Positions 1 through 64,000 of a stretch of DNA of 64,000 nucleotides are shown in pieces (positions within the stretch are counted from its first letter, which is position 1; each line of letters begins with the position of its first letter). Source of the stretch: Patescibacteria group bacterium (GTDB lineage: Bacteria > Patescibacteriota > Patescibacteriia > JAXHNJ01); contig JAXHNJ010000002.1 of the NCBI GenBank assembly GCA_034520665.1, positions 282,303 through 346,302 of the forward strand, given 5' to 3'. The notes under the pieces are model-generated. The model did not search any database. It saw nothing but the letters and a program-made list of their open reading frames with translations, and was not told the origin of the DNA. The position numbers and the translations under genes were made by a program.

Positions 1-1784
1 TAATTTTTACTTTATTTCTATTGGGAGCAAGTTTTTTAATCGGAATGGAGCAAACTTCAGCCGCAGAAAAAACCGTTATATACTTTTTCTGGGGTGAGGG
101 CTGTCCTCACTGCGCCGTGGAAAAACCATTTTTAGAAGAAATGGAACAAAAGTATCCCGAGCTGGAGGTTAAAATGTTTGAGACCTGGAAGAACTTGGAC
201 AACGCCGAATTATTTCAAAAAGTAGCCGCCGCTTATGGAATTCAAGCCCGAGGAGTACCGACAACTTTCATTGGCGACTTTGAGCCAATAGTCGGTTATG
301 CCGACTATATGGCCGATGATATTGAAGATAAAATTAAAGATTGTATTGAAAACAGCTGTGTTAACCCTGGAGTAAAGGCTGGGATTGAAGAAGAGACAAA
401 TACAGAGCCAACAACTTCTTCCGTTATTCCAACCAAAGAATCCAACCAAGAAGAAGAGATTGATTTCCAGCCAGAGCAAAACCAAGATAAGATTTGCCTG
501 CACTTATTTTACAAAGAAGATTGTCCTCAATGCTCGAATATAACTAATTTTCTCCAGAATCTGGAGAAAGAATACAATCTGACTATAAATAAGCACGATA
601 TTGGGACTGAAGAAGAGAATCTTTTATATCAAACCTTTAAAGATAAATATGGATTAGTAACAGGCGCTTATCCAATTATATTTTTAGGTAACAACTATTA
701 CATAGGCGATAAAGCCATTAAAGATCATCTAGAAAAAGAAATAATTCGGTGTGAAACAGAGGCTTGTATTTGCCCCTTAGAAAACATTAAAGGCCTTACT
801 CCTTTCTTACCCCAATCAACAGATATTACTCCTGAGAAACAGGAAAAACTAAAATTACCATTTGTCGGCGAGATTGATATTTCTTCCATGCCACTTTTTT
901 TGACAACCGGTATCATCGCTTTTGTGGATGGTTTTAATCCCTGCTCTTTGTGGCTAATTGCCTTTCTTTTGGGAATTGTGATTAATTCTGGTTCAAGAAA
1001 GAAAATATTTTTGGTCGGTACAACCTTTCTTTTGGTAACCACCACTGTTTACGGACTGTTTATGGTAGGGCTTTTAAATGTGTTTTTATATATTGGCTAC
1101 TTAAGATGGATTCAAGTTGCGGTTGCCTTATTAGCTTTGATTTTTGCTCTTGTAAATATTAAAGACTATTTTTGGTATAAAAAAGGTTTATCTTTTACTA
1201 TTTCTGATAAGTATAAGCCAAAAATATTTAAAGATGTACGAGGCATCATGAAAAAAGATAAATCAACCTGGGGCATGATGCTAGCTACAGCTGCTATGGC
1301 TCTGGGCGTAGTGCTGGTTGAGCTTCCCTGTACAGCTGGTTTTCCAGTAATTTGGACTAATATAATTGCCCAACATCATATACAAGGAATAGCGTTTGCT
1401 TTGCTTTTAGCCCTCTATCTATTGATTTATCTTTTAGACGAGGTAGTGGTTGTAGGAGCCGCCACTTTGACATTAAAAGCCAGTCGTTTTGAAGAAAAAC
1501 ACGGGCGTATCCTTAAGCTTATCGGTGGTATGATTATGTTGGCCTTGGCCCTGGTAATGTTTATTAAGCCGGACTTAATGAATAATATAAGCACTGCTTT
1601 ATTAATTTTTGCCATGGCCATAGCTGTTTCTTTCTTACTTATTTTTATTCATCGTAAAATTTTACCAAAATTTGGTATAAAAATTGGCACGGAAGAAAAT
1701 TTATTAACACCTGAAGCATCAAAAGAAGGTGAAGAAAATAATACTGACGAAAAAAATAATATTATTAACAAAAATAAGGAATAA
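1..1784 (+). CDS. Two thioredoxin-fold domains (CPHC, CPQC) fused to a CcdA/DsbD-like membrane thiol-disulfide transporter. It is 5'-truncated by the window edge.
   Basis: The reading frame is open back to position 3. The in-frame residues there (IFTLFLLGASFLIG) look like a signal peptide or TM helix. The CGCPHC and DCPQC motifs are present. The C-terminal multi-TM region has NPCS and LPCTAGFP cysteine motifs typical of CcdA/DsbD-beta. Confidence 0.6.
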   Translation, partial: IFTLFLLGASFLIGMEQTSAAEKTVIYFFWGEGCPHCAVEKPFLEEMEQKYPELEVKMFETWKNLDNAELFQKVAAAYGIQARGVPTTFIGDFEPIVGYADYMADDIEDKIKDCIENSCVNPGVKAGIEEETNTEPTTSSVIPTKESNQEEEIDFQPEQNQDKICLHLFYKEDCPQCSNITNFLQNLEKEYNLTINKHDIGTEEENLLYQTFKDKYGLVTGAYPIIFLGNNYYIGDKAIKDHLEKEIIRCETEACICPLENIKGLTPFLPQSTDITPEKQEKLKLPFVGEIDISSMPLFLTTGIIAFVDGFNPCSLWLIAFLLGIVINSGSRKKIFLVGTTFLLVTTTVYGLFMVGLLNVFLYIGYLRWIQVAVALLALIFALVNIKDYFWYKKGLSFTISDKYKPKIFKDVRGIMKKDKSTWGMMLATAAMALGVVLVELPCTAGFPVIWTNIIAQHHIQGIAFALLLALYLLIYLLDEVVVVGAATLTLKASRFEEKHGRILKLIGGMIMLALALVMFIKPDLMNNISTALLIFAMAIAVSFLLIFIHRKILPKFGIKIGTEENLLTPEASKEGEENNTDEKNNIINKNKE

Positions 1785-1787
1785 CTT

Positions 1788-2195
1788 ATGACAAATAATA
1801 ATTTACCGAACAATTTACTTTATAACCAAGATTATTCATGGGCGCGCATCGAGAATAACACGGCGGTGTTGGGTGTGATTAAACCGGCGGCAGATAAGGT
1901 AAAAGAATTTGTATTTATTAAACTTCCCCAGAAAGGACAGAGACTTAAAAAAGGGGAAACTTATGTTTCCTTGGAAGCACTTAAATGGAGCGGACACTTA
2001 GGAAGTCCCCTTTCCGGAGAAATAACTGAAGTTAATGACCCGTTGTTTGATGAACCGTCTATTATTAACAAAGACCCTTATGGTGAGGGCTGGATTGCCA
2101 AGATTAAAATTTCCAATCAAGAAGAGGTTAAAAAATTAATAAAAGCCGATAAAACCCAAAAATGGGTAGAGTCGGACCTGGCTAAAAATAAATAA
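1788..2195 (+). CDS. gcvH: Glycine cleavage system H protein (lipoyl carrier)
   Basis: The lipoyl-lysine motif VSLEALKWSG and the DPYGEGW signature are present. It starts 4 nt after the upstream stop. Confidence 0.8.
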   Translation: MTNNNLPNNLLYNQDYSWARIENNTAVLGVIKPAADKVKEFVFIKLPQKGQRLKKGETYVSLEALKWSGHLGSPLSGEITEVNDPLFDEPSIINKDPYGEGWIAKIKISNQEEVKKLIKADKTQKWVESDLAKNK

Positions 2196-2214
2196 TAATT
2201 AATAATAAAATTTT

Positions 2215-2661
2215 ATGATAAAAAAAATCGGATTATTATTCTTAGTAGTAGCAGCTTTGCTTGTCTTTACGGGCTGCTCTTCAACCGAACAGAATAACGA
2301 TCAAACAAACAATATTATGCCGTCAGACGGTGCCACAGCTAACGGCAAAGTAGTTATATATTTCTTCTGGGGTGAAGGCTGTCCTCACTGCGCCGTGGAA
2401 AAGCCATTTTTAGAAGAAATGGAGCAAAAGTATCCGGAGCTGGAGGTTAAAATGTTTGAGACCTGGAAGAACCCGGACAACGCCGAATTATTTCAAAAAG
2501 TAGCAGCCGCTTATGGAATTCAGGCCCGAGGAGTGCCGACAACTTTTATCGGTGATTTTGAACCGATTGTCGGTTTTGCCGATTATATGAAAGAGGATCT
2601 TGAAAGCAAAATAAAAAATTGTTTGGAACGCGACTGTGTTGATCCCGGTTCTAAACTATAA
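2215..2661 (+). CDS. Thioredoxin-fold lipoprotein, a paralog of the first domain of the 1-1784 protein
   Basis: It has a signal peptide with an LVFTGCSS lipobox and a WGEGCPHC motif. Its DNA is near-identical to 69-312. Confidence 0.75.
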   Translation: MIKKIGLLFLVVAALLVFTGCSSTEQNNDQTNNIMPSDGATANGKVVIYFFWGEGCPHCAVEKPFLEEMEQKYPELEVKMFETWKNPDNAELFQKVAAAYGIQARGVPTTFIGDFEPIVGFADYMKEDLESKIKNCLERDCVDPGSKL

Positions 2662-2707
2662 ACAACTACTTTTAATCAGGATTTTGATTCGTTTTAAATT
2701 CTAAAAT

Positions 2708-4045
2708 ATGGATAAACAAAAAATAGTTATCATCGGCGGTGGAGCCGCCGGCACCACTTGCGCCTTTGAACTGAGGAAGCTCGACAAAGAGGCGGAGATA
2801 ACCATAGTAGAGAAGACAGGAAACCTAGAATATTCTCCCTGCGCCCTGCCTTATGTTTTGGCCGGGGAGATAAATTCCTTTGATGATATTTTTATTTTCC
2901 AAGCATCTGATTATAAAAATAATAACATCAATATCCTCTTAGACACTGAGGTTACAGCCATAAACAAAAAGGCAAAAAAGATAAGTTATGTTAGTGATAG
3001 TAAAAAGGGAGAGCTTACCTATGATAAATTGGTTTTAGCCACCGGAAGCGTTTCTAAATTTCCTTCTATCTCAGGTCTTGATAAAGCCAAGCCTTTTGCT
3101 CTAAAAAATTTATCTGATGCTAAAAATATTTCAAAAAATATCAAGTCTAAAAGTAAGTCTGTTATTGTCGGAGCTGGGTTAGTGGGCCTGGAATTGGCCG
3201 TGGCTTTAAAAAATCAGGGGGAAAAAGTTTCGGTAGTAGAAAGGCAAAATCGTCCTTTACCGGCAATTTTAGACAAGGATATGAGCGGTCAGCTTGAGCA
3301 GTATTTAACTGATTTGGGAGTGGAATTGTTTTTTAATACAAATATCACAAAAGTAGAAGAGGGGAAGCTTTATTTTCAAGAAGATTATCTCAGCTTTGAC
3401 AAGCTTTTTGTTTGTATCGGAATAGAAGCAAATACTGCCTTGGCCCATCAGGCCGAGTTGAAATGCGAAGAGGCTATTGAAGTAAATGATAGCTTACGGA
3501 CTTCGGATGATAATATTTACGCATGCGGTGATTGCGTTTTTTCTATTGAGTTAAATACCAATAAAAAAGTGCTTAGCCAGCTTGGGACTATAGCGGTTCG
3601 TCAAGGCAAAGTAGTAGCTCATAATATCTTAGGCCAAAAAGAAAAAGCCCCTTTAGTAGTGAATAATACTATTACCAAGATAGGTGAACTATTCGTAGGT
3701 TCAGTGGGTTTGAGCTTAGAAAAAGCGCGACAAGAAAACATAGAAGTCGTAACAGCTAAATACTCTGGTGAGGTCAGATCTGAATATTACCCACCCTCCA
3801 GCCTGATTACAGTTAAGTTGATTTCAGATAAGAAAGGGAAATTACTCGGAGGTCAGATATTGGGCCGAGAAGAAGTGGTTGGAAGGATAAATTTACTTTC
3901 TCTGGCAATTGGAAAAGGAATGACCTTGGACGATTTAATTAGCAATGAGACTTGTTATAATCCGGCCTCAGCCCCCATCAACGAACCGATAAGCATAGTG
4001 GCTGAAATTGTTAAGAAAAAAATAAAGTTTTCTCTTAAAAAATGA
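2708..4045 (+). CDS. Pyridine nucleotide-disulfide oxidoreductase of the CoA-disulfide reductase / NADH oxidase family
   Basis: It carries the FAD motif GGGAAG and the single redox cysteine motif SPCALPY. A second Rossmann motif, GAGLVG, is present. It is 445 aa. Confidence 0.75.
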   Translation: MDKQKIVIIGGGAAGTTCAFELRKLDKEAEITIVEKTGNLEYSPCALPYVLAGEINSFDDIFIFQASDYKNNNINILLDTEVTAINKKAKKISYVSDSKKGELTYDKLVLATGSVSKFPSISGLDKAKPFALKNLSDAKNISKNIKSKSKSVIVGAGLVGLELAVALKNQGEKVSVVERQNRPLPAILDKDMSGQLEQYLTDLGVELFFNTNITKVEEGKLYFQEDYLSFDKLFVCIGIEANTALAHQAELKCEEAIEVNDSLRTSDDNIYACGDCVFSIELNTNKKVLSQLGTIAVRQGKVVAHNILGQKEKAPLVVNNTITKIGELFVGSVGLSLEKARQENIEVVTAKYSGEVRSEYYPPSSLITVKLISDKKGKLLGGQILGREEVVGRINLLSLAIGKGMTLDDLISNETCYNPASAPINEPISIVAEIVKKKIKFSLKK

Positions 4046-4884
4046 ATTTGCCTGATTGGATTAAAATAGGAAAATACGATAAAAAAGAATATTTAAAAAC
4101 TTTAAATATTATAAATGAAAATAAACTAACCACGGTTTGTTTGGAGGCAAATTGCCCCAACCGTTATGAATGTTTTGCTAATGGCACAGCCACTTTTATG
4201 ATTTTGGGTGATGTTTGTACCAGAAATTGTCGTTATTGTAATATAAAAAAAGGTCAACCTAAGGCACTTGATCCGACCGAGCCGGAAAAAATTTCGGTTG
4301 CCATTAAAAAGATGGGTTTAAAATATGCGGTGGTAACTTGCGTAACCAGAGATGATTTGCCAGATGGCGGCGCTGATCAATTTGCTAAAACGATCAAGAC
4401 AATTAAAAAAAATAATCCGGGTTGTAGGATGGAAGTTTTAATCTCTGACCTACAAGGTAATTGGCAAGCGCTTAAAAAAATAATCAAAGCCAAGCCGGAT
4501 GTAATAAATCATAATTTAGAAGCAGTTAAAGATATTTTTGCTTTAGTCAGACCCAAAGGTAATTATAAGTTATCTTTAAAACTTTTGAAAAAAATAAAAG
4601 AATTCGCACCGGAAATAAAAACAAAATCCGGTTTTATGCTTGGTCTTGGTGAGAATGACAAACAAATTGCCGAAACACTTAATGATTTAAAAAAAGGTGG
4701 CTGTGATATCGTAACCATTGGACAATATTTACAGCCGAGTCCGCAACATTTTGCAGTAAAAAAATATTATAATCCCGAAGAGTTTAAAAGGATAGAGTCT
4801 ATTGCTAAAAAAATCGGTATTAAACATGTTTCTGCCGGTCCTTTGGTTAGGAGTTCTTATCAAGCTAACATTATGTATAAATAA
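4042..4884 (+). CDS. lipA: Lipoyl synthase
   Basis: The auxiliary cluster motif CLEANCPNRYEC and the radical-SAM motif CTRNCRYC are both present. Confidence 0.9.
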   Translation: MNLPDWIKIGKYDKKEYLKTLNIINENKLTTVCLEANCPNRYECFANGTATFMILGDVCTRNCRYCNIKKGQPKALDPTEPEKISVAIKKMGLKYAVVTCVTRDDLPDGGADQFAKTIKTIKKNNPGCRMEVLISDLQGNWQALKKIIKAKPDVINHNLEAVKDIFALVRPKGNYKLSLKLLKKIKEFAPEIKTKSGFMLGLGENDKQIAETLNDLKKGGCDIVTIGQYLQPSPQHFAVKKYYNPEEFKRIESIAKKIGIKHVSAGPLVRSSYQANIMYK

Positions 4885-4888
4885 AAAT

Positions 4889-5644
4889 ATGAAAACCTGG
4901 AGACTTATAAAATCTATCACTGATAATGGCGCCAGACAGATGGCCATTGATGAAGCCATACTTACAGCACGAATAAAAAATAAAGTCCCCAATACTTTAC
5001 GCTTTTTTACTTGGAAACCGACCTGCGTAACAATCGGCTTTTTTCAAAATTTAGAAGAAGAGATCGATTTTATCAAAACTCGGTCTAGGGGCATAGACGT
5101 AGTTAGAAGATATACGGGCGGAGGCGCGGTTTTACATGAGCATGAACTAACTTATTCTCTAACCATCTCAGAAAAAGATGTTTCTTCTGATATAGTTGAA
5201 TCTTATAAAGAGATCTGCGCCGGAATAATTGAAGCCTTGTTTTCTCTTGGTATAAAAGCAGAATTCAAACCCATAAATGATATTATTGTTGGTAATAAAA
5301 AAATATCAGGCAATGCTCAGACTAGAAAGTCAGGCGTGGTGTTACAGCATGGTACAATACTTTTGGATCTGGATCTTAAAAAAATGTTTTCCCTGTTAAA
5401 GATCCCTGACGAAAAAATTAAGGATAAAATGATAAAAGCGGCCAAAGAGCGAGTAACCTCGTTAAAAAACGAACTAGGAAAAAGCGTTGCCAATAAGGAA
5501 ATAGAAAAGGCGCTTATTTATGGATTTGAAAAAATGTTTAATATAAAAACTGAAGTTGGAGAACTTACTCCCCAGGAATTAAAGCATGCCGAAAAATTAT
5601 ATAAAGAAAAGTATACTAATAATAAATGGACTAATTGGCGATAA
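4889..5644 (+). CDS. lplA: Lipoate-protein ligase, catalytic N-terminal domain (BPL/LPL)
   Basis: The motifs RRYTGGGAVLHEHELTYS and ISGNAQ...LQHGTILLDLDL are present. I place the start at ATG 4889, just after the lipA stop. The track's earlier start overlaps lipA. Confidence 0.8.
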   Translation: MKTWRLIKSITDNGARQMAIDEAILTARIKNKVPNTLRFFTWKPTCVTIGFFQNLEEEIDFIKTRSRGIDVVRRYTGGGAVLHEHELTYSLTISEKDVSSDIVESYKEICAGIIEALFSLGIKAEFKPINDIIVGNKKISGNAQTRKSGVVLQHGTILLDLDLKKMFSLLKIPDEKIKDKMIKAAKERVTSLKNELGKSVANKEIEKALIYGFEKMFNIKTEVGELTPQELKHAEKLYKEKYTNNKWTNWR

Positions 5645-5645
5645 T

Positions 5646-5918
5646 ATGAAAAAAATAATTTATAAAGCGCCTAACGGTAAGTTATTGCGCCTGCAACTTG
5701 ATGCGGAAGATAATATTATAAGGAATATAAAAATAGCCGGTGATTTTTTTATTTACCCGGAAGAAGCGATTTGTGAGATTGAAAAATTTTTAGTCGGAAA
5801 AAAAATTAATAATAATATAGAAAGTACGTTGAAGAAATTTTTATTAAACAACAATATAATTATAATAGGATTCAAACCGACAGATATTTTTAATGCACTA
5901 TCAAATAATAATAAATAA
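5646..5918 (+). CDS. Lipoate-protein ligase C-terminal domain as a separate polypeptide (LplB-like)
   Basis: The motifs YKAPNGKLLRLQLD and NIKIAGDFF match the LplA C-domain. The ATG lies 2 nt after the lplA stop. Confidence 0.65.
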   Translation: MKKIIYKAPNGKLLRLQLDAEDNIIRNIKIAGDFFIYPEEAICEIEKFLVGKKINNNIESTLKKFLLNNNIIIIGFKPTDIFNALSNNNK

Positions 5919-6067
5919 AATAGCCACAGTTTTTTTAAATAATATTACCAGCAAATAGGCCCGATTCTCGCATTTAATCGGCGGTCTCTTGATGCTAATA
6001 ATCGGCTTGATGCTTATTTTCAAGCCCGGTTAGCTGATGTTTGGCTAAAAATTTCAAAATAAAAAAA

Positions 6068-6104
6068 CCAACGGCCAATATATTAAAGCCGCTGTTTGTT
6101 TTGT
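6068..6104 (+). terminator. Putative intrinsic terminator of the lipoylation operon
   Basis: An imperfect hairpin CCAACGGCC...GCCGCTG is followed by TTTGTTTTGT. Confidence 0.3.
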
Positions 6105-6264
6105 ATTATTTAAGCTACTCGGGTCGCCTCCGATAAAAAGTTTTAGTGGCGGTGGGACTGGCCCCGCTATTGCGCGGGGTAAAGATTCTTACCTTATTTA
6201 TTCCCAGAGCGGAGAGGACTAGCCCGCCTGCGGCGGATTTTCGAGACTCTCACTTTAAAAGTAA

Positions 6265-6354
6265 TGGCGGTGGGACTGGGATTCGAACCCAGGATACCCG
6301 TAAAGGTATACATGCACTCCAAGCATGCGCCTTCGACCACTCGGCCATCCCACC
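6265..6354 (-). tRNA. tRNA-Ser(GGA), type II with a long variable arm; CCA is encoded
   Basis: The reverse complement folds as a cloverleaf: acceptor GGTGGGA/TCCCACC, anticodon loop TTGGAGT, T-arm CTGGGTTCGAATCCCAG, 3' GCCA. Confidence 0.85.
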
Positions 6355-6478
6355 TCAATAAGCGATAAACCAACAGCCATAAGCGACAAGCCATAAGCTA
6401 ACAATATTATACCATAGCAAATTAAAGGCAAAAAGAAAAGCCTTTTTTGCTTTTTAAAAAAGACTTTTCTTGAATTTT

Positions 6479-8881
6479 TTATTTTTTGTTTTTAAGCTTT
6501 TTTTCTGTTTTCAATATATCCAAGGTTGTTTTAATCACTGTATCCGGATTCAGCGACATCGAGTCAATACCTTCCTTGACTAAAAAACGAGCAAATTCGG
6601 GGTAGTCTGAAGGCGCCTGGCCACAGATACCAATTTTACACTTATTCTTCTTGGCTATTTTAATTACCTGACTAACCATTCTTTTGACGGCTTCGTTTCT
6701 TTCATCATAAATATGAGCCACTAAGGATGAGTCACGGTCTACTCCTAAAGTCAATTGAGTTAAATCATTAGAGCCGATAGAAAAGCCGTCAAATATCTTA
6801 GCAAACTCTTCAGCCATAATTACATTAGAAGGGATTTCGCACATGACATAAACTTCTAAACCATCTTGACCTTGTTTCAGGCCATATTTTTTCATAATCT
6901 TAATCACATTTTTTCCCTCTTCCACTGTCCGGCAAAAGGGCACCATAACTTTGAGATTTTTCAGCCCCATCTCTTTTCTTACTTTTTTTAAGGCCTGGCA
7001 CTCCAGTTTAAAAGCGGCTTCATAATTTTTATCGTAATAACGTGAAGCACCGCGCCAGCCGATCATGGGATTGGACTCTTCCGGCTCAAATTCTGAGCCG
7101 CCGATTAAGTTAGCGTATTCATTGGATTTAAAGTCAGACAAACGGACAATTACGTCCTTGGGATAAAAAGCGGCCGCAATCATAGCCACACCCATAGCTA
7201 ATTTGTCTATAAAAAATTCACTTTTATTTTTATAGTCCCGGGTAATTTTTTCAATTTCCTTCTTAGCCTTTTTATCTTTTAATTTTTTATAATTCAGCAA
7301 AGCCAAGGGATGAATTTGAATAAACGAATTAATAATAAATTCTTCCCGGGCTAGCCCGACACCATCGTTAGGAATAAAAGAAGAGTCAAAAGCAATATCC
7401 GGACTACCAATATTCATCATAATTTTGGTTTTTGGTCTTTTTATTTTTTTAAGCCTAGTTTTTTTAACTTTAAAATCAGCCCGACCTTGATAAACAAAGC
7501 CTTTCTCGCCTTCAGCACAGGAAACAGTCACCGTCTGGCCGTTTTTTATTTTTTTAGTGGCTCGACCAGCCCCAACAATACAGGGAATACCCAATTCTCG
7601 GGAAACAATAGCCGCGTGACAGGTACGTCCGCCCTGATCAGTAACAATAGCACTGGCTATTTTCATAATTGGCTCCCAGTCCGGATCAGTCATATCAGTG
7701 ACCAGAATTTGGCCTTTTTTAAAGCTGTGAATATCCTTAGTATTTAAAATTACATTAGCCTCACCTGAAGCAACTTTAGTACCGACCGGTGCTCCCTCAA
7801 TAATTTTTTTACCTTTTTTCTTAATTACATAAGTTTCCAGAATATTTTTGTCTTTTTGTGACTGCACTGTTTCCGGCCGAGCCTGGACTATAAAAAGTTC
7901 ATTAGTCTGGCCGTCTTTAGCCCACTCAATATCCATTGGTTTTTGATAATGTTTTTCAATAGCCACAGTCCATTTAGCTAAAGTTAATATTTCTTGATCT
8001 TCTATAGAATATTTTCTTCTCTTAGCCGTGCTCACATTAACATTTTTAGTGGATTTGCCCTGACCAGAGGTATAAATCATTTTTAAGGCCTTGGTGCCCC
8101 GCTGGCGAGAAATAATAGCCTTATAGCCTTGCTCTAAAGTTGGTTTAAAAACATAAAATTCATCCGGATTAACATTACCCTGGACTACATTTTCTCCCAA
8201 ACCATAAGCACTGGTAATATAAACCGCGTTTTCAAAACCACTTTCAGTATCAATACTAAATATCACTCCCGAAGAAGCTTTGTCCGAGCGCACCATTTTC
8301 TGGACGCCAATAGATAAAGCAATTTCAAAATGGTCAAAGCCTTTGTCTTCACGGTAGGAAATGGCTCGGTTGGTAAAAAGAGAAGCAATACATTTTTTAC
8401 AATATTTTAATAAATCTTTTTGGCCCCGGATATTTAAATAAGTGTCCTGCTGACCGGCAAAAGAGGCGTCTGGCAGATCTTCAGCTGTAGCTGATGAACG
8501 CACGGCCACGTCAACATTCTTTTTATATTCTTTTTCCATTTTTTTATAGGCTTTGATAATAGCCTCGTTAAGCTCGGCTGGAAAATCAGACTTTAGAATT
8601 AATTGGCGCACTTTTTTACCCCGAGCCATTAAGTTTCTCACATTATGAGTATTTAAATCAGACAGAATCTCTTTTATCTCATCTCTAATACCGCTTTCTT
8701 TAAGAAAAAAGCGATAGGCTTCAGCCGTGACCGCAAAACCATTAGGCACATTAATGCCCCTCTTAGTTAGAGTGGCGTACATCTCCCCTAAAGAAGCGTT
8801 TTTACCACCCACCAAAGGTACGTCCTTATTACGCAAATCTTTAAACCATAAAATTAACTCTTTATTTTTCTTTTTTTTCAT
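6479..8881 (-). CDS. ppsA: Phosphoenolpyruvate synthase (pyruvate, water dikinase)
   Basis: It is 800 aa and has the PEP-utilising histidine motif GGRTCHAAIVSRELGIPCIVG. The N-terminal ATP-grasp domain and C-terminal PEP-binding domain are present. Confidence 0.85.
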   Translation of the reverse strand: MKKKKNKELILWFKDLRNKDVPLVGGKNASLGEMYATLTKRGINVPNGFAVTAEAYRFFLKESGIRDEIKEILSDLNTHNVRNLMARGKKVRQLILKSDFPAELNEAIIKAYKKMEKEYKKNVDVAVRSSATAEDLPDASFAGQQDTYLNIRGQKDLLKYCKKCIASLFTNRAISYREDKGFDHFEIALSIGVQKMVRSDKASSGVIFSIDTESGFENAVYITSAYGLGENVVQGNVNPDEFYVFKPTLEQGYKAIISRQRGTKALKMIYTSGQGKSTKNVNVSTAKRRKYSIEDQEILTLAKWTVAIEKHYQKPMDIEWAKDGQTNELFIVQARPETVQSQKDKNILETYVIKKKGKKIIEGAPVGTKVASGEANVILNTKDIHSFKKGQILVTDMTDPDWEPIMKIASAIVTDQGGRTCHAAIVSRELGIPCIVGAGRATKKIKNGQTVTVSCAEGEKGFVYQGRADFKVKKTRLKKIKRPKTKIMMNIGSPDIAFDSSFIPNDGVGLAREEFIINSFIQIHPLALLNYKKLKDKKAKKEIEKITRDYKNKSEFFIDKLAMGVAMIAAAFYPKDVIVRLSDFKSNEYANLIGGSEFEPEESNPMIGWRGASRYYDKNYEAAFKLECQALKKVRKEMGLKNLKVMVPFCRTVEEGKNVIKIMKKYGLKQGQDGLEVYVMCEIPSNVIMAEEFAKIFDGFSIGSNDLTQLTLGVDRDSSLVAHIYDERNEAVKRMVSQVIKIAKKNKCKIGICGQAPSDYPEFARFLVKEGIDSMSLNPDTVIKTTLDILKTEKKLKNKK

Positions 8882-9040
8882 AAAATTTGATAATTATAAT
8901 ATTTAATTTGCTAAAACCAATCCTATAACTTTACGAGCAGCTATAACAAAACCCTATACCCGACAATAATCATATACAACATCAGTACCCCTTTCTTATA
9001 AAAAGAAAAGAGTACCTTGTACTATATACAATGATTGGAT

Positions 9041-9355
9041 TTAAAAGTTTATTTTTTGGGCAATACCATGCACTAAAGGCACTCGCCAGTATTCTCCGGA
9101 CAAAGCCTTAATAAAGCCAAGCACCACCACTACAATAATCAAAAGATTTAACAACCAGCCGAGAATTGGAATAAACAAGAAAATAACAGAGGCAATAAAA
9201 ATAATAAATCCTTGCTTAGCATGAAACTGGACAAACTTGCTGTCTTTTTTTACTACCAAAATAATTATACTGATAATCCAGAGATAGGAAACAGCTGCTA
9301 GCAGTTTATTTTCTTGGCTTTCCCCCATTTTTGGTTTCTCTTCCATCAGATCCAC
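9041..9355 (-). CDS. Small membrane protein, DUF4870-like
   Basis: The motif AAVSYLWIISIIILVVKKDSKFVQFHAKQG is followed by 2 TM helices. Confidence 0.5.
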   Translation of the reverse strand: MDLMEEKPKMGESQENKLLAAVSYLWIISIIILVVKKDSKFVQFHAKQGFIIFIASVIFLFIPILGWLLNLLIIVVVVLGFIKALSGEYWRVPLVHGIAQKINF

Positions 9356-9857
9356 CTCCTTTCTTTTTATTTAATTTAAAGGGTAAAATACTATGATTTT
9401 TATAGTCTTTAGTTATAATCATAAAAGTAGCGGCTGAGATTAAAACTCCGAAGAAAAGTGTAATAAATGATTCAGTAATTAGATTAAAAATAAGATAACC
9501 TTTTCGAGTCCAAATTAATTTAAACAGAGCCATTAAAAATCCTAGGATAAATCCGGACAATCCGTTCAAAACTACTATATGGGCTAGTCTAACCTTATAG
9601 ATATATTTAATCCATAAAGTTAATCCGACAAAAAATATTAAGTTTACAAACCAAAGGTAAATTAACTTCTGATCTAAAACAATAAGGACAATTTCAACTA
9701 ACAAAACTCCTAAAAGCGGCCAGCGGAAAATTTTAAAGTAAAAATTAAATGTTTGACCAGCCAAATCACTGGAAACGCTTTTATTTTCTTGAATTTCTTG
9801 ACTCGGCCCCTTCTCTTTCATAGTATTTATTATACTAAAATTTAGCTTTCCTGACAA
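9306..9857 (-). CDS. Hypothetical multi-TM membrane protein
   Basis: It is a hydrophobic ORF. The track start is TTG. An alternative ATG at ~9821 is preceded by TATAAT. Confidence 0.4.
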   Translation of the reverse strand: MSGKLNFSIINTMKEKGPSQEIQENKSVSSDLAGQTFNFYFKIFRWPLLGVLLVEIVLIVLDQKLIYLWFVNLIFFVGLTLWIKYIYKVRLAHIVVLNGLSGFILGFLMALFKLIWTRKGYLIFNLITESFITLFFGVLISAATFMIITKDYKNHSILPFKLNKKKGGGSDGRETKNGGKPRK

Positions 9858-9892
9858 ACAAAAAGCCCCTTGCCAAGCAAGGAGCTTTTTTA
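9855..9892 (-). terminator. Intrinsic terminator downstream of groEL
   Basis: The hairpin GCTCCTTGCTTGGCAAGGGGC is followed by TTTTTGTTTG on the minus strand. Confidence 0.6.
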
Positions 9893-9941
9893 TATTTGGT
9901 TATAATCGATAAACTATAAATAACAAGCGATAAGCCAAAAA

Positions 9942-11603
<1,662 letters not shown>

Positions 11604-11687
11604 TTAGTTTATTAGTTAAATAGTTAATTATTTTTTAATCCATTTCAGCACCTTCAACATTTTCAGCACTTTCAACGCTTTAAACGT

Positions 11688-11978
11688 TTACTCAATTACC
11701 GCCACAATATCTTCTTCAGAAACCACTAAAAAATCCTCGCCATCAACTTTGACTTCATCTGGACTGTATTTTTTGAATAAAACTTTTTGTCCGGTCTTTA
11801 TAGAGATCGGCGCGTGCCGGCCGTTATCTAAGATTTTGCCGGGACCAACCGCTATTACTTCACCTTTTTCTGGTTTTTCTTTTTCCGCTGTGTCCGGTAG
11901 AACAATACCAGACTGGGTTACTTCCTCCTCTTCTAAGGGTTTGATAATGACTTTGTCACCTAAGGGTTTAAGATTCAT
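11688..11978 (-). CDS. groS: Co-chaperonin GroES
   Basis: It is 96 aa and begins MNLKPLGDKVIIKPLEEEE...GIVLP. Confidence 0.9.
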   Translation of the reverse strand: MNLKPLGDKVIIKPLEEEEVTQSGIVLPDTAEKEKPEKGEVIAVGPGKILDNGRHAPISIKTGQKVLFKKYSPDEVKVDGEDFLVVSEEDIVAVIE

Positions 11979-12020
11979 ATTTTTTTTGCTTAATTATTAG
12001 CAGTATTTAATGATATCTAA

Positions 12021-12047
12021 TTAGCACTCATTCGTCAAGAGTGCTAA
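12021..12047 (-). promoter_or_regulatory. CIRCE operator (HrcA site) upstream of groES
   Basis: The site TTAGCACTC-N9-GAGTGCTAA is a perfect match to the CIRCE consensus. Confidence 0.9.
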
Positions 12048-12115
12048 TTATTATCTTGTTAGCTTATTTTAAGGCAATTTTTAGTCTTTGTCAAGGAAAT
12101 TCAAGTTATCCACAA

Positions 12116-13084
12116 TTATTCAAATAAACCTTTAATTTTGTCATAAAATCGTTTTCGATACTCCTCTCTTCTATCATTTTCATGAAATTTTAAAACTGAA
12201 TCAGAAATAACTACCTTATTATTATCTTGATACATCACGCTATTTTTATTTTTTTCCATTTTTTTTCTTTGGCCATCCCTAATAAAATTATTCAGCCAGG
12301 GGCCTAAGTTAGGAATTAAAAATAAAGTTTCAAAGACACTCTTAACTAACGAGGTAAGACTGTCTTTTTTAATTATTTTTTTATTTTCAGATAAAAAAGC
12401 ATTAGGCAAAAATTCTTTTACCCATTTGTTTTCTTTTTGGATTTTTTTATGAAAATTAGCAGCATCGTAAAGAGGTGTTAATTGATCAACCCAAAAAGTA
12501 AAATAGGGGTCTTTATCTTGCAAAAGCAAAGGTTTAAAATCAAGGGCTTCACTACTTAGATAAAAACTCAAACAAATCTTGTTTTTTATTTTATCTTTAT
12601 ACCGTCTTAAGCCCAACATATGAACCAACCAAGTAACAAAAAAACGGGCTGTAAACAGATGGCCAGGTTCAGTGACTATAAAAAAATCAATATCACTTTC
12701 TTTTTTGGCGTTATCAAGAGCTAAATTATTGCAAACCGCTATATAATTAACAAAAGGGGCCATTTTTAAATAATTAACCGCTGTTTTGGCTTTTTCCCAT
12801 TTCTTTTTATCATAATCCCTTCTCTCTTTCCTGGTCTCTACAATCTCTCTTCGTCCTTTTAGAAAATAATAGCCTTCATCTTCTTCAATTATATTTTTCA
12901 ATTTTTCACTCATTTCCAAAACTTCAAGAACATCATTTAAATCTTTTTTAAAATCTTTTTCCTCTTTGTCAATATAAAGCCACCGCCAAATTTCTTCAGC
13001 GGTCAAAGGATAATCAAAAATATCATACCAACAGATAGTTTTGAGAATAGATTTTTCTATTTGACTAAATTTGTTATCTTCCAT
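12116..13084 (-). CDS. Hypothetical protein with a Pol-beta-type nucleotidyltransferase fold
   Basis: The nucleotidyltransferase-like S...DxD motif is present as KKESDIDFFIV. Confidence 0.4.
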   Translation of the reverse strand: MEDNKFSQIEKSILKTICWYDIFDYPLTAEEIWRWLYIDKEEKDFKKDLNDVLEVLEMSEKLKNIIEEDEGYYFLKGRREIVETRKERRDYDKKKWEKAKTAVNYLKMAPFVNYIAVCNNLALDNAKKESDIDFFIVTEPGHLFTARFFVTWLVHMLGLRRYKDKIKNKICLSFYLSSEALDFKPLLLQDKDPYFTFWVDQLTPLYDAANFHKKIQKENKWVKEFLPNAFLSENKKIIKKDSLTSLVKSVFETLFLIPNLGPWLNNFIRDGQRKKMEKNKNSVMYQDNNKVVISDSVLKFHENDRREEYRKRFYDKIKGLFE

Positions 13085-13171
13085 ATTATTATCCTTAAAT
13101 AAGCACCTTTGATTGACTAGTACCTTTTATTATACTTTTTCTGCTCTCAAAACACAAAAAAGGAGGTTTTT

Positions 13172-13375
13172 ATGAGTAATAGAAAAGCGGCAGCAAAAAA
13201 TTCAATAAAAATAATAGAGTTAATAGACGAACATCTGGATCAAGAAAAAGCAAAAATTTTTATTGAACGCAGAAATTTATTTACTGAAAAACAAGTAAAT
13301 CACATAAATAATTGTTCTATCTGCCAAGAAAGAATAAAAAGAGCCAAAGAAGATATTGCTTGGCACGAAAAATAA
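13172..13375 (+). CDS. Small hypothetical protein (67 aa)
   Basis: A strong RBS (AAGGAGG, 5 nt before the ATG) precedes it. A terminator follows. Confidence 0.5.
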   Translation: MSNRKAAAKNSIKIIELIDEHLDQEKAKIFIERRNLFTEKQVNHINNCSICQERIKRAKEDIAWHEK

Positions 13376-13396
13376 ATTATTTTTTCAAACTTTAAT

Positions 13397-13431
13397 CAGC
13401 GCTGGTTTAACCTCCAGCGCTATTTTTTTTA
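13397..13431 (+). terminator. Intrinsic terminator overlapping the uvrA 3' end
   Basis: The hairpin CAGCGCTGG-N8-CCAGCGCT is followed by TATTTTTTTT. Confidence 0.55.
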
Positions 13432-16313
13432 TTTAAATATTTTTTTAAATACTGCCCCGTGTAGCTTTTTTTATTTTTAGCTACTTGTTTAGGTGTACCA
13501 ATGGCTACAATTTCACCGCCCTGGTCACCGCCCTCAGGCCCTAAATCTACAATCCAATCAGCTGACTTAATAACATCCAGGTTATGTTCAATAATTAAGA
13601 CCGTATTGCCTTTATCAACCAGTTTATTAATTACTCCTAATAATCTCTTAATATCATCAAAGTGAAGGCCGGTAGTCGGCTCATCTAAAATATAAAGAGT
13701 CTTGCCAGTAGCCCTTCTGGAGAGTTCAGTAGCCAGTTTCACCCGCTGGGCTTCACCACCGGACAAAGTAGTGGCTGACTGACCCAAGTGAATATAGCCC
13801 AAACCAACATCAAATAAAGTTTTCAGTTTTTTCTTGATAGCTGGTATTTTATTAAAAAATTCCAGAGCCTCTTCCACAGTCATATCCAAAACATCAGCAA
13901 TATTCTGGCCATGATAATGAATTTCCAGAGCCTGCTGATTATAACGCCGGCCCTTGCATTCCTCACACTCAACATAAACATCCGGCAAAAAATTCATCTC
14001 AATCTTTTTCATGCCGTCACCCTGGCAAGCTTCACAGCGACCACCTTTAACATTAAAACTAAACCGACCTGGAGTATAACCTCTTATTTTAGCTTCCGGT
14101 AATTTAGAAAAAAGATCTCTAATATAGGTAAAAACACCGGTATAAGTGGCCGGATTAGAGCGTGGCGTCCGGCCGATCGGCGACTGATCAATATGGATAA
14201 CTTTGTTAAGATGGCCCAATCCCTTGATCTCTTTATACTTACCAGGTAGATCCTTAGCTCTATAAAAATGCTGAGATAAAGCCTTAGCTAAAATATCAAT
14301 CATTAGAGTTGATTTACCTGAACCAGAAACACCGGTAATACAGACAAATTTACCCAGCGGTATGTCCACATCTATTTCTTTTAAATTAAACTCCTCGGCT
14401 CCTTTGATAGTAATTTTCTTGCCATTGCCTTGATGGTATTTCTTAGGAATTTTAATTTCTTTTTTGCCGGATAAATACTGCCCCGTTAAAGACTTAGCTG
14501 ATTTTTTTATTTGAGCCGGCGTACCACTACCTACAATTTTTCCGCCGTGATCACCAGCCCCGGGGCCAATATCAACTAAATGGTCCGCTTCCAGCATGGT
14601 AGTTTCATCATGCTCAACAATAATCACGGTATTTCCGAGGTCTCTTAATTTTTTTAGAGTTTTAATTAACTTTTTATTATCCCGCTGATGTAAGCCAATA
14701 GAAGGCTCATCTAATATATAAATAACCCCGACCAAAGAAGAGCCAATTTGAGTGGCTAGTCTGATACGTTGAGCTTCCCCACCAGCTAGAGTCGATGAAG
14801 AACGATCTAGAGTCAAATAATCCAAACCAACATTATGTAAAAAGGCCAGTCTTTCTCTTATTTCTTTTAATATTTGTTTGGCAATTTTATTTTGTTTTTT
14901 ACTTAATTTTAATTCTTTATTTTTGACTCCCTTTTTACCTAACTTATCAAAAAACTTCCGGCTCTTTTCAATAGGCATGGAAACAATATCATAAATATTC
15001 TTGCCACCAACACTCACCGCTAAACTGGCTGGTTTAAGGCGTTTACCCTGACAAGTGGGACAGGGATAGATACGCATATACTTTTCAATTTCCCGACGCA
15101 CATAATCAGAATCTGTTTCTTTGTGCCGGCGCATCAGATTGGGTATCACACCCTCATAAGTAGTATAATAGTCACCGTCAAAACGTCTAGAAGAATAACT
15201 AGACTTGTATTTTTTATCACCCGTGCCGGATAAAATTATATCCAGCTGTTTTTTGGTTAAATCCTGCACCGGAGTATCAGTGGAAAAATTATTTTCCTCA
15301 GCTACTGTTCTTAAAATTTGAGTGTACCAACCCTTGTTGGAAGCCGTTCTGGACCAGGGACGAATAGCTCCCTGACTAATAGTTAGTCTTTTATTGGGAA
15401 TAACCAGCTCCGAGTCAACCACCAGCTTAGTACCCAATCCGGTACACTCCGGGCAAGCCCCGTGGGGACTGTTAAAAGAGAAATTCCTCGGCTCTAAATC
15501 TTTTAAATTTATATTACAGTGGGGACAAGCCAGATGTTCAGAAAAAATTATATCTTCATTTTCTTCCACTTTATGAATAATAACTAGACCCTCACCTAAA
15601 TCCAGAGCTGTTTCTAAAGAATCGGCCATTCTTAATTTGGTTTCTTTTTCATCTTCAATTTTTTCCTCGCCTTCTTTTACTTTAAGCCGGTCAACCACTA
15701 CTTCTAAATTATGTTTTTTATTCTTATCAACCTCTAGATCTTCTGCTTCTTCAATTGGATAAATATCTCCGTCAAAACGCACCCGCACATATCCGGATTT
15801 TCTGATATCTTTCATTATATTTTTATGCTCTCCTTTTTTATCCTGAATCAAGGGAGCTAAAATCATTATCTTAGTTTCTTTAGGTAATTCAAATATTTTT
15901 TCAACTATCTGATCAATAGTCTGTTGGGTAACCACCCGGCCACATTGAGGGCAATGAGGAATACCGACTCGGGCAAATAAAAGACGGAGATAATCATAAA
16001 TCTCCGTGACCGTACCGACAGTAGAGCGAGGGTTATGGGAAGATGATTTCTGATCAATAGAAATAGCCGGCGACAAACCTTCAATCTGGTCAACATCAGG
16101 TTTATCCATTAATTCTAAAAACTGCCGGGCGTAAGCTGATAATGACTCAACATATCTTCTTTGACCTTCGGCATAAATAGTATCAAAAGCCAGAGAAGAT
16201 TTACCAGAACCAGATATACCAGTAATCACTACCATTTTATCCCGAGGCAGCTCTAAACTGACATTTTTAAGGTTGTGAACCCGGGCTCCCCTGATTGTAA
16301 TTTTATCAGACAT
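13407..16313 (-). CDS. uvrA: Excinuclease ABC subunit A
   Basis: It is 968 aa with two ABC modules ([18 protein letters not shown]) and zinc-finger cysteines. Confidence 0.95.
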
Positions 16314-16362
16314 TATTTTTCCACAAAATTATGATATAAGGCTTTTGCCATTATACACCATG

Positions 16363-16501
16363 TGTCAATATAGGTCAAGACAACTAAACAACAACCTCAA
16401 AATAAACTAAATCAGTAAACACTAATATTCAGCCGAGTCCTGTTCCGCCTTAGCTTCGAGCAGCAAGGCGAGGAGCCATGGCGGGTCAATATAGGTCAAG
16501 A
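16363..16501. promoter_or_regulatory. Pair of ~24 bp direct repeats, (G)GTCAATATAGGTCAAGAYAACTA, flanking a GC-rich 57 bp segment upstream of uvrA
   Basis: The repeats lie at 16363-16388 and 16476-16501. Each contains an internal GTCAA-N5-GTCAA. The GC-rich core forms the hairpin CGCCTT-N13-AAGGCG. Confidence 0.35.
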
Positions 16502-16523
16502 TAACTATACATAAACCTAAAGA

Positions 16524-16564
16524 TAATAAAAAACAGGGTTGGTTTACAAAAGTAAACCAACCCT
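16524..16564 (-). terminator. Intrinsic terminator of the 16583-17773 gene
   Basis: A perfect 12 bp stem (GGGTTGGTTTAC/GTAAACCAACCC) is followed by TGTTTTTTATT on the minus strand. Confidence 0.7.
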
Positions 16565-16582
16565 TATCTTAAGAACTTTTTA

Positions 16583-17773
16583 TTACCTCCCCTTTCCATT
16601 ATACTTGTCTGCCAGATTTTTAAGCTTGGCTTTCATATTAATCATGGTTTCACTCAAGGGCAGATCCTTGATTTTTTTAATAAAAGGTACCCAATTGAAA
16701 TTTGGGTGGTACTGAAGAGCTAGCTTAACAGCTTCTTCAATCCGAGCTAAGGGAACACCAGTTGGATCAACCGGCATATTTCTAGTGCCATTAAATATCC
16801 ACCCCGGCCTGGTATCATACTGCCAGCCATGATGAAAACCATTACAAATTAGGTTTGGTAAATAATCATCAGGCTCTGAAATACCATTGGCCTTCTGTTC
16901 ATTAAACCGATTAATGGCAGCTGCAACGCCGAGATTAACTCGTACCTTGTTAAAAAATTTTCTGTTTCTGCAAGGAAAACGAAAAATCTGTACGTTACCG
17001 CTAGTGCGTCGGCAAATTATCACTTCTGCTTTGTATAGATAATTAGCTAACCGATGTATATCTTCATCATCACAGCCATTAATCGTTATTACAGGAATCT
17101 TCTCTTTTCCCTTTTCAACTACCCAGACTCGACTCTTTTCTTTTAAAGCTCTTTTCTTCGCTTCAGAAAAAAACTCTTTTTGTGCCTCAATCAGTAAATC
17201 TATGTGTACTTTTAGCCAAGATAAAGCTTTTTCTAATTTATCTTTATCACTAATATCCATAAATCTTAATGTCTCAGCTAGTACGCCATATTCACCTCCA
17301 CCATTAAGGTCGTTGGAGCGAATCCTTTTGAGAAGCATCTGATATTCAGGTTTATCATAAATATCCAGAAATACGACTACTTGGTCAGCCGTACAGATCT
17401 CCGGATATTTTTTTGGTGGATGATGATTAAAGGGTCCATCACCGCCACAACCCAAAATATAAGTGCCTTCATTAAGATGTTGCCAACCATCTTTTCCTTC
17501 AAAAGGAACATTTACATTATCGGTTTGAAAAATTATTGGCAATTCATTAACCTTGGTTTCAGGAAATAATCTTTTTAGTTCCTGGCGGAGAATGTCGATC
17601 GACCAAAGCTCATCAATGTGAGGACCAAGATGTGTAACAAAACGCTTTGGTCTTACTGGTTTTTTATTCTCCAATCTGGAATAAACTTCCTTTCTTCTTT
17701 TTCTTTTTTGGGCCTCAATTCTATTTCTATTATTTTTACTACCGCTGCTTCTTTTATTCCTCTGTCTTTTCAT
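16583..17773 (-). CDS. Hypothetical protein with a highly basic (Arg/Lys-rich) N-terminus
   Basis: I place the start at MKRQRNK (17773), which is preceded by AAGGAGG with an 8 nt spacer. No family was recognised. Confidence 0.55.
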   Translation of the reverse strand: MKRQRNKRSSGSKNNRNRIEAQKRKRRKEVYSRLENKKPVRPKRFVTHLGPHIDELWSIDILRQELKRLFPETKVNELPIIFQTDNVNVPFEGKDGWQHLNEGTYILGCGGDGPFNHHPPKKYPEICTADQVVVFLDIYDKPEYQMLLKRIRSNDLNGGGEYGVLAETLRFMDISDKDKLEKALSWLKVHIDLLIEAQKEFFSEAKKRALKEKSRVWVVEKGKEKIPVITINGCDDEDIHRLANYLYKAEVIICRRTSGNVQIFRFPCRNRKFFNKVRVNLGVAAAINRFNEQKANGISEPDDYLPNLICNGFHHGWQYDTRPGWIFNGTRNMPVDPTGVPLARIEEAVKLALQYHPNFNWVPFIKKIKDLPLSETMINMKAKLKNLADKYNGKGR

Positions 17774-18019
17774 AAGGAAAACCTCCTTCTTAAGGGACAC
17801 TAGATCCAACAAATTAAAAGTAAATAAATTCTTAAGTTGTCAAAAGTACAAACAAAGTAAAGTGTCAATGAACAAATTTTTACCCCTGAATTTATCACAA
17901 ATTTACATTTATGTCAAGCTTAAAAAAACTTTGAAAAGCTCAGCCACGGTCTCCGCGCCTGCGCTGAGGCAAGAATATTAATAAGTTTATAAATCCTCCA
18001 ATACTGCTATAATAAAACT

Positions 18020-19753
18020 ATGGCTAATTTAAAGAAAAAATTAAACAATTTACCCCAAAAACCCGGTTGTTATCTTTTTAAGCACAGCCGGGAGATTATT
18101 TACGTGGGCAAAGCCAAAAATTTGAAAAAAAGAGTGGCTTCATATTTTAGTAAAAAAACCAGCCATAAACCAATCATGGTTAATAAAATAACCAATTTAG
18201 AATACATTATCACCTCCAGTGAAAAAGAAGCACTTTTCTTGGAAGTTAATCTGATAAAAAAACACCAACCTAAATATAATGTCACTTTAAAAGGCGGCCA
18301 AAAATTTGTTTATATAAAAATAACCCAAGAAGATTTTCCCCGTTTAACAGTTACCAGACACAAAATAAAGGACAAAGCCAGATATTTTGGTCCTTATTTG
18401 TCAGCTAAAAACGCCAAAAGTGTTTTAAAAACTTTAAGAAAAATTATCCCTTTTCGTATCTGCCGCCGACTGCCTAAAAAGCCTTGCTTGATCTATCATT
18501 TAGGTTATTGCCCGGCTCCCTGTGATAACAAAATTTCTAAAAAAGAATACCAGAAAAACATTAAAAAAATTATTAAATTTTTGCGGGGAAATCTGGAAGA
18601 AGTTTTAAGTCAATTAAAAAAAGAAATGCTTAAGTTTTCCCAAGAGCAAAAGTTTGAAGCGGCCGGCAAAATTAGAGATAAAATATATGGACTGGAAAAT
18701 ATCATCGAGAGACAAAAAATTGTCTATCCCCAAGATATCAATCAAGATATTATCAGCTTGTCCGGCACCAAGCAAAAAGCTGTTAACATATTTATAATCA
18801 GAAAAGGTAAAATCACTGGCAAAAAGAATTTTATATTAAAAAATACTGAAAACCAGAAAAATAAAGACATACTTTATTCCTTTATTAACCAGTATTATTC
18901 AGAAATTTCTGAAAAACCAAAAGCAGTTATTACCAGTGAAAAGATTTCAGACCAGAAAATCTTAGAAAAAGTTTATGGCTTTAAAATAAAAAAAGCTCAA
19001 AGAGGCAAAAAATTTCACTTAGTAAAACTGGGCCGGATTAATGCTAAAGAATTTTTGAAAAATATTTCTATTAAAGATAAAACTCGGCAAGAAAAGAAAA
19101 AACTCTTAAAAAAACTTAAGATAAAATTAAATCTACCCCAAATCCCCCAGAGAATCGAAGCCTATGACATTTCTAATATTCAAGGAATTAGCCCAGTCGG
19201 TTCAATGATCGTTTTTGAAAAAGGAAAGTCAAAAAAATCAGACTATCGCAAATTTAAAATAAAAACTGTTAAAGGCATTAATGATCCGGCCATGATCAAT
19301 GAAATACTAAGTAGAAGACTAAAAAATAAAAACTGGCCAAAACCAGATTTGATTATTATTGACGGCGGGCGAGCCCAGCTTAACGCGGCTTTAAAAGTCT
19401 TGAAAAAAATTAATAAAAAAATTCCCATTATTTCCCTGGCCAAAAGACTGGAAGAAATATATCAACCTGATAAAAAAAGAACCTTAATACTAAAAAAAGA
19501 TTCACCTCTACTCTATCTTTTACAAAATATTCGTGACGAAGCTCATCGCTTCGCTATAAATTACTTTCGAAAAAAGCATCAAAAGAAAAACTACCGTTCT
19601 TTATTGGATGAAATTCCGGGTCTTGGTCCAAAAACAAAAAAGAAGCTCCTACAAAAATTTGGCTCGGTTAAAAAAATGCGTCAAGCTAAAAAGAAAAATA
19701 TTGCCAAATTAATTGGCTCTCACAAGACAAATATTTTATTAAAATACTTATGA
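18020..19753 (+). CDS. uvrC: Excinuclease ABC subunit C
   Basis: It has a GIY-YIG N-terminus (GCYLFK...IYVGKAKNLKKR) and a C-terminal HhH region. TATAAT lies immediately upstream. Confidence 0.9.
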   Translation: MANLKKKLNNLPQKPGCYLFKHSREIIYVGKAKNLKKRVASYFSKKTSHKPIMVNKITNLEYIITSSEKEALFLEVNLIKKHQPKYNVTLKGGQKFVYIKITQEDFPRLTVTRHKIKDKARYFGPYLSAKNAKSVLKTLRKIIPFRICRRLPKKPCLIYHLGYCPAPCDNKISKKEYQKNIKKIIKFLRGNLEEVLSQLKKEMLKFSQEQKFEAAGKIRDKIYGLENIIERQKIVYPQDINQDIISLSGTKQKAVNIFIIRKGKITGKKNFILKNTENQKNKDILYSFINQYYSEISEKPKAVITSEKISDQKILEKVYGFKIKKAQRGKKFHLVKLGRINAKEFLKNISIKDKTRQEKKKLLKKLKIKLNLPQIPQRIEAYDISNIQGISPVGSMIVFEKGKSKKSDYRKFKIKTVKGINDPAMINEILSRRLKNKNWPKPDLIIIDGGRAQLNAALKVLKKINKKIPIISLAKRLEEIYQPDKKRTLILKKDSPLLYLLQNIRDEAHRFAINYFRKKHQKKNYRSLLDEIPGLGPKTKKKLLQKFGSVKKMRQAKKKNIAKLIGSHKTNILLKYL

Positions 19754-19899
19754 AAAATTACCAAGATCTGGAAAAAGAAGTAGAAGAAAAGACTAAAAAA
19801 AGAGCCAAGAAAAGAAAGAAAAATATGAAAGTCAGCGGCAAAAGTGTTTTTGAAATTCAAAAAATTCTAGCCAAAAAAAAAGAAGGAACATAAAAAGAA

Positions 19900-19928
19900 T
19901 TGACAAATAACAATATTGCTGTTATAAT
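19900..19928 (+). promoter_or_regulatory. Sigma70-type promoter for secG
   Basis: It reads TTGACA-17 nt-TATAAT and sits ~35 nt before the secG ATG. Confidence 0.6.
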
Positions 19929-19966
19929 TGAATTCAGTTTATTAATTTTCTTAACTTTTAGAATTT

Positions 19967-20182
19967 ATGGAATTTGCCCTAAAAATTATACAAATGGTGC
20001 TTTCGGTTATTTTAATTACTCTTGTCTTGCTGCAAAATCGCGGCAGTGGTCTGGGTGGTATATTTGGCGGCGAAGGCAATGTTTACCGCACCAAGCGAGG
20101 CTTTGATAAGTTTTTATTTATTGGCACTATTATAACAGCCGCTCTCTTTTTAGGAGTAGCGCTATTTAATTTTATATATTAA
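19967..20182 (+). CDS. secG: Preprotein translocase subunit SecG
   Basis: It is 71 aa with the LLQNRGSGLGGIFGG motif and 2 TM helices. Confidence 0.8.
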   Translation: MEFALKIIQMVLSVILITLVLLQNRGSGLGGIFGGEGNVYRTKRGFDKFLFIGTIITAALFLGVALFNFIY

Positions 20183-20199
20183 TAAAAAAAGAGTTAAAA

Positions 20200-22026
20200 T
20201 TGAAACTTTCTTTTGCTAAAATTTTAGATAAGCTAAAATCCCTTTTTAGTTTTAAAAAGAGTAAGACTAAGCTTCACGTTCATGATTACCAAGGTCGAAA
20301 AGAGCTGGATAAAAAGCTTGTTTTTGGCATGGCTAAATCTCGCATCCCCTCCTGGCAACAGTGGAAATATTTAAGAAAATCATTCACTGAAAAAGAATCT
20401 TTTATTTTTAATACAGCGGTTATACTTTTGGTGCTTTCTCTTTTGTTTCTAGGCGTAAGGCTCTATCAAGAGCATGTTTACCTAGTGCCCAAAGAAGGTG
20501 GTCAATATGTCGAAGCGGCTATTGGTGCTCCTAAATATATTAATCCTATTTTTTCCCAGACTAATGATGTTGATGGCGATCTTTCCCAGCTTATTTATTC
20601 CAGTCTTATTAAATACAACAAAGAAAGCGAAATAGCTTACGATCTTTTAGAGGATTATGAATTGTCAGAAGACCAAAAAGTTTATACTTTTCACATTAAA
20701 AAGAATATTAAATGGCATGACGGAGAGGAATTAACTGTTAATGATATACTCTTTACTATTGAGCTGGCCCAAAACGCAGAAATAGGCAGCCCTCTCTATC
20801 TTAATCTAGCTGGCGTAGAAACCGAAAAAGTAGATGATTATACTTTTAAACTTACTTTGAGTGAACCTTTTGCTCCTTTTCTTTCTACTTTAAATTTTGG
20901 TATCCTACCTCAACATCTTTATAAAGATGTACCTTATGAAAATATTCGTTTGGTTGAATATAATTTAAAACCAATTGGTTCCGGACCTTTTAAATTTAAA
21001 ACTTTAACCCGAGGCAGTTTTGGAGAGATTAAAAAATTTACTATGGAAAAAAACGAGAATTATTACGCTAAAAAGCCTTATCTTGACAAAATCGTCTTTC
21101 GCTTTTACCCGGATCTACCTAGTGCTGTTGGGGCTTTAAAAAACAAAAATGTTGAAGGTATTAGCTATATTTCTAAAGAGTATGAGGAAGAATTACCACA
21201 GAAATTAAATATTAATTATTATCACTTAAATTTACCGCAATATACAGCTGTTTTTTATAACACAAAAAATGAAATCTTAGAAAATAAAAAAATCAGAGAA
21301 GCCCTTTCCTTTGCTACTAACAAAAATGAAATTATTAATGACGTTCTAAACGGCATTGGAGAAACGGTTCACGGGCCCATTCTAAAAGGTTTCTTTGGCT
21401 ATACCGAAGAGGTAAAAGATTTTATTTACAATCCTGGGGAAGCCCAAAATCTTCTAGATGATGCCGGCTGGACTATGGATGAAGAAAAGGGTGTGCGCAC
21501 TAAAGATGATAAAGAGCTAAAATTTAATCTCACTACCCTTAATCAGCCGGAATATATGAAAGTAGCCGAAAAATTAAAGGAATACTGGAATAAAATCGGT
21601 TGTCAGGTGGAAACTATTTTTGTAGAGAGCGATCGTATTGAGCAAGCTGTTATTAAAAACCGCGAATATGACTCAATACTTTATGGAGAAATTATCGGTT
21701 ATGATCCTGATCCTTATCCTTTTTGGCATTCTTCTCAACAGCAGCATCCAGGCCTCAATCTTTCTATTTATTATAATAAGAAGATTGATAAAATACTGGA
21801 GGAAGCCAGAAAAATTCCTGACCCCCAAAAAAGAGCCGAGAAATACGCTGAATTTTCTAAAATTATAGCAGAAGAACAACCAGCCCTTTTCCTTTACAGT
21901 CCTTACTATACCTATGGACTCTCAAAAAACGTTAAAGGCTTTGACTTAAGCAGAATTGTCAGCCCTCAGGACCGGTTTAACCAAATTCAAGAGTGGTATA
22001 TCAATACCAAAAGAGCCTGGCAATAG
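20200..22026 (+). CDS. Family-5 (OppA/DppA-like) peptide ABC transporter substrate-binding protein, N-terminally anchored
   Basis: It is 608 aa with SBP_bac_5-like regions and a TTG start. No permease or ATPase genes are adjacent. Confidence 0.7.
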   Translation: MKLSFAKILDKLKSLFSFKKSKTKLHVHDYQGRKELDKKLVFGMAKSRIPSWQQWKYLRKSFTEKESFIFNTAVILLVLSLLFLGVRLYQEHVYLVPKEGGQYVEAAIGAPKYINPIFSQTNDVDGDLSQLIYSSLIKYNKESEIAYDLLEDYELSEDQKVYTFHIKKNIKWHDGEELTVNDILFTIELAQNAEIGSPLYLNLAGVETEKVDDYTFKLTLSEPFAPFLSTLNFGILPQHLYKDVPYENIRLVEYNLKPIGSGPFKFKTLTRGSFGEIKKFTMEKNENYYAKKPYLDKIVFRFYPDLPSAVGALKNKNVEGISYISKEYEEELPQKLNINYYHLNLPQYTAVFYNTKNEILENKKIREALSFATNKNEIINDVLNGIGETVHGPILKGFFGYTEEVKDFIYNPGEAQNLLDDAGWTMDEEKGVRTKDDKELKFNLTTLNQPEYMKVAEKLKEYWNKIGCQVETIFVESDRIEQAVIKNREYDSILYGEIIGYDPDPYPFWHSSQQQHPGLNLSIYYNKKIDKILEEARKIPDPQKRAEKYAEFSKIIAEEQPALFLYSPYYTYGLSKNVKGFDLSRIVSPQDRFNQIQEWYINTKRAWQ

Positions 22027-22166
22027 ACCAGCTCTTACTTTTAGTTAAATATTGACCTAAAATAACCCGTTATACAGCGGGGCCAGCACACTGATTATAA
22101 AATTAATCAACTAAATATAAATAGGCCGGAGTGGCGGAATTAGTAGACCGGCCCGCCTCTGCCTTT

Positions 22167-22248
22167 GCCGAGATGGCGGAACTGGTAGACGCGCACGGTT
22201 CAGGACCGTGTGGGGAAACCCGTGGGAGTTCAACTCTCCCTCTCGGCA
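22167..22248 (+). tRNA. tRNA-Leu(CAG), type II; no CCA is encoded
   Basis: It folds as a cloverleaf: acceptor GCCGAGA/TCTCGGC, anticodon loop TTCAGGA, T-arm GGGAGTTCAACTCTCC. Confidence 0.85.
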
Positions 22249-22324
22249 GAGGTAATGGCGGGCGCGCATGGTTTTAGGAACTTGTGGTTCAAGACTCGCC
22301 TTCGGCACCATTAAATAAAAAATT

Positions 22325-24076
22325 ATGAATAAAAAACAAAAGAAAAAATCTCCTTCGGCCTCGAGCTCAGAGCCGAAAGGCAAAACAAATCCTAAACAAA
22401 ATTTTTCTTCTCAAAAAAAACTACGGATTATACCGCTGGGCGGACAGGAAGAAGTCGGTCGCAATATGAATGTTTTTGAATACAATCAGGACATCGTCAT
22501 TATTGATATGGGTATGCAATTTCCAGAAGAAGAAATGCCTGGTATTGATTATATTATACCCAATATAAAATATTTAAAAGGTCAAGAAAAAAATATCCGG
22601 GGGGTAATTTTTACCCATGGACATCTTGATCATATTGGCGCCGCCCCGATACTACTAGAAAAGCTGGGTTACCCGCCGGTTATCGGCCGCCCTTTAACCC
22701 TAGCTATGATTAAAAGTCGGCTGGAAGATTATAAAAAGGGCTCCAGCAAAAGACTAAAAACTATTGAAATAAAAAATATTAAGCAAAAAATAAAACTGGC
22801 TTCTTTTGAAGCTTCCTTTTTTCCAGTTGACCATTCTACTATGGACGCTATGGGTATTGTTTTAAAAACTCCTCAAGCAAACATTATTCATCCAGGCGAC
22901 TGGACTTATGAAGAAAATCCGGTAAAAAGAAAATCTATAAATTACCATCATCTTTCGCGTCTTAAAAAACCAACCGTACTTATGCTAGAAAGCCTAGCTT
23001 CAACCAGTAATAGGCCCCGTGTACCAGAAAAAACTATGTACCAAAATATTGAAAAACTAATTAAGGAAGCTTCCGGTCGTATTATTCTGGCTACCTTTTC
23101 CTCACAAATTGAAAGAATAAAAAATATTATTCCCCTGGCTGAAAAATTTGGCCGCAAAGTAGCTTTTGACGGTTACAGCATGCGTTTGAATATGGAGATT
23201 GCTAAAAAACTGGGTTATATAAAATTCAAAAAATCAAATATAATCCCTATCAAAAAAATTAATAAATATCCGGATAATAAAGTTCTCATTTTCTGCACCG
23301 GCGCTCAGGGTGAACCCAGAGCCGTACTTTCCCGTATGGTTGAAGGTAGTCATAAATACGTTCAGATAAAAAAGAAGGATACCGTCATCTTTTCTTCTTC
23401 AGTTATCCCGGGTAACGAAAGATCAATCCAAAAATTGAAAGATTCTCTCTACCGTTTGTCTGATAATGTTATACATAACGATATTATGGACGTACACAGC
23501 TCTGGTCACGCTACCGCTCAAGATATGATTAAAGTAGTCAGACAAATTAAGCCCACCTATTTTATGCCCGTTTACGCTCATTACTACTTTTTAAAAGAAG
23601 CTGAAAAATTAATCGCTCGTGATAACTTTGCCAAGAAAAATATTTTTGTTCTGGAAAATGGACAAACCCTAGAATTTAAAAATAAAAAACCCAGGAAAAT
23701 AAAAAAGAAAGTCCCCACTAACTATATTATGGTCGACGGACTGGGCGTCGGTGATGTCGGTGAAATAGTACTACGTGATCGTAATGTTTTAGCTAAGGAC
23801 GGTATGGTAGTTATAATATTAAAAGTAGATGACAAAAATAAAAAAATAATTGGCGAGCCTGATATAATCTCACGAGGTTTTGTCTATATGAAAAAATCAA
23901 ATAAACTAATCAAAGATACTAAGCAAAAGGTAAAAGATATATTTAACTCCGCTCCCAGAAGAAAAACAAACTACTGGGATCCCCTTAAATCAAAAATAAG
24001 GGATGATATTGGCCAGTATCTTTTTAATAAAACCGAGAGAAGGCCGATGATCCTGCCAGTTTTGATTGAAGTCTGA
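22325..24076 (+). CDS. rnj: Ribonuclease J (beta-CASP metallo-beta-lactamase)
   Basis: The HGHLDHIG motif and beta-CASP and C-terminal domains are present. It is 583 aa. Confidence 0.85.
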   Translation: MNKKQKKKSPSASSSEPKGKTNPKQNFSSQKKLRIIPLGGQEEVGRNMNVFEYNQDIVIIDMGMQFPEEEMPGIDYIIPNIKYLKGQEKNIRGVIFTHGHLDHIGAAPILLEKLGYPPVIGRPLTLAMIKSRLEDYKKGSSKRLKTIEIKNIKQKIKLASFEASFFPVDHSTMDAMGIVLKTPQANIIHPGDWTYEENPVKRKSINYHHLSRLKKPTVLMLESLASTSNRPRVPEKTMYQNIEKLIKEASGRIILATFSSQIERIKNIIPLAEKFGRKVAFDGYSMRLNMEIAKKLGYIKFKKSNIIPIKKINKYPDNKVLIFCTGAQGEPRAVLSRMVEGSHKYVQIKKKDTVIFSSSVIPGNERSIQKLKDSLYRLSDNVIHNDIMDVHSSGHATAQDMIKVVRQIKPTYFMPVYAHYYFLKEAEKLIARDNFAKKNIFVLENGQTLEFKNKKPRKIKKKVPTNYIMVDGLGVGDVGEIVLRDRNVLAKDGMVVIILKVDDKNKKIIGEPDIISRGFVYMKKSNKLIKDTKQKVKDIFNSAPRRKTNYWDPLKSKIRDDIGQYLFNKTERRPMILPVLIEV

Positions 24077-24190
24077 TTGCTTATAACCAGTTGCGAATCG
24101 CCAATCATAGTATAGACGACAAGTAACAAACGATTAACGATTTGCTAACAACAACTACAATATTTTTGACTTACATGTTAAAATAAAAAC

Positions 24191-25159
24191 ATGAATAAAA
24201 TCGTATTATCGGGTTATCAACCGACTGGAAAAGTTCACATTGGTAATTACCTGGGCTCACTTAAAAATTTCGTCCAACTACAACATAAATACCAATGTTT
24301 CTTTTTTATTGCTGATTATCACTCGATCACTGAAAATTATAAGATTGAAGAAAAACAAAAACAGATTATTAATACGGCTAAATCATTTTTGGCCGCCGGT
24401 CTTGATCCTAAAAAATGCACTATTTACGTTCAGTCACATATTCCAGAAGTTTTTGAATTAACCTGGATATTTAATTGTTTGACTTCATTTTCTGAACTAA
24501 AAAGAATGACCCAGTTTAAAGATAAATCTTCTAGACAGCCCGAGAATATTAATATCGGCCTTTTTGATTATCCGGTTTTGCAAGCGGCTGATATTCTTCT
24601 TTATAAAACTAATCTGGTACCAGTGGGCGAAGATCAGGTACAGCATCTGGAGTTGACCCGAAAAATAGCCCGTAATTTTAACCAGCGCTTTGGCCAGTAT
24701 TTTGAAGAGCCCAACGAACTTTTGACAAAAACTGCCCGTGTTATGAGCTTAAACAAACCTCAGGAAAAAATGAGTAAAAGTCTGGGTGAAAAAAGTTATA
24801 TTGCCTTAACTGACAGTCCGGAAATTGTAAAGAAAAAAATATCCTCGGCGATCACAGCCACTTCTGGCGGAGAAAAATCTCCCGGAGTAAAAAATCTTTT
24901 TACTTTACTCAATGAGTTTTCTGAAAAAAATATCTATAAAGAATTTAAAAAAGAAGAGAAACAAGGTACTATTAAATATTCAAAATTAAAAGAAAAGCTC
25001 TCAAAAAATATAGCTGATTATTTTGAAGATTTTAGAAATAAATTTAATTCTCTAAAAGATAAAGAAGTCCTTAAAATCCTTGACCAAGGCGCTAAAAAAG
25101 CCCGTCCCCTGGCTCAAAAAACCTTAAAAGAAGTCAAAGAAAAAATGGGATTAATATAA
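24191..25159 (+). CDS. trpS: Tryptophanyl-tRNA synthetase
   Basis: This is a class I enzyme with a HIGH-like motif (TGKVHIGNYLG) and KMSKS. It is 322 aa. Confidence 0.85.
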   Translation: MNKIVLSGYQPTGKVHIGNYLGSLKNFVQLQHKYQCFFFIADYHSITENYKIEEKQKQIINTAKSFLAAGLDPKKCTIYVQSHIPEVFELTWIFNCLTSFSELKRMTQFKDKSSRQPENINIGLFDYPVLQAADILLYKTNLVPVGEDQVQHLELTRKIARNFNQRFGQYFEEPNELLTKTARVMSLNKPQEKMSKSLGEKSYIALTDSPEIVKKKISSAITATSGGEKSPGVKNLFTLLNEFSEKNIYKEFKKEEKQGTIKYSKLKEKLSKNIADYFEDFRNKFNSLKDKEVLKILDQGAKKARPLAQKTLKEVKEKMGLI

Positions 25160-25217
25160 AATTATTAAAAAATCTTAAAATTCTGTTAAGTTAACCCATT
25201 TAATAATAAAGATTAAA

Positions 25218-25433
25218 ATGACTAAATGGATTATAATAATTATATTAATAATAATTGCTTGGTTTATACTCTTATTACTTGGTTCCTTATTTAATTGGCA
25301 TACTTTAGACTTTGATATTAAGCAAAAAGATGTTTTGACTAGATTAACTAAAAATAAAAAATACTTTCTCATCAATAATAAAGATATAAACTCTAGGGCT
25401 AAGCCAGATAAAAAAATTTCTCTAAATTATTAG
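25218..25433 (+). CDS. Small hypothetical membrane protein
   Basis: It has one hydrophobic helix. A competing antisense ORF lies at 25175-25375. Confidence 0.25.
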   Translation: MTKWIIIIILIIIAWFILLLLGSLFNWHTLDFDIKQKDVLTRLTKNKKYFLINNKDINSRAKPDKKISLNY

Positions 25434-25567
25434 TAAAAATTAATAAAAAAATATCTTGAATTAAAAGATAAAAATAAATATCAAAGATTAGAATTAAAAA
25501 ATATTTTAATCTAAGAAATAAGGAAATATTCTAAATATTCAATTAAAATAGGATTAATCTAATATAT

Positions 25568-26464
25568 ATGTTTGAAAATCAAAACCAACCAAAAAAACCT
25601 CAAAGCCCGCCTGCTAGTTTACCTAACCAAGGCCAGCCAGACAATAAGCCAAAATCTAATCTACAAAAACCGGCTGATCTAAAACAGTCTCAAAGCCATA
25701 CAAAGTCAGAAAAAAACAGCCAAAACACTGATAATAGTGATATATCGGCCAAAATTGCTGAATTAAATAAAATAAGCCACGGCGGAAAAAAGAAAATAAC
25801 TATTATTACTGTAGCTATAATAGTTATTATTGGTTTAATCATTGGTGCTATTTATCTTTTTCAAAACTTAAACAGTCCAGAAAAGGAAGAAATAGTGGTT
25901 ACAGGCTCCAATAATATTAATAATAATGGTAATTTAAGTGTTAATAAAGACCTTAATCTAAATACCAACGCTAATACCAATAATAATTCAAATAATACTA
26001 ACACTTATATCAACACTAGCAATCCCAATAGCGACTCAGATAACGACGGCCTTATAAACAAAAAAGAATTATATTATGGCACCTCACCAACAAAAAAAGA
26101 CACTGACGGAGATGGCTACAGCGATTTAAATGAAATAGAAAATAAATTTAATCCTTTGGGAAGCGGTAAATTAACGGCCGAAGATTTTTATATTTATTGT
26201 GTTAATAATTTAAATGATAATTTAGAAGAAAAATACCAGGACTTAATCGGCAGGAATAATATCAATACTTTTTGTCAGGCCGGACAGGAGCTTATTTCTG
26301 AATATGGCTTAGGTAAAAATACTATCAGCCATACCGCTTATTTAACCAAGTGCCAGGAAAAATTTACTGAAGAGAATTCTAACACCAGTAATTCCATTTT
26401 AATCAATAACTGCCAGAATGAATTAAGTCCGATAATTATTGATTTTTTAAGCCCGGGTAATTAA
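25568..26464 (+). CDS. Anchored Asn/Ser-rich low-complexity protein with thrombospondin-type-3-like calcium-binding repeats
   Basis: A TM helix is followed by an N-rich tract. The repeats read DSDNDGLINKKE and DTDGDGYSDLNE (DxDxDG). Confidence 0.6.
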   Translation: MFENQNQPKKPQSPPASLPNQGQPDNKPKSNLQKPADLKQSQSHTKSEKNSQNTDNSDISAKIAELNKISHGGKKKITIITVAIIVIIGLIIGAIYLFQNLNSPEKEEIVVTGSNNINNNGNLSVNKDLNLNTNANTNNNSNNTNTYINTSNPNSDSDNDGLINKKELYYGTSPTKKDTDGDGYSDLNEIENKFNPLGSGKLTAEDFYIYCVNNLNDNLEEKYQDLIGRNNINTFCQAGQELISEYGLGKNTISHTAYLTKCQEKFTEENSNTSNSILINNCQNELSPIIIDFLSPGN

Positions 26465-26481
26465 TATAAATATAAAAAAAT

Positions 26482-26514
26482 AAGGTGTACCTATTGTTGA
26501 TACACCTTTTTTTA
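26482..26514 (+). terminator. Intrinsic terminator
   Basis: The hairpin AAGGTGTA-N11-TACACCTT is followed by TTTTTTTAT. Confidence 0.65.
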
Positions 26515-26683
26515 TAAGATAAGTTCAAGATAAGATACCCGCCAATTTATTGCGCGAGATTTGATAGCCAAGGAAAAGTAAACAAACAAAGACGAATACA
26601 ATGTTGACTATCGGGGCTAGAAAAACGTGTTTTATTATTAAGATTAGTAAATTATCTTCCATATCAATATCTCCTTTCCTATT

Positions 26684-26992
26684 CTAATTTATCCAGTTAT
26701 TGCCTAAATTAAATTCTCGCAAATAAATAAACCTGATTATTAATGATATAGTGCAATAAAAAATAATCCATTTTAGCCAAGCCATAGTTTCAAAGCCATA
26801 ATACATACTTAAAAGCCATATACCCCCGGTTAGAAAAATCAATATAATTTTTATCCGGGTGAAAGCAATTAGTAATGCTGCTAAACAAAAAATAAAAAAG
26901 CAGATGATTAATAAAAAGATAAGAACCGGCGAAATGGCTAAAAGATCATCATCAATATTCTGATCATCTTCACAAATTACATTATTACTCAC
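26684..26992 (-). CDS. Hypothetical membrane protein
   Basis: It is a hydrophobic ORF of 102 aa. Confidence 0.35.
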   Translation of the reverse strand: MSNNVICEDDQNIDDDLLAISPVLIFLLIICFFIFCLAALLIAFTRIKIILIFLTGGIWLLSMYYGFETMAWLKWIIFYCTISLIIRFIYLREFNLGNNWIN

Positions 26993-27117
26993 AATAAAAC
27001 CTCCTTAAAATTCAAAATTTAAAGAACAATCTTTTCTAAATTCCTATATTACTTTATACTACATAGATCTAATTGTGTCAATAAAAAATAAGGCCTCTTA
27101 CAAGGGTAAGAAGCCTT

Positions 27118-27357
27118 TTATTTTCGCTGATAATCATTATAATTATTCTTAAAAGGAACTAAGGTTCTTAAAAAAGCAGTAATAAAAATGCCTAACAAGA
27201 GTCCTAAAATAAAAATTCTGCCGAAAATAAAAATAAGTATAATAATGATCAGAGTCATCAGACCCAATGCCTTGGGGCCAAGAGTAAAAATAAATAAAAC
27301 TAAAAGAACTAAAAAAGCTAATAATTTTCTGATTATTTTAAAAGGGCTGTTTTTCAT
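27118..27357 (-). CDS. Small hypothetical membrane protein
   Basis: It has 2 TM helices. A terminator hairpin lies downstream at ~27083-27115. Confidence 0.4.
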   Translation of the reverse strand: MKNSPFKIIRKLLAFLVLLVLFIFTLGPKALGLMTLIIIILIFIFGRIFILGLLLGIFITAFLRTLVPFKNNYNDYQRK

Positions 27358-27393
27358 AAACCCTCCTTCCCTCTTCTATATAAAGAAAATACT

Positions 27394-28182
27394 TTAGCTC
27401 AAATTATAATACTCTAACTTGACTTTATTGTCAAACCATTTGCTGACTAAGCCTTGAGCTTGCGGCGTTAAATCAGAAACAAAAAACTGGTGTTTTTGAG
27501 ATTTAATTTTTTTAAATATTTCCGGATTAGCTTCTAAATATTTTTTAATTTCTTTAACTATCTCGCTAGCTGAATCAATCAAGGCCACGTTTTTACCCGT
27601 TTTTTGCTTAATAATATTTTTCAAAAAAGGATAATGAGTACAGCCTAAAATTAAAGTATCAACTTGCTTTTGCTTTAAGGGCCATAAATATTTTTTTAGT
27701 ATTTTTTTGGTTTCCGGTCTTTTCAGCCAATTCTCTTCCACTAGAGGGACTAACAAGGGCGCTGGCTGGGAAAAAACTTTAATTTCATTATCTTTTGATT
27801 TAATTAATTTTTTATAGATACCGCTATTAATAGTAGCCCGAGTGCCAATAACGCCAATTCTTTTATTTTTAGTTTTTTTTACGGCCGCTTTAACCGCCGG
27901 GCTAATAACTTCAAAAATTGGTAAAGAGGGATATTTTTTTTTCAAACCCGGAAAAGCCACGGCTGAAGCAGTATTGCAAGCAATAACAATTATATCCGCT
28001 CCCTGATTAATTAAAAAACGAGTGTCTTCATGCGCATACCCTTCTATTATTTCCGGCCCCTTGTTACCGTAAGGTGTACGAGCCGTGTCACCAAAATAAA
28101 CAATACCGGCTTGAGGCAATTGTTTAAAAAATTCATGAATCACTGTAAGCCCCCCTAAGCCTGAATCAAATATGCCAATCAT
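27394..28182 (-). CDS. murI: Glutamate racemase
   Basis: The motifs GIFDSGLGGLTV, IVIACNTAS and GCTHYP are present. Confidence 0.9.
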   Translation of the reverse strand: MIGIFDSGLGGLTVIHEFFKQLPQAGIVYFGDTARTPYGNKGPEIIEGYAHEDTRFLINQGADIIVIACNTASAVAFPGLKKKYPSLPIFEVISPAVKAAVKKTKNKRIGVIGTRATINSGIYKKLIKSKDNEIKVFSQPAPLLVPLVEENWLKRPETKKILKKYLWPLKQKQVDTLILGCTHYPFLKNIIKQKTGKNVALIDSASEIVKEIKKYLEANPEIFKKIKSQKHQFFVSDLTPQAQGLVSKWFDNKVKLEYYNLS

Positions 28183-29516
28183 TTGTTTTGCTTGATAAAA
28201 TTTACTAATTCCTCCCTTTTTTCCTCCATAATTTCTTTAGTGTCAGCTTCCACGGTAATTCTCAGTAAGGGTTCAGTATTTGAAGGCCGGACATTAAACC
28301 ACCAATCTTTATATTCCACAGTAATACCGTCTAAATCATCTTGGCGGCCGTCTTGATATTTTTCTTTTATTTTATTAATTATTTCTTCAGCATTTTCTAT
28401 CTCTACATTTGTCTCCGGACTTTTTACATATTTGGCAAATGGTTTAATAATTTCAGATAATGGTTGATTATGTTTCGATAAAACTTCCAATAAAATAAGA
28501 AATGAAATAAAACCCGAGTCAGCAAAAGCATTTCTCCGAAAAGAATAATGAGCCGAAAGCTCGCCACCCATTATGCCTTTTTCTTCCCGCATCTTTTTGG
28601 AAATATTAACGTAGCCGGTTTTTGCGCGAATCGGCCGCCCCCCCCATTTTTTAATATATTCCGGCACTGAGCGAGAGCAAATTAAATTGTAAACAATACC
28701 GGCTCCTTTTTCTTTTTCCAGAAAAAACTTAGCCAGGATTAATAAAGTAATATCAGCGGCAATAAAATTACCTTTCTCATCAACAAAGAAAAGCCGGTCG
28801 GTATCGCCGTCAAAAATAGCGCCAAAATCTGCCTCTTCTTTTTTAACTGCTTCGGTAATCTGTTTTTGGCTTTCCGGCATCAAAGGATTAGAGGGATGAG
28901 CCGGAAAATTACCATCTAGTTTAAAATTTAAAGGCCTGACTTTAATTGGTAATTCTTTTTCTAATTCCGGAATAATACGGCCGGCTAAACCATTGCCGGC
29001 ATCAACCACTACTTTAAAAGGTTTTATTTTATCTTTATCCACAAAACTCATGACATGGTTAATATATTTATCCATAATATCTTCCTGCCTGACTTGTCCT
29101 TTATTTTTGGCTGTTTGTTCCGGTAAATTTTTAACATCCTCCAGAAGCTCTTCACCTCTGATCCACTTCATATCTTTCAATACCATTTTAAAGCCATTAT
29201 ATTCAGATGGATTATGAGAAGCAGTAATCATAATACCAGCCTGATCACCAAAAATACCAACCGAGGCATAAACCGCGTCAATGGGCATCAATCCTATATC
29301 CTTAACATTTACCCCTTCATCAATAATGCCTTTGATTAAAGCTTTTTTCAGAGCTGGTCCGGATAATCTCATATCATGCCCTAAAGTCACTTCTTCGGCT
29401 TTTGACCGACAAGCAAAAGCCCGGCCAATCAAATAAGCTATTTCCTCATTAAGCTGGTCCGGATAAGTCCCTCGAATATCATAGGACTTAAATATTTTTT
29501 CATTTATTTTCGGCAT
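28179..29516 (-). CDS. Alpha-D-phosphohexomutase family enzyme (phosphoglucosamine mutase or phosphomannomutase type)
   Basis: The motifs ITASHNPSEYNGFK and GDTDRLFFVD are present. It is 445 aa. Confidence 0.8.
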   Translation of the reverse strand: MPKINEKIFKSYDIRGTYPDQLNEEIAYLIGRAFACRSKAEEVTLGHDMRLSGPALKKALIKGIIDEGVNVKDIGLMPIDAVYASVGIFGDQAGIMITASHNPSEYNGFKMVLKDMKWIRGEELLEDVKNLPEQTAKNKGQVRQEDIMDKYINHVMSFVDKDKIKPFKVVVDAGNGLAGRIIPELEKELPIKVRPLNFKLDGNFPAHPSNPLMPESQKQITEAVKKEEADFGAIFDGDTDRLFFVDEKGNFIAADITLLILAKFFLEKEKGAGIVYNLICSRSVPEYIKKWGGRPIRAKTGYVNISKKMREEKGIMGGELSAHYSFRRNAFADSGFISFLILLEVLSKHNQPLSEIIKPFAKYVKSPETNVEIENAEEIINKIKEKYQDGRQDDLDGITVEYKDWWFNVRPSNTEPLLRITVEADTKEIMEEKREELVNFIKQNK

Positions 29517-30716
29517 TTATTTTTTTGTTATTTTTTTAAGCCCCTCTTTTTTTTGGCCAAAGTAAAACATAGCTCCTAAAGCCCAAACTAAAGTGACAAA
29601 TTTAACCAAACCACTAAAAATTCCCAAAAAAGAACCTGACCACAAAATTAAGTCAACAATAACCGTATAAATTAATAAACCTAAAATTAAAGACCAGAAA
29701 AGTGAAACTTCTTCTATTTTTTTCTTTTGTAAATAAGATAAAATCTTACGACCCAAAACAACACCAATAAAAGCCGTGCTAATATAAATAGCTATACCAT
29801 AAAGTAAAAGCATAATTATACCCAAAGGCAAGCCAATTATAGTAATCATTAATATTATAGAAACAATAGGAGTAATAATTAAAATAGCTAGGCCATAAAG
29901 CATAGACTGGCCTGGTTTTATTAGCATACGTTTTGACACTTTTTTCACTTTATCTTCAAAAATCCAGATTAGAATCAAACCGACAATTATCAGGCCAAAA
30001 AAGCTGGTTAGGTTAGTAAACCACCAAAATGAATTAATAAACTTTCTGGTTGTTTTACCGACACCGGTTGGCTCATGTCTGGTTACCTCTCCGCTAATAC
30101 TGGCTTCGTCATCAATCTGGGCTTTGCGCTGACTGTAGTAATCCAAATTGCCACCAATACTAGCTCCGGAAACAATGGTTAAAGTCGGCGCATTTTTACC
30201 TTCTCCGTCAAAACGCAGCTCAACATTTTCCCCTATTTGTCCGCTGACCGCTACACTACCGGCTCCGCCGTGCAAGTCGCCATCAATTTTTCCTTTGATA
30301 TTACCAGTGCCACTGTAAAGACTAACATCGCCTAAAACATGGCTGTCCAAACCAAAATCAGCACTGCCAGCAAAAATATTCACGTTCCCCTTTACTAAAC
30401 CGTCAATAAGGACTGTGCCGCCGGCTACTCGTACGTCACCAGTCACTTCACCGCTGATTTTAATCGAACTGGCTGCGGCCAAAACATCGCCTGAGACCTG
30501 GCCTGAAATATCAATACTGGCTCCAGCAATAATAACATCACCTTTAATCTTCCCTCGAATATCAAAAGTATTAGCCCCGCGCACAAAATTATCATCAATA
30601 GTCTGGTTAGCCGGAATATAAACATTTAATACTTTCTGGCTACTGCCGGCTCCCTGAGCTGTTACTGGCAATAATAGTAAAGTCAAAAAACTTAAAGTCA
30701 ATAGTAATTTTTTCAT
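29517..30716 (-). CDS. Secreted/membrane protein with bactofilin-like beta-helical repeats and a C-terminal multi-TM domain
   Basis: A signal peptide is followed by repeated G-x-V-x-G-D-V tracts (ISGQVSGDV, ISGEVTGDV). About 5 C-terminal TM helices follow. Confidence 0.5.
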   Translation of the reverse strand: MKKLLLTLSFLTLLLLPVTAQGAGSSQKVLNVYIPANQTIDDNFVRGANTFDIRGKIKGDVIIAGASIDISGQVSGDVLAAASSIKISGEVTGDVRVAGGTVLIDGLVKGNVNIFAGSADFGLDSHVLGDVSLYSGTGNIKGKIDGDLHGGAGSVAVSGQIGENVELRFDGEGKNAPTLTIVSGASIGGNLDYYSQRKAQIDDEASISGEVTRHEPTGVGKTTRKFINSFWWFTNLTSFFGLIIVGLILIWIFEDKVKKVSKRMLIKPGQSMLYGLAILIITPIVSIILMITIIGLPLGIIMLLLYGIAIYISTAFIGVVLGRKILSYLQKKKIEEVSLFWSLILGLLIYTVIVDLILWSGSFLGIFSGLVKFVTLVWALGAMFYFGQKKEGLKKITKK

Positions 30717-30778
30717 ATTTTTTCCTTCTTAACTATTAAGTAAATCGTTTTTTATATTAGCATTTTAAAGCCATAAAA

Positions 30779-31567
30779 TCAATTTTTTTTGGCTACAGTT
30801 ATTATATTATAGCCTTCTTTTTTATTAGTTTTTTTACCCCGAAAAGAAAAATAATTTTCTAGCATTTTGAAACCATTTTCTCTTAATAATTTTTCAATCT
30901 CTTTTAACTTATAAGCATGGAGATAACGCAAAGCTAAAATGTCCTGATCCGGAGATTTCCAGGGTTTTAAAATATCATTAAAATCCATCTTATTAAGACC
31001 GAATATTTTTTTTAGATTATACTCAAATCTTAATAAACGAAATCTGGGCTGCCAGAGATTCCAATTGGTCATTATGAAAATTCCTTCTTTTTTTAAAACA
31101 CGGTTAATTTCCCTAAGTGATTTTTCCCGAAAATCTTTGGCCGGAATATGCTGCCAAACAGCTACAGCTAAAACTACGTCAAAAATATTGTCACCAAAAG
31201 GCATATTCATAATATCGCCAACCACAAATTTTTCATCAGGATGACGCTGTCGAGCCAGTTTAATCAAGGCCAATGAAGAGTCAAGACCAGTGTAATTAAT
31301 TCCGCTTTCAATATTATTTTTCTTGGAATTTTTAGCCGGGTTAACCTTGATTTTTTGCAAAAATTCCGATAACCTACCATTACCGCAGCCAGCGTCTAAA
31401 ACTTTGTCGTCTGATTTAATATATTTTTTAAAAAATTTAAAATCCTCCCAGAGATAATTCCTGGTTTCCGAAAAATGACCGGCAATCAGATTATAATCAT
31501 GGCGGCCTTTATTAATTAATTCTCTGGCTAGTTTCTTTTTCATATGAAAGATATTAAAATTGCTCAA
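30779..31567 (-). CDS. Class I SAM-dependent methyltransferase
   Basis: Motif I reads VLDAGCGNGRLS. Confidence 0.7.
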   Translation of the reverse strand: MSNFNIFHMKKKLARELINKGRHDYNLIAGHFSETRNYLWEDFKFFKKYIKSDDKVLDAGCGNGRLSEFLQKIKVNPAKNSKKNNIESGINYTGLDSSLALIKLARQRHPDEKFVVGDIMNMPFGDNIFDVVLAVAVWQHIPAKDFREKSLREINRVLKKEGIFIMTNWNLWQPRFRLLRFEYNLKKIFGLNKMDFNDILKPWKSPDQDILALRYLHAYKLKEIEKLLRENGFKMLENYFSFRGKKTNKKEGYNIITVAKKN

Positions 31568-33142
31568 AAATTAATCAGAAAGCTGATCAGAAAAAAATAT
31601 TATTCTCCCAAAAAGCTTTCGCTTTTAAAACGGGAATTTTCCAAAAAATACGGCTGTTCCCTTCTTTCTAATATTACCTTAATTAAAGCTTACCGGCAAC
31701 TTTTAAAAAATAAAAAAATAACTAAAAATCACAAGGTTTTAAAATTACTAAGAAGAAGAGATGTGCGTACTCTTTCTGGAGTCAGTATTATTACGGTTTT
31801 AACCAAGCCCTATCAGTGCCCGGGTAATTGCATTTACTGCCCGAGTGAAAAAGATATGCCTAAAAGTTATCTAAAAAAAGAGCCGGCCGCTCAAAGAGCT
31901 TATCTTAATAAATTTGACCCTTATAAACAGGTTCAAACTCGTATTAAATCTTTAATTCTGACCGGCCATCCAGTGGATAAAATAGAAATGATTGTTCTGG
32001 GCGGTTCCTGGACCGCTTATCCCAAAAAATACAAAACTTGGTTTATTAAGAGATGTTTTGACGCTTGTAATCATTCGACTAGTAAAACCTTAGAGCAAGC
32101 GCAAAAGAAAAACGAAAAAGCCAAGCACCGTATCATCGGACTGTCTTTGGAAACTCGGCCGGATTTAATTGATGAAAAAGAAGCTCTGGCTATGAGAAAA
32201 CTTGGCTGTACCCGAGTGGAGCTAGGCGTGCAAACTATTTATCCAAAAATATTAAAAAAAATAAATCGCCAGGCTACTGTCGAAGACACGGTTAAGGCTA
32301 CAAAAATTCTCAAAGATTTTGGTTTTAAAATTGTTTATCACCTAATGCCTAACTTACCCGGCTCCACTCCGGTTAAGGATTTAAAAATATTTAAAACTAT
32401 CTTTTCTGATCCTCGCTTTCAACCAGATATGCTCAAGATTTACCCCTGTGTGGTTTTGAAAACGGCTAAGCTTTACCAACAATGGCAAAAGAAATTATAT
32501 AAACCTTATTCTCAAAAAACTCTTAATAAATTACTGATCAATATAAAAAAAACCATTCCTCCTTACGTCCGTATTAATCGCCTTATCCGTGACATACCCT
32601 CTGACTGCATTGAAGCCGGCAATAAAGTAACTAATCTGCGTCAGATTATCCAAAAAGAATATTCGCATTGCCAGTGTATCCGTTGCCGCGAAGCCCGTGA
32701 AAAACCGGTTGAAAAAGATATAAAATTTATTAAAAGAGTATATCAGGCTTCCAAGGCAACCGAATATTTTTTAAGTTTTGAATCAAAAGATAAAAAAACC
32801 CTTTACGCTTTTCTGCGTTTACGCTTGCCAAACTCTTTATCCGCGCAGACTGGAAAGTCTGCGCGGGCCAGTCATATTGCTATGATTCGTGAACTACATA
32901 CCTATGGCCAATCCCTATCCCTCCCAAAAAGATCTTCCCAAAGAAGCTCGGCTGTTCAAACCCGACTAAAAGCTGTCCAGCATTTGGGGTTGGGTAAAAA
33001 ATTGATGAAAAAAGCCGAGAAAATAGCTAAGCAAAAAAGTTTTCAAAAAATTGCCGTTATCTCTGGTATTGGCGTACGCCAATATTATCGTAAACTAGAC
33101 TACCGTTTAAGTCAGACTTATATGGTTAAGAAAATTAAATAA
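31544..33142 (+). CDS. elp3: Elp3-family radical SAM/GNAT protein (tRNA uridine-34 modification, Elongator Elp3 homolog)
   Basis: The radical-SAM cluster motif CPGNCIYCP is present. A C-terminal GNAT-like region follows. It is 532 aa. Confidence 0.7.
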   Translation: MKDIKIAQKLIRKLIRKKYYSPKKLSLLKREFSKKYGCSLLSNITLIKAYRQLLKNKKITKNHKVLKLLRRRDVRTLSGVSIITVLTKPYQCPGNCIYCPSEKDMPKSYLKKEPAAQRAYLNKFDPYKQVQTRIKSLILTGHPVDKIEMIVLGGSWTAYPKKYKTWFIKRCFDACNHSTSKTLEQAQKKNEKAKHRIIGLSLETRPDLIDEKEALAMRKLGCTRVELGVQTIYPKILKKINRQATVEDTVKATKILKDFGFKIVYHLMPNLPGSTPVKDLKIFKTIFSDPRFQPDMLKIYPCVVLKTAKLYQQWQKKLYKPYSQKTLNKLLINIKKTIPPYVRINRLIRDIPSDCIEAGNKVTNLRQIIQKEYSHCQCIRCREAREKPVEKDIKFIKRVYQASKATEYFLSFESKDKKTLYAFLRLRLPNSLSAQTGKSARASHIAMIRELHTYGQSLSLPKRSSQRSSAVQTRLKAVQHLGLGKKLMKKAEKIAKQKSFQKIAVISGIGVRQYYRKLDYRLSQTYMVKKIK

Positions 33143-33249
33143 ATATCTCATTCTCCCCAAGGCATTAAATAGTCTTTAAAATTATAGGGTAATTTGCTAT
33201 CGCCCGGTACTTTTTTAGTTATTAAAGATATGCTAAAATAACCACACCT

Positions 33250-34488
33250 ATGAAATATTTAAACAAAACTGATAATAAAGTGGCTCGGGCTATTGCCCAG
33301 GAGATAAAAAGACAGCAGACTGGACTGGAATTAATCCCTTCAGAAAACTTTGTTTCTATGTCAGTCCTGGAAGCCTTGGGTAGTGTTTTAACTAATAAGT
33401 ATTCAGAAGGCTACCCCGGTAAGCGATATTACGGCGGTACCCAGAATGTTGATACTACCGAGCAACTAGCTATTGACCGAGCTAAAAAACTTTTCGGGGC
33501 CGAGCATGTTAATGTCCAGCCTTTGTCTGGCGCTCCGGCCAATGTAGCTGTTTATTTTGCCTTGCTTGAGCCAGGTGATACAGTTCTAGGCATGGATCTC
33601 TCGCACGGCGGGCATCTCACTCACGGCCATCCGGTTACTTATATGTCTAAGCTTTATAACTTTGTCAGATATAAAACTACTCCGGCCGGCGAAATTGATT
33701 ATCAGGAAGTAGAAAAACTGGCTAAAGAACACAAGCCAAAAATAATTCTCTGCGGCTATTCAGCTTACTCTCGGGAAATTGATTATCAAAAATTTAAATA
33801 TATTGCTGATCAGGTTAATGCTATTACCATGGCTGATATCGCTCATATCGCCGGCTTGATCGCGGCTGGCCAGATGAATAATCCAGTACCTCTTTTTGAT
33901 ATAGTAACCACTACCACTCATAAAACTCTGCGTGGCCCCCGCGGCGGTATGATTATGTGCCAGGAAAAATGGGCTGAGAAAATTGATAAGGCAGTTTTTC
34001 CCGGTTTCCAGGGCGGGCCGCATGAGCATAATATTGCCGCCAAAGCGGTCGCTTTTGGTGAAGCTTTATTGCCCTCTTTCAAAGAATACGCCCGGCAAAT
34101 TAAGAAAAATGCTAAAGTGCTTTGCCAAACTCTTAAAAACGAGGGGTTAAAAATTTGTTTTAACAAAACTGAAAATCACCTTATTTTATCGGACCTGACT
34201 CCCCTTGGCCTAGCCGGTAAAGAAGCACAAAATGTTTTGGACGAAGTTAAGATTACCTTGAATAAAAATATGATTCCGGATGACCCCAGAAAACCCATGG
34301 ACCCCTCTGGCATCCGTTTGGGTACGCCGGCTCTGACTACCCGCGGTTTTAAAGAAAAAGACATGAAAATTGTCGGCGAAACTTTAGCCCAAGTGCTTAA
34401 AAATCCAAAAAGCGATTCCATTAAAAAACAAGCCTTAACCGTAGTGGCTGATTTAACTAAAAAGCACCCGCTTTATCCAGAACTATAA
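33250..34488 (+). CDS. glyA: Serine hydroxymethyltransferase
   Basis: The motifs [26 protein letters not shown] and the PLP-lysine region [14 protein letters not shown] are present. Confidence 0.95.
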
Positions 34489-34505
34489 AAGCCGATTGTT
34501 AATTT

Positions 34506-35366
34506 TTGATAAATAATATTATGCCCAATAAAATAATTGACGGTCAAGCCTTAGCTGAAAAAATTAAGAAAAATTTAAAAAATAAAATATCAAAAACTTC
34601 CTTCACACCGGGTTTAGCCGTTATTTTAGTCGGTGATGATAAAGCTTCGCATCTTTATGTCAGTTTAAAAGAAAAAGCCTGTCAAAAAGTAGGCTTTCAT
34701 TTTGAAAAACATCTTTTTAACGCTCAAACCCAGGAAAAAGAAATTATTGAAAAAGTAGAAAACCTAAATAAAAATTCTAGTATAGCCGGCATTATCGTTC
34801 AATTGCCTCTGCCGCGCCACTTGGACCAGGATAAAATAATCAAGAAAATAGACTGGCGTAAAGACGTAGACGGTTTTCATCCTTTTAATATTAAAAAAAT
34901 TCTAGAAGGACAGGATGTTATTTTACCTGGTTTGATTAAGAGTGTCTTAGCTTTGTTAAAAAAAGCCCGGGTTTCACCGAAAAAAAAGAAAATCGCTCTT
35001 TTAGCCAATAGTGATGTTTTAATTAAACCGCTTAAATATATTCTGGAAAAAAGAGGCGGGCAAGTAGAAATTAAAAAACAGGGTGATTACTTTCAAGATA
35101 CTACCCGCCAATCTGATATTATAATTATCGCCTATGGCCGGCCTAATTTGATAAAAGAGAGTATGATTAAAGAAGGGGCCACTATTATTGACATTGGTTT
35201 TAACCGTCTTGATGATAAAAAATCAGTCGGTGATGTTGATTTTGAAGATGTCAAGGATAAAGTTAAAAAAATCTCGCCGGTACCCGGCGGGGTCGGGCCT
35301 TTAACCGTGGCCTTTTTACTGGAAAACACTTACTTATCGGCTCAATATCTTAATAAAGTAAAATAA
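34506..35366 (+). CDS. folD: Bifunctional methylene-THF dehydrogenase/cyclohydrolase
   Basis: The motifs IIDGQALA...LAVILVGDD.AS.YV..K and PVPGGVGPLTVA are present. Confidence 0.9.
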   Translation: MINNIMPNKIIDGQALAEKIKKNLKNKISKTSFTPGLAVILVGDDKASHLYVSLKEKACQKVGFHFEKHLFNAQTQEKEIIEKVENLNKNSSIAGIIVQLPLPRHLDQDKIIKKIDWRKDVDGFHPFNIKKILEGQDVILPGLIKSVLALLKKARVSPKKKKIALLANSDVLIKPLKYILEKRGGQVEIKKQGDYFQDTTRQSDIIIIAYGRPNLIKESMIKEGATIIDIGFNRLDDKKSVGDVDFEDVKDKVKKISPVPGGVGPLTVAFLLENTYLSAQYLNKVK

Positions 35367-35372
35367 AATACT

Positions 35373-36863
35373 ATGAAGAATATAAAACAACTGGGCTTAG
35401 CTTTAACTACTATTATTTTAATTATTAGCTGCGTTCTAGCTATGAGTACATTAACTTATATTTTTATTCAAAGAATTAACAATTCTAACCAATCGGTTTC
35501 TTTAAGCAATATAGCTAACCAGTTCAGAGAAGATTGGCGCGGAGTTTTAAAAGTGTCAGCTTTTGAAGCAGATCCCTTAGAACAATATCTTTATAATTTA
35601 AAAATTGAGAAAAAAACAAATTCTAACGCAAACATAAAAAATAATATTAACACAAATATCTCTAATAATAACTCTAATACTAATGAAGAAATAAATATTA
35701 ATAGCAATAATAAAAATGTGAATAATAATATAAATTATAATAGCAACGCAAATATTAATTCAAATAATAATCTTAATCAAAATATTAATAATAATACTAA
35801 CTTAAATCAGAATCTAAATACAAACACCAACCAAAATATAAATGCTAACATTAACTATAATGTAAATGTTAATAGTAATAATAATATTAATCTAAACCAA
35901 AACTTAAACATAAATACTAATCAGAATACAAATCTAAACCAAAATGTAAATTTTAATAATAATGTAAATATAAATCTTAATTCTAATTTTAATCAAAACA
36001 TAAATAAAAACAATAATATAAACTCTAATCTTAATAATAATATTAATAAAAATTTAAACAATAATATAAATACAAATCTTAATGAAAATACCAACAAATC
36101 AGAAACGCCAGAAAGGCCAAATTCAATTACTAAAAAAGAGTGGTATAAAAATGTGAAAAATGGTACTTTAGTCTTTCAAGTCAATTGGTATTGCTCAGCT
36201 GCTGGTATGAAAATTTATTTTGATCAATCAATAAATCAAAATAGGGATATTGGTCTTTATCATGGCGATTGCACAAATCCTAGTGTTCAGGTAAAAGGTA
36301 ATTTTAAGCCAGTTAAATTAGAAGAGTATAAAAAAGGAAAACAAATTTCTTTCCGCTTAGAAAGCGATTTATACTCAACCAACAAAACTGTTCATACAAA
36401 CATTGAGGATAAATGTCATATTGACTATTTTCCTTTTTCCGGAAGAAAAGATGTCCCAGCTATCCAATTTACCTGCGACGACGGATATAATATGGGCCTT
36501 TGGGATGATATACAATTTACTGTATATGTTTTTCCTAAAGGTAAAAAAATTGATATCCCAGAAGTTATCACTCAAAAAGATATAGATACTGACGGAGATG
36601 GAATAACAGACTTAGAAGAGATTAAAATCGGCACTAAAAGAAGTCATTTTGATACTGATAATGATGGTTATTCAGATAAAACGGAAATAGATAAAGGTTA
36701 TAGCCCCTTAATTCCAGCTACTAAACCAAATCCAAACCCCGAAACATATGAAAAAAAATATTACGACGAAATCCCTGAAACAGAAATAAAAAGAGATGAT
36801 ATGGATTTAAAATATCCAAAAAAAGCTACTCCTACCACCCTTTATACAATAGAAGATCTATAA
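35373..36863 (+). CDS. Anchored protein with an extreme Asn-rich low-complexity region and C-terminal thrombospondin-type-3-like calcium-binding repeats
   Basis: It has an N-terminal TM helix. A ~160-residue N/I/L/Q-only tract is followed by DTDGDGITDLEE and DTDNDGYSDKTE. Confidence 0.6.
   Translation: MKNIKQLGLALTTIILIISCVLAMSTLTYIFIQRINNSNQSVSLSNIANQFREDWRGVLKVSAFEADPLEQYLYNLKIEKKTNSNANIKNNINTNISNNNSNTNEEININSNNKNVNNNINYNSNANINSNNNLNQNINNNTNLNQNLNTNTNQNINANINYNVNVNSNNNINLNQNLNINTNQNTNLNQNVNFNNNVNINLNSNFNQNINKNNNINSNLNNNINKNLNNNINTNLNENTNKSETPERPNSITKKEWYKNVKNGTLVFQVNWYCSAAGMKIYFDQSINQNRDIGLYHGDCTNPSVQVKGNFKPVKLEEYKKGKQISFRLESDLYSTNKTVHTNIEDKCHIDYFPFSGRKDVPAIQFTCDDGYNMGLWDDIQFTVYVFPKGKKIDIPEVITQKDIDTDGDGITDLEEIKIGTKRSHFDTDNDGYSDKTEIDKGYSPLIPATKPNPNPETYEKKYYDEIPETEIKRDDMDLKYPKKATPTTLYTIEDL
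35620..36110 (+). repeat. AAT/AAC-rich coding microsatellite-like region (Asn codon repeats)
   Basis: Visible tandem units such as aataataatattaat and aatcaaaat fill this stretch. Confidence 0.7.
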
Positions 36864-36886
36864 AATAATACTTATTAAAAATAAAA

Positions 36887-37414
36887 ATGTATAAATATTG
36901 CCCTCAGTGTAAAACTAAATTAGTCAAGAAAAATTTGCATACCAGCGATCCGGTCAGACTTTGCTGCCCTAGGTGCGGCTATGTTCAATACAATAATCCG
37001 GCTCCCACAGTCACCGGTCTTTTTAAAAAAGATAATAAATACTTATTTAGTCAGAGAGCTATTGAACCCTTAAAAAATTATTGGGATTTCCCAGGCGGTT
37101 TTATTGAGTCTTTTGAACCCCCTAAAAAGGCTCTAAAAAGAGAAATGAAAGAAGAATTAACCGTGGCCATAACTAAGGCTGATTTTTTCGGAGTTTATAT
37201 AGATAAATATTTTTATAACGAAAAAGACCAATCAACACTTAACCTTTATTATTTAGTAAAATATCAGGGCCACTTAAAACCCAAAGACGACGTTAAAGCC
37301 ATTGAATGGTTTACTTTAGATAATCTGCCAGAAAAAATCGCTTTTAAACATATCTATCAAGTAATTAAGGATTTAAAAAAATATGAATCAAAAACAATCA
37401 AAAAAAATAACTGA
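36887..37414 (+). CDS. NUDIX hydrolase with an N-terminal zinc ribbon (NudC-like architecture)
   Basis: Zinc-ribbon cysteines CPQC...CPRCG are followed by the Nudix box GGFIESFEPPKKALKREMKEEL. Confidence 0.75.
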   Translation: MYKYCPQCKTKLVKKNLHTSDPVRLCCPRCGYVQYNNPAPTVTGLFKKDNKYLFSQRAIEPLKNYWDFPGGFIESFEPPKKALKREMKEELTVAITKADFFGVYIDKYFYNEKDQSTLNLYYLVKYQGHLKPKDDVKAIEWFTLDNLPEKIAFKHIYQVIKDLKKYESKTIKKNN

Positions 37415-37988
37415 TTTCTTTTTTGAGCTTGGTATGCTCAAAAGGCAAAAACATTGTGGTTTTGCTTTAGCCGGCGTTAGTAACAATCTGCGTAGTTTAG
37501 CTGATCATACAGCTCGAGCAGCGGTCATGGCTTATATCTTGGCTGAACTGGAAGGAGTTAACCCAGAAAAAACAGCCACTATCTGCCTTATCCATGATTT
37601 TCCGGAAATGAGAATTGGTGACCATCATAAAATAGCTTCCCGCTACCTAAAAACTAAACCAGCCGAAAAACAAGCTTTTCTGGAACAGACCAAAGATTTA
37701 CCGGAAAAGGTAAAAAAAACCTGGCGAAAATACCATCAGGAACTGGAAAAAAGAAACACACTAGAAGGAGTAGTGGCTAAAGACGCTGACTGGCTGGAGC
37801 AGGCTGTTTCAGCCCGTGAATACATAGCCGAAGGCCACAAAGCCGCCCAAAACTGGATTGATAACGTCAGAAAAGCCTTGGAAACCCAATCAGCTAAAAA
37901 ATTGCTTAAAGAAATTGAAAAAATCGATCCGAGTAATTGGTGGCAAGGACTAAAAAAGATGACTTATAAAAAGTTAAAGAAACGTTGA
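37383..37988 (+). CDS. HD-domain phosphohydrolase (YfbR-like 5'-deoxynucleotidase family)
   Basis: The motifs HTARAAVMAYIL and LIHDFPEMRIGDHH are present. Confidence 0.7.
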   Translation: MNQKQSKKITDFFFELGMLKRQKHCGFALAGVSNNLRSLADHTARAAVMAYILAELEGVNPEKTATICLIHDFPEMRIGDHHKIASRYLKTKPAEKQAFLEQTKDLPEKVKKTWRKYHQELEKRNTLEGVVAKDADWLEQAVSAREYIAEGHKAAQNWIDNVRKALETQSAKKLLKEIEKIDPSNWWQGLKKMTYKKLKKR

Positions 37989-38043
37989 AGTCGTTGAAAT
38001 TATATAGCACTAGCAAAGCCATAGAATTTATTAGAAAAAATAA

Positions 38044-38540
38044 AAAAATATTGAATCAAAATTTAAGATTAATAATTTTTCTGAAATTAAAAAAAATCTC
38101 AGAAAAAATAAAACAGCCAAAAAATTAAATCAGGTTGACACTTATTTTATAGTCAAAAAGGGTCTTTTAAAAATTAGGGAAATTAATAAAAAATTTTTTG
38201 AATTAATTTTTTACCGACGCCCCGACAAAAAAATGGCTAAAACATCAAATTATAAAGTTATTAGCCTAAATAAAAATCAGGCTTAGAAATTAAAAAAATC
38301 TTAAAATTTAGTCTGGGAATTAAAAATATTATTAAAAAAATACGTTTTCTTTATCTTTATAAATATACCCGAATTCACTTAGATAATGTTACTGGCTTAG
38401 GAAAATTTATAGAACTGGAAACCGTGATAAAAAATATAACCGGCCAAAAGGCGAAAACTGAACATAAAGAAATAACAAAAATTCTAGAATTAAACCAAGA
38501 AAAAAGAATCAGCAAATCTTACTGCGAATTAAAAAAATAA
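38044..38540 (+). pseudogene. CYTH-domain (CyaB / triphosphate-tunnel metalloenzyme-like) gene, frameshifted and lacking a start codon
   Basis: Frame 1 (38044-38286) reads IESKFKINNFSEIKKNL...QVDTYFI...GLLKIREIN, a CYTH N-half. A +1 frame (38280-38540) reads ...IRFLYLYKYTRIHLDNVTGLGKFIELE...EKRISKSYCELKK, a CYTH C-half. TAA immediately precedes the first codon. Confidence 0.55.
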
Positions 38541-38653
38541 TACCATCCTTAAAAAAATTACTAACTCAATTAACTAATCAACTTCCGCCAAAGCTTTGCC
38601 TCGCGGCCTAGTAAGCGGATCGCCCTCTGGGCGAAATTAACCAATCAACTAAT

Positions 38654-39760
38654 TTGTCTTTTTCCATCGGTATTGTCGGCCTGCCCAATGTCGGTAAATC
38701 AACCCTTTTCAAGGCGCTGACTGAACAAACCATTGATATCCAAAACTATCCCTTTTGCACCATTGATCCCAATGTTGGTATTGTTAGCGTCCCTGATAAA
38801 AGGCTTAATAAATTAGCCCATATATACAAACCAGAAAAAGTTATTCCGGCTGTGGTTGAATTTGTCGATATTGCCGGTTTGGTTAAAGGGGCTTCCAAAG
38901 GAGAAGGGCTGGGCAATAAATTTTTAGAAAACATCCGCCAAGTCAGAGTCATCGCCCATGTGATCCGCTGTTTTGAAAATGATGATATTGTCCATGTCAG
39001 CGGCAAAATTGATCCAAAGGAAGATATTGAAATTATCGAAACTGAGCTGGCCTTGGCTGATTTAGAAACCGTGCAAAAAAGAAAAGAATCTCTGGAAAAA
39101 CAAATCAAATCTCAAGATAAAGAATTAGTTAAAAAGGTAAAAATTCTTGCTCCTTTGCTTGAGCGCCTGGAAAAAAGCCTTAGTCAGGGAGAACCAGCCA
39201 GAAGCATAACTTTTGATAAAGAGGCGGAAGAAGCGCTTCAAGAGCTTCAACTAATTACCCAAAAGAAACAGCTTTATTGCTGTAATGTTGATGAAAATAA
39301 TATTCAAGAAGAAAATGAATATGTAAAAATCGTGAGAAAATTAGCCAAAAAAAATGACTCTGAAGTCATAATTATTTCAGCTAAACTAGAAGCCGAAATC
39401 GCTGATTTATCATCAGAAAAAGAAAAAATTGATTTTCTTAAACAACTAGGAATTAATGAATCCGGCCTCGATAAGCTAATTAAAACCGGTTATCATCTGC
39501 TTAATTTCAGAACCTTTCTAACTGGCGGAGAAAAAGAAGTAAGAGCCTGGACATTTAAAAAAGGCTCTACGGCTCCACAAGCAGCCGGTATTATTCATAC
39601 TGATTTTCAAACCGGTTTTATTAAGGCCGAAGTTATAAGTTATCAGGATTTAATATCAGTCGGCTCTGAACTCAAGGCCAAAGAAAAGGGATTAATAAAA
39701 ATAGTCGGCAAAGAGTACGAGGTTCAGGACGGCGACGTGATGCATTTTCTTTTTCAATAA
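38654..39760 (+). CDS. ychF: Ribosome-binding ATPase YchF (Obg-like)
   Basis: It has a TTG start and the motifs IGIVGLPNVGKSTLF, DIAGLVKGAS and the C-terminal GDVMHF. Confidence 0.9.
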   Translation: MSFSIGIVGLPNVGKSTLFKALTEQTIDIQNYPFCTIDPNVGIVSVPDKRLNKLAHIYKPEKVIPAVVEFVDIAGLVKGASKGEGLGNKFLENIRQVRVIAHVIRCFENDDIVHVSGKIDPKEDIEIIETELALADLETVQKRKESLEKQIKSQDKELVKKVKILAPLLERLEKSLSQGEPARSITFDKEAEEALQELQLITQKKQLYCCNVDENNIQEENEYVKIVRKLAKKNDSEVIIISAKLEAEIADLSSEKEKIDFLKQLGINESGLDKLIKTGYHLLNFRTFLTGGEKEVRAWTFKKGSTAPQAAGIIHTDFQTGFIKAEVISYQDLISVGSELKAKEKGLIKIVGKEYEVQDGDVMHFLFQ

Positions 39761-39854
39761 AATTATCTTGACTTAATAAATACAATTTTATATATTTAAC
39801 CTTGGTGGCTTTTAAAAAAGCCGCTTTTTTTATTTGTTTTTGAAAAAATCACAA

Positions 39855-40482
39855 GATCGCACGCTTTCGCGTGGACACCACTTACTATTATTAAATCTAC
39901 AGCTCAGATAAAAAAAGGTTTGCGGAGCCCAGACGAAAGTCTGGCTATTAAATAATCAATTTTATGTTAATATCTTACCAAAATCGACCCCCACATATTT
40001 ATTCGGATAATTCATTTTATTTTTTAACTGCCAGAACTTTAAAAGGAATATATTTTTTTAATACTGATAGCAAGAAAAAAATACTACTAAATGTAATTAG
40101 AAAAGCTCTTGAAAGATATAATTGTGATTTATACGCCTGGGTAATTCTTTCAAATCATTATCATCTTTTATTAAAAATTAAATTAGGTAAAGAATTATCA
40201 AGCTTAATTAAAAATATCCATGCTAACAGTTCTCGTATATTAAATATATATCAAGCTTGTCCGAGTAGAAAGATTTGGTGGAATTATTGGGATAAATGCA
40301 TTGAAACACCAAAAAGTTATTACACTCATCTTAATTATATCCACCATAATCCAGTCAAACACGGCTATACAAAAAATATGAAAGATTATAAATTTTCCAG
40401 TTACAGACATTATTTAAAAACCCAAGGTAAGGAATGGCTTGAGGATTCATTTTGTGCTTACCCAGTTATTACAAAAAATTGA
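39855..40482 (+). mobile_element. IS200/IS605-family element with a solo Y1 (HUH) transposase and flanking tetraloop hairpins
   Basis: The tnpA gene is flanked upstream by the hairpins CACGC-TTTC-GCGTG and CCAGAC-GAAA-GTCTGG. The right end is not defined. Confidence 0.5.
39964..40482 (+). CDS. tnpA: IS200-like / REP-associated tyrosine transposase (Y1 HUH)
   Basis: It is 172 aa with the HUH motif NHYHLLL and C-terminal tyrosines (SSYRHY). Confidence 0.65.
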   Translation: MLISYQNRPPHIYSDNSFYFLTARTLKGIYFFNTDSKKKILLNVIRKALERYNCDLYAWVILSNHYHLLLKIKLGKELSSLIKNIHANSSRILNIYQACPSRKIWWNYWDKCIETPKSYYTHLNYIHHNPVKHGYTKNMKDYKFSSYRHYLKTQGKEWLEDSFCAYPVITKN

Positions 40483-40717
40483 ATAATAAATCTATAAATG
40501 CTAACATAAAATTACTTGAACCTTTTAACTCTCAAGGGAGGTGAAGTTTATTGGTTAGACCACGTCACGCTCTGCAAAGGCTCTGGTGGCGCCGGATAAT
40601 CGCTATCAAAGCCAGATACGGCTGGAAATAAAGGAGGCAAAATGACATTTATTACTGAAGTAATCAAAAAATGCCCATTCTTTAGAATAGATCTACCGCC
40701 CCCTCTTCATATCTAAA

Positions 40718-40762
40718 GCCCTTCCGGTTCCCTGCCCTTCTTTGCGGCAGGGATTTTTTTAT
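40718..40762 (+). terminator. Intrinsic terminator
   Basis: The hairpin CCCTGCC-N9-GGCAGGG is followed by ATTTTTTTATT. Confidence 0.55.
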
Positions 40763-40802
40763 TATAACTCTATAGCCTACAGCTTTACGGCTCCTAGGGC
40801 TT

Positions 40803-41897
40803 TTATGGCTTTCTACTCAAAATAACAGTTGCTTCCTCAAGTCCCATATTACTTAAAATTTCCTTGGACTCTTCCTGACTGGCCCAATCCGGCTGGTTAT
40901 AATCGTAAATATGAACTGGTTTAAATTCTAAAGATTTTAATTTATTTTCTGAAATAATAGCCTTAACCACCGCCCCTTGCTGAGTCTCTTCTGACCACAT
41001 TTGGTCAAAAACTAAATTACCTAAGCTATAAATAATATAACCGTCATTATATTTCTCGGTGGTTTGTACTACATGCGGATGATGACCAACTACTAAATCT
41101 GCTCCGGCCTCAATAGCCGTGTGAGCAAAATTAATTTGAAAACGGCCTGGGTTATGCGTATACTCAGCCCCGGCGTGCATGGAAACAATAATAATATCAG
41201 CTGAATTATTTAACTGGGTAAGATCTTTTTTCATCTGGTCTATTTCCATATTAGCGACGCCCGGTGAATTTTCTGTGGCTACATATAAACTTTCCGGATA
41301 GGCATAAGCGAAAAATCCGATCTTTATGCCTTTTACTGCTATAATTTTACTCTCGTGCGCTTGTTCAAAATTATTACCGGCCCCGCAATATTCGATCTCG
41401 TTATTAGTCAAGTGTTCAAAAGTAAACTTTTCTCCGGCTACACCCTGGTTACCAAAATGATTATTGGCCAGAGAGACAATATCAATACCGGCTAATTTTA
41501 AACCTTCAATAGTTTCAGACAAGGCCCGAAAAACCACGCTGCCGTTGGGTGTGGCCGAGCCACCGTCAAAAAAAGGAGATTCTAAATTTATAAAAGTTAA
41601 GTCAGCTTCTTTAAATTCATCGGCAATTTTTTGAAAAGGCAAACTGTAATCATTGGCGGCTAATATTTTTTGTTCCACAGTTCTAGCCAGCATGACATCA
41701 CCACCAAAGATAAGAGTAGTTTCTGTTTGAGCCTTGGCCTGTTTGACAATAAAATTTTCATTAATTTCAGTCTCTCGATCTATAGCTACTGCTCCCTGAT
41801 AAGCCACTATTAAAATACTTAGTGTAGAAACAAAAATAGCCGTAAATACCCAGATGTATTCTATTTTTTTGTTTAAGATTTTATCAAGCATGACCAT
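40803..41897 (-). CDS. capA: CapA/PgsA-family metallophosphatase-like protein (poly-gamma-glutamate capsule-type)
   Basis: An N-terminal TM helix is followed by metallophosphoesterase-like motifs (SMHAGAEY, GHHPHVVQ). Confidence 0.7.
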   Translation of the reverse strand: MVMLDKILNKKIEYIWVFTAIFVSTLSILIVAYQGAVAIDRETEINENFIVKQAKAQTETTLIFGGDVMLARTVEQKILAANDYSLPFQKIADEFKEADLTFINLESPFFDGGSATPNGSVVFRALSETIEGLKLAGIDIVSLANNHFGNQGVAGEKFTFEHLTNNEIEYCGAGNNFEQAHESKIIAVKGIKIGFFAYAYPESLYVATENSPGVANMEIDQMKKDLTQLNNSADIIIVSMHAGAEYTHNPGRFQINFAHTAIEAGADLVVGHHPHVVQTTEKYNDGYIIYSLGNLVFDQMWSEETQQGAVVKAIISENKLKSLEFKPVHIYDYNQPDWASQEESKEILSNMGLEEATVILSRKP

Positions 41898-41924
41898 TTT
41901 TTTTGTTTGTAATTTGTTTATTGT

Positions 41925-43184
41925 TTACTGATTATTAAAAACAAATATTTCTCTTAAAATGTTTTGGCCTTGGCGTGAGTAAATAACTGAACCACGCCGG
42001 GTTATTTCCGAAAAAGATTTATTTTTTAATTCATCCGGTAATATTTTTTCCTGTCTAAATCCCATTTTAATTACTTCTTCTAAAATCGGCAAGTTTTGAA
42101 AACCCTTATATGTCTTAAAAACCGGCCAAATAATCACTATCTTACCTCTTTTTCTTAAAACTTTTTTTATTTCTTTAAAAAAGTTACGATAGAGATTAAT
42201 TAATTGATCAGTAATTTTCCTAGTTTCCTTTTGGTTTAATTTATTTTTTAAAACTGGACCCAAATAAGGTTCAGTAATAACTAGATCAATTAAATTAGAC
42301 TTTAAATTTTTACCTAAATATGAAATATCTAATTTAAAAATTCTTACTTTTCTGTTTTCAAGATTATATTTATTTTCTAGCCACTTGATATTTTTTTTAG
42401 TTTTACTAATGGCCTTAGCACTGACATCAGAGCCAATGACTTCGGCAAAACCTAAAAGCAAGGCTTCCTGTAAAATAGTGCCACAACCACAAAAAGGATC
42501 CAGCAAGACATCATTTTTATCGCCTCCGGAAATATTTATCATCATCCGAGCCAGTTTAGGCGGCATCATACCGATATCCATGTCCCGAGCTGGCCTTTTA
42601 TAATCACGAAAACTATAATCTTCAAAATCCTGCACTGTTTCGGTCCGGCCAAGCATTATCTTAGAACCAAAAATAAAAATATTTATTTCTGAGCCCTGAC
42701 TCAAAAGCTTATTTTTTTTAACCACTACTGAAGAAAGACGTCGACTGCGTGAAGAAACTACTCGACTTTTAATCTCTCTTTCTTTGAATTTATTTTTAGC
42801 TGAAATTAACAAATCTTTTATTTGAGCTTTAGTCTGATTAAAAATTTTATTTTTCTGCACATACAGGCTAAAGCCCACGTAAATCTTTTTATCCGTTTTA
42901 GATACAAAATTATTTAATATATTTTCCGGATTGAAGATATTTTTTAAAGTTTCTGATAAATCATGGCCTTTTTCTTCTTCTATTTTTATAGGACCACTTT
43001 TGACTATACCACCTAATTTTTTATTTAACTTTTCTAAGTCTATTTTTTTATCACTTTCAATAATTAAAACTCCTTTTTTTAAATGCAAGAGTTTTATTTC
43101 GAGCTGCTTTTTTCTAAAATAAGAAAAAATTTCAGCTAAAGACAGAACTTGATGACTACCGAGAATGAAAAAATATTTAGGCAT
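41925..43184 (-). CDS. Putative RNA (tRNA/rRNA) methyltransferase with a THUMP-like N-terminus
   Basis: The SAM motif DPFCGCGTILQEA and the catalytic ITEPYLG (D/NPPY-like) motif are present. Confidence 0.55.
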   Translation of the reverse strand: MPKYFFILGSHQVLSLAEIFSYFRKKQLEIKLLHLKKGVLIIESDKKIDLEKLNKKLGGIVKSGPIKIEEEKGHDLSETLKNIFNPENILNNFVSKTDKKIYVGFSLYVQKNKIFNQTKAQIKDLLISAKNKFKEREIKSRVVSSRSRRLSSVVVKKNKLLSQGSEINIFIFGSKIMLGRTETVQDFEDYSFRDYKRPARDMDIGMMPPKLARMMINISGGDKNDVLLDPFCGCGTILQEALLLGFAEVIGSDVSAKAISKTKKNIKWLENKYNLENRKVRIFKLDISYLGKNLKSNLIDLVITEPYLGPVLKNKLNQKETRKITDQLINLYRNFFKEIKKVLRKRGKIVIIWPVFKTYKGFQNLPILEEVIKMGFRQEKILPDELKNKSFSEITRRGSVIYSRQGQNILREIFVFNNQ

Positions 43185-43351
43185 AATTAACTATATTATA
43201 AGGTTTTTCTGCTAAAAAATAAAGCTCTTTAATTTTTTTTCTTTTATAAAAATAATTTAAAAATGCCTTGCCAAAGTATAATTTTTATGTTAATATGTCT
43301 TTAAGCTTGGATTAGCTTGTTTTTTATCTTTAATGAAGAATAATTAACAAA

Positions 43352-43867
43352 ATGAAACATTACGAACTACTTTATATAGTCTCCGGTAAAATCGCCGAGG
43401 ATGAGCAAAAAAATATCACCAATCAGGTAGAAAGCCTAATTAAAAAATTAGAGGGAAATTTAACTCTTTCTGAAAGTTTGGGCAAGAAAAAATTAGCCTA
43501 TCCTATAAAAAAGAATGATCATGGTTCTTATTATGTTAATGAATTTGATATGGAGGAAAATAAATTAAAAGAGTTAGAGAAAAATCTTAAATTAATTAAT
43601 GAAATCATAAGATTTTTAATAATTGTAAAAGTACCAACAAAAGAAAAAGAGGAAAAAATAAAAGAAGGTAAAAAAGTAGAAAAAAGAGTCTACAAACCAG
43701 AAAGCAAACCCGAAATAAAGAAAGAAAGTGATAAGAAAGAGGAAAAAACTAAAAAGGCTTCTTTAGCCAAAAAAACTCCCAAAAAAGAAAAAAAAGAAAA
43801 GGTAAGTATTGAAGAGCTTGATAAAAAATTGGATGAAATTTTAGAAGATGATATTACCAATCAATAA
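43352..43867 (+). CDS. rpsF: 30S ribosomal protein S6 with a Lys/Glu-rich C-terminal extension
   Basis: The N-terminus reads [10 protein letters not shown]. It sits in the S6-SSB-S18 synteny. Confidence 0.8.
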
Positions 43868-43887
43868 TAAATAATAATATAATAACT

Positions 43888-44313
43888 ATGGATTTAAACA
43901 AAGCTCAAATTATTGGCAACTTAACCCGCGATCCTGAAGTCAGAAGTACTACTTCTGGTCAAAGTGTAGCTTCTTTTGGTGTGGCTACTAATCGTGTCTG
44001 GAAAGATAAAGCCAGCGGTGAAAGAAAGTCTTCGGCTGAATTTCATAATATAGTCGCCTGGGGTCGTTTAGCGGAAATATGTCAGCAATATTTAAAAAAA
44101 GGCAGTAAAGTTTATTTTGAAGGACGTTTACAAACAAGGTCATGGGAAGACCCATCCGGAGTAAAAAAATATCGCACCGAGATAGTAGCTCAAAATATGA
44201 TTATGTTAGATAAAAAAGGTGAAGGTCCTTCCGGAGCTGGCGCTAATCAAGGTCAAAATCAAAAAAATAAGCCCGAGGAAGAAGAAATAAATGTTGATGA
44301 CATACCTTTTTAA
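43888..44313 (+). CDS. ssb: Single-stranded DNA-binding protein
   Basis: An OB fold ([12 protein letters not shown]) is followed by a Gly/Gln-rich tail ending in DDIPF. Confidence 0.9.
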
Positions 44314-44321
44314 TTAAACTT

Positions 44322-44534
44322 ATGAGAAAAAGAAAAAGAAAAGCCTGCTATTTTTGCAGGAATCAAATTGAACAAATAGATTACAAAGATGTACAGATTT
44401 TACAGCGTCATGTTTCTGGTTACCAAAAAATTGTACCCCGTAAACGCAGTGGTGTTTGTATGAAGCATCAGAGAAAACTAGCCAAGGCCATTAAAAGAGC
44501 CCGCTATATGGGCCTTATGCCTTATACCCATTAA
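44322..44534 (+). CDS. rpsR: 30S ribosomal protein S18
   Basis: The motifs CYFC...IDYKDV..L and PRKRSGVC...QRKLA.AIKRAR are present. Confidence 0.9.
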   Translation: MRKRKRKACYFCRNQIEQIDYKDVQILQRHVSGYQKIVPRKRSGVCMKHQRKLAKAIKRARYMGLMPYTH

Positions 44535-44536
44535 TT

Positions 44537-45097
44537 ATGCTTGGTATAAATAATTTAAAAATAGGCACCACCTTTAAATATAAGGGGGAGCCTTATGAAA
44601 TAGTAAAAGCTCAGCACGTTAAGATGGGACGCGGTGGAGCTGTTTTGCAGACCAAAATAAAAAACTTAAAAACCGGTCAGTTACTGGAAAAAAACTTTAA
44701 ATCTTCAGACAAATTTGAAGAACCAGATCTTTCTCGTTCTCGGGTTAATTTTCTTTATCAAGAAGATGACAAATATTATTTTATGGATGAAAAAAGCTAT
44801 GAGCAATTTAGTCTGACAAAAGATCAAATTGGAGAAAAAACAAATTTTATCAAAGAAGGAGCTAGTGTTAATTTATTAAATTTTGAAGATAAAGCGATCA
44901 ATATTGAATTGCCTATTAAAGTTGATCTAAAAGTTAAAGAAACTCCCCCGGGTGTGCGTGGTGACACGGCGCAAGGCTCAGCCACCAAAGAGGCAAAGCT
45001 GGAAACTGGCTACAAAATAAAAGTACCGCTTTTTATAAAGACCGACGATATTATCCGTGTTAACACAGAAACTGGCCAATACGTAGAGAGAGTTTAG
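44537..45097 (+). CDS. efp: Elongation factor P
   Basis: It is 186 aa with the KMGRGGA loop (the Lys modification site). Confidence 0.9.
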   Translation: MLGINNLKIGTTFKYKGEPYEIVKAQHVKMGRGGAVLQTKIKNLKTGQLLEKNFKSSDKFEEPDLSRSRVNFLYQEDDKYYFMDEKSYEQFSLTKDQIGEKTNFIKEGASVNLLNFEDKAINIELPIKVDLKVKETPPGVRGDTAQGSATKEAKLETGYKIKVPLFIKTDDIIRVNTETGQYVERV

Positions 45098-45146
45098 TAT
45101 CTATTTTAATATGTTATCTAAATACTCAAATATAGCCTTATTTATC

Positions 45147-45194
45147 CGGATAACAGAAATTAAAGCTGAATCTAGGCCTGTTATCCCTTTTTTT
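45147..45194 (+). terminator. Putative efp terminator
   Basis: GGATAACAG-N21-CTGTTATCC is followed by CTTTTTTTG. The loop is long. Confidence 0.4.
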
Positions 45195-45631
45195 GACTAA
45201 CATTATTCTATAATCTTTGACTTAAGAAAGAAGGAGAATTATTGTTTTCAATCTGTTTTCAATCTTTACAGAGCTTACCCGATTGTTCTGTTATATTACA
45301 AGCTGGGTCACCCAGAAATTCAAAAAAGAAAAAATCTACTTTAGTATGAAAATTCGTGCTAATCGTTGGCAACAATGGATTCTTTTCATGTAAAAGAGTA
45401 GGATCTCGACCAAAGAATAAAATTAAAGAATAAATCTAAAAAATAATTTGTTTGATCCTTAATAGGAATTAGTCTAATTCCTATTTTTTATTTGCGAAAA
45501 ATATTTTTTGATTATTTTAATAAAAGATCATCATTTGATTTTCTTATCTTGCTAATAAATAATATTTATGCTAAGATAATTTATTGATCTTTGTCATTGT
45601 CATTCTTAGTCAACAAAAAAAGGGAGTAATA

Positions 45632-46237
45632 ATGAAATTGATTTACCGAAAGTTGTTTCATATTCTCTGTTCATTAATCGCCTTAGCTATTGTTTATTTT
45701 GTTTCCTGGCCGGCCCGCAGTATCATCGCCGGCATTTTCTTTATGGCTATGCTCTGGCTAGATTTTAAGCGTTTATCCGAGCCTCAAAATCAGACTTTCA
45801 AGCGAGGAATTTGGAAAAAATGCCTTCGGGAGGTAGAAAAAAGACGATTTTCAGGTTCACTTTGGCTGAGTTTAGGTTTTCTAGTTATCAGCTTTTTTCA
45901 AAGTTGGGAAATTATTATCTTGAGTATAATTTATGTTGGTTTTGCCGATCCCATGGCTGAAATATTCGGCCATTTCAGTTTCACCCGTCGTTATTCTGAA
46001 AAAAATCAAAAAACAATCGGTGGCAGCTTAGGATTTTTTCTGACAGCCTTAACTCTAAGCTTATCTACACTTTATTACTTTTTTCATGAACCGCATTGGC
46101 TAACTATTGGCCTAGCAAGCAGTTTTTTTGCTGCTGTTGTTGAATCCCTTGAAATTGAAATAGAAGGCTACTATCTCAATGATAATTTCCTGATACCAGT
46201 AGCTACTGGTTTTTTTCTAAAATGCTTTTTCTTTTAA
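45632..46237 (+). CDS. CTP-transferase-1 family membrane protein (CdsA / dolichol-phytol kinase-like)
   Basis: The motif GFADPMAEIFGHFSF...KTIGGSLG is present with multiple TM helices. I place the start at ATG 45632, preceded by AAGGGAG. Confidence 0.55.
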   Translation: MKLIYRKLFHILCSLIALAIVYFVSWPARSIIAGIFFMAMLWLDFKRLSEPQNQTFKRGIWKKCLREVEKRRFSGSLWLSLGFLVISFFQSWEIIILSIIYVGFADPMAEIFGHFSFTRRYSEKNQKTIGGSLGFFLTALTLSLSTLYYFFHEPHWLTIGLASSFFAAVVESLEIEIEGYYLNDNFLIPVATGFFLKCFFF

Positions 46238-46347
46238 AACCCGCTATCAACATAAGGCGGGTTTTTCTTTAACTTAAAAATATTTATTAAAAACTCAGCG
46301 CAGACTGACAAGTCTGCGCTGGTAAATTTAATTAAAAATTTTTTTTA

Positions 46348-47379
46348 CTACTCTTCTTCACTCTCTTTAACTGCTTTTAGAATTTCTTTTTGAATTTCTT
46401 TTAATACTTTTGGATTTTCTTTAAGAAGCTGGCGGCTTTTTTCTCGGCCCACTCCCAACTTAGTCTCGCCAAAACTCAAAGTATTACCTGATTTTTTAAC
46501 TACTCCGTATTTCAAGCCAGTATCAATAGCATCCGTTTCTTCAGAAATTCCCTCATTATACATAATATCAAATTCTGTTTGTTTAAAAGGAGCCGCCACT
46601 TTATTTTTAACTACTTTGGCTCTTGTACGGTTACCAATCACTTGCTCGCCTTTTTTAATTTGACCGATTCTTCTGGTTTCTATCCTAACTGAAGAATAAA
46701 ATTTTAAAGCCGTACCACCGGTTGTTGTTCTAGGGTTTCCAAAAAAAACACCAATTCTCATACGTGTTTGGTTGATAAAAATTACCATTGTTTTGGTTTT
46801 AGCCACAATAGAAGTAAGTTTTCGCAAAGCTTGACTCATTAATCTAGCCTGCAAAGCCATATGTTTATCACCCATTTCTCCTTCAATTTCTGCCTTAGGC
46901 GTTAAAGCAGCCACCGAATCAATTACTACTAAATCAATACCTTTTGAACGAACCAGAGTTTCTAAAATCTCCAAGGCTTGTTCTCCGGTATCCGGTTGTG
47001 AGATAAGTAGATCATCAACATTTACACCTATTTTTTTAGCATAGGAAGGATCTAAAGCGTGTTCAGCGTCTATAAAAGCAGCAATACCGCCTTTTTTTTG
47101 GGCTTCAGCCGCTATATGCTGGGCTAAAGTAGTTTTACCTGAAGCTTCGGGTCCAAATATTTCTACCACACGTCCCCGAGGCAAACCGTCAACTCCTAAG
47201 GCAATGTCTAAAGAAAGACAGCCAGTTGGCACCGAAGGGACATCGGTCTTTCGGGTTTCACCAAACTTCATAATAGAGCCGTCACCAAAGCGCTCTTTAA
47301 TTTGATCAATAGCTTCTTTGGCTGCCTCAGCTCGGCTGTTTTTATTTTTCTTTTTTGATTTTTTTGATTTTTTAACCAT
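46348..47379 (-). CDS. recA: Recombinase RecA
   Basis: The Walker A motif [10 protein letters not shown] and the L1/L2 loops are present. There is a C-terminal acidic tail. Confidence 0.95.
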
Positions 47380-47425
47380 ATTTTATCCTTTCTTTTCCAC
47401 CAAAATTTATAAATATTATTATCAA

Positions 47426-48106
47426 TTATTCAACATTTTTAAGCATAACTCTTCTAATCACTTTGTTTTCTTCACCTTGTTTTTTATGAGCTGTAATTTC
47501 AATCACATTTACTCCTTCTTTTAATATTATTTCTTCTTTAAAACTGCCGTTTCTCTCTACATCTACCTTCTCACCATTGACTAAAACACTAATTTCTGGT
47601 TCAGTTTGACCTTCTAAAAGTAAACTCTTTTCTGTAGTAATAAATTCCTCAGGTGGGTAATTTATTTTCAGCTTGGGGGGAGCTATAATATGAGTTAACT
47701 CCCATCCTAAGTATAATAGAATAGCTAAAATAAATAAAATTATTATTAGGTTACGTAAATTCTTAGGATTTAAAAAAGGGAATTTTACCTTGCCCTTAGG
47801 CGGCAAATACTGATTACTATCATAGCTGTCAAGTTTCTGATATATCTTTTTTTCATTTTCATAAAGAGCCAATACTTTTTCTTTATTTACTGAAAGAAAA
47901 TCAGCATATTTTTTTAAGAAACTTTTTATATAAACTTCACCGGGTAATTTTTCATAATGACCCTCTTCTAAATATCGAATATACTTTTCAGAAACATTAA
48001 TATTTTCTTCTACTTTTTTTTGACTGTAGCCAGATTCTTGGCGAATTTCCCTTAACTTTTCTCCTAGAGTTTTATCAGCAAAATTCCTTTTTCTAAATTC
48101 GGCCAT
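47426..48106 (-). CDS. rodZ: RodZ-like HTH (XRE) membrane protein
   Basis: An N-terminal HTH (LGEKLREIRQESGYSQKKV) is followed by a TM helix and a C-terminal beta domain. I place the start at MAEFRK. It overlaps the ftsK stop by ~14 nt. Confidence 0.55.
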   Translation of the reverse strand: MAEFRKRNFADKTLGEKLREIRQESGYSQKKVEENINVSEKYIRYLEEGHYEKLPGEVYIKSFLKKYADFLSVNKEKVLALYENEKKIYQKLDSYDSNQYLPPKGKVKFPFLNPKNLRNLIIILFILAILLYLGWELTHIIAPPKLKINYPPEEFITTEKSLLLEGQTEPEISVLVNGEKVDVERNGSFKEEIILKEGVNVIEITAHKKQGEENKVIRRVMLKNVE

Positions 48107-50363
48107 TTTCTTCTTCCTCCTCTTCTTCAAAATCTTCTTGATTTTCTTCTTCCTGATTTTCATCAGAGTTCTCTACTGTTTCCTCGCCGGATAAAGTTTT
48201 ATCTTCCTTGTTTATTAAAACCTCGCGAGGCTTAGATCCATTTTGTGGTCCAATTATTCCTTTTTTCTCCAGAGAATCAAGTATTCGAGCAGCCCGAGCG
48301 TAGCCAATACGCAGACGCCTTTGTAAAAGCGAAGCCGAAGCTTTATTAGCCCTTAAAATCACTTCCTGAGCCTGAGGTAAAAGTTCATCATCACCTAAGT
48401 CCTCCATACTCGAACCTAAGGGAGCGGCCTGGGGTTTTTCCACTATTTCATCTTTGTAATCAACTTCTTTAATATTTTCTTTAACAAAATCAACTACTTT
48501 TTTAACCTCTTTTTCAGAAACATGAGAGCCTTGCAGACGCTTGGGCTGGGAAAGTTCTGAAGAGAGAAAAAGCATGTCCCCTTTACCCAATAATTTCTCA
48601 GCTCCAGACATATCAATAATAGTTCGAGAATCCACCCCCGAAGCCACATTAAAAGCAATACGAGCGGTAATATTAGCTTTAATTAAACCGGTCAAAACAT
48701 TAACTGACGGTCTTTGCGTAGCTAAAACCAGATGAATACCCACCGCTCGGGCCATCTGGGCCAAGCGGATAATAGCCGCTTCTACTTCTGAAGCTGCCAC
48801 AGCCATCAGATCTGCTAATTCATCAATAATTAAAACTATAAAAGGCATGCCATCATCTACTTCCCGATGATAAACATGAATATCCCGCTTACCGCTTTTG
48901 GAAAGGGTTTGAAAACGTTTTTCCATCTCCGCTACTAGCCAACGTAAAGCATTGATAGTTTTTTTAGTATCTGTAATCACAGGGGTTAATAAATAAGGGT
49001 TATCGTTATAAACATTTAACTCCACTCTTTTAGGATCGACTAAAATAAGTTTAAGGTCATCAGGAGAATTCTGATACATTAAGCTTAATATAATTGAATT
49101 AATACAAACACTCTTGCCTGATCCTGTAGCTCCAGCAATTAAAAGATGAGGCATCGGATCAAGACTAGGAATAACCGGCTTACCGGAAACATCCCGACCT
49201 AAAGCAAAACTGAGGTTTGACTTTGATTTTTTGAAATCTTTAGTATCAATTACATCACCCAAATTAACTAGAGCTACCGCCTGGTTAGGTACTTCAATAC
49301 CAACTAATGATTTACCTGGAATAGGCGCTTCAATTCTAATCGGATGGGCTGCCAAAGCCAAAGCAATGTCATTTTGCAGACTAGTTATCTGCGAAAGTTT
49401 AACTCCCTCGGTCGGCTTTAAGGTAAATTGCGTCACTGTCGGACCAACATTTACTTCCGCCATTTCCACTTCAATACCAAAGTTATCCAAAGTTTTTTTA
49501 ATCTTTGTTTTGTTAAGCTCTATATCACCACTTTTTGGCCGATTTGAAAAATTTTCAAGAAGACTGGTCGGAATTTTAATTTTCTGGCCATATTTTTTAA
49601 CTTTTTTCTTAAACAACCCACCTTGTTCTTTTTCTTCCTCTTTCTTGTCTGTTTTATCTTTTTCTTTATCATCAGATTCATCAGAAACAGATTCTTTTTC
49701 AGATTCCTCTTTGTCTTCTTCATCTTTTAACTTTTTTTTCGAAAAACTAGGATGATCATAAACTTCTTTTTCTTTTTTAAAACGGGAGAAAAATGAATTT
49801 AGGCGATAAAACCAGGAGGATAATTTATTTTTTTTCTCTGACAAATTCTTTAAAGAAGTATTAAACATTAAAAGTAAAGAGATAATAAAAGCAGCCAGAA
49901 GAACAATTAAGCTGGCCCAAAAACCCATAATTTTTTGTAAAGGATAGCTAAGAAGTAAGCCGGCATAGCCGCCACCAGCGCCCTCTGATATTCTTTCTAC
50001 AGCCGTTTCAAGATCCAGAAAAATGTGTAAGAGCCCGGAATAGCTTAAAATAAAGAAAAATAAACCTAAATAATTAATACTGCGAATAATATACTTTTCG
50101 GGTTTTAAAAGTAAAAATCCTAAAACCAGTAAAATTATGGGAAAGAAGTATTTACCCCAACCAAAAAAGTAACTTAAAACAGTATCAATAAAACCGCCAA
50201 AACTCCCGGCCACATTAAATAAACTGAGAATACTTAAAACGGCCACTGTAAATAAAACCACCACTACAATGCCGTGTCTGGCTTCTGGTTTTAAAAAGGA
50301 ATCTGTCTTTTCTTCCTTTTGTTTTTTTTCTTTTTTCTGGGATTTTTTCTTTTTTCTAGCCAT
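48093..50363 (-). CDS. ftsK: DNA translocase FtsK/SpoIIIE
   Basis: N-terminal TM helices and a Lys/Glu-rich linker precede the motor domain. The Walker A motif is GATGSGKS. The gamma domain reads LLQRRLRIGYARAARILD. The likely ATG (MARKKKK) is at ~50363. The track starts at an upstream GTG (50384). Confidence 0.9.
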   Translation of the reverse strand: MARKKKKSQKKEKKQKEEKTDSFLKPEARHGIVVVVLFTVAVLSILSLFNVAGSFGGFIDTVLSYFFGWGKYFFPIILLVLGFLLLKPEKYIIRSINYLGLFFFILSYSGLLHIFLDLETAVERISEGAGGGYAGLLLSYPLQKIMGFWASLIVLLAAFIISLLLMFNTSLKNLSEKKNKLSSWFYRLNSFFSRFKKEKEVYDHPSFSKKKLKDEEDKEESEKESVSDESDDKEKDKTDKKEEEKEQGGLFKKKVKKYGQKIKIPTSLLENFSNRPKSGDIELNKTKIKKTLDNFGIEVEMAEVNVGPTVTQFTLKPTEGVKLSQITSLQNDIALALAAHPIRIEAPIPGKSLVGIEVPNQAVALVNLGDVIDTKDFKKSKSNLSFALGRDVSGKPVIPSLDPMPHLLIAGATGSGKSVCINSIILSLMYQNSPDDLKLILVDPKRVELNVYNDNPYLLTPVITDTKKTINALRWLVAEMEKRFQTLSKSGKRDIHVYHREVDDGMPFIVLIIDELADLMAVAASEVEAAIIRLAQMARAVGIHLVLATQRPSVNVLTGLIKANITARIAFNVASGVDSRTIIDMSGAEKLLGKGDMLFLSSELSQPKRLQGSHVSEKEVKKVVDFVKENIKEVDYKDEIVEKPQAAPLGSSMEDLGDDELLPQAQEVILRANKASASLLQRRLRIGYARAARILDSLEKKGIIGPQNGSKPREVLINKEDKTLSGEETVENSDENQEEENQEDFEEEEEEENGRI

Positions 50364-50369
50364 ATGGTT

Positions 50370-50398
50370 CTTATATTTTACCACTTTTTGTCCCTCTT
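50370..50398 (-). promoter_or_regulatory. Putative ftsK promoter
   Basis: On the minus strand it reads TTGCCA-17 nt-TAAAAT, immediately upstream of the ftsK ATG. The same sequence is copied at 51826-51855. Confidence 0.45.
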
Positions 50399-50402
50399 GG
50401 CA

Positions 50403-50437
50403 ATAAAAAAAGGTGTGGAAGTCATTTCTTCCACACC
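50403..50437 (-). terminator. Intrinsic terminator of cassette 1
   Basis: A perfect stem (GGTGTGGAA-N7-TTCCACACC) is followed by TTTTTTTATTG on the minus strand. Confidence 0.65.
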
Positions 50438-50470
50438 AAATTCTTTTGACCAGATCATTGAGTCAAAAGA

Positions 50471-50668
50471 CTAATCACCCCAGTCAAGCGGATCCCAAAG
50501 TTCGAAGGCCAACATCATAAGACATTGTGTTGCCAAACCAGGGTTCCAGAGTACATATTTACATGACTCCGGCATTTCGAACGCCTGGGCAATTGGTCGC
50601 TTTGTAGCAATTGTAGTAATACTGAGAAGCAAAGCTACAATTACTAACATGAGAATCAACTTTTTCAT
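50471..50668 (-). CDS. Small secreted Cys-containing peptide (65 aa), distal gene of cassette 1
   Basis: A signal peptide is present. A strong RBS (AAGGAGGTGA) precedes the ATG by 7 nt. The ATGA start overlaps the upstream stop. Two cysteines are present. Confidence 0.6.
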   Translation of the reverse strand: MKKLILMLVIVALLLSITTIATKRPIAQAFEMPESCKYVLWNPGLATQCLMMLAFELWDPLDWGD

Positions 50669-51270
50669 CGGCTACTCACCTCCTTTGAATTTGAGCGAAC
50701 ATTCACCGGTAAACATTTTAACAACCTTTCCGGTTCATTTCCTTTAAAATCGAATTCAGCAAAAAGTATTGGATTTCCCTTGCTGGTTTTCCAAAGATCA
50801 AGAGAAGGATTAGGAATATAAAAATAATTTTCCAAATCCAACCCAAATATTAATTTATTAGGCGACCTAACAGCAAAGAAATATTCATAGCTTCTAGCTT
50901 GAAGCGTATCACCATCACAAGTGTATTCTAGTATGACAGCACAGCTTTTATTCCAGTAAGTTACTATACTCGATGGAATAATTAATGAAAATCCATAGAA
51001 ATTGCTAGGGCCAGAAAAAAATATATATTTCTGATGCTCTGGTATTCGACTATCTGGAATTTTAGAAAGAAGTCCCATACTTTTGATTCTTTCATATTTT
51101 TCCACAATTTTTGTACCAGGTAAAGCACTTATTATCTCCCAACCAGAATCATCTACATATAAGGGGCGATTGTCTTCCTTTTTACTCCAAGACCAGGAAA
51201 AAGCCATAACTGAAGTGTTAAAAACCATTGCCATAATTATTACTACTATCAAAACACGACTGAACTTCAT
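50665..51270 (-). CDS. Secreted hypothetical protein (201 aa), cassette 1
   Basis: A signal peptide is present. An AAGGAG RBS precedes the start. No family was recognised. Confidence 0.6.
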   Translation of the reverse strand: MKFSRVLIVVIIMAMVFNTSVMAFSWSWSKKEDNRPLYVDDSGWEIISALPGTKIVEKYERIKSMGLLSKIPDSRIPEHQKYIFFSGPSNFYGFSLIIPSSIVTYWNKSCAVILEYTCDGDTLQARSYEYFFAVRSPNKLIFGLDLENYFYIPNPSLDLWKTSKGNPILFAEFDFKGNEPERLLKCLPVNVRSNSKEVSSR

Positions 51271-51321
51271 AACTAAACTCCTTTTCTCAAAAGATGAAAA
51301 ATGAACTTTTCAAAGAACTAA

Positions 51322-51480
51322 TTTATAAAAAAGCCTCCAAAAGTGAGGCTTTCAATAATAATCCAAATTATGATGTGTCGGTTGCGCTACTTGCTTCTTG
51401 TAACCAATACTCTCTTTAGATAAGAAAGAAAAGCGCCCAAATTTTGATTACAATTCAAAGCCTCACTAGCTTTATTCTAA
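51322..51480 (-). ncRNA. Candidate structured leader or sRNA, copy B
   Basis: A TTGACA-17-TAAAAT promoter (51487-51515, minus strand) drives a conserved ~125 nt body. The terminator is AAAGCCTC-N7-GAGGCTTT plus TTTTTT. Confidence 0.4.
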
Positions 51481-51540
51481 CAATTTATTTTATTTCTTTT
51501 AAATTATTTTGTCAAATAAAAAGTATCATTAACCTAAAAA

Positions 51541-51565
51541 TAGGGCTAATATTAGCCCTATTTTA
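51541..51565 (-). terminator. Copy of the rpoC terminator palindrome
   Basis: The sequence AATAGGGCTAATATTAGCCCTATT is present. Confidence 0.5.
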
Positions 51566-51584
51566 TATATAAATATATTTTTTA

Positions 51585-51810
<226 letters not shown>

Positions 51811-52126
51811 CTAGCCATATGGTTCTTATATTTTACCACTTTTGTCCCTCTTGGCAATAAAAAAAGGTAATGTGCACAGACATATGGCGGTTTTCTAGGG
51901 TAAGTATTACCCTAGATAATATGTGTATAAATATGTTAAAAACAATTAAAGAGAAAAATTAAAACGTCTAAAACCTATTATTAAAAAGTTTAGGAAGATA
52001 AATAGCTAATTATTGAAATAGAAGTTAAAAATTTAATAATAATCAAATTAAGTTAATATACTAGAAAAATTAAGATACAAAATTAGCTTATAAAATATAT
52101 ATTATAATAATCTATTACATTATATT

Positions 52127-52165
52127 TTAAATAAAAAAGTCCTGCTAGCAAATCTAGCAGGACTT
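52127..52165 (-). terminator. Intrinsic terminator of cassette 2
   Basis: A perfect 11 bp stem (AGTCCTGCTAG-N5-CTAGCAGGACT) is followed by TTTTTTATTT on the minus strand. Confidence 0.7.
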
Positions 52166-52172
52166 ATAACTA

Positions 52173-52379
52173 CTACACTTGTTGCTTCTTTTTTATATAA
52201 AACAAACAAGTGGAAAAAATGATTAAGGAAAGCAAATAATAAGGTGACAATTGAGAATATGCAAATGTTACCCCAATAGCCACACCTAGAAAAGTAACGA
52301 TAAATTTTTTGCCAGCTATTCGCTGGCTTATATAGATACCCAATATAATACATACTATTAATAATATAATATTTGGCAT
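52173..52379 (-). CDS. Small 2-TM membrane protein (68 aa), distal gene of cassette 2
   Basis: A GGAG RBS lies 5 nt before the ATG. Two hydrophobic helices are present. Confidence 0.55.
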   Translation of the reverse strand: MPNIILLIVCIILGIYISQRIAGKKFIVTFLGVAIGVTFAYSQLSPYYLLSLIIFSTCLFYIKKKQQV

Positions 52380-52433
52380 CTTATCTCCTTTCTAATTTTA
52401 ATAAAAAATACTAAAACTATACAGAAAAAATTA

Positions 52434-53159
52434 TTAATCGCCAAATATTATATCATCAGCCGCATGGGAACAGAGGCCACCGACTACTCCGGCAACAATA
52501 AGATTACCACCTGTTCCACTACCAGCTGCTGCTCCACTAGCCCCATCAACAACAACAGTAACGGTAAATCTAAGTAATCTCTTACCCCATCCTCTTAATA
52601 GATTACGACTATCAATTTTTATATTGGGGATTTCTTCAGCTGAATGACGAGTAAGCCAAAATTCAGCTGAGTGAATACTTATATCACATAAACTGTATAA
52701 TATTGTGCCTGGCTTAGGAGCTCCATACTTAGCACACATATTTTTGTAGATTAGATCTAAATTTACTGCTGTAGCCTCATTACTAAATCTATCCCACCAC
52801 TTATACTCTTCTGGAGATAGAATAGATTTTACTAATTCTATAGGGTCTTGTTTGGCCATATTACGTCCTCGCTCAAGAGCTTCTCGCACTTGCTCACGAG
52901 TCAAGGGATCCTGATTATACTTATCCGTAATTTTTTTAGCCTCTTGGTAAAGTATCTCCTCCTCCTCTAAGGCTGTGGTCTTCATAAGATTTGAAGAATT
53001 TTCATCAAGCTCATTATATACATTGGTAAGAAATTCATTATGAATTTCACCAATACCCCTGTTTGTAACATCAGCTTCCGGAGAAATTACATTTTCTCCT
53101 TCACATCCAAAAAGAAAAAATAAACTGAAAATTACAAAAACTAGACTAAGATGTTTCAT
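52434..53159 (-). CDS. Secreted lipoprotein (241 aa) with a C-terminal Gly-zipper-like hydrophobic segment, cassette 2
   Basis: It has the lipobox LFFLFGCEG. A GGAGGT RBS precedes the start. The C-terminus reads GASGAAAGSGTGGNLIVAGVVGGLCSHAADDIIFGD. Confidence 0.6.
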   Translation of the reverse strand: MKHLSLVFVIFSLFFLFGCEGENVISPEADVTNRGIGEIHNEFLTNVYNELDENSSNLMKTTALEEEEILYQEAKKITDKYNQDPLTREQVREALERGRNMAKQDPIELVKSILSPEEYKWWDRFSNEATAVNLDLIYKNMCAKYGAPKPGTILYSLCDISIHSAEFWLTRHSAEEIPNIKIDSRNLLRGWGKRLLRFTVTVVVDGASGAAAGSGTGGNLIVAGVVGGLCSHAADDIIFGD

Positions 53160-53269
53160 TTTTTACCTCCATAAAAAATGAATAATTAAACGAATTCATA
53201 ATTAAGAGATTCTCAGATATAAATCTCTATATCTAGAAAAATTTACCTCCTTCCTTTTTCAAAGTTCAA

Positions 53270-53433
53270 TGTTATAAAAAAGCCTCCAAAAGTGAGACTT
53301 TGAGCTGTAGTCAAGTATTTGAACTGGGTGTCGGTTGCGCTACTTGCTTCTTGTAACCAATACTCTCTTTAAATAAGAAAGAAAAGCGCCCAAATTTTGA
53401 TTACAATTCAAAGCCTCACTAGCTTTATTCTAA
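53270..53433 (-). ncRNA. Candidate structured leader or sRNA, copy A
   Basis: A TTGACA-17-TATAAT promoter (53440-53468, minus strand) drives the transcript. The 5' segment AGTGAGGCTTTGAA is complementary to the left arm of the 3' terminator hairpin (53277-53301), so it could act as an anti-terminator. Confidence 0.45.
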
Positions 53434-53483
53434 CAATTTATTATATTCCTCTAAACTAAAATTGTCAAATAGTTAATACACAT

Positions 53484-53515
53484 TAAATAAAAATAGGGCT
53501 AATATTAGCCCTATT
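53484..53515 (-). terminator. Intrinsic terminator of the rpoBC operon
   Basis: A perfect palindrome (AATAGGGCTAATATTAGCCCTATT) is followed by TTTTATTT on the minus strand, immediately after the rpoC stop. Confidence 0.75.
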
Positions 53516-53538
53516 TTATATATAAATATATTTTTTAT

Positions 53539-56500
53539 TTAAGTTTTACGATAGCCGGTACCAGCCGGAATTAATTTACCAATAATTACATTTTCTTTCA
53601 GGCCTCTGAGTTTATCAACCTTGCCAGTTATGGCTGCGTCAATTAATACCCGGGCTGTTTCCTGAAAAGAGGCTGCTGACAAAAAGCTTTCCGTACTCAA
53701 AGAAGCTTTGGTAATACCCAGTAATAAAGGTTTAACTTTTGCTGGTTGTTTATTTTCTTTTTCGGCTTTTTCATTTTCTTTACGTACGATATTTAAATCA
53801 GTTACTTCGCCAATCAACCGCTCCGTATCACCCGGATCTCTAACCAAAACACGGGAAAACATTTGTTTAACAATTACTTCCACATGTTTATTATTAAGTT
53901 TCTGACCTTGAGAAGAATATATATACTGAATTTCTTTCATAATATATTTTTGGGCCGCTTCACTTCCGGAAAGTCTATAATAATCTTTAAGATCAAGACT
54001 ACCTTCAGTTAACTGCTGTCCTGGAGTAACTAAATCTCCCTCTTTTATCCAAAGACCATGACCAACTGGCGGTACATACTCTTTAACTGAATCTTCTTCA
54101 TATTGTAAAATTATTTTTTTATCATCTTCAATTTTAATTACTCCATCATGCGAAGACTTTATTTTCTTTTTATTTTTTTCATATATTAAATCTTTAACTT
54201 TTACTTTATCACCGTCTTTTACTTTAAGATTATCCTTGTCAATCTTTTTTCTTTTCTTAAGCAATACTTCTTCTTTTTCTTCAGTATAATCAATTTTTAT
54301 TATTTTATTATCACCTTCCTCAGTTATATGAGCTACTCCTTTAACTTCTGAAATTACGGCCGCCTTTTTCACATGCCTAGCTTCAAATAATTCTTCCACC
54401 CGAGGCAGCCCCTGAGTAATATCCTGACCGGCTACACCGCCAGTGTGAAAAGTTCTCATAGTTAGCTGGGTACCTGGTTCACCAATACTTTGTGCCGCTA
54501 TAATACCGACAGCCGTACCAATTTCAACCAACTTATTATAAGACAAATCATAACCATAGCATTTCTGACAGACACCTCTTTGCGCCTTACAAGTTAGAAG
54601 GCTACGAATATGTATTTTTTCGGGATCAGCTTTTTTAATTTTTTCTGCTTCTTTTTCATTAATCAAAGTATTTTTCTTTACTACTACTTTTTTTGTCTTG
54701 GGATTTTTAACATCCTTCAGCAAATAACGTCCTAAAGCTCTTTCAGATAAATTTCCTCCCATTTCTTCCGCTTCTTCTTTGGTTATTATTAAACCTTCCT
54801 TATCTTTACAATCTTTTTCATTAACCACAATCTCCTGCGCTACATCAATTAAACGACGGGTCAAATAACCCGCATTAGCTGTCCGAAGAGCTGTATCTGA
54901 TAGTCCCTTCCTAGCCCCATGAGTAGAAATAAAATATTCCAAAACATCAAAGCCCACTTTAAAATTACCCTTAACTGGTAATTCAATAGTTTCACCAGCC
55001 GGATTAGTCACCAGACCTTTCATACCCATCATCTGGGTTATCTGCCCCCAGGAACCGCGAGAACCAGATTCAATCATAGCATAAACTGGACCAAATTTAT
55101 CCAAAGATTCCTTACAAACTTCCTGTATATTTTCTTTGGTTTTAGCCCAATTTTCAATCACTTTTATCTGCCTTTCTCTATCTGTTAAAAGACCAGCTTT
55201 ATAATGTTCTTCAATGCCTTTGACTTTATCTTCCGCTTCTTCAATCAATTCCTGCTTTTTTTCAGCTTCAACTAAATCATCCATACCCCAAGAAATACCA
55301 GAACGAGTAAGATATTCAAAAGAAAACTCTTTAATATTATCTAAAAGCACAACTGTCTTTTCACGACCTAATATAGATATAGCCTCTGAAATTAAATTAG
55401 AAAGCTTCTTTTTGTTCATAACTTCATTAATGTATTGAAGTTTTTTCGGCAAAATAGAATTAAATATAACACGACCAACCGTGGTTTCTACTAATTTAGT
55501 GTTTATAAGTACTTTGATTGTTTCATGAAAATGAATTTTATCAATTTCATAAGCTAACAAAGCTTCTTCTTTTGAAGAATAATGGTTAATTTTCTTCTTG
55601 GCTTTCTTTTTTATAGTAAGATAGTAACAGCCCAAAACAATATCCTGGGAAGGAGTAGTTACTGGTGAGCCAGTAGCCGGTTTTAATAAATTATTAGTAG
55701 AGAGCATTATATTTTTTGCTTCCTTTTTGGCTTGTTCGGTTAAAGGCAGATGAACAGCCATTTGATCACCGTCAAAATCAGCATTAAAAGCGGCACAAAC
55801 TAAAGGATGTATTTGAATAGCTTTACCTTCTATTAATATTGGCTGAAAGGCCTGAATACCTAAACGGTGAAGAGTTGGAGCACGATTTAATAAAACATAA
55901 GCATCTTTTATTACTTCTTCTAAAATATCCCAAACCTCCGGACGATCAGCTTCAATAAAGCGTCCAGCTGAACGAACATTATGCACATATTCTCTTTTTA
56001 TCAATTGAGAAATAACAAAAGGCCTAAATAATTCCAAAGCCATATGCTTGGGAATACCACATTGGTTTAATTTTAAGTGTGGTCCAATAACAATAACAGA
56101 ACGGCCGGAATAATCAACACGTTTACCTAATAAGTTTTGGCGAAAACGACCTTGCTTACCTTTTAGAACATCGGCAATTGATTTAAGAGTTCTTTTCTGT
56201 CCAGTAGAAGCAGTTACCGTTTTACCTTTTCTAGCTCCGTTATCAATCAGAGCATCAACGGCTTCCTGTAGCATTCTTTTTTCGTTACGACGTATCACTT
56301 CCGGAGCATTTAATTCAATTAATTTTTTCAGACGATTATTACGATTTATCACCCTTCGATATAAGTCATTTAGGTCAGAAGTAGCAAAGCGACCACCGTC
56401 AAGCTGTACCATTGGTCTTAAGTCCGGCGGAATAATGGGAACAACGGTTAATATCATCCATTCTGGTTTTATATTATTTTCTTTTAAATTTTTAAATAAT

Positions 56501-57396
56501 CTTAACCTTCTAGAAATTTTCTTTTTCTTATTTTTAGCTGCTCCTTCAAATTCATCTTCTAACTCTTTTATCAGTTTATCTAAATCTATTTCTTTAAGAA
56601 GTTTTTGTAGAGCTTCAGCACCAATACCCGCCTCAAAAACATGGCCATATTTTATAGATAAATCCTGATATTTATTTTCCGAAATTATAAGTTTTGGCTC
56701 TAATTCTTTTAATTCTTTTTTCGCTAAATCGACAGTTTCTTCCAAGCTTCTTAATTCTTCTTTTTTGGCTTCAGCGTTAGCCTTTAATTCTTCAGAGGTT
56801 TTTTCTTCAAGTTGTTTCTTTTTTTCTTCATCATCCGTTTTTGTAATTTCTTCATTATTAGTTTGTTTAATTTTTTGGCGGCGTCTTTTGAATTCTTCTT
56901 CAATTTTCTTAAGCTTGCCCTGATATTCCTTATCAATTTGTTCCAGGGTTTCCTCTCTGGCATTTTCGTCCACAGAAGTAATAATAAAATTAGCAAAATA
57001 AACTACTTTTTCCAGATTCTGTATAGAAAGATTAAGGACTAGACCAATCTTTGAAGGTACACCACGTAAAAACCAAATATGTGAAGTCGGAGCCGCTAAT
57101 TTAATATGACCCATTCTCTCTCTTCTTACTATTGATCGAGTTACTTCCACTCCGCACTTATCACAGACTATACCTTTGTAACGAATTTTTTTATATTTTC
57201 CGCAATAACATTGCCAATCTTTGGTTGGTCCAAAAATTCTTTCACAGAAAAGACCGTCTTTTTCTGGTTTTTGAGTCCGGTAATTAATAGTTTCTGGCCG
57301 TGTAACTTCCCCATGAGACCAGCCTAAAATTTCTTCTGGTGAAGCCAGTTTTAATCTTATTGCTTTAAAGTTTAAATTTTTTGCTTCCGGTATCAT
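53539..57396 (-). CDS. rpoC: DNA-directed RNA polymerase subunit beta'
   Basis: It is 1285 aa with the zinc-finger cysteines and the NADFDGD catalytic motif. Confidence 0.97.
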   Translation of the reverse strand: MIPEAKNLNFKAIRLKLASPEEILGWSHGEVTRPETINYRTQKPEKDGLFCERIFGPTKDWQCYCGKYKKIRYKGIVCDKCGVEVTRSIVRRERMGHIKLAAPTSHIWFLRGVPSKIGLVLNLSIQNLEKVVYFANFIITSVDENAREETLEQIDKEYQGKLKKIEEEFKRRRQKIKQTNNEEITKTDDEEKKKQLEEKTSEELKANAEAKKEELRSLEETVDLAKKELKELEPKLIISENKYQDLSIKYGHVFEAGIGAEALQKLLKEIDLDKLIKELEDEFEGAAKNKKKKISRRLRLFKNLKENNIKPEWMILTVVPIIPPDLRPMVQLDGGRFATSDLNDLYRRVINRNNRLKKLIELNAPEVIRRNEKRMLQEAVDALIDNGARKGKTVTASTGQKRTLKSIADVLKGKQGRFRQNLLGKRVDYSGRSVIVIGPHLKLNQCGIPKHMALELFRPFVISQLIKREYVHNVRSAGRFIEADRPEVWDILEEVIKDAYVLLNRAPTLHRLGIQAFQPILIEGKAIQIHPLVCAAFNADFDGDQMAVHLPLTEQAKKEAKNIMLSTNNLLKPATGSPVTTPSQDIVLGCYYLTIKKKAKKKINHYSSKEEALLAYEIDKIHFHETIKVLINTKLVETTVGRVIFNSILPKKLQYINEVMNKKKLSNLISEAISILGREKTVVLLDNIKEFSFEYLTRSGISWGMDDLVEAEKKQELIEEAEDKVKGIEEHYKAGLLTDRERQIKVIENWAKTKENIQEVCKESLDKFGPVYAMIESGSRGSWGQITQMMGMKGLVTNPAGETIELPVKGNFKVGFDVLEYFISTHGARKGLSDTALRTANAGYLTRRLIDVAQEIVVNEKDCKDKEGLIITKEEAEEMGGNLSERALGRYLLKDVKNPKTKKVVVKKNTLINEKEAEKIKKADPEKIHIRSLLTCKAQRGVCQKCYGYDLSYNKLVEIGTAVGIIAAQSIGEPGTQLTMRTFHTGGVAGQDITQGLPRVEELFEARHVKKAAVISEVKGVAHITEEGDNKIIKIDYTEEKEEVLLKKRKKIDKDNLKVKDGDKVKVKDLIYEKNKKKIKSSHDGVIKIEDDKKIILQYEEDSVKEYVPPVGHGLWIKEGDLVTPGQQLTEGSLDLKDYYRLSGSEAAQKYIMKEIQYIYSSQGQKLNNKHVEVIVKQMFSRVLVRDPGDTERLIGEVTDLNIVRKENEKAEKENKQPAKVKPLLLGITKASLSTESFLSAASFQETARVLIDAAITGKVDKLRGLKENVIIGKLIPAGTGYRKT

Positions 57397-57407
57397 ATAT
57401 TAATCAA

Positions 57408-60400
57408 TTATTTTTTGCTTTTTTTATCGGCTTCTTTTTCATCAGCTTTACCTATCTTTCCTGTTTTTGTCCCTGATCTATTATCTTCTGATTTTCTCTC
57501 TTCTTTAATCAATTCAACATCCAAAGCTAGGCCCTTAAGCTCTCTGACTAAAACATTAAATGATTCTGGTACATTAATTTTGTTTATTGATTCACCCTTA
57601 ATTACTGCCTCATAAGCTTTGGAACGTCCCGGCACATCATCTGATTTAATAGTCAGAATTTCCTGCAAGGTATAAGCGGCCCCATAGGCTTCTAGAGCCC
57701 AGACTTCCATTTCCCCAAAGCGCTGACCGCCAAATTGTGCTTTACCGCCAAGAGGTTGTTGGGTGACTAAAGAATAGGGACCAATTGAACGCTGATGAAT
57801 TTTATCTTCAACCATATGATTTAGTTTCAACATATAAATATAACCAACCATAATATCCTGATCAAATTTTTTGCCAGTACGTCCATCAATAAGCTTTAAT
57901 TTACCACTTTCAGAATAACCGGCCTTTTTTAATTCTTTTTTGATATATTTTTCCGGAATTCCGTCTAAAGCCGGGCTGGCTACCTTATAACCCAGTTTTT
58001 TGGCTGCTAATCCAATATGAGTTTCCAAAACCTGCCCCAAATTCATACGCGAAGCAATACCTAAGGGATTTAAAATAATATCTACGGGCGTGCCATCTTC
58101 AAGAAAAGGTAAATCTTCCTGAGCTACCACGCGGGAAATAACACCTTTATTACCGTGGCGGCCGGCCATTTTATCTCCTACTTGAATTTTACGTTGCTGA
58201 GCTACTGAAACTTCTATTTGTTTAATCACACCGGCCGGCAGTTTGTCACCTTTATCCCGAGAAAATATTTTTATATTAACAACCTTGCCCTGCTCACCAT
58301 GTTCCAAATAAAGTGACGAATCCTTAACGTCTTTAGCTTTTTCACCAAAAATTGCTCTTAATAATTTTTCTTCGGCTGACAATTCAGTTTCACCTTTGGG
58401 AGTAATTTTACCGACTAGAATATCACCCGAGGAAACTTTAGCCCCGATGCGAATTACCCCTTCTTCATCTAAATCTTTTAGTTTTTCTTCACTGACATTA
58501 GGAATATCACGGGTAACTACTTCCGGCCCAATTTTGGTATCACGTACATCTACTGAATAATTTTCTATATGAATAGAAGTATAATAATCTTCACGCACCA
58601 AGCGCTCTGATATCAAAATAGCATCCTCATAATTTCCACCTTCCCAAGACATAAAAGCGACCAGTACATTTTGTCCCAGAGATAATTCACCGTTTTCAGT
58701 AGCTGCTCCATCAGCAATGATATCTCCTTTTTTTATTTTATCCTTTCGGTTAACTATTGGTTTTTGATTAATACAAGTGGAAGCATTTGATCGGGAAAAT
58801 TTTCTTAAAGGGTATTCAACTAAATTATCTTTTTCTTCTTCCAAGATAGTAATTTTATCGCCGGTCACATTTTCTACTTTTCCGCTTACCTCACTAACTA
58901 CCACCTGGCCAGAGTCTTTAGCCGCTCTCATTTCTACTCCAGTGGCCACTACTGGCGCCTTGGGATTAATCAAAGGAACAGCCTGACGTTGCATATTTGA
59001 ACCCATTAAAGCCCTAACCGCATCATCATTTTCTAAAAAAGGAATTAAAGAAGTGGAGACTGAAACAATCTGTTTGGGCGAAACATCCATTAAATCAATA
59101 ACATTAACCGAATCCATAACCGGTTTACCGTATTTTCGGACCTCTGCTCTGTCATTAATAAAATAACCATCTTCATCATAAGGGGTAGTAGCCGCCGTAG
59201 TCACATAATGTTCTTCCTCAAAAGCATCCAAGCTGACTATTTCATCAGTTACCCGAGATTTAACCGGTATTTTTTTCAAACTAGTTTTGACTATTTCTTT
59301 AGCTTTTTCTTGAGTTATTTTATCACCTGATTTTACTATTATTTCCTTAGCTTCAGGATCTTTAATATCTTCTCGGGCTATTTCCCCTTCTATCTCTGTT
59401 ACTTTATTAATTGGATCATGTTTAACCTTCCTGAAAGAAGTTTCAATAAAGCCAAAATCATTAATATGAGCATAACTGGCTAGATGACCCACCAGACCGA
59501 TATTGGGACCTTCCGGCGTAGCAATCGGACAAATACGGCCGTAGTGAGTACGATGTACATCGCGCACATCAAAACCAGCTCTTTCCCGAGAAAGACCTCC
59601 CGGCCCCATAGCAGACAGACGACGTTTATGTTCTAGTTCAGCCAAAGGATTAGTCTGGTCCATAAACTGTGAAAGCTGAGAAGACATAAAAAATTCTTTG
59701 ACTACACCAATAATTGGACGAGCGTTAACTAATTGATTGGGCGTTAAACTGCTAATATCTTTGGTGCTCATTCTATCCTTAACTATTCTTTCCATTCTAG
59801 CTAAGCCCACCCGGAATTTATTCTGTACCAATTCGCCAATAGCTCTTACCCGACGGTTACCTAAATGATCAATATCATCAGAGCCTTTTTGAGAATTATT
59901 CAAACGAATAATTTCTTTTATAATATTTATTAGATCTTTCTTTTTTAAAACACGGTGTTCTTTAGTTAGGGGATATTTAGTATCAAATCTTTGATTTAAT
60001 TTATAACGTCCAACCTTGGCAAAGTCGTAACGGTCAAAAGAAAAAAACATTTTAAAAATTAAGTCACGGGCGTTATCAACCGTAGCCAAGTCACCCGGGC
60101 GTATTCTTTTATAAACTTCTTTCAATCCTTCACTTTCGTTACGTGAAACATCTTTTTCTATAGTCGCTTCAATATATTTATCTGATGGATGATTATCAAC
60201 ATCCTTAAATAAATCTATAATTTCTTCATTAGAAGAATAGCCAAAAGCCCGAAACAAAGCACTAATCGGCACTTTTCTTTTGCGGTCTATTTTTACATTA
60301 ATTATATTTTTTTTATCCGTTTCAATTTCCAGCCAAGCTCCGCGATTAGGAATTATCTTAGCCCCATAAAAATTTCTTCCCTTTTCAAAGTTAGAAGTAA

Positions 60401-60821
60401 AAAAAACGCCAGCCGAACGGATAAGCTGACTAACAATGGCTCTTTCAATACCATTAATAATGAAGGTGCCTCGGTTTGTCATTAATGGAAAATCACCCAG
60501 AAAAATTTCTTGTTCTTTAATTTCACCAGTTTTCTTATTATGTAGGCGGGTCTGTACACGCAGAGGTGCTTCATAAGTTACATTTTTATTCTTAGCTTTA
60601 ACTTCATCAAATTTTGGTTCGTCAATATAATAATCAAAAAAATCGAGCTCAAGATCACGGCCAATAAAATCTTTTATTGGCGAAATTTCCTCAAAAAGCT
60701 CTTTTAAACCTTCACGAAAAAACCAGTCATAAGATTTTTTTTGGATTTCAATTAGATGAGGCAGCTCTATGGCTTCGTGAAGTTTGGTAAATACTTTTCT
60801 TCCTTGATATTTATCTGACAT
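57408..60821 (-). CDS. rpoB: DNA-directed RNA polymerase subunit beta
   Basis: It is 1137 aa with conserved RpoB regions. It lies 11 nt upstream of rpoC. Confidence 0.97.
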
Positions 60822-61166
60822 CAGCCAATGTACTTTCTTCCCTCTTTATTATAAAATTTATTATAAAAGAGGTGCCTGGACTTTACTCAAAGTCCTTAAA
60901 TTTAAAATACCTACACTAAATAGGTTTTTTACTTAAACTTGTTATTTAATTGTCTAAAATAGTATTTAAAACCAGTTTTTTGACAATATTTTAGGTAAAG
61001 CTGTTAGATAATATAACTTAATATTACTTAAATGTCAAATTTATTGAGGAAAAAAACCAAAATAATTAATTTTTACTTTTATTTACCTAATATTAGGTAT
61101 TTTTAACTGAGATAATAAAAACTCATTTATTAAAATAACTCATCTATCACCAGTTTTTCCACAATT

Positions 61167-62480
61167 TTACCTCTTTTTGGTTAATATTTCTTTAATTACT
61201 TTTCTGTCGTCCCATGGTATTTTTTGGCCTTTATCCACACATATAGCCTGCTCAGCCCCTTTCCCCGTAATAATAACTAAATCACCAGCCTGAGCTTTAT
61301 TGAGCGCTGTTTCTATGGCTTTTTTACGGTTAACAATTTTAAATAAATCAAGATCCTCCTTTTTTCCTGATTTTTCGGCTCCTTTAGCCACCTGATCAAT
61401 AATTGATTCAGGTTTCTCATCATAAGGGTCTTCATTAGTCACTATCACCAAGCTAGCTTTTTTCCCCGCTATTTGACCTAAAACAGGCCGGCGTGATTTA
61501 TCTCGGCCACCACCGCAAGAACCAAGAACATGAATAATTCTTTTTTTATCTATTAAATCAATTACTTCATACATCTTTCTTAAAGAAACCGGCTCAGGAG
61601 CATAATCCACTATGACTTTAAAATCCTGACCCTCTCTGATAAATTCCATACGACCTGGCAATGTTTCCACTCGTTCCAGGGCGGTTTTAATTTTTTCTAA
61701 AGCTATAGACTGACTTAAGCCTACAGCTACTGCTGCTAAAGCATTATAAATATTAAATTTACCTAGAAGTTTTAAATTAAATTCCTTTCCTTTAACAACA
61801 AAACGACTGCCTTCCTTTTCTGCTACATAATTTTCTGGAATAACAGAAATATTCTTAGCTGCTTTATTTTCTAAACCATAAACATATTTTTTATCAGCTT
61901 CAAAAGAAAGAAAATAGGAAGAAGCTTTATCATCTAAATTAACAATACTTGTTTTTTCTATTTCTTTACCTTTGATATTTTTTTTATAACTTTTACTTAA
62001 ACTTTTAAATAATTCCCCTTTAGCTTTTTTATAATTTTCAAAAGAACCATGAGACTCAATATGCTCTGGGGTTAAATTAGTAAACACTACCAGGTCATAA
62101 TCAAGGCCTAAATGACGAAACTGTTTAATCCCTTCTGATGAGGTTTCAATAACAGCGTATTGGCATTTTTCCTGATACATTTTCTGTAATAATTTCTGCA
62201 GCTGAAAACGACCAAGCATAGTCATCTTTTTTTTATTGGGCCATTTTTTTTTACCAATTTTAAAATTATAGCTAGAAGTCAAACCGACTAAATAACCTTC
62301 CTCCTCTAAAACCCGAGCTATTAAATTAACTACTGTTGATTTGCCGTTAGTGCCGGTTACTCCAATAACAACCATCTTTCTAGAAGGATAATGGTAAAAA
62401 AAAGCAGCCAGTTTAGCTAAACTTAAGTGGTAAAGAGATATTAAAAATTCTGGAACAAATTTTTTAATAAAATTTTTCAT
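61167..62480 (-). CDS. Mur ligase family protein (MurE/MurF/CapB-like)
   Basis: The ATP-binding motif GVTGTNGKST and Mur ligase central and C-terminal domains are present. It is 437 aa. Confidence 0.6.
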   Translation of the reverse strand: MKNFIKKFVPEFLISLYHLSLAKLAAFFYHYPSRKMVVIGVTGTNGKSTVVNLIARVLEEEGYLVGLTSSYNFKIGKKKWPNKKKMTMLGRFQLQKLLQKMYQEKCQYAVIETSSEGIKQFRHLGLDYDLVVFTNLTPEHIESHGSFENYKKAKGELFKSLSKSYKKNIKGKEIEKTSIVNLDDKASSYFLSFEADKKYVYGLENKAAKNISVIPENYVAEKEGSRFVVKGKEFNLKLLGKFNIYNALAAVAVGLSQSIALEKIKTALERVETLPGRMEFIREGQDFKVIVDYAPEPVSLRKMYEVIDLIDKKRIIHVLGSCGGGRDKSRRPVLGQIAGKKASLVIVTNEDPYDEKPESIIDQVAKGAEKSGKKEDLDLFKIVNRKKAIETALNKAQAGDLVIITGKGAEQAICVDKGQKIPWDDRKVIKEILTKKR

Positions 62481-62743
62481 CGAAATTCCATTACTGCTTT
62501 TTTATCCTCGCTGGTTAAGCGATTCAAAGTATAAGTAATATCCTCATTTCTGATTATTTCATAATCATCACCATCCCACTCAAAAGTCGCCCGACCGTAA
62601 TTTTTAGCAAAAAAGAAAAGCCCTTCTACCCATTCCGGATCAGAATTCTGTAAATATTCAATAGCCGAGATATCACCTTTTATCTGATGTACTCCAATAA
62701 GCATCGGTTTTTCAGTTATTTTTTCACGCTTAAAAAATGCCAT
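62477..62743 (-). CDS. Hypothetical protein (88 aa)
   Basis: It overlaps the upstream gene by 4 nt, which suggests translational coupling. No family was recognised. Confidence 0.4.
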   Translation of the reverse strand: MAFFKREKITEKPMLIGVHQIKGDISAIEYLQNSDPEWVEGLFFFAKNYGRATFEWDGDDYEIIRNEDITYTLNRLTSEDKKAVMEFR

Positions 62744-62792
62744 AAAAATAATAAATTTAGAGTTTTATTTTAACAAAATATTAAATAATAAT

Positions 62793-63254
62793 CTAGTTCT
62801 TGCTCTTTGTTTTAAAAAATAGCCAGGCCTTTTTACCAAAAGAGCTGCCTTTAGGCTTTACCAAGACATATTCACCCTTTAATTTATTTCCTTTTAAAAT
62901 AAATTTAAATTCATTTTTCTTTTTTTCTTCCATTTTGTATCGGCCCTTATCCCATATTTCTACTTGCCCGGCGCCATAATTGCCTTGGGGAATTTCGCCG
63001 GCAAAATTAATATAATCAATTGGATGATCCTCAACCTGCATAGCCAGACGTTTGATCCCGGCCTTTTGGGGCGGTTTTTTGGGAATAGCCCAGGATTTTA
63101 AAACACCATCCATTTCCAGGCGAAAATCATAATGAAGATTAGTAGCGGCGTGTTTTTGGATAACAAAACGATTTTCTTTTTTCTTCTCCTTTTTACCTTT
63201 CGGCTCCGGACTTTGTCTAAAATCCCTTTTTTGCTTGTATTTTTTTAAAGACAT
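62793..63254 (-). CDS. Stand-alone LigD-type 3'-phosphoesterase (PE) domain protein
   Basis: The motif RFVIQKHAATNLHYDFRLEMDGVLKSWAIPK matches the LigD PE domain signature. Confidence 0.7.
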   Translation of the reverse strand: MSLKKYKQKRDFRQSPEPKGKKEKKKENRFVIQKHAATNLHYDFRLEMDGVLKSWAIPKKPPQKAGIKRLAMQVEDHPIDYINFAGEIPQGNYGAGQVEIWDKGRYKMEEKKKNEFKFILKGNKLKGEYVLVKPKGSSFGKKAWLFFKTKSKN

Positions 63255-63263
63255 CTAATACTT

Positions 63264-63533
63264 TTATATTTTATAAACAATATAACCTTCTCTTACCGGT
63301 TCATCCACTTTCGTACCAACACTATGGCCCTTTTTAGCTGACTCAATTTCTTCATGCTCAACCTGCATTGATTCAACCTTTTGTTCAAACTCCCGATCAC
63401 CGCCTTGAATGCGTATTTTTTCTCCTTTTTTTAAGCCCTCTTCAGTTAACTCAATCACGGCTACATTAATTTTATTAAAGTAGTGAGTGACTTTGCCAAT
63501 TAATTCTCCTTTATTATTTTTCTCTTCAGACAT
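63264..63533 (-). CDS. Hypothetical small beta-rich protein (89 aa)
   Basis: The ORF has good coding character. No family was recognised. Confidence 0.35.
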   Translation of the reverse strand: MSEEKNNKGELIGKVTHYFNKINVAVIELTEEGLKKGEKIRIQGGDREFEQKVESMQVEHEEIESAKKGHSVGTKVDEPVREGYIVYKI

Positions 63534-63582
63534 TTATTATCACCTCCCTTCTTTATAAAAATATTAAACAAAAAATATAATC

Positions 63583-63993
63583 CTAGCCTTCTATAATCTT
63601 TAAGATCACTCTCCTCTCTGACCTGGGTCCATCTAACTCCACTAAAAATATATCCTGCCAAGTGCCCCGCACCAGCATAGCTTGGGTAATCGGAAAAAAT
63701 ATTTCCGGCCCTAAAATAGAAGCCATAATATGAGCCCGGGCGTTATTATCAATCTGGTCGTGCTTGTACTTAATGTTATCCGGAGCTAAAGCTAAAATTC
63801 TTGTTAAAATATCCTCTTTCACTCCTGACTCATTTTCATTGGCTATTAAGGCCGCTGTGGCATGCGGTACAAAAATATAACAAACTCCTTCTTCTATTCC
63901 TGAATTTCTAACAAACTCATCCACTTCACTGGAAATATTAACCAGGCCAAATTGTCCCTTGGTTGAAAGTTTTAATTCTTTATATTTTGCCAT
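63583..63993 (-). CDS. yjbQ: YjbQ/UPF0047 family protein
   Basis: The motifs HATAAL.ANENESGV.EDI and GTWQDIFLVELDGPR.RRV are present. Confidence 0.75.
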   Translation of the reverse strand: MAKYKELKLSTKGQFGLVNISSEVDEFVRNSGIEEGVCYIFVPHATAALIANENESGVKEDILTRILALAPDNIKYKHDQIDNNARAHIMASILGPEIFFPITQAMLVRGTWQDIFLVELDGPRSERRVILKIIEG

Positions 63994-64000
63994 ACTCTTA

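Follow-up and report, generated by a model that had tools for sequence, protein, structure and literature searches.

Why the genes that lipoylate a GcvH-type carrier should stand next to genes for exported thioredoxins is the question raised by the first seven genes of the 64-kb stretch of patescibacterial DNA analysed here (the window), which is part of a contig of at least 698 kb. An ORF scan of the window revealed seven plus-strand ORFs in the order TrxTM, GcvH, exported thioredoxin (Trx), CoADR-family flavoprotein, LipA, LplA and LplB, whose identities were assigned by Pfam and NCBIfam profile searches:

1..1784, + strand: TrxTM, a Trx-Trx-CcdA-like membrane protein (ORF, Trx domains, identical full-length P0001)
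1788..2195, + strand: lipoyl carrier of the GcvH family, of a clade distinct by sequence (PF01597, NCBIfam)
2215..2661, + strand: exported single-domain thioredoxin (Pfam domain, signal peptide)
2708..4045, + strand: FAD/NAD(P)H flavoprotein of the CoADR/Nox/Npsr family (Pfam, NCBIfam, solved structures)
4042..4884, + strand: lipoyl synthase LipA (NF004019, TIGR00510, motifs)
4889..5644, + strand: lipoate-protein ligase catalytic subunit LplA (large subunit, 'LplA-N'; PF21948, NF053750)
5646..5918, + strand: lipoate-protein ligase small subunit LplB ('LplA-C'; NF053749, PF10437)

Comparison with orthologues places the likely start of LplA at ATG 4889, the mechanical ORF opening at TTG 4802, and that of LplB at ATG 5646. 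With these starts the intergenic gaps are, in order, +3, +19, +46, -4, +4 and +1, GcvH beginning 3 nt past the end of the TrxTM gene. The sequence-only reading had described a seven-gene, same-strand operon with gaps from -4 to +46 nt, and all ORFs as well as the gap range were recovered accordingly.

The N-terminus of TrxTM is truncated by the window edge, with the reading frame open from base 3. The full-length, 100% identical protein P0001 (604 aa) features a signal/anchor peptide at its N-terminus. Two thioredoxin/glutaredoxin-like domains (Pfam) are followed by a polytopic membrane domain: the distal, exported Trx1 contains CPHC (102-113) and the membrane-proximal Trx2 contains CPQC (522-533), the top structural hits for the Trx domain including ScsC (30-31% identity). 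AlphaFold2 (AF2) models predict seven membrane helices starting from about position 849 and interrupted at two cysteines, one in helix 1 (942-944, DGFNPC) and one in helix 4 (1329-1331, ELPCTAGFP), both of which are kept in 112/112 homologues. The former designation of this domain as CcdA/DsbD-like holds at the level of fold, with a moderate match to CcdA, but not at that of sequence, where neither Pfam (including PF02683 and PF13386) nor hhalign against DsbD_2 neighbours gave any match. The signal peptide, the positive-inside distribution and the helix positions together suggest that the Trx domains lie outside and the conserved lysine-rich loops inside the cell.

The separate exported Trx is a paralogue of Trx1 of TrxTM with 84% amino-acid identity, and a 296-nt direct repeat (75-370 vs 2353-2648) is 87% identical between the two genes. 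Its signal sequence contains FTGC, which resembles a lipobox (Cys21, 2275-2277), and CPHC is encoded at 2380-2391; its orthologues are lipoproteins or signal-anchored and mostly carry CPHC as well. The flavoprotein (445 aa) consists of Pyr_redox_2 and a dimerisation domain, and its top NCBIfam model is CoA-disulfide reductase (313 bits vs a cut-off of 579). It is not of the Lpd type with CxxxxC (TIGR01350, 138 bits vs a cut-off of 409) and instead features a single active-site cysteine, Cys45, in YSPCALPY (2840-2842), a second cysteine, Cys416, being located in ETCYNP (3953-3955). The active-site cysteine is present in all operon-linked flavoproteins whose N-terminus is covered and missing in two unlinked paralogues. 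The nearest solved structures are 6pfz (E 2e-71), which is presumably the A. fulgidus persulfide reductase, the CoADR-RHD 3icr, the CoA-persulfide reductase 8a56 and 3ntd; no rhodanese domain was found in the flavoprotein, and these persulfide reductases comprise 551-588 aa. The lipoylation enzymes are canonical: LipA exceeds the cut-offs of NF004019 (399 bits vs 203) and TIGR00510 (356 vs 310) and contains both CX4CX5C (auxiliary cluster) and CX3CX2C (radical SAM), the LipS2 model reaching 34 bits vs a cut-off of 270. LplA is assigned by PF21948 (E 5e-54) and NF053750 (E 1e-63), and LplB by NF053749 (73 bits vs 65) and PF10437.

GcvH matches PF01597 (E 1e-34), its nearest solved structure is GcvH of T. 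maritima, and it scores above the NCBIfam subfamily cut-off of NF002270 (124 bits vs 117) but below the equivalog cut-off of TIGR00527 (100 vs 115.85). The lipoyl-lysine K66 is encoded at 1983-1985, inside SLEALKWSGHLGSP, and belongs to the invariant columns, which include E63, K66, W67 and G69 among 15 orthologues. At this lysine the clade is marked by K-W-S-G-H, the canonical GcvH motif being K-A-x-S-D/E. Judged by this signature and the failed equivalog cut-off, GcvH represents a distinct clade, and it is taken as cytoplasmic because a signal peptide is absent. The earlier statement that GcvT, GcvP, Lpd and E2 are missing from the window holds for the 20 largest other ORFs, and none of the four turned up among the gene clusters conserved around the 28 closest loci. 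We infer that GcvH serves no glycine-cleavage system. The window also contains an SHMT gene (33250-34488), which indicates that folate one-carbon metabolism is present.

The sequence-only reading presupposed that the neighbourhood is conserved in relatives, and this was observed across two domains of life. The TrxTM gene lies directly upstream of GcvH, on the same strand, in 52/53 non-redundant loci with the K-W-S-G-H clade, and the adjacency persists where the membrane proteins share as little as 26-36% identity. The loci belong to Patescibacteria and to DPANN-labelled archaeal MAGs or contigs with archaeal flanking genes. As dozens of independent contigs share the gene order, it is beyond chance. 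In contrast, about 59 unlinked TrxTM homologues (L029-L080, mostly Chloroflexota-labelled, plus seven closer ones) feature no GcvH, LipA or LplA within 10 kb and no conserved neighbour. All seven proteins of one locus (L012) share 49-62% identity with those of the window, which suggests transfer as a unit. The core of TrxTM, GcvH and LplA(B) is nearly always retained; of the 27 loci with at least 6 kb of downstream sequence, 25 feature LplA, 22 the flavoprotein and 21 LipA. The flavoprotein is also kept in loci without LipA (L100, L102, L108, L115) and is thus not an accessory of LipA.

The slot following GcvH is modular and may be occupied by the exported Trx, an AhpD-like protein, DUF169, or the flavoprotein or TusA-YeeE-DsrEFH. 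In at least 14 related loci, GcvH and the flavoprotein flank an AhpD-family protein with the signature E-x11-CxxC-x3-H; AhpD is absent from the window, and AhpC was not seen. TusA, YeeE/YedE (Sulf_transp), DsrE, DsrF and DsrH fill the flavoprotein slot in L001, L003, L004, L006 and L011, and in L028 the module adjoins LipA. Flavoprotein and YeeE/DsrE are mutually exclusive (22 vs 3 of 27 loci), two further loci featuring neither, and no obvious NAD(P)H-linked reductase was found within 10 kb of the six sulfur-type loci. The sulfur type also includes the closest relative of the window (L004, 81% identity).

Taken together, we consider it rather probable that the seven genes form a thiol-disulfide relay complete in itself, with a dedicated lipoylated GcvH at its centre. 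Gene identities, the logic of topology, the CcdA-like fold, conserved cysteines and conserved modular synteny are given above; the electron-transfer steps, the direction of flow and the substrates we infer as follows. LplA-LplB would load octanoate or lipoate onto Lys66 of GcvH and LipA would add two sulfurs, whereupon the lipoyl disulfide would be reduced in the cytoplasm by the CoADR-family flavoprotein, at the expense of NAD(P)H and by means of the active-site cysteine. The dihydrolipoyl arm would pass two electrons to the cysteine pair of helices 1 and 4. From the CcdA-like domain they would move to the fused membrane-proximal Trx (CxQC) and on to the two exported CPHC partners, the distal domain of TrxTM and the separate thioredoxin. 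The exported thioredoxins would hold surface proteins or small molecules in the reduced state. Thus, lipoyl-GcvH and the flavoprotein would replace thioredoxin and thioredoxin reductase of DsbD/CcdA pathways, and in related genomes the GcvH hub may also supply a cytoplasmic AhpD-like CxxC protein. Two findings favour the relay, namely the variants with the AhpD signature and the pair of invariant membrane cysteines within a CcdA-like fold.

Among known systems, the CcdA/DsbD-type pathways (CcdA with pneumococcal Etrx, DsbD, ScsB-ScsC) share the membrane cysteines in helices 1 and 4 of a CcdA-like fold as well as external thioredoxin-fold domains together with a thioredoxin lipoprotein. They differ in that TrxTM falls outside PF02683 and PF13386 by sequence and has seven predicted helices, that its constant neighbours are a lipoyl carrier, lipoylation enzymes and a CoADR-family flavoprotein instead of thioredoxin or thioredoxin reductase, and that the present loci showed no genes for cytochrome c maturation, Msr or copper. 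An H-protein or lipoyl group acts as dithiol reductant outside a metabolic complex in hydrogenosomal peroxide detoxification of Trichomonas, with Ohr, and in the lipoamide-to-glutaredoxin route of E. coli, which employ a bona fide Lpd and soluble peroxidases or glutaredoxins. To our knowledge, these feature neither a membrane step nor a dedicated LipA and LplAB operon. The relay interpretation of the sequence-only reading is strengthened by the conserved neighbourhood, the AhpD variants and the CcdA-like fold but fails in regarding the mycobacterial relay as the sole precedent, since the works cited by PMC12440151 include Trichomonas L/H-protein-OsmC, lipoyl-dependent Ohr and the repurposing of lipoate in E. 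coli, and LbpA was described by Cao 2018 (PMC6067878).

In Mycobacterium tuberculosis, electrons pass from NADH via Lpd, DlaT and AhpD to AhpC, the lipoyl domain reducing AhpD (PMC12028322). Likewise, the operon here combines genes for a flavoprotein, a carrier with a lipoyl group and a CxxC protein, and the loci with an AhpD variant support the analogy; nevertheless, GcvH takes the place of a dehydrogenase-complex E2 as carrier, a single-cysteine CoADR-type flavoprotein that of Lpd, and the proposed output crosses the membrane. The sHdr-LbpA clusters resemble the operon by a GcvH-like lipoate-binding protein outside glycine cleavage, a dedicated lipoate ligase, nearby TusA and DsrE-like sulfurtransferases (here in variant loci only) and, in their archaeal clusters, a linked dihydrolipoamide dehydrogenase (PMC6067878). 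Unlike these, the present loci feature canonical LipA instead of LipS1/LipS2, a two-subunit LplA-LplB, linkage to a Trx-CcdA-like membrane protein and no Hdr-like genes, and their hosts are fermentative ultrasmall lineages instead of sulfur oxidisers. The GcvH-L/LplA2/SirTM operon of Staphylococcus and Streptococcus (PMC4518038, PMC12440151) also combines a second, non-glycine-cleavage GcvH with its own lipoate ligase and is linked to oxidative-stress resistance, but sirtuin and macrodomain genes are missing here, and a membrane transporter and exported thioredoxins are missing there.

A role in sulfur handling, which the sequence-only reading had not considered, is a live, if rather unlikely, alternative because TusA-YeeE-DsrEFH can replace the flavoprotein and the latter has persulfide-reductase relatives. 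Lipoyl-GcvH would then be a swinging dithiol arm, comparable to LbpA or DsrC, onto which persulfide sulfur is loaded and from which it is discharged. The flavoprotein would act as an NAD(P)H-dependent persulfide reductase and free H2S; in the variant loci TusA-DsrEFH, fed by the YeeE transporter, would bring or remove sulfane sulfur. TrxTM would connect this chemistry with extracellular polysulfide, thiosulfate or persulfidated proteins. The mutually exclusive occupation of the slot, the sulfur-type closest relative and the nearest solved homologues of the flavoprotein (6pfz, 3icr, 8a56, 3ntd) agree with this, as do the LbpA precedent, in which sHdr sulfur oxidation involves dedicated ligases together with TusA and DsrE-like proteins, and the ability of rhodanese to pass sulfane sulfur to dihydrolipoate (PMC6067878). 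Nevertheless, Hdr-like genes are absent among the conserved neighbours, the flavoprotein lacks the rhodanese domain of persulfide reductases, the sulfur module is a minority variant, and electron transfer is the classic role of AhpD-like and Trx partners as well as of the CcdA-like fold. Since LipA comes after every complete example of the sulfur module, the latter could instead supply sulfur for lipoyl synthesis.

It is improbable that the pathway works inward and oxidatively, as a counterpart of DsbA-DsbB that needs no quinone. In this case, cysteines of secreted proteins would be oxidised by the exported CPHC thioredoxins and electrons would reach lipoyl-GcvH via the membrane cysteines; GcvH would be re-oxidised by the flavoprotein (NAD+ being reduced, E3-like) or by persulfide sulfur, and as both are possible acceptors of dihydrolipoate electrons, this would explain their interchangeability. 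The oxidase DsbA likewise carries CPHC, which prevails in the distal Trx domain as well as in the separate thioredoxin, so that the motif leaves the electron direction unfixed. However, known CcdA/DsbD proteins and CoADR-family enzymes operate reductively, and the AhpD-like partners indicate a reducing role. Patescibacteria and DPANN are reported to lack electron transport chains (PMC7507113), and would thus lack the quinones required by DsbB and VKOR. Still, lipoyl groups (E0' -0.29 V, quoted in PMC6067878) and NAD+ oxidise protein dithiols poorly.

Ordinary lipoate metabolism beside unrelated envelope genes, with merely co-transcribed thioredoxins and a GcvH that is the H protein of glycine cleavage or a Bacillus-like lipoyl-relay intermediate for distant E2s, is very improbable. 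It fits the passed NF002270 cut-off, the canonical LipA and LplA-LplB, the SHMT gene and the chance that a canonical glycine-cleavage system or 2-oxoacid dehydrogenase exists outside the window, but not the reciprocal adjacency over two domains, the clade signature or the lack of GcvT, GcvP, Lpd and E2 in the ORFs and neighbour clusters named above; moreover, the cluster is without a LipL/LipM-type amidotransferase, the octanoyltransferase model reaching just 21 bits. An ArsR-controlled island for arsenicals or soft metals, in which the dithiol arm of GcvH binds, or is shielded from, trivalent arsenicals, is hardly credible: trivalent arsenicals do bind dihydrolipoyl groups, relatives carry upstream ArsR, Thioredoxin_3, an ArsP_1 permease and an ArsF-family gene beside a DsbD_2 protein, and the top NCBIfam neighbours of the AhpD-like protein are arsenic-associated AhpD domains, but this ArsR region is not part of the window, DPANN versions carry a different regulator and none of the ArsR/ArsP_1/ArsF-region genes, no ArsC, ArsB/Acr3 or ArsM was recognised, and the ArsR-like protein (one sequence, the c7 representative) has ILCLL without Cys-Val-Cys, the arsenite-binding site of ArsR being ELCVCDL.

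A description of this operon was not found in the literature searched. If the GcvH-based thiol-disulfide relay is true, it would represent an apparently undescribed route for minimal cells to drive extracellular thiol chemistry.

The seven-gene operon proposed in the sequence-only reading is present at bases 1-5918 of the window, with small corrections. The closely packed ORFs lie on the + strand with intergenic gaps of +3, +19, +46, -4, +4 and +1 nt (with likely ATG starts at 4889 and 5646) and encode the following products:

Products of the operon, in gene order
First ORF, from base 1, +: TrxTM, two thioredoxin/glutaredoxin-like domains followed by a membrane domain (Pfam, NCBIfam)
1788-2195, +: GcvH (PF01597, E 1e-34, aligned over positions 1-121 of 122)
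2215-2661, +: small exported thioredoxin
2708-4045, +: flavoprotein with Pyr_redox_2 (PF07992, E 5e-64) and dimerisation domain (PF02852, E 4e-13)
Fifth ORF, +: canonical LipA (TIGR00510, 356 against a cut-off of 310; NF004019, 399 against 203)
Sixth ORF, +: LplA, catalytic subunit (PF21948, E 5e-54)
Seventh ORF, +: LplB, small subunit (NF053749 equivalog, 73.2 against a cut-off of 65)

The TrxTM gene crosses the left edge of the window, and the signal/anchor peptide missing there is supplied by the identical database protein P0001 (604 aa), which is encoded on a Patescibacteria MAG contig of 698 kb and is labelled 'conjugal transfer protein TraF'. LipA carries the radical-SAM CX3CX2C and the auxiliary-cluster CX4CX5C motifs, and the lipoate-protein ligase consists of two separate subunits, one catalytic and one small (LplA-LplB). 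Beyond the operon end, a tRNA-Ser gene and a PEP synthase gene are found in convergent orientation, and rpoB and rpoC of bacterial type at 53.5-60.8 kb confirm that the host is bacterial. Scans for promoters and terminators returned sites no more numerous than in shuffled sequence. A match to the Rfam 'Histone3' 3'-UTR stem-loop (39782-39827, - strand, 37.8 bits against a gathering score of 34), located just after a ychF-like GTPase gene, is in a bacterium probably a chance hairpin or a terminator.

The membrane domain of TrxTM had been called CcdA/DsbD-like, a designation that stands by fold and by its cysteine pair but not by sequence. The Pfam families DsbD (PF02683) and DsbD_2 (PF13386) matched neither the whole protein at E<=0.01 nor the membrane domain alone at E<=10, and profile-profile alignment (hhalign) of the membrane domain with neighbouring DsbD_2 proteins gave a probability of 0.1. 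The structural model, on the other hand, shows a CcdA-like fold with helices interrupted exactly at both membrane cysteines, each of which stands beside a proline, and every one of the 112 homologues that cover both sites retains the motif of helix 1 (D-G-x-N-P-C) as well as that of helix 4 (E-x-x-C-T-A-G-F-P). The domain is thus tied to DsbD/CcdA by the predicted fold, without a link at the sequence level. The signal peptide together with the lysine- and arginine-rich loops predicts a topology with the Trx domains outside and the highly conserved loop NIKDYFWYKKG..DKYKPK inside. The membrane-proximal Trx domain (C-x-Q-C) is a constant feature; the distal one (CPHC) may be missing and is copied as the separate exported thioredoxin. 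A direct repeat of 296 nt (75-370 versus 2353-2648; 87% nucleotide and 84% amino-acid identity) connects these two, which are either recent duplicates or held alike by gene conversion. The TrxTM family is very conserved, with 2,619 significant matches among the candidates scored, and its members are named discordantly as 'conjugal transfer protein TraF', 'glutaredoxin domain-containing protein', 'CcdA family protein' or 'hypothetical'. These database names are inconsistent and probably wrong, and the window copy is mislabelled. Elsewhere in the window, two ORFs (25568-26464 and 35373-36863, + strand) contain bacterial thrombospondin type-3 (TSP3) repeats; their products are likely secreted or surface proteins and as such possible clients of an envelope thiol system.

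Conservation of the gene order, which the sequence-only reading required, was found in relatives from two directions. In a scan of 80 genome loci seeded with the TrxTM membrane protein, GcvH occurred in 20 of the 28 closest loci, each time directly downstream of the membrane-protein gene and usually followed by exported Trx, flavoprotein, LipA, LplA and LplB. The 52 distant loci (L029-L080), mostly labelled Chloroflexota and encoding one Trx domain with the same membrane domain at 38-48% identity, lacked GcvH, LipA and LplA within 10 kb as well as any conserved neighbour, and are a clean negative control for the linkage to GcvH. A reciprocal scan seeded with an alignment of the operon GcvH proteins added 49 metagenome contigs. 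Among the 53 pooled non-redundant loci in which the sequence ahead of GcvH extends for 600 nt or more, the TrxTM gene lies directly upstream on the same strand in 52, the exception being the locus L119/L120; where at least 6 kb downstream were available (n=27), LplA was present in 25 loci, LplB and the flavoprotein in 22 each and LipA in 21. A mere kinship of the contigs does not account for this adjacency, as it persists in both domains of life and down to a membrane-protein identity with the window copy of only 26-36%, and as the more similar, mostly Chloroflexota-labelled homologues lack it.

Carrier MAGs are labelled Patescibacteria, Falkowbacteria, Woesearchaeota and Undinarchaeota, and some of the carrier contigs have plainly archaeal flanking genes (S8e, CDC48, RFC). 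Since several 'TPA_asm' records carry implausible taxon labels, e.g., 'uncultured Gammaproteobacteria' for a TrxTM-carrying MAG, the host spread was judged from clearly labelled MAGs and flanking genes only. In the Woesearchaeota locus L012, all seven proteins are 49-62% identical to those of the window, which suggests that the operon was transferred between domains as a unit.

The GcvH protein features the GCV_H fold with an invariant lipoyl-lysine (K66) at the hairpin, and its best PDB matches are GcvH proteins. Its score reaches the cut-off of the subfamily model NF002270 (124.1 versus 117) and stays below that of the equivalog TIGR00527 (100.1 versus 115.85). The operon GcvH proteins form a distinct clade with an invariant E-x-x-K-W-x-G around the lipoyl-lysine. 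The absence of GcvT, GcvP, Lpd and E2 from the window, as claimed before, holds for its 20 largest other ORFs, and GcvT, GcvP and Lpd are likewise missing among the conserved neighbours of the related loci. A serine hydroxymethyltransferase gene (33250-34488, + strand; PF00464, E 9e-159) is located about 28 kb from the operon, so that the organism has glycine/serine one-carbon metabolism.

The best model for the flavoprotein is CoA-disulfide reductase (CoADR, TIGR03385), whose cut-off of 578.8 is far above the score of 313.5 (NF007123: 263 versus 458); because the equivalog score is not reached, the protein is filed as a member of the CoADR family only and not as CoADR itself. It belongs to the single-cysteine rather than the CxxxxC class and scores 138 with the Lpd model TIGR01350 (cut-off 409). 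The single N-terminal Cys45 (YSPCALPY) occurs in every operon-linked flavoprotein whose N-terminus is covered, and the active-site cysteine is absent from two unlinked paralogues. A second cysteine, C416 (ETCYNP; 3953-3955), is conserved in the loci with a thioredoxin after GcvH, reads A-Y-S-P in those with an AhpD-like protein, and stands where the solved structure 6pfz has an aligned alanine (LAYAPP). A role as ferredoxin reductase or other LipA helper can be dismissed: the thiol-active cysteine is found in all examined operon-linked copies, and the flavoprotein gene is also present in loci without LipA and is thus no LipA accessory.

The best-supported reading of these data is the relay of the sequence-only reading; gene identity, fold, topology and synteny are what the data show, and the individual electron transfers, the way they run and the proteins they serve are inferred. 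LplA-LplB and LipA would produce lipoyl-GcvH, which would be reduced by the flavoprotein with NAD(P)H; the dihydrolipoyl arm of GcvH would then reduce the cysteine pair of the CcdA-like domain, from where electrons would pass on to the fused Trx domains and the exported thioredoxin. In M. tuberculosis, a lipoyl domain reduces the thioredoxin-like AhpD in the chain from NADH via Lpd, DlaT and AhpD to AhpC (PMC12028322; PMC12440151). In the loci compared here, the slot after GcvH is taken by the exported thioredoxin (as in the window), by an AhpD/CMD-family protein of about 115 aa (at least 14 loci; signature E-x11-C-x-x-C-x3-H in 16 of 17 copies) or by DUF169. Genes with the AhpD signature between GcvH and the flavoprotein argue for these two as a dithiol-reducing couple, and this variant is the strongest new support for the relay. 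In contrast to the mycobacterial system, AhpD is found in related loci and not in the window, where no AhpD-like sequence was detected even at E<=10, the operon lacks an Lpd-type CxxxxC enzyme, and no AhpC/peroxiredoxin was recognised in the window operon by Pfam. A DUF169 protein (COG2043, about 250 aa) often separates GcvH from the flavoprotein or from LipA, and directly follows GcvH in L008, L028, L084, L086, L087, L091, L095, L096 and L104.

The main rival to this relay is that lipoyl-GcvH accepts or reduces persulfide sulfur, which it may do according to both the solved relatives of the flavoprotein and the genes that replace it. The closest solved relatives are 6pfz (E 2e-71), which we take to be the A. 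fulgidus persulfide reductase, as well as CoADR-rhodanese fusions and CoA-persulfide reductase, and not classical CoADRs. Nevertheless, the match to the solved persulfide reductases covers their flavoprotein part only: the window protein ends at residue 445 and, unlike these Npsr, CoADR-RHD and CoAPR enzymes (551-588 aa), is devoid of the C-terminal rhodanese domain with the second catalytic cysteine. In the slot following the one after GcvH, six loci, among them the closest relative of the window (L004), encode TusA, a YeeE/YedE sulfur transporter, DsrE, DsrF and DsrH exactly in place of the flavoprotein; both were never found together (22 versus 3 of 27 loci, neither in 2). This replacement recalls the sHdr-LbpA system, in which TusA and DsrE-like proteins act together with a lipoate-binding protein that resembles GcvH and has a ligase of its own, dihydrolipoate being a known sulfane-sulfur acceptor (PMC6067878). 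In contrast to that system, no Hdr-like genes (CCG-domain, HdrA-like) occur among the conserved neighbour clusters, which comprise ArsR, Thioredoxin_3, ArsP_1, ferredoxin, ArsF-like, DsbD_2, TusA, Sulf_transp, DsrE/F/H, DUF169 and AhpD. The L028 contig (725 kb) carries the system as two clusters with 2.5 kb between them, TusA-Trx-YeeE-DsrEFH-LipA-LplA-LplB and TrxTM-GcvH-DUF169-LplA-LplB (2900-7500 and 9977-13700), and this genome accordingly has two LplA-LplB pairs.

An inward, oxidative (DsbB-like) pathway over the same membrane protein is less likely. The same applies to the trivial explanation by ordinary lipoate metabolism. The region upstream of the operon lies outside the window and is known from relatives only. 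In L002, L003 (2500-5300), L004, L006, L013, L016 and L092, a conserved gene set stands ahead of the operon and encodes a regulator of the ArsR family, a Thioredoxin_3 protein, an ArsP_1 permease, in some cases a 2x[4Fe-4S] ferredoxin, an ArsF-family protein adjoining a DsbD_2 membrane protein, and 'c2', a secreted cysteine-containing protein of about 217 aa without a family match; archaeal loci have a membrane-anchored winged-helix regulator (DUF7343/MarR-like) in place of the ArsR set. An arsenical function, considered because of these ArsR, ArsP and ArsF-like neighbours, is unlikely.

A wider proposal has, in our estimate, an even chance of being correct. In many Patescibacteria and DPANN archaea, a dedicated lipoylated GcvH would be a general dithiol hub and not a metabolic subunit, and the cell would perhaps have no other lipoyl protein. 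The CoADR-type flavoprotein, the AhpD-like protein, DUF169 or TusA-YeeE-DsrEFH would plug into this hub as swappable modules, and the hub would drive the CcdA-like transporter in carrying reducing power (or sulfane sulfur) to surface thioredoxins, independently of thioredoxin reductase and as one operon moved between domains. Every part and the relay logic itself have precedents in the CcdA/DsbD envelope reducing pathways and in lipoyl-dependent CxxC relays. No description was found of a system that combines a CcdA-like Trx fusion, constantly partnered by a dedicated GcvH and the enzymes for its lipoylation, with swappable flavoprotein, AhpD and sulfur-relay modules and with a distribution over both CPR bacteria and DPANN archaea. 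Literature linking GcvH, lipoate or glycine cleavage to CPR, Patescibacteria, DPANN, thioredoxin or DsbD, as covered here with most subscription journals outside, contained no account of the operon, and a survey of prokaryotic lipoate assembly mentions neither thioredoxin nor Patescibacteria, CPR or DPANN.

Ultrasmall CPR bacteria and DPANN archaea feature a stripped-down metabolism and, to our knowledge, mostly lack the enzyme complexes that use lipoate; no published explanation was found for the retention of GcvH, LipA and LplA in some of them. If lipoyl-GcvH is the cytoplasmic donor of the CcdA-like transporter, this would be the first example of a thiol relay across a membrane being supplied by a lipoyl protein. 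The upkeep of surface thiols would then run on NAD(P)H via a CoADR-type enzyme instead of thioredoxin reductase, and a very conserved but unannotated family of membrane proteins would obtain a function.

Follow-up and report, generated by a model that had tools for sequence, protein, structure and literature searches.

The closest described relatives of the gene treated here are the CYTH proteins, or triphosphate tunnel metalloenzymes (TTM), of Pfam family PF01928, with structures such as PDB 2dc4, 1yem and SaTTM 7ns8, and, within the same fold family, the class IV adenylate cyclase CyaB (YpAC-IV, 3n0y/2fjt; TIGR00318). The defining mark of true class IV cyclases is HFxxxxExExK, in which the HF pair stands four residues ahead of ExExK; WxRxR is required in thiamine triphosphatases, and triphosphatase activity needs ExExK, ExE and DxY (PMC8233210).

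We have analysed a stretch of DNA of 64,000 nucleotides, referred to below as the window, from an uncultured member of the Patescibacteria (CPR), an assignment that follows the labels of its relatives (Patescibacteria or Parcubacteria). Positions 38040–38540 of its forward strand very probably hold a true pseudogene, inactivated not long ago, whose product was a small single-domain CYTH protein; it stands in a Nudix-HD-CYTH arrangement that reflects inherited gene order. The case has much in common with the pseudogenes of reduced bacterial genomes: the gene is short and non-essential, it carries several small lesions, its neighbours are intact and its occurrence in relatives is patchy. It differs from them solely in that two of its indels, one of +1 and one of -1, compensate each other.

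Results

Genes flanking the CYTH remnant

The genes of the locus lie on the + strand of the window in the order SHMT-FolD-(N-rich protein)-Nudix-HD-ψCYTH-YchF. The zinc-ribbon NUDIX hydrolase gene (36887–37414, + strand, 175 aa) is intact; its product scores 60.4 bits against Pfam NUDIX and 26.4 bits against Zn_ribbon_Nudix, the Nudix box can be read in the translation (GGFIESFEPPKKALKREMKEELTV), and the protein is 66% identical to its orthologue on the related contig L002. The HD gene that follows (37383–37988, + strand, 201 aa) is also intact. Its likeness to the YfbR-like HD-domain 5'-deoxynucleotidases lies in the Pfam HD_3 match (67.1 bits), the YfbR-like match (32.3 bits) and the H...HD...D residues, which are all kept. 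It differs from them in scoring 23 bits against the NCBIfam 5'-deoxynucleotidase equivalog, under the cutoff of 122, and in that the family is usually found beside glyA/folD in CPR. The two genes overlap by 32 nt, as the first-pass annotation had it, and since the N-terminus of the HD protein is conserved in the related contigs L009 and L010 we take the HD start, and with it the overlap, to be real.

Between the HD gene and ychF there is a gap of 665 nt without a long open reading frame. ychF itself (38654–39760, + strand, 368 aa) starts with TTG and is intact, its MMR_HSR1 and YchF-GTPase_C domains being annotated on an identical contig of the Logan assembly. YchF is 85% identical to its orthologue in L001, the JGI contig that encodes the closest intact CYTH protein, and is the downstream neighbour of the gene within the clade. 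A terminator-like hairpin followed by a T-run lies 3' of ychF at 39804–39825 (+ strand), and no terminator-like site was found between the HD gene and ychF. A search of Rfam over 37900–38750 with E up to 1 gave no match, and PADLOC gave no defence-system match, its sole return being a generic Nudix model. An open reading frame starting with TTG at 37985–38128, overlapping the HD stop, was considered as an N-terminal extension of the CYTH gene and rejected, the region being non-coding in L001 and containing an 18-nt indel.

A CYTH protein in two frames

The gap translates into the N- and C-terminal halves of a CYTH protein in two different frames, and here the first-pass annotation was right. 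The N-half occupies frame 1 from 38044 to 38283, reads KNIESKFKI...QVDTYFIVKKGLLKIREIN...SLNKNQA and stops at the TAG at 38284–38286. The C-half is in frame 0, which is open from 38274 and shows homology over 38286–38537; it reads EIKKILKF...HLDNVTGLGKFIELE...KSYCELKK (the frame-0 translation of the gap is also given as EIKKILKF...RIHLDNVTGLGKFIELETV...KSYCELKK) and ends at the TAA at 38538–38540. Joined across the frames, the two halves match Pfam CYTH (PF01928) end to end with 44.6 bits and E 1.8e-11 over profile positions 2–179 of 179, against a gathering score of 23.2, so that the profile search proposed for the conceptual fusion does find CYTH homology. By itself the N-half scores 17.9 bits (profile 2–72) and the C-half 28.0 bits (profile 99–179). 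On the basis of this match and of the alignment to L001 and its protein P0001, the pseudogene is placed at 38040–38540 (+ strand), beginning at ATA, the degenerate start, and ending at the TAA that was its original stop.

Eight intact homologues of 168–189 aa were recovered from the protein database, and all eight carry PF01928. The best of these, P0001 (168 aa, intact), is 80% identical to the fusion at 100% coverage. When P0001 was searched against the window with tblastn, its residues 2–106 aligned to the N-half (E 7.5e-39) and residues 85–168 to the C-half (E 4.8e-35), in different frames, and no second CYTH copy was found in the window. A profile of the family matched the CYTH/TTM structures 2dc4, 3n0y, 1yem, 2fjt, 2een, 7ns8 and 2aca, with E values from 4e-15 to 1e-10 for 2dc4, 3n0y, 1yem, 2fjt and 7ns8.

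With the described CYTH/TTM proteins the subfamily of the window shares a full-length domain match, a length of ~168 aa, a single-domain architecture and conservation of DxY, ExE and the basic K/R tunnel residues. D-T-Y (DxY) and E-L-E (ExE) do not vary in the family, and the remnant still has both. The subfamily differs at the N-terminal hallmark, where ExExK reads N-I-E-x-K in all eight intact homologues and N-I-E-S-K in the window, with Asn in place of the first Glu and no variation at the second Glu or the Lys; the window copy differs further in being dead, with its start lost and two frameshifts. Its profile matches the CyaB structure 3n0y (E 1.8e-12), but the score against TIGR00318 (cyaB) is 37.4 bits, under the NCBIfam equivalog cutoff of 57.95. 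The HFxxxxExExK motif is absent from the subfamily, and the orthologues, which start M-K-N-I-E with only two residues ahead of the motif, leave no space for the HF pair. WxRxR is likewise absent from the subfamily, the matching segment being G-[RHL]-L-K-[IL]-R, with no Trp. These motifs point to a TTM-type triphosphate/polyphosphate hydrolase, rather than an adenylate cyclase, as the most likely ancestral enzyme.

Position and nature of the lesions

The lesions were defined by DNA alignment to L001 (gene order HD-CYTH-YchF) and by codon comparison with L001, L002, L009 and L010. A look at the orthologous locus in relatives had been suggested along with the first reading, and in these four contigs it holds a single intact CYTH open reading frame. 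Lesion 1 (38040–38049, + strand) combines a change of the start codon from ATG to ATA with one inserted A, which gives the A7 run now present; the window reads ATAAAAAAAT where the four relatives read ATGAAAAAC or ATGAAGAAC. All four begin ATG AAA/AAG AAC, and the ATA AAA AAA T of the window is accounted for by loss of the start through G>A, the gain of one A and a silent C>T. The extra A pushes the N-half into frame 1 and places a TAA at 38041–38043 ahead of it, where such a stop had been noticed before the first codon. No ATG, GTG or TTG opens the frame of the N-half after this TAA. Further on, at 38108–38109 (+ strand), DNA and protein alignments both show an in-frame 6-nt deletion with respect to L001 in which two codons (Ile-Lys) have gone.

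Lesion 2 (38281–38286, + strand) is a 1-nt deletion. Where L001 has CAG TCT AAA GAA ATT, the window has CAG GCT-TA GAA ATT, so that GCT-TAG stands against TCTAAAG and the missing base falls within 38281–38285. The deletion creates the TAG at 38284–38286 and leaves the remainder of the gene in frame 0. Stops in both frames confine the switch to 38274–38283, which corrects the place near 38278–38286 proposed for it at first sight. The A-run to which it had been ascribed is not the site of the shift, because the A5 run at 38272–38276 has the same length in the intact orthologue. Lesion 2 lies 240 nt downstream of lesion 1, and as the +1 and -1 indels cancel, the C-half returns to the frame of the former start at 38040. 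This cancellation could be due to chance, with a prior of ~1 in 3. Reassignment of stop codons was also considered and was rejected, the two halves being in different frames so that readthrough of TAA or TAG would be of no help.

Age of the loss

Of the residues that show no variation among the eight intact homologues the remnant retains all 28, and of those that are invariant in the four closest ones it retains 46 of 49, the exceptions being Met1, N111Y and I148T. Against L001, dN/dS is 0.22 for CYTH (whole gene), 0.08 for HD and 0.10 for YchF. When L002, L009 and L010 serve as outgroups, the branch of the window has 6 amino-acid changes and that of L001 has 9. The retained invariant residues, the dN/dS of 0.22 and the lack of excess change on the window branch indicate that the inactivation is recent, and this lack would fit a very recent one. 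Three disabling changes together with almost no excess of substitutions make a somewhat unusual mix, the numbers being too small for a test. In another relative, L088, which has an HD protein of 72% identity, what comes after the HD gene is a hairpin and next a convergent gene. CYTH is absent there, which indicates that it is dispensable in this group.

Gene order in other genomes

In L002–L008 the order is SHMT-FolD-Nudix-CYTH-YchF, without HD. L009 and L089 have SHMT-FolD-HD-CYTH-YchF and L010 has SHMT-FolD-HD-CYTH with YchF ~580 nt further downstream, in each case without Nudix. To count neighbours more widely, we took the nearest upstream and downstream open reading frames of the CYTH subfamily gene in the genome contigs recovered and scanned them against Pfam; the contigs were found with patterns drawn from four sequences (M[KR]NIE..., G[RH]LK...), which are unable to match the lesioned copy of the window. 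Amongst 77 loci with an upstream neighbour, this is GreA in 15, prephenate dehydrogenase in 12, radical SAM in 12, HD_3 in 2 and NUDIX in 1. Downstream (72 loci), a class-V aminotransferase is found 11 times and YchF twice. In 22 of 61 metagenome loci the HD family, for its part, adjoins glyA, and folD is usually present as well.

Discussion

The two-frame CYTH gene had been left by the first-pass annotation as a case of decay, of sequencing error or of programmed frameshifting, and of these it is decay that the three lesions seen against intact orthologues support. In an artefact of sequencing or assembly, the gene would be intact in the organism and the indels would be errors of the consensus in an AT-rich region full of homopolymers. 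Lesion 1 does sit in an A7 run beside an A6 run, the remnant has merely 21–26% GC, and the protein is otherwise almost perfectly conserved. Nevertheless, a second assembly, a Logan contig from SRR26473340 located through the exact YchF and Nudix proteins and ending at window position 39889 just ahead of an IS200-like gene, is identical to the window at 13,003 of the 13,003 positions compared, the whole remnant and both lesions included; it was probably built from the same reads and thus excludes an artefact of the assembler, not a systematic error of the reads. A scan of metagenome contigs for an exact pattern, a 23-mer common to the window and L001, found nothing. Searching for the exact HD protein likewise gave no match, although that protein is encoded on the Logan contig. 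Lesion 2 lies outside any homopolymer, with the adjoining A5 as long as in the orthologue, and the loss of the start is a substitution, not an indel. The window contains 182 homopolymers (at least 7 A/T or at least 6 G/C) and ~55 other open reading frames of at least 90 aa that cover 86% of it (~55 kb coding), yet no frameshifted gene was found elsewhere amongst the genes examined, the candidates proving to be intact with full-length domain architectures. One pair, the LplA catalytic and C-terminal domains at 4802–5918, was suspected of being a frameshifted gene and a sign of error-prone sequence; this was rejected, as it is two genes, each with its own ATG, the first ending in a TAA stop and the second starting two bases on. 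The chance that two random indels in coding sequence would both strike one 0.5-kb gene is ~1%. A single 0.5-kb gene that has two indels and a start substitution, when none was detected elsewhere, does not match the pattern of homopolymer error. Since the second assembly is identical and no other gene examined is broken despite the 182 homopolymers, we regard sequencing error as unlikely.

It is also conceivable that the gene is live and recoded, through a non-ATG start and programmed ribosomal frameshifting or through transcriptional slippage at A-runs, a process that rescues frameshifted genes in AT-rich endosymbionts. Translation would then begin at or near ATA 38040 or ATT 38050, and a full-length enzyme would result from slippage on the A7 run together with a shift near 38274–38283. 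In favour of this are the A7 run directly after the old start, the order of the indels, +1 and then -1, which sets the C-half in frame with 38040, and the retention of every invariant residue; if it were true, the compensating indels and the preserved catalytic residues would mark a gene kept alive in an AT-rich reduced genome. Against it, the N-half has none of the three start codons after the TAA, the second site (38274–38283) lacks an X_XXY_YYZ heptamer and reads AAATAAAAATCAG, exactly as the unshifted orthologue does, no recoding signal is conserved in the four relatives, which have plain single open reading frames, and three separate non-standard events would be required. With four relatives intact as single frames and no start codon left in the window, both programmed frameshifting and the expression of a full-length enzyme by such a route appear extremely unlikely. 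The CYTH case of the window is very probably one of ordinary gene decay in a reduced genome.

The Nudix, HD and CYTH genes had further been proposed to form a module for the turnover of signalling nucleotides, all three families acting on nucleoside polyphosphates. Such a functional operon, in which CYTH is being lost as the other two make it redundant, would suit the tight packing of the genes on one strand, the 32-nt overlap of Nudix and HD, the lack of a terminator-like site before the end of ychF and the fact that within the clade CYTH is always beside Nudix and/or HD, upstream of ychF. The premise about substrates is not supported, however, for the match of the HD protein is to HD_3/YfbR-like, whose members are 5'-deoxynucleotidases with monophosphates as substrates and not polyphosphate hydrolases. 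Nor do the members of the proposed module keep together: close relatives have Nudix-CYTH (L002 and L008, without HD), HD-CYTH (L009 and L010, without Nudix) or HD without CYTH (L088), and outside the clade the neighbours of CYTH are others, with NUDIX at 1/77, HD_3 at 2/77 and YchF at 2/72. The recurrent partners of the HD family are, rather, glyA/folD, and the PADLOC match to Nudix is a generic one. The operon is therefore an improbable reading. The three genes are together here through a local gene order inherited in a narrow clade, and they are not a conserved functional module.

The history of the pseudogene can be outlined as follows. The ancestral gene, of ~168 codons and starting MKNIESKF, had the HD gene on one side and ychF on the other. 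Its ATG became ATA in this lineage, one A was gained just after the start and one base was lost 240 nt downstream. The whole domain can no longer be read in one frame from a usable start, and consequently no CYTH protein can be made. As there is no terminator-like site between HD and ychF, a Nudix-HD-(remnant)-ychF transcript probably still includes the remnant as a spacer.

In annotation, a CYTH pseudogene should be entered for the 665-nt "intergenic" gap, the frameshifted pseudogene suspected there being supported with its lesions now placed at corrected positions, and the organism should be credited with no CYTH or "adenylate cyclase" function. The reading of the locus as a "nucleotide-polyphosphate module" rests on inherited gene order and not on functional linkage. 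The locus is a small, dated case of gene loss still under way in a Patescibacteria lineage, the gene being intact in one relative, with a CYTH protein 80% identical, and absent from another.

Motif and neighbourhood of the CYTH subfamily

The CYTH remnant (38040–38540, + strand) has relatives in which the ExExK hallmark is replaced by N-I-E-x-K, a motif that is invariant in the alignment of this subfamily (alignment A1, comparison loci L008–L087). The range of the N-I-E-x-K subfamily takes in Patescibacteria, Poribacteria, Bacteroidota, Ignavibacteria, Planctomycetota and others. Scanning of the nearest upstream ORF against Pfam identified a radical SAM gene as the upstream neighbour in 12 of the 77 loci, and radical SAM is a more recurrent partner of CYTH than either Nudix or HD. 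In other Patescibacteria, a radical SAM gene of ~270 codons lies immediately 5′ of CYTH on the same strand (loci L012, L013, L015, L021, L023, L026 and others). The spacing within such a pair is often a gap of 0–11 nt or a short overlap of a few bases.

Between the stop codon of the CYTH remnant and ychF is a GC-rich segment of ~55 nt (38583–38635, + strand), which is absent from the orthologous spacer of L001, the HD-CYTH-YchF locus of a relative. The folding of this segment was better than that of all of its shuffled versions (200/200, z = −3.07). It has no match in Rfam and is unique within the window, where no further copy was found.

On the other side of ychF, an Rfam match to the "Histone3 3′ UTR stem-loop" was obtained at 39782–39827 (− strand) with 37.8 bits against a gathering score of 34. 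The assignment to this family is almost certainly spurious, since the site coincides with the terminator-like hairpin 3′ of ychF (39804–39825). Directly 3′ of this terminator is an IS200/Y1 transposase-like gene (39964–40482, + strand; Pfam Y1_Tnp, 37.4 bits). The Logan contig, a second assembly (SRR26473340), ends at window position 39889, just short of this gene, suggesting that the genome has more than one copy of it.

Split and partly duplicated genes elsewhere in the window

Lipoate-protein ligase is encoded by two neighbouring genes on the + strand, one for the catalytic domain (4802–5644) and one for the C-terminal domain (about 5646–5918). A frameshift was considered for this pair and rejected in favour of a natural split, the second gene having its own ATG two bases past the stop codon of the first.

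The 3′ end of rpoC (53539–57396, − strand) looks like the site of an insertion or a segmental duplication. A stray ORF at 51586–51747 (− strand) is a second copy of the final 53 codons of rpoC, with 98% protein identity. There is also a direct repeat of ~300–450 nt with ~93% identity; its copies (51307–51750 and 53256–53700, among − strand genes) lie ~1953 nt apart, and it also takes in the region 3′ of rpoC. An ORF of 241 codons between the copies (52434–53159) has no Pfam match. A perfect 44-nt repeat (50345–50388 and 51800–51843) joins the start region of ftsK to the latter position.

Genes upstream of the CYTH remnant

Between folD and the Nudix gene (36887–37414, + strand) is a gene for a 496-residue protein (35373–36863, + strand) that carries bacterial TSP3 repeats and a low-complexity region very rich in Asn; the GC content here falls as low as 14%. 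The gene is missing from this position in L002, a Nudix-CYTH-YchF locus without HD, and is found upstream of HD in L088, which has HD without CYTH.

Homologues of the HD_3/YfbR-like gene (37383–37988) are adjoined by glyA (SHMT), usually together with folD, in 22 of 61 metagenome loci on Patescibacteria contigs (L089–L140). This recurrent adjacency hints that the role of the HD_3/YfbR-like protein lies in the metabolism of deoxynucleotides or thymidylate, not in signalling.

Follow-up and report, generated by a model that had tools for sequence, protein, structure and literature searches.

How did the interval between rpoC and ftsK in this ultrasmall member of the Patescibacteria (CPR) come to contain two head-to-tail copies of the rpoC 3' end, each followed by a different pair of genes? 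In the window analyzed (64 kb in total), rpoC (1285 aa; open reading frame list, relatives by tblastn) occupies positions 53539-57396 and ftsK, including its promoter (50375-50403), positions 48093-50403, with Pfam FtsK_4TM, alpha, SpoIIIE and gamma domains. The ftsK start codon is probably the ATG at 50363. Locus tags U5L76_04020 to _04030 cover the rpoC-ftsK region. All features described here lie on the minus strand, apart from the junction microhomology and an AT-rich spacer, to which no strand is assigned. We consider it likely that this interval is a variable site for self-contained cassettes, each composed of a sigma-70 promoter, a c-di-GMP-II-class riboswitch with its own intrinsic terminator, two genes (for an exported protein and a small partner) and a closing terminator, and that two alleles of the site were joined by recombination.

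Comparison of the region with the window by blastn aligned repeat copy A (53256-53762; 507 nt) with copy B (51307-51809; 503 nt) at 92.2% identity over 510 aligned columns, including nine gaps; chance is far too small an explanation for a repeat of ~500 nt at 92% identity. The original prediction described this repeat at slightly shifted coordinates, with an identity of ~95% and an rpoC portion of ~215 nt. The repeat itself and its origin from the rpoC 3' end stand, while both figures had to be revised, the rpoC portion being 224 nt. Copy A opens with the last 224 nt of rpoC (53539-53762), followed by the rpoC terminator palindrome AAAATAGGGCTAATATTAGCCCTATTTT (53490-53517, terminator scan), a promoter, a riboswitch and a terminator. 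In copy B, the rpoC fragment (51586-51809; 224 nt) shows four differences from the real gene, all of which are third-position synonymous transitions according to codon analysis, and the palindrome recurs as an inverted repeat in the alignment (51537-51564). Relative to copy A, the segment from stop codon to palindrome is conserved at 51 of 52 positions (98%) in copy B and at 79% in a related metagenomic contig (L106); the palindrome proper is identical in all three. Promoter A (53440-53468; TTGACA, 17 nt, TATAAT) matches the consensus at 12/12 positions in the promoter scan and promoter B (51487-51515; TTGACA, 17 nt, TAAAAT) at 11/12, the latter being of a type common to L106 and a Krumholzibacteriota metagenome-assembled genome (L082). 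The two promoter segments are only 62% identical. Divergence between the copies is thus a mosaic, with successive segments at 98, 98, 62, 99, 43, 96 and 43% identity.

As originally described, the rpoC fragment of copy B is fused to a copy of the ftsK promoter (51857-51830 by promoter scan; original at 50403-50375), 5' end and first six codons. This copy (51800-51868) is identical to 50345-50414 at 69 of 70 positions, the exception being a one-T indel. Both repeat families overlap at 51800-51809, so that the junction lies within a shared 10-nt run, TTTTCTTTTT, common to rpoC (53753-53762) and ftsK (50345-50354) and bordered by CGG on the rpoC side and TCT on the ftsK side. Reading across it from the ATG at 51818 yields a chimeric ftsK::rpoC stub of 24 codons (51818-51744), in a frame that differs from that of rpoC. 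Repeat, junction and chimeric stub are therefore all present as first described, with slight corrections of coordinates and identity.

The cargos following the two copies are unrelated, again in line with the original prediction, and the locus is also variable among relatives. In L106, the rpoC 3' end is 83% identical in nucleotides and is followed by the same palindrome, promoter, riboswitch, first seven codons and 3' hairpin, enclosing a single cargo with 31% protein identity. A second contig, L107, encloses a further, different cargo between a 5'UTR and signal peptide on one side and a 3' terminator hairpin on the other, all three as in the window. The terminator hairpin of cassette 1 (50412-50437, terminator scan) also ends these variant cassettes, with blastn identities of 87% in L106 and 88% in L107. 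Sequence comparison with these relatives supports the designation of the rpoC-ftsK interval as a variable cargo site.

Loci at which allelic cassettes are swapped through conserved flanks are well known from capsule, O-antigen, bacteriocin and pherotype systems. The present site resembles them in its conserved 5' flank, which runs from the leader through the first signal-peptide codons, in the 3' terminator hairpin shared around divergent cargo, and in the different alleles carried by related genomes. It differs in that a riboswitch makes up the 5' flank, the unit measures only ~1.2 kb, and units also recur at unrelated sites in other phyla. Like integron gene cassettes, the units here are small, exchangeable and lined up at a single site. 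However, the integron-like organization originally suggested is not supported: no integrase is encoded among the neighboring genes, attI and attC are lacking, and every cassette carries a promoter and riboswitch of its own and an ordinary terminator.

Homology-facilitated illegitimate recombination and microhomology-mediated tandem duplication are known from work on Acinetobacter and pneumococcus, which are naturally transformable. Their products share with this locus a contiguous head-to-tail repeat with a new junction, here of 10 nt, and rpoC is a possible anchor; the unrelated cargos and mosaic divergence set this locus apart. Under the reading that we favor, an allele with the genes for the 241-aa lipoprotein and its partner and an allele with the 201-aa pair would have been linked by an illegitimate crossover within the 10-nt microhomology, connecting ftsK codons 3 to 6 of one allele to the rpoC 3' end of the other. 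The most likely route would be homology-facilitated illegitimate recombination, or the uptake of sister-strain DNA and its Campbell-type insertion. Such an event would leave rpoC and ftsK intact, its scar being a nonfunctional 3' piece of rpoC together with a surplus ftsK promoter. Natural competence is known in Patescibacteria, in which DNA-uptake genes are enriched (PMC11665869).

An intragenomic origin, as originally proposed, appears somewhat unlikely. It would involve a microhomology-mediated tandem duplication from rpoC-3' to ftsK-5', after which the upstream cargo, 5'UTR and 3' terminator were swapped for those of the 241-aa pair while the promoter spacer and expression platform diverged. 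The head-to-tail repeat and 10-nt junction, on which that proposal was based, are real and are the expected product of such a duplication. Moreover, module A derives from the B-type leader common to L106 and L082, so that the upstream riboswitch is of the cassette 1 type, unlike the native type at 241-aa homologues elsewhere. The high identity between the copies of the palindrome segment (98%) and the aptamer (99%) is also consistent with this origin and could reflect gene conversion between them. A simple duplication alone, however, does not account for different cargos and a mosaic divergence of 43-99%; an extra event or a two-allele recombination is needed, and the intragenomic scheme requires at least two more events, namely a cargo swap and a divergence that affects only the promoter spacer, the platform and the 5'UTR. 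If the rpoC fragment were neutral, moreover, non-synonymous changes should have arisen in it as well, whereas four out of four differences are synonymous. These synonymous-only differences and the mosaic of segment identities support two alleles, with the reservation that four sites are few and that polarizing them with L106 is ambiguous. Within the two-allele reading, one-step inter-allele recombination and duplication followed by allelic replacement are equally compatible with the present sequence.

The four cargo genes match their original description. Cassette 2 encodes a 241-aa lipoprotein (MDZ7798755.1; 52434-53159) with the lipobox LFGC and Cys19, and a 68-aa small multi-pass membrane protein (52173-52379, open reading frame list). 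It ends in its own terminator (52137-52165), a 12-bp stem with a trailing T run; the separate terminators predicted for each cassette were both recovered by the terminator scan (52165-52137 and 50437-50412), as was the rpoC palindrome (53517-53490). The 241-aa protein is modeled by AF2 (pLDDT 80) as a helical bundle with a conserved C-terminal Gly/Ala-rich helical hairpin, and an alignment of its family (62 representatives) keeps Cys19, H40 and a GG...GGL motif. Homologous small partners come after the 241-aa homologues in three other loci (L085, L087 and L093). Cassette 1 encodes a 201-aa secreted beta-rich protein (MDZ7798754.1; 50665-51270, open reading frame list) from a family of nine members (AF2 model, pLDDT 79), and a 65-aa pre-peptide (50471-50668) whose start overlaps the upstream stop codon (ATGA). 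The latter consists of a signal peptide and a two-Cys peptide of ~36 aa with the C-terminus FELWDPLDWGD, and conserved partners are found in L083, L099, L100 and L101. In the Krumholzibacteriota genome, the promoter, riboswitch and 201-aa gene are 88.7% identical in nucleotides and the partner gene is absent. Judged from these homologues, each cargo represents a conserved module of two genes, for an exported protein and a small partner, that other organisms have as well.

That these are polymorphic toxin/immunity (bacteriocin-like) pairs, with the large exported protein as toxin and the small partner as immunity protein, is unlikely. The hypervariable cargo between conserved flanks, the small partner gene always directly downstream, and the combination of a helical bundle bearing a Gly/Ala-rich hairpin with a small multi-pass membrane protein would fit such a system. 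However, the partner in cassette 1 is itself a secreted protein bearing a signal peptide and two Cys residues, which is atypical of an immunity protein, and the Krumholzibacteriota copy lacks a partner entirely. The search for toxin or immunity domains that the original prediction had called for returned no match to toxin, immunity or defense families in Pfam, NCBIfam, PADLOC or PHROGs. The cargos may rather be exported or surface factors made according to second-messenger state.

This latter suggestion comes from the leaders. The original prediction recognized that they are structured but missed their identity: both probably represent c-di-GMP class II riboswitches, scoring below the gathering threshold of the Rfam family. 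Aptamer A (53320-53426) matches RF01786 with 44.7 bits (E 9.1e-8) and aptamer B (51368-51474) with 44.7 bits (E 9.3e-8), against a gathering score of 53.5 bits, and these are the sole matches to this family in the 64-kb window. An aptamer of the same class (47-49 bits) precedes the 201-aa gene homologues in L082, L083/L084 and L100, and tandem aptamers of 67-77 bits, above the gathering score, precede the 241-aa gene homologues in L087 and L093. Across eight aptamers, 97% of the cells of P1, P2, P3 and the pseudoknot pair, and both sides change in 10 of 21 pairs, a level of covariation reached by none of 500 shuffles and well above slid controls. The pseudoknot itself covaries (GCGC/GCGC, ACGC/GCGU, ACAC/GUGU). 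To our minds, the riboswitch and its cross-phylum spread outweigh the duplication itself in importance; a literature search found no report of a c-di-GMP-II riboswitch in Patescibacteria.

The expression platforms point to transcriptional control. In platform A, an anti-aptamer (antiterminator) strand (53292-53328; from minimum free energy structures), complementary to the aptamer 5' half, overlaps the riboswitch terminator AAAGUCUCAC-UUUUG-GAGGCUUUUUU (53274-53301; sequence and constrained folding), its duplex reaching -32.1 kcal/mol compared with -12.1 ± 2.8 for shuffled sequences (0/500). Platform B (51326-51377) contains an anti-aptamer strand (51343-51377) overlapping a terminator (51326-51352), with a 28-nt inverted repeat of 86% identity and a duplex of -28.4 versus -10.4 ± 2.7 kcal/mol (0/500). 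Over six leaders, the anti-aptamer duplex ranges from -26 to -32 kcal/mol, compared with about -10 to -12 after shuffling (0/500). Platforms A and B share only 43% identity, and complementarity to the aptamer is kept in both despite the different sequences, implying selection on switching. In constrained folds, the terminator hairpin appears only with the aptamer core sequestered. Without stabilization by ligand, the aptamer 5' half would pair over ~30 nt with the downstream platform, taking in the terminator 5' arm and allowing the genes to be transcribed. The ligand, most probably c-di-GMP, would lock P1, the k-turn and P2, P3 and the pseudoknot, freeing the terminator arm and stopping transcription. 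Thermodynamic folding thus predicts an OFF switch.

The c-di-GMP-II riboswitch reportedly goes back to Lee et al. in 2010. The leaders share with it P1, the GA/UGA k-turn with P2, P3, the loop-to-3'-strand pseudoknot and an AA bulge. Their placement is also alike, in the 5'UTR of genes for exported or surface proteins and with an intrinsic terminator behind the aptamer. Aptamers in tandem have been reported at surface-anchor genes (PMC9481103), as is the case at the homologous genes in L087 and L093. In contrast to the family, these leaders have an extra 7-8-bp hairpin in the P3 loop, only three firm pairs in P1, a ~30-nt anti-aptamer helix with predicted OFF logic, and a Patescibacteria host. 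In C. difficile, those class II switches that have been characterized are of the ON type (PMC11477304).

It is quite improbable that the leaders keep this fold while binding a different ligand, or that they have decayed to constitutive attenuators. Besides their low score, both aptamers depart from the model in their weak P1, in a G-A mismatch within P2 and at the conserved loop positions U30, U32 and G55, and aptamer A carries a 25-nt insertion in its P3 loop that forms a 7-bp hairpin. Variant families with a c-di-GMP-II fold belong to the same Rfam clan, one lower-scoring clan match was suppressed per search, and in an Anaerolineales homologue (L099) the aptamer is visibly eroded while the rest of the leader is homologous. 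The best clan match is nevertheless canonical RF01786; the AACCG/UGG and GCGC/GCGC pseudoknot and GA/UGA k-turn nucleotides are retained in every copy; and the aptamer has remained 99% conserved while adjoining segments diverged to 43-62% and anti-aptamer complementarity was kept through different sequences. No GGDEF, EAL, HD-GYP or PilZ motifs are encoded in the 64-kb window, outside which lies the other 91% of the genome.

Concatenation of two single-cassette strain haplotypes by the assembler or chimeric reads is very improbable: the source is a metagenome-assembled genome and the units resemble alleles in their synonymous-only rpoC differences and variable cargo, but the new adjacency shares only 10 nt, well below any k-mer or overlap length, so that reads containing the junction must exist, the source contig extends over 698 kb free of N runs, and the join is clean, falling inside an oligo-T/C run with both flanking genes intact, as is the form of biological microhomology. 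An independently assembled Logan contig (L001, from SRR26473340) matches window positions 53357-51868 at 100% and ends at both repeat edges with the junction outside it, which would fit an artefact and is also how a de Bruijn graph behaves at a true repeat. The cassette 2 unit alone carries an AT-rich spacer (51869-52136; 19% G+C) with a perfect hairpin at 51891-51927 and a weak match to the ssNA-helicase RNA (28.9 bits; gathering score, 41.5).

All genes of the region are encoded on the minus strand. According to the ORF list, rpoB (57408-60821) and rpoC (53539-57396) are followed, in the direction of transcription, by cassette 2, which encodes a 241-aa lipoprotein (52434-53159) and a 68-aa partner (52173-52379), a 53-codon remnant identical to the RpoC C-terminus (51586-51747), cassette 1, which encodes a 201-aa protein (50665-51270) and a 65-aa partner (50471-50668), and finally ftsK (48093-50384). 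Apart from RpoB, RpoC and FtsK, the neighbours of the locus are SSB, EF-P, RecA, a RodZ-like protein, a Mur ligase, LigD_N and UPF0047. The LigD protein, a stand-alone 3'-phosphoesterase-domain protein (an end-joining repair component; 62793-63254 (-)), and RecA (46348-47379 (-)) both lie at most ~10 kb away from the rearrangement, and the scanned ORFs included neither a Ku protein nor a ligase domain. The two large proteins correspond to MDZ7798755.1 (241 aa; U5L76_04030) and MDZ7798754.1 (201 aa; U5L76_04020), both from a 698,002-bp contig of a "Patescibacteria group bacterium" MAG; an exact look-up of the 201-aa sequence returned no entry. Their accessions are consecutive and one locus tag falls between them. 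Going only by this numbering, the 68-aa gene is probably unannotated in GenBank, and the intervening tag probably denotes the rpoC pseudogene fragment at 51586-51809 (-). The closest rpoC among GTDB representative genomes, also from Patescibacteria, has just 56% amino-acid identity, and a synteny comparison via rpoC relatives was therefore not possible.

A blastn comparison of 50200-53800 with the window aligned 53256-53762 (copy A) with 51307-51809 (copy B) at 92.2% identity over 510 columns with 9 gaps. The repeat described in the original prediction is thus real, but its identity is 92% instead of ~95% and its end coordinates are slightly different. The same search detected a second repeat, 51800-51868 and 50345-50414, with 69 of 70 positions identical. 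The two repeats adjoin and share TTTTCTTTTT at 51800-51809, the next bases being CGG in rpoC and TCT in ftsK. The second unit starts with the ftsK promoter, ATG and six codons, joined in a different reading frame to the 3'-terminal 224 nt of rpoC; this chimeric ftsK::rpoC ORF would encode 24 residues. Self-comparison and scans confirmed the fusion, the promoters and the terminators as predicted, and the proposed microhomology-joined rearrangement, with an ftsK-5' copy fused to rpoC-3' within the shared run, holds as well. A consensus scan placed promoter A at 53468-53440 (-) (12/12) and promoter B at 51515-51487 (-) (11/12), and located the ftsK promoter at 50403-50375 (-) and its copy at 51857-51830 (-). 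Terminators were found by terminator scan for rpoC in copy A (53517-53490 (-)), for cassette 2 (52165-52137 (-)) and for cassette 1 (50437-50412 (-)).

The main feature of both modules is a putative riboswitch, which the original prediction missed and listed as a structured leader. Both leaders match the full RF01786 model (c-di-GMP-II aptamer), at 53320-53426 and 51368-51474, with 44.7 bits each and E-values of ~9e-8 in a local search and 1.6e-6 over the whole window; beyond these two, the 64-kb window contains no RF01786 match. The scores lie below the gathering threshold of 53.5 bits because of a 25-nt insertion in the P3 loop, which itself folds into a 7-bp hairpin, and a weak P1 with three firm pairs only. 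A consensus promoter is positioned ~13-14 nt 5' of the matched aptamer, and a terminator and an anti-aptamer strand are found 3' of it. Covariation was evaluated over eight aptamers using the Rfam architecture and the pseudoknot, with 500 shuffles and slid alignments as controls. Across P1, the k-turn P2, P3 and the pseudoknot, 97% of cells pair and 10 of the 21 pairs show double changes, whereas none of the 500 shuffles was as good and the slid controls pair in 23-51%. Pseudoknot pairs 44-104 and 46-102 covary, the variants being GCGC/GCGC, ACGC/GCGU and ACAC/GUGU. The conserved core, namely the GA...UGA k-turn, the loop UUGGGCNC and the 3' strand GNGCAACCG, is kept in both window copies and all relatives, with small departures at model positions U30, U32 and G55. 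Between copies A and B the aptamer is 99% identical, the adjoining promoter spacer 62% and the platform 43%; by sequence comparison, the aptamer is evidently under selective conservation.

Leaders of 201-aa homologues score 47.6 bits (L082, a Krumholzibacteriota MAG), 48.6 bits (loci L083 and L084) and 49.1 bits (L100) with RF01786. The 241-aa homologues are preceded by tandem c-di-GMP-II riboswitches, each with its own terminator, in L087 (545-796) and L089 (737-988), scoring 67.1 and 77.4 bits, and in L093 (7654-7867), scoring 67.8 and 71.9 bits; all four scores exceed the gathering threshold. No RF01786 match was present in loci L002 and L003. Both window leaders thus fall short of the gathering score, but on structural, positional and comparative grounds they are most probably c-di-GMP-II riboswitches. 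In the literature searched we found no report of a c-di-GMP riboswitch in Patescibacteria, and others may exist; what is new here is that a CPR genome carries a putative riboswitch subtype. Regulation has hardly been explored in Patescibacteria/CPR, and a natural ligand-responsive riboswitch in a genome of this group would offer direct access to second-messenger signalling in such reduced cells. A further use could be as a native part for inducible expression, of the kind wanted by the Patescibacteria field (PMC11665869). A regex scan of the 64-kb window for GGDEF, EAL, HD-GYP and PilZ motifs yielded nothing real.

Two homologous loci differ in their upstream regions. In L099, an Anaerolineales MAG, a leader homologous to those of the window (3700-3920) precedes a 56%-identical 201-aa homologue; promoter, GGGGCTTTGGCCTGTAATC...TTTGGGC and terminator are recognisable, but the core of its aptamer (GAA, GCGC pseudoknot, AACCG) has decayed, with loss of the Rfam match. 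The 241-aa homologue of L085 (47% identical) has no riboswitch and is located directly 3' of a sigma-54 activator/enhancer-binding protein, with a sigma-54-like element, TGGCAT-N5-ATGC, in its upstream region (6400-6470). The same 241-aa module may here be under a different regulatory input.

In six leaders (both window copies, L082, L083, L100 and the metagenomic contig L106), the expression platform is complementary to the entire 5' half of the aptamer. The anti-aptamer duplex amounts to -26 to -32 kcal/mol; shuffled platforms give ~-10 to -12, with none of 500 matching the real value, and the complementarity is kept even though platforms A and B are only 43% identical. The 3' end of the anti-aptamer strand, AAAG(C/U)CUCAC, doubles as the 5' arm of the terminator hairpin AAAGCCUC-ACUUUUG-GAGGCUUUUUU. 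Folded without constraints, this arm binds the aptamer segment GUGAGGCUUU (inner P1 and the P2 5' strand); when the aptamer core is withheld from pairing in constrained folds, the terminator hairpin forms instead. Ligand binding would favour the aptamer and hence termination, and from these thermodynamic folds we infer that the window switches are OFF switches. The class II switches characterised in C. difficile, by contrast, act as ON switches (PMC11477304).

Neither the large proteins nor their partners have a real match in Pfam, NCBIfam, PADLOC or PHROGs (noise only), or to any PDB sequence. Likewise, Pfam gave no match for 32 members of the 241-aa family, nor did tblastn searches of plasmids and phages with the 241-aa protein or of plasmids with the 201-aa protein. 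The 241-aa family comprises 62 representatives (50% clustering), with a conserved lipobox Cys, the His in GxxHNEFL, WW, SSAEFW and a C-terminal LRFxVxVxVDG...GGxVGGLASxGADxxLFG; the AF2 model (pLDDT 80) consists of helices only, the last of them forming a Gly/Ala-rich helical hairpin. The partner of this family, a small multi-pass membrane protein, is kept in L085, L087 and L093. The 201-aa family has nine members, and its model (pLDDT 79) shows a beta-rich fold with no convincing PDB neighbour. Its partner consists of a signal peptide and a ~36-aa two-Cys peptide with the end FELWDPLDWGD, and is kept in L083, L099, L100 and L101; in each of them its start codon overlaps the stop codon of the preceding gene. 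An "AFRLWDPF" motif at the N-terminus of P0049, considered as a link between the cassette types, was rejected as an over-called ORF running through a 5'UTR. Conservation of the partners in other organisms indicates that both cargos are fixed two-gene modules for exported products. Since known c-di-GMP-II regulons include adhesins, pili and surface anchors (PMC11477304, PMC9481103), the cargo products are by analogy predicted to be surface or secreted factors. The tandem riboswitches of L087, L089 and L093 define the 241-aa lipoprotein family, with its 62 representatives, as part of a putative c-di-GMP-II regulon. The locus would define two uncharacterised exported-protein families, with fixed small partners, in such a regulon across several phyla.

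JGI metagenomes, queried with an aptamer 19-mer, yielded L106; four of the five metagenome matches were by chance, with no aptamer there, and viral contigs gave 0 matches. L106 carries the 3'-terminal 513 nt of rpoC (83% identical in nucleotides to that of the window) and the same terminator palindrome, followed by a B-type promoter, the riboswitch including the extra hairpin, the same 5'UTR and the same first seven codons (MKFSRVL). Its 221-aa product shares no more than 31% identity with the 201-aa protein (E 4e-18; hhalign probability 99%), the second gene encodes a different 62-aa two-Cys secreted peptide, and the 3' terminator hairpin corresponds to that at window 50402-50440 (87%). L106 thus represents a relative in which a single cassette, its cargo strongly diverged, sits here between conserved flanks. 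In the related contig L107, the same 5'UTR and signal peptide (82% over 148 nt) and the same 3' hairpin (88%) enclose a third cargo variant. With conserved flanks around different cargos in both contigs, the predicted variability of the locus is borne out.

A copy of the cassette is also present in L082 (GCA_034520215.1, JAXHNR010000002.1; 7750-8603), where promoter, riboswitch and 201-aa gene match the window over 870 nt at 88.7% nucleotide identity. The match forms a 33% G+C island within flanks of mostly 43-45% G+C, rising to 56-61% beyond ~1.4 kb downstream; its neighbour is a PemK toxin-antitoxin pair, and the small partner gene is absent. On this evidence the L082 copy looks like a recent cross-phylum transfer from an AT-rich donor. 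The locus would present a compact promoter-riboswitch-genes-terminator unit travelling from phylum to phylum and exchanged at one fixed chromosomal position, with no recognisable mobility gene. A much more far-reaching reading, which we consider improbable, would make the cassette 1-type leader a distinct c-di-GMP-II subclass (extra P3 hairpin, altered conserved positions, 30-nt anti-aptamer) by which an ultrasmall, probably host-dependent Patescibacterium reads a cyclic dinucleotide that is possibly not self-made; the signal would switch hypervariable secreted effector pairs for host interaction, and the 88.7% copy in the co-occurring Krumholzibacteriota would mark a partner or a shared gene pool. 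In L083, a tRNA 3'-end-like GGTGCCGGAGGTGGGAATCGAACCCAC and a degenerate second copy occur at 7560-7660, ~150 nt 5' of the cassette promoter; ARAGORN found no intact tRNA there, and the fragment may be an integration-site remnant.

The locus resembles allelic cassette loci that are exchanged via conserved flanks. It is not an integron, to which it had been likened: integrons carry the IntI integrase and attI by the array, whereas no integrase or transposase is found among the neighbours here, and integron cassettes are promoterless and end in attC, whereas these have their own consensus promoter and end in an ordinary G+C hairpin plus T run. Nor can it be filed as a toxin/immunity locus, the other analogy drawn, as the large proteins contain no toxin domain recognisable in Pfam, NCBIfam, PADLOC or PHROGs; the small conserved partners lie directly downstream of the large genes, one of them is a secreted peptide, and the L082 copy does without.

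As regards the origin of the tandem arrangement, we favour the joining of two of its alleles, those of the whole locus, in one step. The head-to-tail repeat, with a new junction at a short microhomology, is what a simple microhomology-mediated duplication would leave. Such a duplication should, however, yield two equal units, and is insufficient to explain the unrelated cargo families and the mosaic of identities between copies A and B, which range from 43 to 99%: 98% in both the rpoC fragment and the terminator palindrome, 62% in the promoter, 99% from transcription start to aptamer end, 43% in the platform, 96% in the terminator and 43% in the 5'UTR. The promoter, platform and 5'UTR of module B are common to L106 and L082, which identifies module A as the derived form. 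Moreover, the 241-aa pair is preceded by a cassette 1-type riboswitch and not by the tandem type found with 241-aa homologues elsewhere. Finally, the 224-nt rpoC fragment differs from rpoC at four sites, all third-position synonymous transitions, a pattern more in keeping with the divergence of two functional rpoC alleles than with a dead fragment, though four sites are a small number; L106, too diverged at synonymous sites, is ambiguous as an outgroup for them. Together, these observations argue for the two-allele join. It could have proceeded by an illegitimate crossover at the 10-nt microhomology, anchored by rpoC homology, or alternatively by circularisation and subsequent Campbell-type insertion of imported DNA; natural competence and an enrichment in DNA-uptake genes characterise the Patescibacteria (PMC11665869). 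A duplication followed by allelic replacement, which would leave the same kind of junction and then renew the content of one unit, is a possible but rather unlikely course. The Logan contig L001 (SRR26473340) is identical (100%) to window 53357-51868 and ends within both repeats, as a k-mer graph breaks at a true repeat, with the ftsK::rpoC junction outside it; an assembly artefact is nevertheless unlikely, since the junction shares just 10 nt and no assembler would make it without reads containing it. Under the favoured two-allele join, the duplication scar would be the preserved junction of such an acquisition event.

The spacer 51869-52136, present only in the cassette 2 unit, has 19% G+C and contains a perfect hairpin, CTAGGGTA-agtat-TACCCTAG, at 51891-51927 (+), which matches the ssNA-helicase RNA motif weakly (28.9 bits vs a gathering score of 41.5). 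At 39782-39827 (-), a match to the Rfam histone 3' UTR stem-loop exceeds its gathering score (37.8 vs 34); for a eukaryotic element in a bacterial window, this is almost certainly a chance hairpin.
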